Source of the DNA: an uncultured Deferribacteres bacterium
GTDB lineage: Bacteria > Zhuqueibacterota > Zhuqueibacteria > Zhuqueibacterales > Geothermadaptataceae
Length of the DNA: 21,050 nt
NCBI GenBank assembly: GCA_964014485.1
Contig: CAXHAT010000141.1
Span: 1-21,050, forward strand
Reading direction: 5' to 3'
Part shown: piece after piece, positions 1 through 21,050 of the stretch
Layout: each line of letters opens with the position of its first letter
How positions within the stretch are numbered: position 1 is the stretch's first letter
Notes under the pieces: model-generated
The model's database searches: none
Told to the model about the DNA's origin: nothing
What the model saw: the letters and a program-made list of their open reading frames with translations, nothing else
Translations under genes and position numbers: made by a program

Positions 1-14
1 GTTTAATGGAAAGT

Positions 15-680
15 CTAACCGCCGAAGCATGGGCCGTCAAGTTCGGTGACCCATTCGTCCCAGGCAGTAGCTTGAGTTTCATCCAAAAGGGCGCGAACGT
101 CTGCGAACAGGGCGAGTTTGGCGTCGCAGATGGCTTGGAGCAGCGGCGCGCTTTCCGGGTTGTTTGCTACGGCTTCGCGTTTGGCCGTGCTCAATTCGTG
201 CAGTTGAGCTCGGGCTTCTTCGCGGGTGATTTCGCCAGCTTTCATCGCGTCGATGATGACTTGTCGATCGGCCTTGGTCTGCTCAAAAATTTCAGTGTTT
301 GCTTCACGCAGCGCTTCAAAAGTTTCTTTCATACTTTCGCGATGCGCGCTGATGAGTTCCTTGATGGCAGCGCCCTGATCTTCCGTAATTCCAAGCTGCC
401 GCAAAATTCCGCCAATGTGCCCGCCTTTGCCTCCGCGATAACCGCCTCGACGCTGGAATTTGCCGCCCTGGCCAAAAACCGGATTCATGGCCATGTCGGA
501 TTCAATGGTCGCATCCTGGATATTGGCTTCAACATCAGCAAAATCCGGGACGGCGAATTCGTCAGAATTCAAATCCGAAAGACTAAAATCGTTGTTGACC
601 CCAAGATCGCCTTCACAGCCGGAAAATCCAATAAACAAGAACATTGCAAAAGCCATTGCGAAAAAATGTCGTGTTTTCAT
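15..680 (-). CDS. Spy/CpxP-like helical periplasmic lipoprotein
   Basis: ATG at 680 preceded by GGAG. Signal peptide MKTRHFFAMAFAMFLFIGFSG|C has a lipobox. A Gly-rich linker is followed by LRQLGITEDQ and LLDETQ, resembling the LTxxQ motifs of Spy/CpxP proteins. TAG stop at 15-17. Confidence 0.65.
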   Translation of the reverse strand: MKTRHFFAMAFAMFLFIGFSGCEGDLGVNNDFSLSDLNSDEFAVPDFADVEANIQDATIESDMAMNPVFGQGGKFQRRGGYRGGKGGHIGGILRQLGITEDQGAAIKELISAHRESMKETFEALREANTEIFEQTKADRQVIIDAMKAGEITREEARAQLHELSTAKREAVANNPESAPLLQAICDAKLALFADVRALLDETQATAWDEWVTELDGPCFGG

Positions 681-972
681 TCCTAAATCTCCATTAACTT
701 TAGTTTTTTGCGGTTTCAAAATGGAAGCCGCTTTCAATAATCACCCCAATTTTACTTCCGCCGCAAAATACGCCCGACTGATTGCTTACCCTTTTAGGTT
801 GTGCCAAAAACCGTATTTTAGGTTTGAATGACAAAATGCAGGGACGAAATTCTGCCGGCTGGGATACCCGCTTCAGCATGGCTTCTTGTAAGCAAATCAA
901 GCATTCGGCGCTTGTGATTTGCACATGGAACGACCACGATTATCTTATCTTTGCAAAAGATAAGGAACGTTT

Positions 973-1344
973 GTGTTGAGACTAAACTGGGCGAAAATTG
1001 GAGCCGCGCTTGGATTCTTGAGCGTAGCGTTGGGAGCTTTCGGCGCGCACATTTTGAAGACCATGCTCACCGATGATCTGGTTGGCGTTTTCGAGACGGC
1101 GGTACAGTATCAATTTTTTCATGCGCTGGCGTTGGTGTTCGTCGGCGTTTTACAAAAGCAGTTTCCTGAAAAGAATTTTGATTTTGCTGGACTGGCGTTT
1201 TTGGTTGGGGTGGTTCTTTTTTCGATGAGCTTGTACTTGCTCGCATTAACGGGCGTGAAATGGCTTGGCGCGGTTACGCCGTTTGGAGGCGTTTCTTTTC
1301 TGGCGGGATGGGCAATAATGTTTTTACAAATTCCAAAGAGATGA
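973..1344 (+). CDS. DUF423 (YgdD/TMEM256 family) membrane protein
   Basis: Family motifs VALGAFGAH, FETAVQYQFFHALAL, LFSMSLY and GAVTPFGG. GTG start with AAGGA upstream. Confidence 0.92.
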   Translation: MLRLNWAKIGAALGFLSVALGAFGAHILKTMLTDDLVGVFETAVQYQFFHALALVFVGVLQKQFPEKNFDFAGLAFLVGVVLFSMSLYLLALTGVKWLGAVTPFGGVSFLAGWAIMFLQIPKR

Positions 1345-1348
1345 AAGG

Positions 1349-2476
1349 ATGAATTTTTCAAATCCACATAAAGCTGCTGTTGAGCTGACGCAAAAGTTGG
1401 TTCAATTCAATACGATAAATCCGCCGGGGAACGAACATGAATGTGCAAAATTTCTTGGGAAAATTTTGGAAGACGCCGGGTTTGAAATAAAATATTCTGA
1501 TTTTGCACCTGGGCGCACGAGTTTTGTCGCAAGCCTAAACAGTTCGTCCTCAAAACCTTCGCTGTGCTTTACGGGACACCTGGACGTCGTTCCGTTGGGC
1601 GGCGCTGAGTGGACGGTTGAACCTTTCGGCGCGGATATCGACGGTAATAAATTGTACGGACGCGGTTCCACGGACATGAAGAGCGGCGTCGCGGCAATGG
1701 TGATTGCGGCATTGCATTTTGCGCGAAAACCGGGTGCAAAGCCAGGAATTAAATTAATCATCACTGCCGGAGAAGAAGTGGCGCTGGAAGGCGCTTATCA
1801 TCTTGCCCAAAAACCGGAAATTCTCGGGACGGGCGGCGCTCTTATTGTTGGAGAACCGACTTCCAACGTTCCAATGATTGGGCACAAAGGCATTCTTTGG
1901 CTGGAAGCGACGACTTCCGGCGTAACGGCTCACGGCGCAATGCCCGAACAGGGCGAAAGTGCGATTTACAAAGCGGCGCGAGCAATCGCCAGGTTGGAGC
2001 ATATTGATTTTGGTTTGGAGCATTCATTGTTTGGCAAATCCAGCCTGAATGTCGGCACGATGAGCGGGGGGATCAATATTAATTCTGTTCCAGATCATGC
2101 TGAATTCGGCCTGGATATTCGCGTAGTTCCCGGTCAGAGCAATGATGAAGTTTATGAAATGGTAAAAACGCTGGCAGGGGATGAGGTTAGCTTTAACAAA
2201 AAACATGACCTGCCTCCGGTAGTTACTGATGCAGAAGACCTCTGGGTTCAGAAGGTGTTTGAGATTATGAGAGACGTCACTGGTCAAGAGCAGCAGCTTC
2301 AGACTGCGGCGTACTGCACCGACGCTTCAGCGCTTACTCCAGCTCTGGGCGGCCCGCCGACGCTCGTCCTTGGCCCCGGGGAATTTGACATGCTGCACAA
2401 GACGGACGAGTATTGCTATGTTTCGCGCATTGAGGAGGCCGTTGAAGCTTACATCCGCATTTGTGACGCTTGGTGA
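1349..2476 (+). CDS. M20 family metallopeptidase (ArgE/DapE-like deacylase)
   Basis: Motifs GHLDVVP, YGRGSTDMKSG, GEE, GEPT, GVTAHG, NVGTMSGGININSVPD and HKTDE. Starts 4 bp after DUF423. Substrate cannot be determined. Confidence 0.92.
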   Translation: MNFSNPHKAAVELTQKLVQFNTINPPGNEHECAKFLGKILEDAGFEIKYSDFAPGRTSFVASLNSSSSKPSLCFTGHLDVVPLGGAEWTVEPFGADIDGNKLYGRGSTDMKSGVAAMVIAALHFARKPGAKPGIKLIITAGEEVALEGAYHLAQKPEILGTGGALIVGEPTSNVPMIGHKGILWLEATTSGVTAHGAMPEQGESAIYKAARAIARLEHIDFGLEHSLFGKSSLNVGTMSGGININSVPDHAEFGLDIRVVPGQSNDEVYEMVKTLAGDEVSFNKKHDLPPVVTDAEDLWVQKVFEIMRDVTGQEQQLQTAAYCTDASALTPALGGPPTLVLGPGEFDMLHKTDEYCYVSRIEEAVEAYIRICDAW

Positions 2477-2485
2477 TTTAATTTT

Positions 2486-2518
2486 AAGGCTGTGAGTAGA
2501 ATCGTATCTCACAGCCTT
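2486..2518. terminator. Hairpin downstream of the M20 gene, probable terminator
   Basis: AAGGCTGTGAG (2486-2496) and CTCACAGCCTT (2508-2518) form a perfect 11-bp stem starting 10 bp after the stop. The U-tract is weak. Confidence 0.55.
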
Positions 2519-2679
2519 CGGGAGAGAAGATTCGCAATTTGTTCTTATTCTAAAGGCCTAGTCGAAAATCGCAGAGCTCGGCTTGGTCAGGGGGCGCCGC
2601 CCGGCACAAAACATGACTCCATCGCAATGACAAAACTGTCGAGCCCGCCTGAATCATTCATTTGACAAGGAGGTTCGAA

Positions 2680-3528
2680 ATGAAGTATGATTTTTTGCGG
2701 TTCCGGAGTTGGATGATTTGCGCACTTATATTTTCTCCGCTTTTAACCGCTTCCAATTTACAATCACAGTCTTTCGCGCTGAACCGGAACGCCGCAAGCA
2801 CCTTTCTTCTGGAAGTCATCAAGCCATCGTTCGATGAAGAAGAGCTCGATGCGAGTTTCGTTACTTCTTCGTTAATGCTTTCCGGTCGCGTATCCGTGAC
2901 AAAATACTTCGGTTTGGTTGGGGAAGTGCCCTTTTCGCATTTCGGGCTGAATTTTGGGGAAGGTTTCGAGACGACTGATAATTCTCTCGGCAATATTTAC
3001 CTCGGAATTGAGCTCATGGGAAGGAACTCGCCTCTATTTGTAGAAGTTGGCGGGCGGCTGCCGATTGCATCCGGGCTGGATGAATTTTCTGAAGCGCCGT
3101 TTTCAGGCTATCTGACAAATTTTGTCGAAAGAGCGGAAGCCTTTGTTCCCGAAGCCGTTCCATTGAATCTTGCCTTTAACGTGAACCACAAAAGCATCAC
3201 CGGCCTTACATTTCGCCTTCGCGGCGCTTCAACGGTTTGGCTCGCGACAGGCGAACGTTCAGATACGGAGTTGTTTTTTCAGTACAATGCTTACGTTGGA
3301 TTTGAAAATCCCGTTTTTACAGTTCTGGCCGGCGCAAGCGGACGGGTTCTCGCCACAGAGGAAGGGCTGGATTTTGGCGAACGTTCGACGCACCAATTTC
3401 GAATGTCCGGGGACGTTTCATTGGGAGTGATTCGGCCGGGCGTGTTTTTTCAACTGCCGGTGGACAGCGAATTACAAGACCTTGTCAGTGCGGTTTTCGG
3501 GGTGAGTCTTGGCGTGGATCTGAAATAG
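2680..3528 (+). CDS. Hypothetical exported protein, probable outer-membrane beta-barrel
   Basis: Strong RBS AGGAGGT at 2668-2674 before ATG 2680. N-terminal signal-like segment, many amphipathic beta-strand patterns (GNIYLGIEL, FVEVGGRLP, YNAYVGF) and C-terminal strand VFGVSLGVDLK. Confidence 0.65.
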   Translation: MKYDFLRFRSWMICALIFSPLLTASNLQSQSFALNRNAASTFLLEVIKPSFDEEELDASFVTSSLMLSGRVSVTKYFGLVGEVPFSHFGLNFGEGFETTDNSLGNIYLGIELMGRNSPLFVEVGGRLPIASGLDEFSEAPFSGYLTNFVERAEAFVPEAVPLNLAFNVNHKSITGLTFRLRGASTVWLATGERSDTELFFQYNAYVGFENPVFTVLAGASGRVLATEEGLDFGERSTHQFRMSGDVSLGVIRPGVFFQLPVDSELQDLVSAVFGVSLGVDLK

Positions 3529-3564
3529 GAAGAGTTTGCTTGAATTTTTGAGAAGGCGGCGATT

Positions 3565-4125
3565 CTACTTTTTAATGCCCAGACGCGCGCGTTCCAAAGG
3601 CACGTTGATCCATCTGGTCGGCGTTCCGCCTTTGATCACCAAGCCAACGACCAGTCCGGAAACGACGCCGCCTGCAGCAAAATACATTCGTTTAAGCGCG
3701 CGATGATTGTTCCCGTCAATTGGCGAAACTAGCCCGGCAATTGCTCCCGCGCCAACCCCAATCGAAACCGGCCAACTGGGTTTTTCGGTAAGTAATTGGA
3801 TTCTTTGGATCGCGTCAAACGGAATCTTAACATAGGATTGCCACCTTTCAATGCGCACTTCGAGAAAATAAGAGTCGAGCCAGAGAACGCGCCCTTCAAA
3901 TTCCCAATCGCCGTCGAAGACAACTTCTTTTTCTTTGATGGTAGCTTTGAATGATCTCGCCGTCCCCCGGACGGTTGCGCCTTGCGGCACCATTGGTTTC
4001 AAAATGAGACTATCGGGCTCGGCGAGTTTTTCCCCTGCGTTAGCCGTCCTTGCAAAATGTGCTTGAGTCGCAAGCGCCAAAAACACTCCGAGCGCAAGGA
4101 ATCGCGTTAAACTTCTCAAACTCAC
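3565..4125 (-). CDS. Hypothetical exported/membrane protein with C-terminal Gly-rich helices
   Basis: Signal-peptide-like N-terminus, small beta-rich domain and two Gly-rich hydrophobic segments. The GTG start overlaps the upstream gene's stop by 4 bp. Confidence 0.65.
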   Translation of the reverse strand: MSLRSLTRFLALGVFLALATQAHFARTANAGEKLAEPDSLILKPMVPQGATVRGTARSFKATIKEKEVVFDGDWEFEGRVLWLDSYFLEVRIERWQSYVKIPFDAIQRIQLLTEKPSWPVSIGVGAGAIAGLVSPIDGNNHRALKRMYFAAGGVVSGLVVGLVIKGGTPTRWINVPLERARLGIKK

Positions 4126-5099
4126 CTCAACTTCCGGTTAATGTTCAGACTTCGAAGTAAACCAATGGTTGCCCAAGCAGTTCCCCAATAATTTGAAATC
4201 TTTGGGTCGCCTCTTTCCATTTTCATCGTGTCAACGCGCCATTTCCCGGATTCTTGCTGCGTGGCCAATAGATAGTTCTGCGCTTTGTAAACCGCCTTCA
4301 ATTCTACGGATTTTGTCTCTAAAAGAGCATAAAGCGCTTGACCTGTCGTGAGCGGATTGCTCTCGCCGTCCTGAAACCAGCCCCAGCCGCCGTCTTCGTT
4401 TTGCCGCTCGAGCAGGCGCGCCAGCAAGTTCTCGCGATGTTGAGAGTTTTCTATAACATCCGCCAAAAGAATTCCAAGAATGATTGGCTCATTTGTTTCA
4501 TATTCGTCTGTTCTTTCGATCCAGGTCAAAATGGCGTCGCAAAGGATTCGATGATTTGCGGCATTTTGTTTGGATTTACCAAGCGCGAGCAGCGCCCAAA
4601 GATTGTTGACCTTCTTGGTTTCCTCAATTTCACGGTCGAGAAAAGGCATTTGTCCGCCGACGCGCCAAGTTCCGTCAACTTTTTGAGCGTCCAGCATGAT
4701 TTTAACCAGCGAGTCTAGGCTGTCTGTTTTCAAAGGCAGGTTGTCGTTCGATTTTCCCAAAATGAGTTTACTTAACCCGGCAATGTTGCTATGCCCTGAA
4801 GGTAAACCTTTGCTGTTTCGCTCAAGCGATTTTTCCAACGCCCAATTTCTCCAGGAGTCGAGCGAAAGCGAATCGATTTCGACGCCGCTTCGTTTCGCTT
4901 CTGCATGGCTCCAAATCATGAGCGGGACGTGGTGGCAGGAGACGCAGTTTTGATCCATGATCCAGAGCAGTCCGTCACGTCGCAGATAGGGCAAACTGCG
5001 TTCAACGGCGTCGTGAATGCGAATGTTGACAGACTCATTGGGTATTTCGGAACCGGGTAGAAAAGTGAAAAACGTGACGATGAGCGTGATGAAATTCAT
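4122..5099 (-). CDS. Prenyltransferase/squalene-cyclase (QW) repeat protein with CxxCH motif
   Basis: QW-type repeats AQKVDGTW, RQNEDGGWGW and TQQESGKW. CVSCHH at 4929-4946. Hydrophobic N-terminus. No DxDD cyclase motif. Confidence 0.8.
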   Translation of the reverse strand: MNFITLIVTFFTFLPGSEIPNESVNIRIHDAVERSLPYLRRDGLLWIMDQNCVSCHHVPLMIWSHAEAKRSGVEIDSLSLDSWRNWALEKSLERNSKGLPSGHSNIAGLSKLILGKSNDNLPLKTDSLDSLVKIMLDAQKVDGTWRVGGQMPFLDREIEETKKVNNLWALLALGKSKQNAANHRILCDAILTWIERTDEYETNEPIILGILLADVIENSQHRENLLARLLERQNEDGGWGWFQDGESNPLTTGQALYALLETKSVELKAVYKAQNYLLATQQESGKWRVDTMKMERGDPKISNYWGTAWATIGLLRSLNINRKLR

Positions 5100-5108
5100 A
5101 GGATTGCA

Positions 5109-6530
5109 TTATTCTTGTAAACTTACGCCGGAGGCGAACCTGCCGACTTCAAGGACTTTCACAATTTGGTTTGTAGCGAGATCAATGATTGAAATCGTCC
5201 CGTCGTTTGCATTGTCGCCGAAATCGTGGCGCGGCTTATAACTGCCGTCAAGATTTCGATTTGACACGTACGCGAATCCGTTTCTGGAAACGGCCATGCC
5301 GTGCGGCTGCGCCAAGCTTGGATGTTCGATGGTTGCAACAACTTGCAAGGCCGCAACATCAATGATGGAAACGGAGCGCGAACCGTTGTTGCCGACATAA
5401 ACAAATCGCCCGTCAGGACTAAAAGCGGGATGCCAAGGATTGGCGCCGACGTCAATCGTCGCGACAATTTTGCGATCTTGTGGATCGGAGACGTCGAGAA
5501 CGAGCATTTGACCGGCGGCTTGCAGCGAAAGAAACAGGAGCTTGTCATCCGGGGATACGCGCGCTTGCAACGGCCCCTTGTTTGCTCCCAGCGAAATGAA
5601 CTCGTCGACTTCTTTTGCCGCATGGTCAATGACGATCAATTGATTTTGCGGAATGCTCGCCGTGTATAAGAATTTTCCCGCATGATCACCAGCCATTGCG
5701 TGCGGAATACGAAAATTGACCGAAATTTCGCCGTTTTCAACGCCATTGACTGGAGTCATTGTTTCGCGATTAAAAATGAAGACCGAAGTCGGCGGCGAAT
5801 CCGGGCTCATGAATCGCGAAACATAAATGACGTCCTCGGTCGGATGCAGGAAAAGCATAGCCGGAACCGGAACATCAGCTTCAGCGACAACCTCGTTTTG
5901 CATGTTCAATTTCAAAACCTTCCCGTCACGAATCAGCGTCAAATACCAAAAACTCCCGTCCGGCTCAACCGCCGTGAAGTGCGGAGCGGAGTCGATTGAA
6001 TAACCCAAGTCGTCCATTTTGATATTGCGAATCACCACGTTGGCTTCCGTATCAACAATCGAGACCATGTTTTGGTTCTGATTGCAGACGTAGAGTCGAT
6101 TTGTAGAATTTTGAAAAGGTGATTCTCCCGCCCCGTTTTGAGCCCCTTCATCAATCCATCCGGCAAGAAAATCTCCGGCCTCGGTTGAAAGTGTATCAGC
6201 GTCGTATTCTTTCGGGTGCGGCCCGCCGTTAAGCTTGGTGAGTATTTCGATCATTCGACTGTTTTTCGAGTCAAACGGAATGAACGCCTCGCCAAAATCT
6301 GAACCGGCAATTGCTTGTTCCCATGACGATAAATTGAGACCGGATTCAGCCTGCAAGTTGCCATGACAGTCCGTGCAATTTTCGTTGAACAAGCGTTGAA
6401 CATGTTTGTTGTAATCAATTTTGGTGATGCCGCCGAAGTCCAACGGTTCCGGCGCAACGGCGTGTTCGCAGCCCCATATTCCTAAAACAGCGATTAGAAA
6501 AAGCCCCGGTGTAAGTCGTTTCAAGACCAT
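5109..6530 (-). CDS. Lipoprotein with Planctomycete-type cytochrome c domain fused to a YVTN/YncE beta-propeller
   Basis: Lipobox IWG|C. IDYNKHVQRLFNENCTDCHG...SGLNLSS...WIDEGA matches the PSCyt1-like pattern. Propeller repeats include RLYVCNQ, VGANPWHPAFSPDGRFVYVGN and GTISIIDLATNQIVKVLEVG. Confidence 0.85.
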   Translation of the reverse strand: MVLKRLTPGLFLIAVLGIWGCEHAVAPEPLDFGGITKIDYNKHVQRLFNENCTDCHGNLQAESGLNLSSWEQAIAGSDFGEAFIPFDSKNSRMIEILTKLNGGPHPKEYDADTLSTEAGDFLAGWIDEGAQNGAGESPFQNSTNRLYVCNQNQNMVSIVDTEANVVIRNIKMDDLGYSIDSAPHFTAVEPDGSFWYLTLIRDGKVLKLNMQNEVVAEADVPVPAMLFLHPTEDVIYVSRFMSPDSPPTSVFIFNRETMTPVNGVENGEISVNFRIPHAMAGDHAGKFLYTASIPQNQLIVIDHAAKEVDEFISLGANKGPLQARVSPDDKLLFLSLQAAGQMLVLDVSDPQDRKIVATIDVGANPWHPAFSPDGRFVYVGNNGSRSVSIIDVAALQVVATIEHPSLAQPHGMAVSRNGFAYVSNRNLDGSYKPRHDFGDNANDGTISIIDLATNQIVKVLEVGRFASGVSLQE

Positions 6531-6742
6531 TAATTCTTTCGTTTTAAGGTTGCGTTTGCAAAGATTGGAGATCGGTGAAAATAGTCGTCAAGAGCATGGA
6601 ACGCAATTGTTTTCTCGAGCTCTTTTGTGCCTAGGCAAGATTGGTCTCAAGCCGGTGTGATCACAGAAAATCAGGGTTAAATTCCCGCCACACTGATTTT
6701 CAATCTGTACAGAAAACGAATTCGATTGACCACATAAAAAAT

Positions 6743-8386
6743 ATGATTCCGCTCGATCTAACCGCCGCATCTGAAGCCGCAATAGCCATCGCCGCTTTTC
6801 TTCTCGCTTATGCCGAGACGCATTACCGTTTCAAGTTTATCCCCAGTCGTTATTTCAAAAAAGAGCCGGAAATCATTTTTGACATGCCGCGAAGAGTGGA
6901 GCCGAATCTGGACTTGCCGATTCTTTTGCTCATCAAAGACGCGCACCACTATCCGGTACATTTAAAAGACGTTCGAGTGCAGGTTCAGGAAAACGATTCC
7001 AGAATCTGTGAACAGCATTTTCTCATCGACAAATCGGTTGACCGGCAGTGGTTTTTTGAACTTTTCACCATCCCGCGCAGCAAGATTGGCAATGGGCAAA
7101 AATACGTATTGATTGAATGCACGATCATCATCCATGGCCGCGCCAAGGTGATCCGCGCTGATAATTATGCGCTGACAAAGCATCAGCCGTATCGTTGCTT
7201 TTTCGCGGATGAAACGCTCCCGTTGACGGAAGATTACTACACCGGCGACTTGCATACGCATTCCTGGTTCACTAGCGACCAGGTTGAATTTGGCGCGCCG
7301 TTGGAAGCAACCGTTGCTATGGCGAAAGCGACGGGGCACGCCTTCACTGCGATCACCGACCATTCCTATGACCTCGACGACGAGCCCGTAAATTTTTTAA
7401 AGAACGATCCGGAACTTAAAAAGTGGCGCGCGTTTCAGGCGCAAGCGTTAGAGCTGAATTCCGAGAACGATGATTTTGTTCTGTTGCCGGGAGAAGAAGT
7501 TTCCTGCGGTAATTCGCAAGGCGAAAATGTTCATTTTTTAGTTTTCAACAATCCGGCATTCATTCCCGGGGCAGGAGACAGCGGCGAAAAATGGCTGCAA
7601 ACAAAACCCGATTTGTCCATTGCTGAAGTGATACAAAGCACGCAAGCAAACGCACTGCATTTCGCGGCGCATCCGCAAGCGCCGATTCCGTTTTTGCAGC
7701 GACTTTTGCTCAATCGTAACGTCTGGCGCCGACCGGATTACCAACACGAAAACTTGAACGGTTTGCAAATTTGGAACGGTCATCCGCAGGGCAGGAGGGA
7801 AGGCCTTGAAAGTTGGAAAAAACTTCTTCTGGACGGTCAGAAAAAGTTCATCATCGCGGGGAGTGACGCGCACGGCAATTTCAACCGCTATCGCCAAATA
7901 CGAATGCCGCACTTGATTCTCGATGAGCACGAAAAACATCATTTGTTTGGGCAGCACCGAACAATTGCGCACTTGCCGGACGGACTTTCTTTGAATAATC
8001 TAATCCTGGCTTTGAAAACCGGCGCTTGCAGCATAAGCTCGGGGCCTTTTCTGGCGATTTCAGCCGAAACGTCTGACGGCGAGAAAACTTTCATGGGCGG
8101 GACAATTGTTAGCGAGGAGGCCGAATTGAATATAATGATCAAATCCACTTCCGAATTTGCACCGCTGGAGCAAGTTGTACTCTATTGCGGCGATTTGAAT
8201 GAGAAAGTTGAAAAAGTCATTCACAAAATCTCACTCGATGGCGCACGGGGAATTGACCGAAGACTTCAGACAAGTACCGGACGGAGGCGCGATCCGGTTT
8301 ATTATCGTGCGGAATTGCGATCATCGATCGATGGTAAAACTGAGACGACCGCGCTTACGAATCCAATCTGGCACGAACCTTTGTAA
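6743..8386 (+). CDS. PHP-domain metallohydrolase (CehA/McbA-like)
   Basis: PHP metal-ligand motifs GDLHTHS, AITDH, GEEVS, AAHP and GSDAH. Start placed at ATG 6743; the ORF extends upstream to 6641. Confidence 0.85.
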   Translation: MIPLDLTAASEAAIAIAAFLLAYAETHYRFKFIPSRYFKKEPEIIFDMPRRVEPNLDLPILLLIKDAHHYPVHLKDVRVQVQENDSRICEQHFLIDKSVDRQWFFELFTIPRSKIGNGQKYVLIECTIIIHGRAKVIRADNYALTKHQPYRCFFADETLPLTEDYYTGDLHTHSWFTSDQVEFGAPLEATVAMAKATGHAFTAITDHSYDLDDEPVNFLKNDPELKKWRAFQAQALELNSENDDFVLLPGEEVSCGNSQGENVHFLVFNNPAFIPGAGDSGEKWLQTKPDLSIAEVIQSTQANALHFAAHPQAPIPFLQRLLLNRNVWRRPDYQHENLNGLQIWNGHPQGRREGLESWKKLLLDGQKKFIIAGSDAHGNFNRYRQIRMPHLILDEHEKHHLFGQHRTIAHLPDGLSLNNLILALKTGACSISSGPFLAISAETSDGEKTFMGGTIVSEEAELNIMIKSTSEFAPLEQVVLYCGDLNEKVEKVIHKISLDGARGIDRRLQTSTGRRRDPVYYRAELRSSIDGKTETTALTNPIWHEPL

Positions 8387-8473
8387 AGATTTTTTGCGGT
8401 TTGTTTAACAGAACAATGCTCGCACATTGAATGCGACAGATTTACGAAAAAAATTGTAAAAGGAGAAAGGAAA

Positions 8474-8869
8474 ATGGGAAGAACTATTTTGGCGATCTTA
8501 ACTGGATTTATTACCTGGTCGATCTTGTGGTTTGCTTTAAACGGCGTTCTGAACGCAGGATTTTCAGAATACATTCAAGAAAACGGCGCTATCACAAATA
8601 CCGGCGTTTTGATGATGATTCTGATTGGCTCGGTCGTGATTTCAATCATTTCCGGATACGTGACTGCTGTAATTGCGCGTGATGAAATCCTCAAACACAC
8701 CTTGATTTTCGGCGTGATCAATCTGGCTGTCGGCATATTTTTTCAATCGCAGGCGTGGGATTTACTGCCGCTCTGGTACCATCTCAGTTTTCTCATTCTG
8801 CTGATTCCGGCTATCATTTATGGCGGCAAACTGCGTGAGCAGCGCATCGGCGAGCTGGCAAGCGCATAA
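8474..8869 (+). CDS. Hypothetical four-TM membrane protein
   Basis: RBS AGGAGAAAGGA, four hydrophobic segments, C-terminal PLWYH motif. Confidence 0.8.
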   Translation: MGRTILAILTGFITWSILWFALNGVLNAGFSEYIQENGAITNTGVLMMILIGSVVISIISGYVTAVIARDEILKHTLIFGVINLAVGIFFQSQAWDLLPLWYHLSFLILLIPAIIYGGKLREQRIGELASA

Positions 8870-8898
8870 CTGGCGATCAACGCTGCACGATAAAACGG

Positions 8899-9528
8899 TC
8901 ATTTTCGGTCGGCGAACGCGGTGCTTACGCCCAAGAGCAGGTAGGCGACTCCGCTGGCGTATTGCGGGGCTGCCCCCTGAATCACGCGACTGCCAAGCCA
9001 GCCGCGAAGCCGACTCGCCAAAAGGGCGTAAGCGCTGTCCGTGAAAAGCGCCAGTGTGACGTAAAGCAGGCCGAGCATCAAAACTTGCAGCGAAGAAGAA
9101 CCGGCGCTTGGCTGAACGAATTGCGGCAAGAACGCGAGAAAAAACACTGCGATTTTGGGATTGAGTATGCTGACCACAACGCCGTCCGTAAAAAGTCGCT
9201 TTAAGGAGTGCTGATCTGAAATACTTACCTGAGCGTCGGAACGGCGCGTGGTCAGCGCTCGTACGCCCAAGTAAATCAAGTAGGCCGCACCAAGCCACTT
9301 GACAAAGTTAAAAGCAGTCGCCGAAGCGAGAAGAATGGCCGAAAGTCCAACCGTCGCTGCAGCGACGTGTACCAGCGCGCCTGCGGACAATCCCAAAACC
9401 GAAACCAACCCCGCCTGCCGTCCCTGACTCAGGCTGCGTGCGATGATGTAGAGAACTGCGGGGCCGGGAATGATCAAAACGATCATGGCGGCGGCAATGA
9501 ATCCCAAGATAGATGAACTTTCCGGCAT
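8899..9528 (-). CDS. LysE/RhtB family translocator
   Basis: Motifs IIPGPAVLYIIARSLSQGRQAG, KWLGAAYLIYLG and LNPKIAVFFLAFLPQF. AGGAG RBS. Confidence 0.95.
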   Translation of the reverse strand: MPESSSILGFIAAAMIVLIIPGPAVLYIIARSLSQGRQAGLVSVLGLSAGALVHVAAATVGLSAILLASATAFNFVKWLGAAYLIYLGVRALTTRRSDAQVSISDQHSLKRLFTDGVVVSILNPKIAVFFLAFLPQFVQPSAGSSSLQVLMLGLLYVTLALFTDSAYALLASRLRGWLGSRVIQGAAPQYASGVAYLLLGVSTAFADRK

Positions 9529-9562
9529 AAAAAACTCCTGACATTACCCTTGAAACGCGCAA

Positions 9563-9934
9563 TTAAACGTGCTGATCAACCAAAATAGGATTGCCGTCAG
9601 GATCGACGACCACGAAGCTCCCGGGGCCGGTGGTGGTTTCGTCGGCTTCAGTCTCGATTTTTACGCCTTGCGCCTTAAGCTCGCGCTGAAGTTCGCGAAC
9701 GTCTGTGAACGAATCGAGCGTTTTGGCGTTTTGATCCCACCCCGGATTAAAAGTCAAAATATTCTTTTCAAACATACCCTGAAACAATCCCACAATGTGA
9801 TCTCCGTTTTTCATGATCAGCCAATTTTGCGACTGGTCACCGCCGAATACCTCAAAGCCAAATTTTTCATAGAATGCCTTGGAAGCCGCAATGTCTTTAA
9901 CGGCCAGGCTGATCGAAAATGCGCCTAAATTCAT
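9563..9934 (-). CDS. VOC (glyoxalase/bleomycin resistance) family protein
   Basis: [27 protein letters not shown]...[16 protein letters not shown] 9934 with GAGG upstream. Confidence 0.93.
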
Positions 9935-10107
9935 GTGAGCCTCTTGTGTTTTGTACTTCCGATTCATTTGAGAATCGCGATGAAACAATGCTGCTTATGA
10001 ACAGAAACCCGTCCGACAGAATCAAGAAAAATCACACTTTGGGCGATGAAAACCATTTCCGCTTGGCGGCGCTTGCGAAATGGGCGACTGCGTTGTATTC
10101 TTGTTAG

Positions 10108-10336
10108 AAGCTGTTTTAAAAGTCCTGTAGGAATGCTTGATAATAGCCAGGCGATTTATCGCCTGGAACCGATGGCCTCTTATGATTTCAAATCCCGCCA
10201 GGGACGATTGAGGCTGGAAGCGCGATAAAATTTCAACCGTGCCTGACGGGACTCGACAAAAACAAAACGTCGTCTTCTCCGGAAGTTCACTTCCGGGCTG
10301 CTTTCGACCGTCCCTGCGGGACTTTTAAAACAGCTT
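10108..10336. mobile_element. Non-autonomous MITE-like element containing nested REP-like palindromes
   Basis: Perfect 18-bp terminal inverted repeat AAGCTGTTTTAAAAGTCC (10108-10125 / 10319-10336). Internal hairpins at 10147-10166 and 10279-10296, and a 16/19 inverted pair at 10193-10211 / 10233-10251. Confidence 0.7.
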
Positions 10337-10430
10337 TTCTGAGCGCCAACCCGGACGGCGTTTGTGCAAAATCAGAAAGCGTGCGCTGTTGCGCTTTTTC
10401 AGTGAAAAAAGAACGTCTTGGCTTAAAGAA

Positions 10431-12251
10431 ATGAATAATGCAAAAATAAAAACCGGCAGTTTGGTCTTGTACAAAAATGGCCCGGCCATTGTGCAAAGCA
10501 CCGGCGAAAAAATTGAAATAAAACTGGCTGAGAAAGGGACGCGGCGCGTTCGGCTAAAGGACGTGGTTTTGTTGCATCCCGGTTCCGTTACGTCTCACGC
10601 GGAGCTGCGCCCGGTAAAAGGCGAAATCGAGCAAGCGCGCGAATTGCTGGAAGGCGAAACCACGACCCTGGAAGAATTGGCCGAATTGGCCTTCGACGAA
10701 TTTACGCCGGCGACGGCCTGGGCGAGTTGGCAGGTCATCGCCGATGGCGTGCATTTTACAGGAACGCCAGACGCTGTAATCGCCAGAAGCGCGGAAGAAG
10801 TGGCTCGAGAAACGCAAGTTCGTGCGGAAAAATCGGCGAAAAAGCAGGCAAAAGCCGCTTTTTTTGAAAGGGTTGAAAGTAAACGACTTGAGGACCAAGA
10901 TCGCCCCAAATTTGCCGAAGTGGAAAAGCTTGCGCGCGGGCAGGTTGAAAAATGCAGACTGATGAAAGAACTGGGGCGCGAAGAAGATCGTGAGCACGCC
11001 CACGCGCTTTTGCTGGAACTTGGGCTCTGGGATGAGACGCAAAATCCGTATCCCGCGCGCTACAAGCTGCCGATGAAAGCGCCTGATTTGCCCGTGCCGG
11101 AGCTGCGCCAAGAAGAACGAATCGATCTCACGCATCTCGACGCATTTGCAATCGACGACGAAGGCAATCAAGACCCTGACGATGCGTTGAGTATCGACGG
11201 CGACCGGGTTTGGGTGCATGTCGCCGACGTGGCTGCGCTTGCACCGCCGGAAAGCGATTTGGACGCGGAAGCGCGCGGCTACGGCGCAAATCTTTACCTG
11301 CCTGAAGGGACAATCTCGATGCTGCCGGACGCCGCGCGTGCTGCGCTTGGGCTTGGCTTGCACGAAATTTCTCCAGCGCTTTCTTTTGGTTTTCGATTGT
11401 CTGAATCAGGCGAGCTTGATGATGTGGAAATTGTCCGGTCTCAGGTGCGAGTGACGAGAATGACCTACGCGGAAGCGGAACAAGTCCTTGATCAAAACCC
11501 GTTGAGCGAATTGAAACGACTTTCTGAAGTTTATGAACAACGCCGACTCGCGAACGGCGCTACGCGTTTGGAATTGCCGGAAGTCAAAATTCGCGTCGTT
11601 GACGGCGAGGTAACAATCCAGGCATTGGCGGCGCTCAAGAGTCGCAACCTTGTGATGGAAGCGATGCTGATGGCGGGCGAGGCGGCGGCGCAATTTGCAA
11701 TCGAAAACGATCTGCCGTTTCCTTTTACGACGCAGGCGGCGCCGGAAGAAGTCGAACATCCGGAAACTTTGGCGGAAATGTACGCTTACCGGAGAAAATT
11801 TAAACCAAGTCAAATGAAAAGCTCGGCGGGGTCGCATTTTGGTCTCGGTCTGGAGAAATACACGCGAGCCACCAGCCCGCTGCGGCGCTATCTTGACTTG
11901 GTGGCGCATCAGCAATTGCGTGCATTTATTTCAGGTGAAACGCCGCTGTCGAGCGAAGAAATCGTCGCACGGGTCGGAGCTGCGGAGGCGGTTTCGGGCG
12001 GCGTGAGAAGGGCGGAGCGACTCTCAAATCGGCACTGGACGCTGGTTTATCTTTTGAGAAATCCAGGGTGGGAGGGAGAAGGCATTCTCGTTGAAAAAAG
12101 GCACGGCAACGGCGTTTTCCTGATTCCTGAACTTGGGTTTGAAGCCACGCTGCACTTGCCGCGCGATTTTGAGCTGAACGCGCGCGTCCCGCTGAAATTC
12201 AAATCAGCAAATTTGCCGGAATTGACGGCGCGGTTTGGTGTTTCCGTATAA
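10431..12251 (+). CDS. RNB-domain exoribonuclease (RNase II/R family)
   Basis: Catalytic AIDDEGNQDPDDALS, VHVADV, HFGLGLEKYTRATSPLRRYLDL. Start placed at ATG 10431. Confidence 0.93.
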   Translation: MNNAKIKTGSLVLYKNGPAIVQSTGEKIEIKLAEKGTRRVRLKDVVLLHPGSVTSHAELRPVKGEIEQARELLEGETTTLEELAELAFDEFTPATAWASWQVIADGVHFTGTPDAVIARSAEEVARETQVRAEKSAKKQAKAAFFERVESKRLEDQDRPKFAEVEKLARGQVEKCRLMKELGREEDREHAHALLLELGLWDETQNPYPARYKLPMKAPDLPVPELRQEERIDLTHLDAFAIDDEGNQDPDDALSIDGDRVWVHVADVAALAPPESDLDAEARGYGANLYLPEGTISMLPDAARAALGLGLHEISPALSFGFRLSESGELDDVEIVRSQVRVTRMTYAEAEQVLDQNPLSELKRLSEVYEQRRLANGATRLELPEVKIRVVDGEVTIQALAALKSRNLVMEAMLMAGEAAAQFAIENDLPFPFTTQAAPEEVEHPETLAEMYAYRRKFKPSQMKSSAGSHFGLGLEKYTRATSPLRRYLDLVAHQQLRAFISGETPLSSEEIVARVGAAEAVSGGVRRAERLSNRHWTLVYLLRNPGWEGEGILVEKRHGNGVFLIPELGFEATLHLPRDFELNARVPLKFKSANLPELTARFGVSV

Positions 12252-12332
12252 CGGGCAACCGTCTCTGGAAGAGTTGTTCACTGGTGTTACGCACGCCAAT
12301 GCATCGCCTGTTGCTCAGACTTGAACATGGTT

Positions 12333-12460
12333 TCATTAGCACCGGGCTTGAGCCCGGTGACGTGCAAGGCGCTCATTTTCATTCCTTCCGCCGCGCCAGC
12401 GCGGCGGAAGGGATGGGACGCGTCTTCAAAAATCTCCGCTCTGAAGAGCGAAGCTAATGA
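12333..12460. repeat. REPIN-like element: two inverted TTAG-hairpin units flanking a central hairpin
   Basis: TCATTAGC with hairpin CACCGGGCT-TG-AGCCCGGTG (12340-12359). Central hairpin at 12380-12415. Inverted unit CTCCGCTCT-GA-AGAGCGAAG-CTAATGA (12434-12460). Lies between convergent genes and may also act as a terminator. Confidence 0.7.
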
Positions 12461-12573
12461 GAATCAAAAAGTTGCCTGTGGGCTTTAATCGCGCGTGCCA
12501 AACGGCGGTGCGTAACATCAGTTATTCAAGCGAGTATTGGGGAAAGGTGAACGCTGTGGGGATGGTCGTGACT

Positions 12574-14898
12574 CTACTTCAGCGATTTCTGCATGATTTC
12601 CATCTGGATTTTTCGCAGTTCCAGATCGAATTCGGTGAAATTGCCGAATCGTGCGTTGGGGGCGCTTTGCAGCGCTTTCATGACCAGAGCGTGCCAGGCG
12701 TCGATGAAATCATGCTTTTGCTTGCGGAGAGATTGGATTCTTGCACGTTTCAAATCCTTGGGCGCTTTTATACTGCCGACCGTTGAGTAAGGATGTTTCC
12801 CGGCAATGATCTCATAGAGCAGCGCGCCGAGGGAATAAACGTCGCTTCGCAGATCGGCGGCGCTCTCTTCAAACAACTCCGGCGCGCGGTACCGCCATTG
12901 CGCGGGGTAAAGGACGCCTGAGCCGTCCGACTGAGCGCTGAAAGCCGGCAGAAAAAAATCAACGATCTTGACTTGATTGGCTTGGCTGACCCAGACATTT
13001 CCGGGCTTCAGATTAAGATGCATCAAGCCTTCACGTTGCGCATAAAGCAACGCTCGCACCAACGCTTGGGTCGTCGCAAGAACAGTTGCTTCTTTTTGCT
13101 CCTCGTCAAATTCAGCTTCGGTGACGGGCTTGCCTTCCACGTATTCCCTGACGTAAAAAATGAGATTGTCTTGCTGCCCCATGTCATAAAGATTGGCGAT
13201 GTTCGGGTGATTCAGGCGGCCAATTTCGCGCAGCTTGTCAAACAATTTTTCCCGTTCAACATCATTTTCCAAATACTTGACCGCATGTTCCGGGGTCAAG
13301 GTTTTGATTATGACCGGGCGATCGAGCTGCGTGTCATGCGCCAGATAAGTGGCGTAATTCTCGTTCTGCAACAGGCATTTGCCTAACTCGAATCGGCCAA
13401 TTTGGTAAGACTGACCTTGTTGAACGTGGGACAAAGGATTGTACCAAATCACTTCAGACCAGGCTGACTGATGTCCAGGCATGAGCATCGCCGCGGGTTT
13501 GGGCAGAAGCGTTATGGAAGATTTTTCTCCAGCAATCCCATTCTTTTCAGCGGTATTCAATAGAATGGCGCCAGCGCCGCGATATTGGTCGTCCGTTGCA
13601 TTTTCGGCGAATTTGAGTAAATGCGCGGCCTTGACCAGTTCGTTGAGAAACGCTCGGTCGTCGGATGCGTTTTTTGGCAAAAGATGCAGCGCCCCGGCAA
13701 CGAAAACGCGCCCTGAGTCAGGCACGGCTGCGTTATATTTTTCAAGATGTTTTAAAAGTCCGATGACTGAAGAAATGACCGCGTTCGGCTCGGACCCAAG
13801 GCACAGAAAACCGGTTCCGCTTTGGCGCACCAGCGTCTGTTTTATTTGGGAAATGCTCGAAGAAACAAGCTGAATGAGTTTTTCGGGAATTTGGCCGCCT
13901 CGCTGCAAACGAATCTTTAGGAACAAGATGCTTTTCCATTCTTCGACGCTTGACGACTCGCCGCCTTCCTTCTCAGAGCATTTTTCCAATATGTTCAGAA
14001 TTTCTTCCCGCAGCGAAAACTCCGCCATGTGCGGACTGTCTGAATTGATCCGAACGCCCCCGTTTCGAATGGCCTGAAAAACCTCTTCAAGCGAGACATG
14101 TCCAAGAATAAACTCGTACTCTTCGATCTCGGCTTTTTGGAGATTCGCCTGTACGATTTTGTCCGGAACGCAAGCGCGCAGCAGAAGGTACTCTCGCAAA
14201 ACGTCCAAAGATTCCCGGATATCCAGATTCTCCAGAGCAACGATTGCTTTGTCGACGGTTTCTCGATTCGTGAGGAATTTGTTTTGCGCAAAATGCTCAT
14301 AGGCCGTGGTGAGAAGCGAGTGCCTGTCGATAAACGTCGTCAGCCCGTTCTCGCGTCCTGCGTCGTCCAGGGCTTGGTGCGCTTCGGGGAAGCGGCCGTT
14401 CCACCAGAGTTCTTCGAGGTAGTTTCTGATGACCTTCTTGTTTTTCGTATTGAAAACAACGTCGTGCTCCATTCTTCCCGCTTGCGCGTCGTCGCCGACG
14501 TGCTCATAATGCTCTTTTAAAAAGAGCCGAACTTTTTGCGCGTTGGGAGAATTGAGTTTCGCCGCTTCCTCACACATTTGAATGGCGAACGGGCGGGTCA
14601 CGTTTTTTTGGACGAAGAGCGTAGCCAGCCCCATTTTGAGCGCATTGGCTTCCAAATTGCCGGAAACGGCTTTCTTATACAACGCTATCGCATCGTCGGA
14701 AATCTTGCTCAAGCCGACGGCGGCAACAGAAGCGTCCATGGCGTATTCAACATTATCTGGAGCCATTTCTACCAGTTGCTTCAGCTTTTCGTATGCTTCG
14801 GCGAACTGTCTGCGCTCTAGATAAGCTTTCCCCAATTTGTGAAGCAGTTGCTCAACGCGCTCTTGCTGTGTGCTGTCTGTTGTTTGTGTCATCGCCAA
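12574..14898 (-). CDS. TPR + degenerate class III cyclase-like domain + Ser/Thr kinase-like (pseudokinase) protein
   Basis: Kinase fold motifs LDRPVIIK, LNHPNI, EYVEG, HLNLKPGN, KIVDFF, YRAPE and SDVYSLGALLYE. N-terminal TPR (LGKAYLERRQFAEAYEKL). Central cyclase-like pattern. Start is TTG 14898 or ATG 14892. Confidence 0.88.
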   Translation of the reverse strand: MAMTQTTDSTQQERVEQLLHKLGKAYLERRQFAEAYEKLKQLVEMAPDNVEYAMDASVAAVGLSKISDDAIALYKKAVSGNLEANALKMGLATLFVQKNVTRPFAIQMCEEAAKLNSPNAQKVRLFLKEHYEHVGDDAQAGRMEHDVVFNTKNKKVIRNYLEELWWNGRFPEAHQALDDAGRENGLTTFIDRHSLLTTAYEHFAQNKFLTNRETVDKAIVALENLDIRESLDVLREYLLLRACVPDKIVQANLQKAEIEEYEFILGHVSLEEVFQAIRNGGVRINSDSPHMAEFSLREEILNILEKCSEKEGGESSSVEEWKSILFLKIRLQRGGQIPEKLIQLVSSSISQIKQTLVRQSGTGFLCLGSEPNAVISSVIGLLKHLEKYNAAVPDSGRVFVAGALHLLPKNASDDRAFLNELVKAAHLLKFAENATDDQYRGAGAILLNTAEKNGIAGEKSSITLLPKPAAMLMPGHQSAWSEVIWYNPLSHVQQGQSYQIGRFELGKCLLQNENYATYLAHDTQLDRPVIIKTLTPEHAVKYLENDVEREKLFDKLREIGRLNHPNIANLYDMGQQDNLIFYVREYVEGKPVTEAEFDEEQKEATVLATTQALVRALLYAQREGLMHLNLKPGNVWVSQANQVKIVDFFLPAFSAQSDGSGVLYPAQWRYRAPELFEESAADLRSDVYSLGALLYEIIAGKHPYSTVGSIKAPKDLKRARIQSLRKQKHDFIDAWHALVMKALQSAPNARFGNFTEFDLELRKIQMEIMQKSLK

Positions 14899-14916
14899 AA
14901 TGCAGATCGATGTACG

Positions 14917-16839
14917 CTACGATCTTTCCTTTTCATCACGTAATGCATTTTCAAGAACGTCTATAGCGTCTGAAGAAACAGTCGCTTCTTCAATGAGGAA
15001 ATTCTGCGCCACAAATGTCTGGATATTTTCTTTTTGCGCCGCCGCAAGATTGTTCTCGAGAACCGTCTTGTAAACTTTCATCGCTCGCGCGTCTCTTTTC
15101 CCCGCCAACAAGTAAAGACTGGCAAGCATCGGGTAATATTTTAACCGGTCAGGATTTTTTGCGATAATTCGCTCATAGATTCTAAGAGCAGCCTGATTGT
15201 TGCCTTTCGCCAACAATAGCTTGGCTCTTATCGCGGGCGAAAATGCAAGGAATCCAAGAACGGGAAAAACAAGCAGCGACAAAACGATCCCGCCTAATAC
15301 AAAAGGCTGGAGGCTTTCGTTATTACTCGCTTCTTCAGCTAGAGCGTGGTTTGCGGTTGGAATATTTACGCCCAGGCGTTGTCGAGTGGCGCTTATCAAA
15401 TCATCGACGTTTCGGTAAGAGCCTGCCAGTAGACGCAATTTCTCCAGGGCGGTGAGAGCGGTGACCAATTCGTTGCTGTCCAGCGCTTCCAGAGCATGTT
15501 CGTAAAGTGCGTCAAGCTCTGAACTTTCAACTCGATGCGCAGAAGCTGCTTGAGGTGCGGAAGAATGGCGATTTTCCGCTTCATGCAATTGTCTGGTTCG
15601 AGAGAGAAGCTCGCCAATGTTTCGATAATTCGGATCGATGGCATGGACTTTTTGCAATGCTTCTAACGCTTGCACCGGCTGATTGTCATTGAGCGCTGCG
15701 AGTCCTTCAGTGTAGTGTTGCGCGGCGAGATTTGAAGAAGCGGTCAGCTTGGCGTTAGCGCGCGAATCTTTCAGTTTGCGCTGAACGTTTCTGAAAGAAG
15801 GATCGAGAGAAGCGACATTTTTGAAGGCGCTGATGGCCGCTTCCCATTCTCCGCCCTGAAATGCAACCAATCCCTTTTCATAGAGCTCTTCTTTCCGCGA
15901 TTCCAATCGCGCAGCTTTTGCCGCCGTATTTGCAAGCGTTTTTTTTGCCTGTGTTAATCTTTTTGCTGCATTTTGGTGACCTGGGGACTGCCTAAGTACA
16001 GCTTCGAAGCGGGCGACGGCTTGCTCAAAACGGCCCTGTTTTTCAAATCCCAAGCCTTCATTGTAGAGCTGCTCAATTTTGTCGTGATGCGTTTTTGCCG
16101 CAAGCTCTTGTCCGATAGTTTGGAGTTTTTCCGAAACGTCTTTGTAGGTTGGATCTGTTTGGTGAATTTGTTCCAAAAGCGCGACTGCATCATCAAATTC
16201 TCTCGCAGCCAGAGCCGTTGACGCTGAATCGTAAAGCGCTTCAATCTGCATTGCGCGAGTAACGGTCGCTGCATAATTGCGCAAAAACGCTTCGTTTTTT
16301 GGCTTCTCCGCGATGCTTTTCTCAACGGTTTCCAATGCCAATCGATACTGGCTGGAAGAAAAGAAGGTTCGCGCGAGTTCGAGCGAAATTGTCGCACGTG
16401 TGTTCTTGTCGTTAGCTACGTTCAGAGCGCGGAGAAGAGCGTCTTGTGTTTGCGGAAGCTTGTTCTGTCTTCTATAAGCCTGCGCAAGTTCGTAAACGAT
16501 CTTCATTTTGAGATCATTGCGTCCACGAAAGTTGAACGCTTTCTCCGCTCTCCCAAAATAGATTTCCGCTTGCGCAAAATCATTCTCGCCTTTGAAAACC
16601 AGGCCGAGATTGTAGAGCGCTTCCACAAAAGTCGGTTCAATTTTTAACGCCGCCTGATAGGCTTCGATCTTTTTTTGAACCGTTCTTTCCTTGGCCGCAA
16701 TATTGAACCACTTCATAGCTTCAGCCTTGATCGACTGACCGGCAGTGCTGTTTTCAGTGAGCGAGAGCTCGGAAGCTGCGGCCCCAAAAGCGCTCAAGAA
16801 GAGCGCCATGCAAATCGCGCAGGCTGACGAAGTTTTCAA
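14917..16839 (-). CDS. Single-pass membrane TPR protein (signal peptide, extracytoplasmic TPR repeats, TM, cytoplasmic TPR)
   Basis: TPR EPTFVEALYNLGLVF, repeated DPxYxNV-like motifs, TM FVLGGIVLSLLVFPVLGFLAF. In-frame TTG at 16839 has AAGGAG 7 nt upstream, so it is preferred over GTG 16863. Confidence 0.85.
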   Translation of the reverse strand: MKTSSACAICMALFLSAFGAAASELSLTENSTAGQSIKAEAMKWFNIAAKERTVQKKIEAYQAALKIEPTFVEALYNLGLVFKGENDFAQAEIYFGRAEKAFNFRGRNDLKMKIVYELAQAYRRQNKLPQTQDALLRALNVANDKNTRATISLELARTFFSSSQYRLALETVEKSIAEKPKNEAFLRNYAATVTRAMQIEALYDSASTALAAREFDDAVALLEQIHQTDPTYKDVSEKLQTIGQELAAKTHHDKIEQLYNEGLGFEKQGRFEQAVARFEAVLRQSPGHQNAAKRLTQAKKTLANTAAKAARLESRKEELYEKGLVAFQGGEWEAAISAFKNVASLDPSFRNVQRKLKDSRANAKLTASSNLAAQHYTEGLAALNDNQPVQALEALQKVHAIDPNYRNIGELLSRTRQLHEAENRHSSAPQAASAHRVESSELDALYEHALEALDSNELVTALTALEKLRLLAGSYRNVDDLISATRQRLGVNIPTANHALAEEASNNESLQPFVLGGIVLSLLVFPVLGFLAFSPAIRAKLLLAKGNNQAALRIYERIIAKNPDRLKYYPMLASLYLLAGKRDARAMKVYKTVLENNLAAAQKENIQTFVAQNFLIEEATVSSDAIDVLENALRDEKERS

Positions 16840-17001
16840 GTGAAAGCTCCTTTGCTGATACACGGCAATTCTTCGTGTTCAAATTTAATGTTCAAACGCC
16901 CAGGCCTTTTGGGTTAATCGTTGGCTGGACGTTACAGACTAATGATAATGCAGTGGGGCTGTCCAGAAACATAATATTTTTATGGCGTCCCACAATATGT
17001 C

Positions 17002-17029
17002 GTAGGGGTTCAAGATTTTGAACCCCTAC
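17002..17029. repeat. GTAG-type REP palindrome
   Basis: GTAGGGGTTCAA-GATT-TTGAACCCCTAC, a perfect 12-bp stem beginning with GTAG. Confidence 0.75.
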
Positions 17030-17088
17030 TGCATGTGTGTCGCTTCACAATTTTTGTGTTTTGGGACGGTCGCATTCCGGTTTTCAAA

Positions 17089-17108
17089 TCAAACGCTGAA
17101 GCGTTTGA
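17089..17108 (-). terminator. Hairpin just downstream of the 17124-19013 gene (terminator, processing site or REP-like)
   Basis: TCAAACGCT-GA-AGCGTTTGA, a perfect 9-bp inverted repeat 15 bp after the stop, followed by a short TTTG on the minus strand. Confidence 0.45.
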
Positions 17109-17123
17109 CTCCGATCCGGGCGG

Positions 17124-19013
17124 CTAAGCGTTGCCGTCTTTTTTCATTTCTTGTGAAAGCGCGTTTTCGAGCACGGAAATCGCATCATCGGTTGAGGGCA
17201 CGCCGCCGATATACTTCTGGTTGACGATGGACTGTATTTCTTCGCGATTCGGCATGACCAAATTGAGCTGCAGGATTTTTCGATAAATCTCGACCGCTTT
17301 TGCATCGTTGCGGTTGCTGAGCAGGTAGGCCTTTGCCAGCGAAGCATACAGCTTCAGGCGACCCGGATTCTTCTCAAGCAGGCCTTCGTAAATAGCTGCT
17401 GCTGCTGCGTACTTTCCGGCCATCAGGTAGAAACGTGCGCGAATAACCGGAGACATTGTGACGGCGCCGACCACGGGCGCAACGATAACCGCCGCCAAAA
17501 CGCCAATAATGACAAAAATCGAACTTCCGCTTTCCGAGTCGTCAACGTCATTCGCCGTAAGGCGGGCGCGTTCGTCGGCGACTTTTATGCGAGCGGTTGC
17601 AAGCAAGTCGGAGACGTCGTATTTGTTAGCGACGAGTCCGTTCAAGCGGCTGAGCGTGTTTTCTGCAGCGCGCCAGTTTTCCACCGCCATTTGTTCGAGC
17701 GCGCGCTGATAGAGCGAATCGGCTTCGGCGTTATTGTCGGGCATGGTCATCACCGGCGTTTGCGAAACAAATGCCTGCTCGGTGATTTTTTGCTCAATTT
17801 TTGAGATCAACTGCGAGGTGTTTTTGTAAGCGGGGTCCAGAATCCGAACTTTCTCAAAGGCAGTAAGTGCGCGCGTGTAATCTTCAGCTTGCATAGCAGC
17901 CATGCCTTCGACATAGAGCTCAATGATTTGCGTTTTCTTGCCTTGTTCGCTCAACGCTTCCTGCGCTTTCTGCAGACGTTTTGCGGCGGCCTTGTTGTCC
18001 GGCTCGAGCTTGACGACTCTCTCAAAAGCAATCACGGCTTGAATCCAGTCGCCCTTGCCCAGCGCTTCTTCTCCGGCGAGGTATTGGGAACGCGCTTCTT
18101 TCGCCGATTTTTTCCTCTGTAATTCCGTTCGTGCAGTGTTCAAACGGCTTTCCAGACCAACGATTGGCTCGCTAGAAGTGCGCTTTAAATTCTCATAAAT
18201 GGCAATCGCCATCTCGAACTTGCCGTCCTGCTCGTAGCTCTCCGCCTGTTTTAAGGCGGTCATGTTGGAATTGGCGCGGTCTTTTTGTGCAACGGCGGTT
18301 CGCAAGCTCGCAATGCGCTGGCCAACGTCACGATAAGTGCTGTCAATTTGCTGAACCTGGACAAACAATGAAAAAGCGGATTCCGTCTCTTGCTTGGTCT
18401 GTGCATCCAGCGCCTTGGCGTAAAGCTGCTGCAGCATGATTTCGCGATTCGACGATTCTACAATTTTGGCGAAGAGGTTTTTGTATGCCGGGCTGAGGTC
18501 TTGGCCTTCGTTTGCTTCCGCCAGCGCTTCGACGTACCGCTTTTCATCGTGTAAAATTCGGCTAAGTTCGTAAATAATCTGTGTGCGTTTCTCGCGATGT
18601 TTCGCCGAAGCCTTTGCTTCGCGCAAAGTGGCGATGCTTTCCGCAACGTTCCCCAATTGCTTGTGCATGGAAGCCAATTCATAAAGAATCGCGACCCGGG
18701 TCTCTTTTTTAATGCGCCGTTTTTTAATGCTTTCGGCCGCTTTGAAATGAGCAAGCGCTTCAACGTAATTTTTTTGTTTTTTCTCAAGCAGCCCCAGGTT
18801 GTAAAACGCTTCAACAAATTTTGGATCGACTTCAGTCGCTTTCTTGAAAGCCGCGATTTTTTTAGCGACGTCTTGCTCTTGCGTCGCTTTGTTAAACCAT
18901 TTCACGGCTTCGGGGTTGGTTGTGGAATTTTCCAGCGCCGATGCGTTCATAGCAAAGGCGGCGCTCAGGACAAAAAACAGTGCGGCGCGGCTGGCGGTGA
19001 ACAGACTTCTCAT
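17124..19013 (-). CDS. Single-pass membrane TPR protein, paralog of 14917-16839
   Basis: GAGGAG RBS, signal peptide, TPR DPKFVEAFYNLGLL, TM IFVIIGVLAAVIVAPVVGAV, cytoplasmic TPR-like tail ending DAISVLENAL. Confidence 0.88.
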   Translation of the reverse strand: MRSLFTASRAALFFVLSAAFAMNASALENSTTNPEAVKWFNKATQEQDVAKKIAAFKKATEVDPKFVEAFYNLGLLEKKQKNYVEALAHFKAAESIKKRRIKKETRVAILYELASMHKQLGNVAESIATLREAKASAKHREKRTQIIYELSRILHDEKRYVEALAEANEGQDLSPAYKNLFAKIVESSNREIMLQQLYAKALDAQTKQETESAFSLFVQVQQIDSTYRDVGQRIASLRTAVAQKDRANSNMTALKQAESYEQDGKFEMAIAIYENLKRTSSEPIVGLESRLNTARTELQRKKSAKEARSQYLAGEEALGKGDWIQAVIAFERVVKLEPDNKAAAKRLQKAQEALSEQGKKTQIIELYVEGMAAMQAEDYTRALTAFEKVRILDPAYKNTSQLISKIEQKITEQAFVSQTPVMTMPDNNAEADSLYQRALEQMAVENWRAAENTLSRLNGLVANKYDVSDLLATARIKVADERARLTANDVDDSESGSSIFVIIGVLAAVIVAPVVGAVTMSPVIRARFYLMAGKYAAAAAIYEGLLEKNPGRLKLYASLAKAYLLSNRNDAKAVEIYRKILQLNLVMPNREEIQSIVNQKYIGGVPSTDDAISVLENALSQEMKKDGNA

Positions 19014-19048
19014 AACAGGCTCCTCTCAGTTGTGTTTCCTCAAAACGC

Positions 19049-20680
19049 TCAGAACTCGACGGCCAGAATGTCGCCGCCGGCAATACGGTTGTCCGATTTC
19101 TCCCGAATAATATTTCCCTCTCTGTCCCGTATAGAAATGGCGTAAACGCCCGGCCGCAGATAAAACCCGTTTTCCAAATACGCTTTCAAGTCGCCCAGCC
19201 TGGAATCGTTGACAAAAATGCTCGCTTCATCGTAAGCCTCGGCGCTAAAGCTTCCGACCAGATAGATCAAGCCGCGATTCTCGTTCGTCTGCTGATTTCT
19301 CGATCTTGCGCTCGGCTCTCTGTCGCCGATAGTTTCGGCATTTCTTGTTTGCGCACTGAAATCGTTCGACTTGCGATTGGCAACGGATTCCAGATAAATA
19401 TTTTGTTTCTGATAAATGATTTTCTGCGTGGAATCCGCGACCGCCCAAGTGTATGTTCCAGCGTAAACGGGCAAGCCGCGAGTGAACTCGGACAATTCAT
19501 CCAAGATGCGCGCGCCGCGTAAGCTCCGCAGGAGATCGAGATGCGTTTTGTCCGTTACCTGCAGCAAGACAAGCGTTCCCGCTTCCGAAATTGGCGCATC
19601 GCTGGCTTGTGGAATAAAACTGGTTGGACTGAGACGAGATTCGCCTGCGAGCAAACCGCTGTTGAGGACGGGAGAATGCCCGGCTTCCTGGCCGTTTTGC
19701 TGCCAGAAAAAAACAGCAAGAATAATAAGTGCAGCCGCGGCGGCGGCATAAGCGAATAACTTGTTGGGAAGCTTGTTTTTCTGCACCGGAACGGCGTAAG
19801 CGCCCTTGATCAGTCTCGTTAAAAACGCGCCGACTTTTTCAGATTCATCGCTAAGCGTTTTTTCAAAAACCGTCGGCGCCAATGCGTCGCCGGCGTTATC
19901 GGAAATGTGAATGACCCCGGCGGTAATATTGTCAGAGCCGTCCATTTGCTTGGCCAAAGCTACAATTCTGGAAACCATATCTTGATGCGTTTCATAAGGT
20001 GCGGAGAGTACGCTGTGGATTAATTCGTCGGCGAGGGCGTTGTGCAGGCCATCGGAGCAGAAGAGATAGGCGTCGCCTTCGCGGGTATTTTCAATTCTCA
20101 AATCGACTTTGACGGTGGGATAAATGCCAAGCGCGCGAGTGAGTACGTTTTTCTTGCTAAAATCCTGTACTTCCTGCTCGCTGATTTCCTGATCTTCCAG
20201 CAGTTCGTTGATCCAGGAATGATCTTTCGTCAACGCTTCCAATTTATTGTCGCGCAGACGGTAAATTCTGCTGTCGCCCACATTGGCGGTAAAAATCCAG
20301 CCGTCGTGAAGAACGGCGGCAACCAGCGTTGATCCCATGCCGCGAAACTGTGGATTTGAAGCGGCGTGCGTGATCACGCGGCGGTTGGCCAGACGCACGG
20401 CGGCGAGCAAACGCATCGCCGGTTCGGGAAGCTCGTCGTCAACGTCTTCACACGCTTTTTCAAGATCAACCTCGAGTTGGCCGCTGAGAACGTCTCGGAC
20501 TGTTTCGCACGCAAGACGGCTCGCCAGCGCGCCCGAGGCGTGTCCGCCCATGCCGTCGCAAACGACGAAAAATTTGTGCTCTGGAGAATAATAAAAGGCG
20601 TCTTCGTTTTCCTTACGCACCAGGCCGACGTCGGTGGCCGCCGCCATTCCCGCCTGAACGTCCTGTTTCTGTTCGATCAT
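19049..20680 (-). CDS. PP2C (PrpC/Stp1-type) Ser/Thr phosphatase with TM helix and C-terminal extracytoplasmic domain
   Basis: Motifs TDVGLVRKENED, VCDGMGG, NVGDSRIY, LTKDHS, NVLTRALG, CSDGL and SDNIT are intact. TM LFAYAAAAAALIILAVFFW. Confidence 0.93.
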   Translation of the reverse strand: MIEQKQDVQAGMAAATDVGLVRKENEDAFYYSPEHKFFVVCDGMGGHASGALASRLACETVRDVLSGQLEVDLEKACEDVDDELPEPAMRLLAAVRLANRRVITHAASNPQFRGMGSTLVAAVLHDGWIFTANVGDSRIYRLRDNKLEALTKDHSWINELLEDQEISEQEVQDFSKKNVLTRALGIYPTVKVDLRIENTREGDAYLFCSDGLHNALADELIHSVLSAPYETHQDMVSRIVALAKQMDGSDNITAGVIHISDNAGDALAPTVFEKTLSDESEKVGAFLTRLIKGAYAVPVQKNKLPNKLFAYAAAAAALIILAVFFWQQNGQEAGHSPVLNSGLLAGESRLSPTSFIPQASDAPISEAGTLVLLQVTDKTHLDLLRSLRGARILDELSEFTRGLPVYAGTYTWAVADSTQKIIYQKQNIYLESVANRKSNDFSAQTRNAETIGDREPSARSRNQQTNENRGLIYLVGSFSAEAYDEASIFVNDSRLGDLKAYLENGFYLRPGVYAISIRDREGNIIREKSDNRIAGGDILAVEF

Positions 20681-20993
20681 CTCTCACAATCCCGTCAATG
20701 TTGATAGAAAAGCCCCTGTTTTTTCCATACAACAATTGCAGGCTTTTGCGCACCGGCGGAAATGAAGTTCTTGCAATTTTCATATGCCTGCATTCGATGC
20801 GCAGTTGGGATAATCCTTTTTCATGACGTTACTTATTTCATTTCTTAACTGATTTTACGCGCCAGCTATGAAGCCAAAGAAACTCCTGTTAAAGTCATTC
20901 CCGCGCAGGCGCATATGCGTCAACCTAATTTTGAAAGAAGTCGGGCTTTGATGCGTTTATACTCTCAAGGTGCTGTTTTTTAAGATGTTGATT

Positions 20994-21050
20994 TTTCATT
21001 AGCCCCGTCCTTCAGGGCGGGGTTGAGGCGAAATCGCGCTCATCCCCTTC
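20994..21050. repeat. Second copy of the TTAG REP/REPIN-like element, cut by the window end
   Basis: TTTCATTAGC, then CCCCGTCCT-TC-AGGGCGGGG, then GCGCTCAT...CCTTC, paralleling the element at 12331-12388. Confidence 0.65.

Follow-up and report, generated by a model that had tools for sequence, protein, structure and literature searches.

Gene content and layout of the locus

The window, by which we mean the whole stretch of 21,050 nucleotides that was analyzed, contains near one end four co-oriented genes on the minus strand. All four are present as open reading frames (ORFs), as had been reported in an earlier reading made from the sequence alone. The features considered here are as follows.

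19049..20680, minus strand: PP2C, 543 aa, a PP2C-type Ser/Thr phosphatase
17124..19013, minus strand: TPR_A, 629 aa, with a signal-like N-terminus, an extracytoplasmic TPR region, a transmembrane segment (TM) and a cytoplasmic TPR tail
14917..16863, minus strand: TPR_B, 648 aa, with a GTG start and the same architecture as TPR_A
12574..14898, minus strand: PK, 774 aa, a soluble protein with TPR, cyclase-fold and pseudokinase regions
16864..17123, no strand: 260-bp spacer between TPR_A and TPR_B, with two hairpins
20681..21050, no strand: non-coding leader of PP2C, extending to the contig end without any ORF running in
12434..12453, minus strand: terminator-like hairpin and T run, from a consensus scan only

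The gap between PP2C and TPR_A is 35 bp, that between TPR_A and TPR_B 260 bp, and that between TPR_B and PK 18 bp (24 bp counted from the ATG), close to the 35, ~280 and ~20 bp estimated previously. TPR_B has an alternative ATG 18 codons inside its GTG-started ORF, and the middle gap would be 314 bp if the protein begins there. The repeats that had been noticed in this middle gap were found to be the hairpins of a genome-wide REP-like element with multi-copy depth: a 12-mer from hairpin 1 (16997-17034) occurs 186 times in the genome, and a 20-mer from hairpin 2 (17089-17108) occurs 18 times. Because the spacer bears these repeats, the four genes need not share one transcript, and transcription may end or start anew within it. 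The terminator-like hairpin, 120 nt 3' of the PK stop codon, may mark where the transcription unit ends, with the reservation that sites of this type are not enriched (19 found versus 15.9 expected in shuffled sequence).

Upstream of PP2C, the contig runs for another 370 bp and ends in a high-copy repeat. This repeat, of ~65 bp at about 20845-20911 in the PP2C leader, matched >100 contigs by blastn, often at their ends, and has multi-copy depth; it probably broke the assembly at this point. None of the ORFs of the window encodes a kinase whose active site is intact.

The phosphatase and the TPR membrane proteins

PP2C consists of a cytoplasmic catalytic domain (residues 16-257, nt 19910-20635), a single TM (residues 308-326, nt 19703-19759) and an extracytoplasmic C-terminal domain (residues 327-543). 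It matched the Pfam families PP2C_2 (PF13672; E 1.5e-17, 64.3 bits, cut-off 24) and PF00481 (29.5 bits, cut-off 20.3), and scored 226.9 bits against NCBIfam NF033484 (Stp1/IreP PP2C), slightly below the equivalog cut-off of 230. The Asp motifs by which PP2C phosphatases bind metal are all kept, as NED (25-27), DGMGG (42-46), SDG (209-211) and DN (250-251). Both the HMM match and the Asp motifs place the protein in the PP2C/PPM family (Stp1/PstP type), in agreement with its earlier description as a membrane-anchored PP2C with intact motifs. Its orthologs are 34-50% identical and adjoin FHA and PK genes.

TPR_A and TPR_B were each found to have an N-terminal hydrophobic signal-like segment, one TM (TPR_A, residues 499-517, nt 17463-17519; TPR_B, residues 521-539, nt 15247-15303) and many TPR matches, with no catalytic domain in Pfam. 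The two proteins are 30.8% identical across 637 aa, which bears out the proposal that they are paralogs of a signal peptide-TPR-TM-TPR type. The best-conserved part of these paralogs is the tail of 109-112 aa after the TM (nt 17127-17462 in TPR_A and 14920-15246 in TPR_B): mean column identity was 47% across 29 tails, which share the invariant pattern Y-E...P...L...Y...D..A. Conservation of this kind is as expected if the paralogs were to have a common cytoplasmic partner.

PK, a degenerate cyclase fold joined to a degenerate kinase fold

No TM was predicted in PK, consistent with a soluble protein. It has a helical/TPR repeat region (residues 6-243, nt 14170-14883) with TPR matches at its N-terminus, followed by a class III cyclase-fold domain (residues 323-484, nt 13447-13932) and a Hanks-fold pseudokinase domain (residues 498-773, nt 12580-13407). 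AlphaFold2 models of PK had pLDDT values of 83.5 and 85.6, the latter for the segment that was modelled and tested as a cyclase (residues 292-492).

The kinase fold is clear: residues 520-751 matched Pkinase (PF00069) with an E-value of 1.8e-25 (90.3 bits, cut-off 31.7), and the best Foldseek matches of the domain were the kinase domains of PknB and PknA (E 7e-14, TM-score on the target 0.72-0.83). The active site is altered, in accordance with its earlier description as kinase-like but dead. The Asp of the HRD motif is Asn (position 629) in 19/19 orthologs, and the motif H-x-N-L-K-P-x-N was present in 54 library representatives; in 2 others the Asn is replaced by Gly or Ser. There is no Gly-rich loop (LGKCLLQNENYATY at 505-518), the alphaC Glu is retained in only one of the 19 orthologs, and in place of the DFG Gly there are residues such as Arg, Phe and His. 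Other positions are kept: Lys-532 of beta3 is Lys in 16 orthologs and Arg in three, and the DFG Asp, the Lys and Asn of the catalytic loop, and the APE motif are invariant (19/19). In sequence, this mixed pattern of beta3 Lys, alphaC Glu, Gly loop and DFG appears typical of a pseudokinase, and the conservation of the active-site shell suggests that a ligand may be bound, so that nucleotide binding or some non-canonical activity is conceivable.

The middle domain had been called cyclase-like, and this held for the fold but not for sequence profiles. When the model was compared with 48,161 chains by VIA-align, the best match was Ma1120 (Z 14.9, rmsd 3.0, 153 aligned), followed by Rv1900c (Z 14.0) and CyaB (Z 13.9); class III cyclases filled the top 22 rows, and GGDEF domains scored <10. 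Foldseek also returned a cyclase match (E 5e-6). In contrast, PF00211 matched none of the 19 orthologs at E <= 10, a profile search of PDB sequences with the domain returned no cyclase, and hhalign gave a probability of 0.5% against four cyclase domains from the same genome. The metal-binding residues D11 and D55 are invariant in the cyclases that this genome encodes. At the equivalent positions of PK, which are approximate as they were derived from the model's strand order together with a non-significant hhalign alignment, the first Asp is found in 0/19 orthologs (Q14/K2/H2/E1) and the second in 4/19 (T4/D4/N3/A3/V2/S1/I1/H1). From the residues at both centers, PK is predicted to be a protein that cannot carry out canonical phosphotransfer or cyclisation.

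A kinase and an FHA protein precede PP2C in relatives

Comparison with relatives, in genomes labelled candidate division KSB1 or Zhuqueibacter, revealed that the four genes correspond to part of a longer conserved order on one strand, KIN-FHA-PP2C-(TPR x0-2)-PK. KIN is a Hanks Ser/Thr kinase (Pkinase E ~1e-42) with PEGA and CarboxypepD_reg ectodomains, and FHA is a membrane protein that has two FHA domains (2xFHA E ~1e-36) on its cytoplasmic side and an FG-GAP propeller as its ectodomain. This order was seen at 11/18 loci around PK orthologs, one of them cut by a contig end, and at 19/42 loci in a second, partly overlapping survey. In its fullest form it reads (TonB-type OMP) - TPR/TM/TPR-tail - KIN - FHA - PP2C - TPR x0-2 - PK. 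The conserved synteny for which the sequence-only reading had proposed a search was evident, as TPR genes and/or PP2C lie directly upstream of PK orthologs at 16/18 loci.

In the genome studied here, single orthologs of KIN and FHA are on another contig (C2). The gene order there is OMP, then immediately a third TPR paralog (TPR_C), then KIN, FHA and gcpE, with no PP2C after FHA. These proteins are 52-56% (KIN) and 45-49% (FHA) identical to those in two relatives. The C2 KIN keeps VAIK, the catalytic Asp (as HQD), DFG and APE; HxD and DFG are present in 11/11 KIN orthologs, and the catalytic loop of all 11 is H-x-D-(I/V)-(S/T)-P-x-N, in which the usual Lys is absent. KIN is predicted to be active.

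A kinase-FHA-PP2C cluster is found in relatives and not inside the window, with KIN and FHA on C2 in this genome. The inference that the phosphatase is the only enzyme of the system is not supported, as a KIN with intact VAIK, HxD, DFG and APE motifs precedes PP2C in relatives and has an ortholog on C2. The sequence-only reading had named membership in a larger known cluster, for example an FHA-associated one that has an active kinase, as an observation that would count against it, and a cluster of this kind, with a kinase predicted to be active, is what the 11/18 and 19/42 loci contain. What survives of the proposed receptor module is the conserved, co-oriented gene set and the identification of the pseudo-enzymes; its portrayal as a kinase-less system is not supported.

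Interpretation of the cluster

We consider it probable (roughly 0.7) that these genes form the distal half of a conserved KIN-FHA-PP2C-TPR-PK cluster for reversible Ser/Thr phospho-signalling at the envelope, in which PK is non-catalytic. A rearrangement in this lineage would have left OMP-TPR_C-KIN-FHA on C2 and PP2C-TPR_A-TPR_B-PK on the present contig. The lack of a kinase in the window is explained by the split of the cluster in this genome and by the contig ending in a repeat shortly upstream of PP2C, and the "phosphatase-only" picture thus reflects a lineage-specific split. In the working that we propose, KIN would sense a signal beyond the cytoplasmic membrane and phosphorylate Thr/Ser on itself or on partners, the FHA protein would read the phospho-threonines, and PP2C would reset the phosphorylation state. 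In the cytoplasm, PK may bridge the TPR tails to the kinase/phosphatase pair, either as a scaffold or by allosteric regulation.

The phyletic patterns of PK and FHA agree, as both are present in families f1, f2, f5 and f6 and neither was found in the 8 genomes of f3, f4, f7 and f8 (94-100% complete). This favors the cluster reading and bears on a second explanation, which we regard as unlikely, that TPR_A-TPR_B-PK is a sub-module of its own, only loosely tied to KIN, FHA and PP2C and brought beside PP2C by rearrangement, and possibly acting with a TonB-type OMP in envelope assembly or transport. TPR-TPR-PK loci that have no PP2C, kinase or FHA nearby do occur (5/18 and 10/42 loci), at least three of them behind an OMP gene (L027, L035, L037), as is TPR_C on C2, and there are clusters in which no TPR gene separates PP2C from PK (L013, L029, L030). 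TPR-PK may thus be separable. However, several of the TPR-TPR-PK records also have a distant PK paralog, PK' (~25% identical), in a separate KIN-FHA-PP2C-PK' locus (L059, L062, L064, L066, L069 and L070), and therefore a PK-type protein still accompanies the KIN/FHA/PP2C trio in them. The identical distribution of PK and FHA, and the TPR/TM/TPR-tail gene that several genomes have immediately before KIN, also argue against a loose tie.

A more elaborate form of the preferred reading, that of a split phospho-signalling cluster, is speculative and in our judgement doubtful. Here PK, degenerate in both catalytic centers, would still bind nucleotide as an allosteric switch on the TPR tails, and its pseudokinase would pair with KIN's kinase domain, or PK would block PP2C, and the phosphorylation of the targets read by FHA would be set in this way. 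If true, this would be a bacterial counterpart of eukaryotic pseudokinase-driven kinase activation, here as part of a receptor complex that spans the envelope in an uncultured phylum.

It is very unlikely that the locus is an autonomous, phosphatase-centered module with no dedicated kinase, in which a pair of TPR receptors and a receptor-like PP2C work with a dead adaptor. The lack of an intact kinase gene in the window, the shared orientation and short gaps of the four genes, and a separation from KIN-FHA that is real in this genome, since gcpE follows FHA on C2, would all fit such a module. Against it, PP2C directly follows KIN-FHA in relatives of the same family (L013, L016-L019, L025, L026) and the cluster order recurs in 19/42 loci, single KIN and FHA orthologs have been retained in the genome, and PP2C requires phospho-substrates from some kinase. 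Also very unlikely is that PK is an atypical kinase or nucleotide-binding switch using Asn for the catalytic Asp, so that the window encodes phosphotransfer after all: some eukaryotic HRN kinases retain weak activity, and the beta3 Lys, DFG Asp, loop Lys and Asn, and APE are kept, but the catalytic base is missing in 19/19 orthologs, the Gly-rich loop is absent, the alphaC Glu is kept in only 1/19, and the DFG Gly is replaced as described above.

Comparison with known systems

Clusters of a Hanks kinase, FHA proteins and a PP2C phosphatase are exemplified by the mycobacterial fhaA-fhaB-pstP...pknA-pknB region and by prpC-prkC. The accessible part of a recent report describes a vWA-STPK-FHA-PP2C operon in Deinococcus radiodurans (10.64898/2026.01.23.701218). 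The present cluster resembles this class in that genes for a membrane Hanks kinase, one or more FHA readers and a membrane PP2C are adjacent, and its kinase and phosphatase catalytic domains best match Stk1/PknB and Stp1/PstP models. It differs in that the KIN ectodomain is PEGA/CarboxypepD_reg and not PASTA, the FHA protein has an FG-GAP propeller outside the membrane, TPR/TM/TPR-tail proteins and the TPR/pseudo-cyclase/pseudokinase protein are added, rodA and pbpA are not adjacent, and the cluster occupies two loci in the present genome.

The threonine phosphorylation pathway of type VI secretion systems (T6SS), PpkA-PppA-Fha1 with TagQRST, follows a similar trans-envelope logic: accessory proteins of the outer membrane and periplasm act with a Hanks kinase in the inner membrane, and FHA and PP2C proteins serve as reader and eraser. 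In the present cluster, however, the accessory proteins are unrelated TPR proteins, and there is a pseudokinase, which the T6SS pathway is not known to include. No T6SS components were found among the 14 ORFs of the window, the 8 ORFs around KIN-FHA on C2 or the upstream genes of two relatives.

For PK itself, the TOMM system kinase/cyclase fusions (TIGR03903) also have Hanks and class III cyclase folds on one chain, with TPR in bacterial fusions. TIGR03903 matches the kinase part of PK only (50 bits, cut-off 705.75; residues 539-701 against model positions 7-186). Unlike in known fusions, whose cyclase domain is active, the order in PK is TPR-cyclase-kinase and both catalytic centers are degenerate. 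Animal receptor guanylyl cyclases, which carry a kinase-homology (pseudokinase) domain, offer an analogy, as a Hanks fold and a class III cyclase fold are again on one polypeptide.

The accessible part of the Atlas of the Bacterial Serine-Threonine Kinases (10.1101/2025.01.12.632604) lists seven pseudokinase families, all with the VAIK Lys substituted, and mentions a MviN/MurJ-linked pseudokinase. PK is like the pseudokinases catalogued there in having a conserved Hanks fold without a catalytic-triad residue and in being presumed non-catalytic; it differs from them in keeping the VAIK Lys (or Arg) and the DFG Asp while the HRD Asp, Gly loop and alphaC Glu are lost, and its TPR and cyclase-fold N-terminus is not among the architectures described in that part of the text.

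In a comparison with the models of known anti-phage defence systems in PADLOC-DB 2.0, PK and KIN matched solely kinase-domain models (PD-T4-6, mad6, PglW), PP2C weakly matched one candidate model, and TPR_A, TPR_B, TPR_C and FHA had no matches. A literature search found no description of the PP2C-TPR-TPR-PK gene set, in keeping with the initial impression that it was not a described system. Overall, the cluster is a new variant of the known Hanks kinase/FHA/PP2C kind of signalling, made unusual by PK, a conserved fusion of a dead cyclase with a dead kinase.

Gene Content of the Window

Analysis of the window, a complete contig (C141) of a fragmented 8.4-Mb assembly (465 contigs, 50% G+C), revealed four co-oriented genes on the minus strand, and their coordinates, domains and gaps all agreed with an earlier, sequence-only reading of this DNA.

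20680..19049, minus strand: PP2C, membrane phosphatase, 543 aa (PF13672, E 1.5e-17); a single transmembrane segment (308-326) precedes a C-terminal domain of 217 aa
19013..17124, minus strand: TPR_A, 629 aa, TPR hits
16863..14917, minus strand: TPR_B, 648 aa, TPR hits
14898..12574, minus strand: PK, 774 aa, N-terminal TPR hits and a protein kinase domain at 520-751 (E 1.8e-25)

PP2C scored 226.9 bits against the NCBIfam Stp1/IreP PP2C model, slightly below its equivalog cut-off of 230 bits, and has the NED, DGMGG, SDG and DN sequences, which we take to be the motifs of PP2C phosphatases. TPR_A and TPR_B (30.8% identity to one another) share a layout of a hydrophobic, signal-like N-terminus, about 470 TPR-rich residues, one transmembrane segment and a tail of 109-112 aa that again scores as TPR. 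No catalytic domain was detected in either protein, and no transmembrane segment was predicted in PK.

From PP2C to PK, the genes are separated by 35, 260 and 18 bp. That the largest gap holds repeats, as had been proposed, was borne out: it contains two hairpins (16997-17034 and 17089-17108) that are copies of genome-wide REP-like elements. The genome has 186 exact copies of a 12-mer core of the first, frequently arranged as inverted pairs with 16 nt between them, and 18 exact copies of a 20-mer of the second; the elements also have multi-copy depth in an independent contig set. Those independent DNA contigs (run X1), which are short and of low depth, covered all 30 bins without differences and did not bridge the whole stretch. 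A promoter and terminator scan of 12200-21050 found no more sites than in shuffled sequence.

Elsewhere in the window, a minus-strand gene (4122-6530) encodes a protein that combines a beta-propeller with a cytochrome c domain of the planctomycete type (PSCyt1). It adjoins a gene for a protein with squalene-hopene-cyclase-like repeats, and the ORF that follows it (3565-4125) had no family match. On the plus strand, a 581-aa protein (6641-8386) had no Pfam match and matched the NCBIfam CehA/McbA metallohydrolase domain with an E-value of 7e-29.

A Larger Conserved Cluster in Related Genomes

Comparison with related genomes revealed that the four genes of the window are half of a larger conserved cluster. 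In a first survey of 18 loci around the best PK matches, with ORFs assigned by BLAST to the window proteins, two extra same-strand genes were found directly 5' of PP2C in 11 loci (L013, L016, L017, L018, L019, L020, L025, L026, L028, L029 and L030, with L019 cut by a contig end). The first, KIN, encodes a protein of ~900-1,000 aa in which a protein kinase domain at the N-terminus (E ~1e-42) is joined by PEGA repeats and CarboxypepD_reg, and the second, FHA, one of ~800 aa with two FHA domains (E ~1e-36) and FG-GAP repeats. The number of TPR/TM/TPR-tail genes between PP2C and PK in these 11 loci was zero in three, one in five and two in three, and several genomes also have such a gene immediately 5' of the kinase gene. 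The remaining loci had TPR-TPR-PK without PP2C (5/18) or PK alone (2/18).

A second survey, in which a PK alignment was searched against one genome per species, yielded 42 loci that partially overlap those of the first. The order KIN-FHA-PP2C-PK, with up to two TPR genes before PK, was present in 19 of them; 10 had TPR(-TPR)-PK with no PP2C in the available DNA (two of these with a TonB-type outer-membrane protein gene, OMP, upstream), two had PK alone, six were too short for judgement, and five were distant kinases outside the family. The TPR-TPR-PK loci raise the main rival explanation, that these genes form a separable sub-module. In its favor, one family has the ortholog of this PK in an OMP-TPR-TPR-PK arrangement and a paralog, PK', that is 25% identical, in the KIN-FHA-PP2C locus. 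We consider a separable sub-module improbable, though it deserves more credit than the two other alternatives taken up below.

The Kinase Half and the Contig Break

When the KIN and FHA proteins of relatives were searched by tblastn against the whole assembly, single clear orthologs were found in the middle of a 123-kb contig, C2. These are 52-56% (KIN) and 45-49% (FHA) identical to the proteins of the relatives, and the gene order is OMP, TPR_C (545 aa), KIN (986 aa), FHA (794 aa) and gcpE. TPR_C is a third paralog with the architecture and tail of TPR_A and TPR_B. Because gcpE comes next on C2, the cluster is truly interrupted after FHA in this genome.

The KIN protein of C2 has a glycine-rich GGFG segment, VAIK, HQD, DFG and APE. 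In all 11 KIN orthologs compared (from L013-L031), the catalytic Asp and DFG are invariant and the catalytic loop reads H-x-D-(I/V)-(S/T)-P-x-N, with Ser or Thr replacing the Lys usual in Hanks kinases. A long linker rich in Lys, Ser and Thr leads from the kinase domain to the membrane. Read by eye, the FHA protein of C2 consists of two N-terminal FHA domains, a hydrophobic stretch, an FG-GAP region and a C-terminal hydrophobic stretch.

At the other side of the split, PP2C is preceded by 370 bp of non-coding DNA ending in a ~65-bp repeat (~20845-20911). The repeat was found on >100 contigs of the genome at 80-98% identity, very often at contig ends, and looks like a MITE- or REP-like element that fragments the assembly; its high copy number probably accounts for the assembly break at the end of the window. 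Contig C351 (L084) begins with the 55 nt that close the window, and a different 55-mer of the PP2C leader recurs, without mismatch, as the end of contig C209. Probably, these identities are assembly-graph overlaps (k = 55) through the repeat, and for that reason the join of C351 to the window is uncertain. As a source of a kinase upstream of PP2C, C351 was rejected; its products (NusG_II-like, DUF3570, redoxin and asparagine synthase proteins) are all unrelated.

The sequence-only reading had the phosphatase as the only intact enzyme of the locus. The window taken alone gives that picture, but the claim that the phosphatase stands alone was not borne out, as relatives have KIN-FHA directly before PP2C and the orthologs in this genome are on C2. 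The picture of a phosphatase without a kinase is produced by the split arrangement in this genome together with the contig boundary and is not a property of the system, and a kinase-independent system is very unlikely. This is a caution that a "missing partner" in one fragmented assembly may be explained via relatives and the rest of the genome.

The OMP upstream of TPR_C (L031, C2, 15450-18743) has an N-terminal region of ~200 aa without an assigned family; with 40% identity, this region matches the beginning of a 649-aa ORF (L032, C145, 8776-10725), which is upstream of another TPR paralog. As C2 and C145 share this arrangement, pairs of an OMP-like gene and a TPR/TM/TPR-tail gene recur in the genome. 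Contig C31 has two more TPR paralogs in tandem.

PK Is a Pseudocyclase-Pseudokinase

PK was aligned with 18 orthologs and paralogs of other genomes (23-45% identity). The position of the catalytic HRD Asp is Asn in 19/19 members, the Gly-rich loop is missing from the PK kinase domain, the alphaC Glu is retained in a single member, and the Gly of DFG is substituted, chiefly by Arg. The beta3 Lys position has Lys in 16 members and Arg in three, and no member departs from the catalytic-loop Lys and Asn, the DFG Asp or the APE motif. A residual catalytic or nucleotide-switch role for PK is very unlikely.

The AlphaFold2 model of full-length PK (mean pLDDT 83.5) has three parts: a 13-helix repeat (residues 6-243), an alpha/beta domain (323-484) and a kinase fold (498-773) that matched the kinase domains of PknB and PknA best in a Foldseek search (E 7e-14). 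Modelled separately (pLDDT 85.6), the middle domain matched catalytic domains of class III adenylyl/guanylyl cyclases, with a Foldseek E of 5e-6 to Ma1120. With VIA-align against representatives it gave a Z of 14.9 and an rmsd of 3.0 Å over 153 aligned residues; class III cyclases filled rows 1-22 (Z 14.9-10.4), with GGDEF domains at <10. PF00211 matched none of the 19 alignment members, a profile search of PDB sequences with the middle domain found no cyclase, and hhalign of this domain against the four genuine cyclase domains of the genome was not significant, so the cyclase relationship is one of fold comparison only. The two metal-binding Asp are invariant in those genuine cyclases. By strand-order equivalence, which depends on the model topology, the first position in PK proteins is Gln, Lys, His or Glu (Asp in 0/19) and the second is variable (Asp in 4/19).

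PK is a soluble protein without canonical catalytic residues in either enzyme fold. The label "pseudocyclase-pseudokinase" given to it earlier holds, with the cyclase residue equivalence dependent on the model topology, and the synteny surveys and residue losses together uphold the idea of a conserved membrane signalling set with a doubly dead adaptor.

Size and Spread of the PK Family

A word-index search with PK residues 1-500 returned PK itself and one 42%-identical relative, the index being too insensitive, and a related-loci search with the single PK sequence found no relative; the PK-alignment scan succeeded. The PK family is small. A profile of residues 1-495 (kinase domain excluded) was used in a HMMER scan of 1.84 billion representative proteins (50% identity clusters). 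This gave ~66 clusters at E <= 1e-30, 350 proteins at E <= 1e-10 and 6,069 at E <= 0.001, and the weaker matches among the best 150 were mostly generic multi-stretch TPR matches. Among those best 150, 54 have H-x-N-L-K-P-x-N, two have Gly or Ser at the Asn position, and the 16 that bear Asp are all unrelated long TPR-kinase proteins.

By their record titles, all full-length PK relatives found are from candidate division KSB1, Candidatus Zhuqueibacter or Coneutiohabitans, Calditrichaeota, "bacterium" and "uncultured Cytophagia". Within the class, all nine other genomes of the family of the window's organism have such a relative, as do most genomes of a second family, and others come from additional families. 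At E <= 1e-40, matches to the FHA/FG-GAP protein were obtained in family f1 (9/9 genomes), f2 (17/19, the two without a match being 75% and 79% complete), f5 (2/2) and f6 (2/2), and in none of the eight genomes searched of f3, f4, f7 and f8 (94-100% complete). PK-type proteins have the same phyletic pattern; the weaker PK matches of f6 are on the contigs that carry the FHA match, at most a few kb from it. As related genomes are not independent, this agreement is supporting evidence and not a statistical test. The PK and FHA tallies include the unpublished genomes G016 and G023, which are in no alignment or model; without them the f2 tallies are 17/17 and 15/17, and the conclusions are unchanged. 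The f5 genomes G031 and G036 have three or four FHA/FG-GAP paralogs and several PK-type genes each, which suggests that the whole cluster was duplicated in them.

Topology and Proposed Working of the System

For KIN, FHA, PP2C and the TPR proteins alike, one or two membrane passes and large non-cytoplasmic domains are predicted: PEGA/CarboxypepD_reg in KIN, the FG-GAP propeller in FHA, the 217-aa domain of PP2C, which has no assigned family, and TPR in the TPR proteins. In all TPR paralogs, conservation is highest in the cytoplasmic tail: 29 tails from 16 genomes have a mean column identity of 47% and share invariant Tyr-Glu, Pro, Leu, Tyr, Asp and Ala residues. As read from their sequences, the catalytic motifs of kinase and phosphatase are intact, and the FHA protein has two phosphothreonine-reader domains.

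We hypothesize that a cue from the envelope or from outside the cell prompts KIN to phosphorylate itself or partners, that the FHA protein would bind phosphothreonines, and that PP2C would reset the system. PK may use its helical repeat and both degenerate enzyme folds to bridge the TPR tails and the kinase/phosphatase pair, possibly as a scaffold or allosteric regulator. A complex prediction for full-length PK and the cytoplasmic tail of TPR_B scored 0.22 against a mark of 0.32, which gives no verdict either way. We put the probability of this overall picture at about two in three; this weight is placed mainly on a kinase-FHA-PP2C system that includes a non-catalytic PK, and to a far smaller extent on the individual contacts.

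Comparison with Known Systems

The suggestion that this gene set is undescribed held up, as a full-text literature search found no description of the cluster, and Ser/Thr kinases, phosphatases, FHA and TPR proteins go unmentioned in the main texts of two genomic papers on KSB1/Zhuqueibacterota. The cluster is so far confined to an uncultured phylum. It does not belong to the PASTA-kinase cell-wall cluster, as it has no PASTA domain and no rodA or pbpA neighbor. No T6SS genes were found among the window ORFs, around KIN-FHA on C2 or among the upstream genes of two relatives, and PK scored far below the cut-off of TIGR03903 (kinase/cyclase fusion). PADLOC gave no support for an anti-phage defence system, its matches being to the generic kinase domain only.

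A bacterial Ser/Thr kinase atlas (10.1101/2025.01.12.632604) describes seven pseudokinase families, in all of which the VAIK Lys is substituted, whereas the PK family retains it. The TPR/cyclase-fold/pseudokinase architecture was not found in passages of its abstract, results and discussion; the supplementary tables of the atlas could bear on it. For the core trio, a vWA-kinase-FHA-PP2C operon of Deinococcus, reported in a preprint (10.64898/2026.01.23.701218), is a described analogue.

The highest-scoring models were Stp1 for the PP2C domain and Stk1/PknB for the kinase domain of the cluster. Bacteria are well known to use reversible Ser/Thr phosphorylation with FHA readers, and the cluster would work like the familiar Hanks kinase/FHA/PP2C modules of bacteria. 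Bacterial pseudokinases are, to our knowledge, few and almost unstudied. The PK family is very regular in what it has retained and lost, and synteny ties it to a kinase, an FHA reader, a phosphatase and TPR membrane proteins; it thus offers a defined system for asking what a bacterial pseudokinase does.
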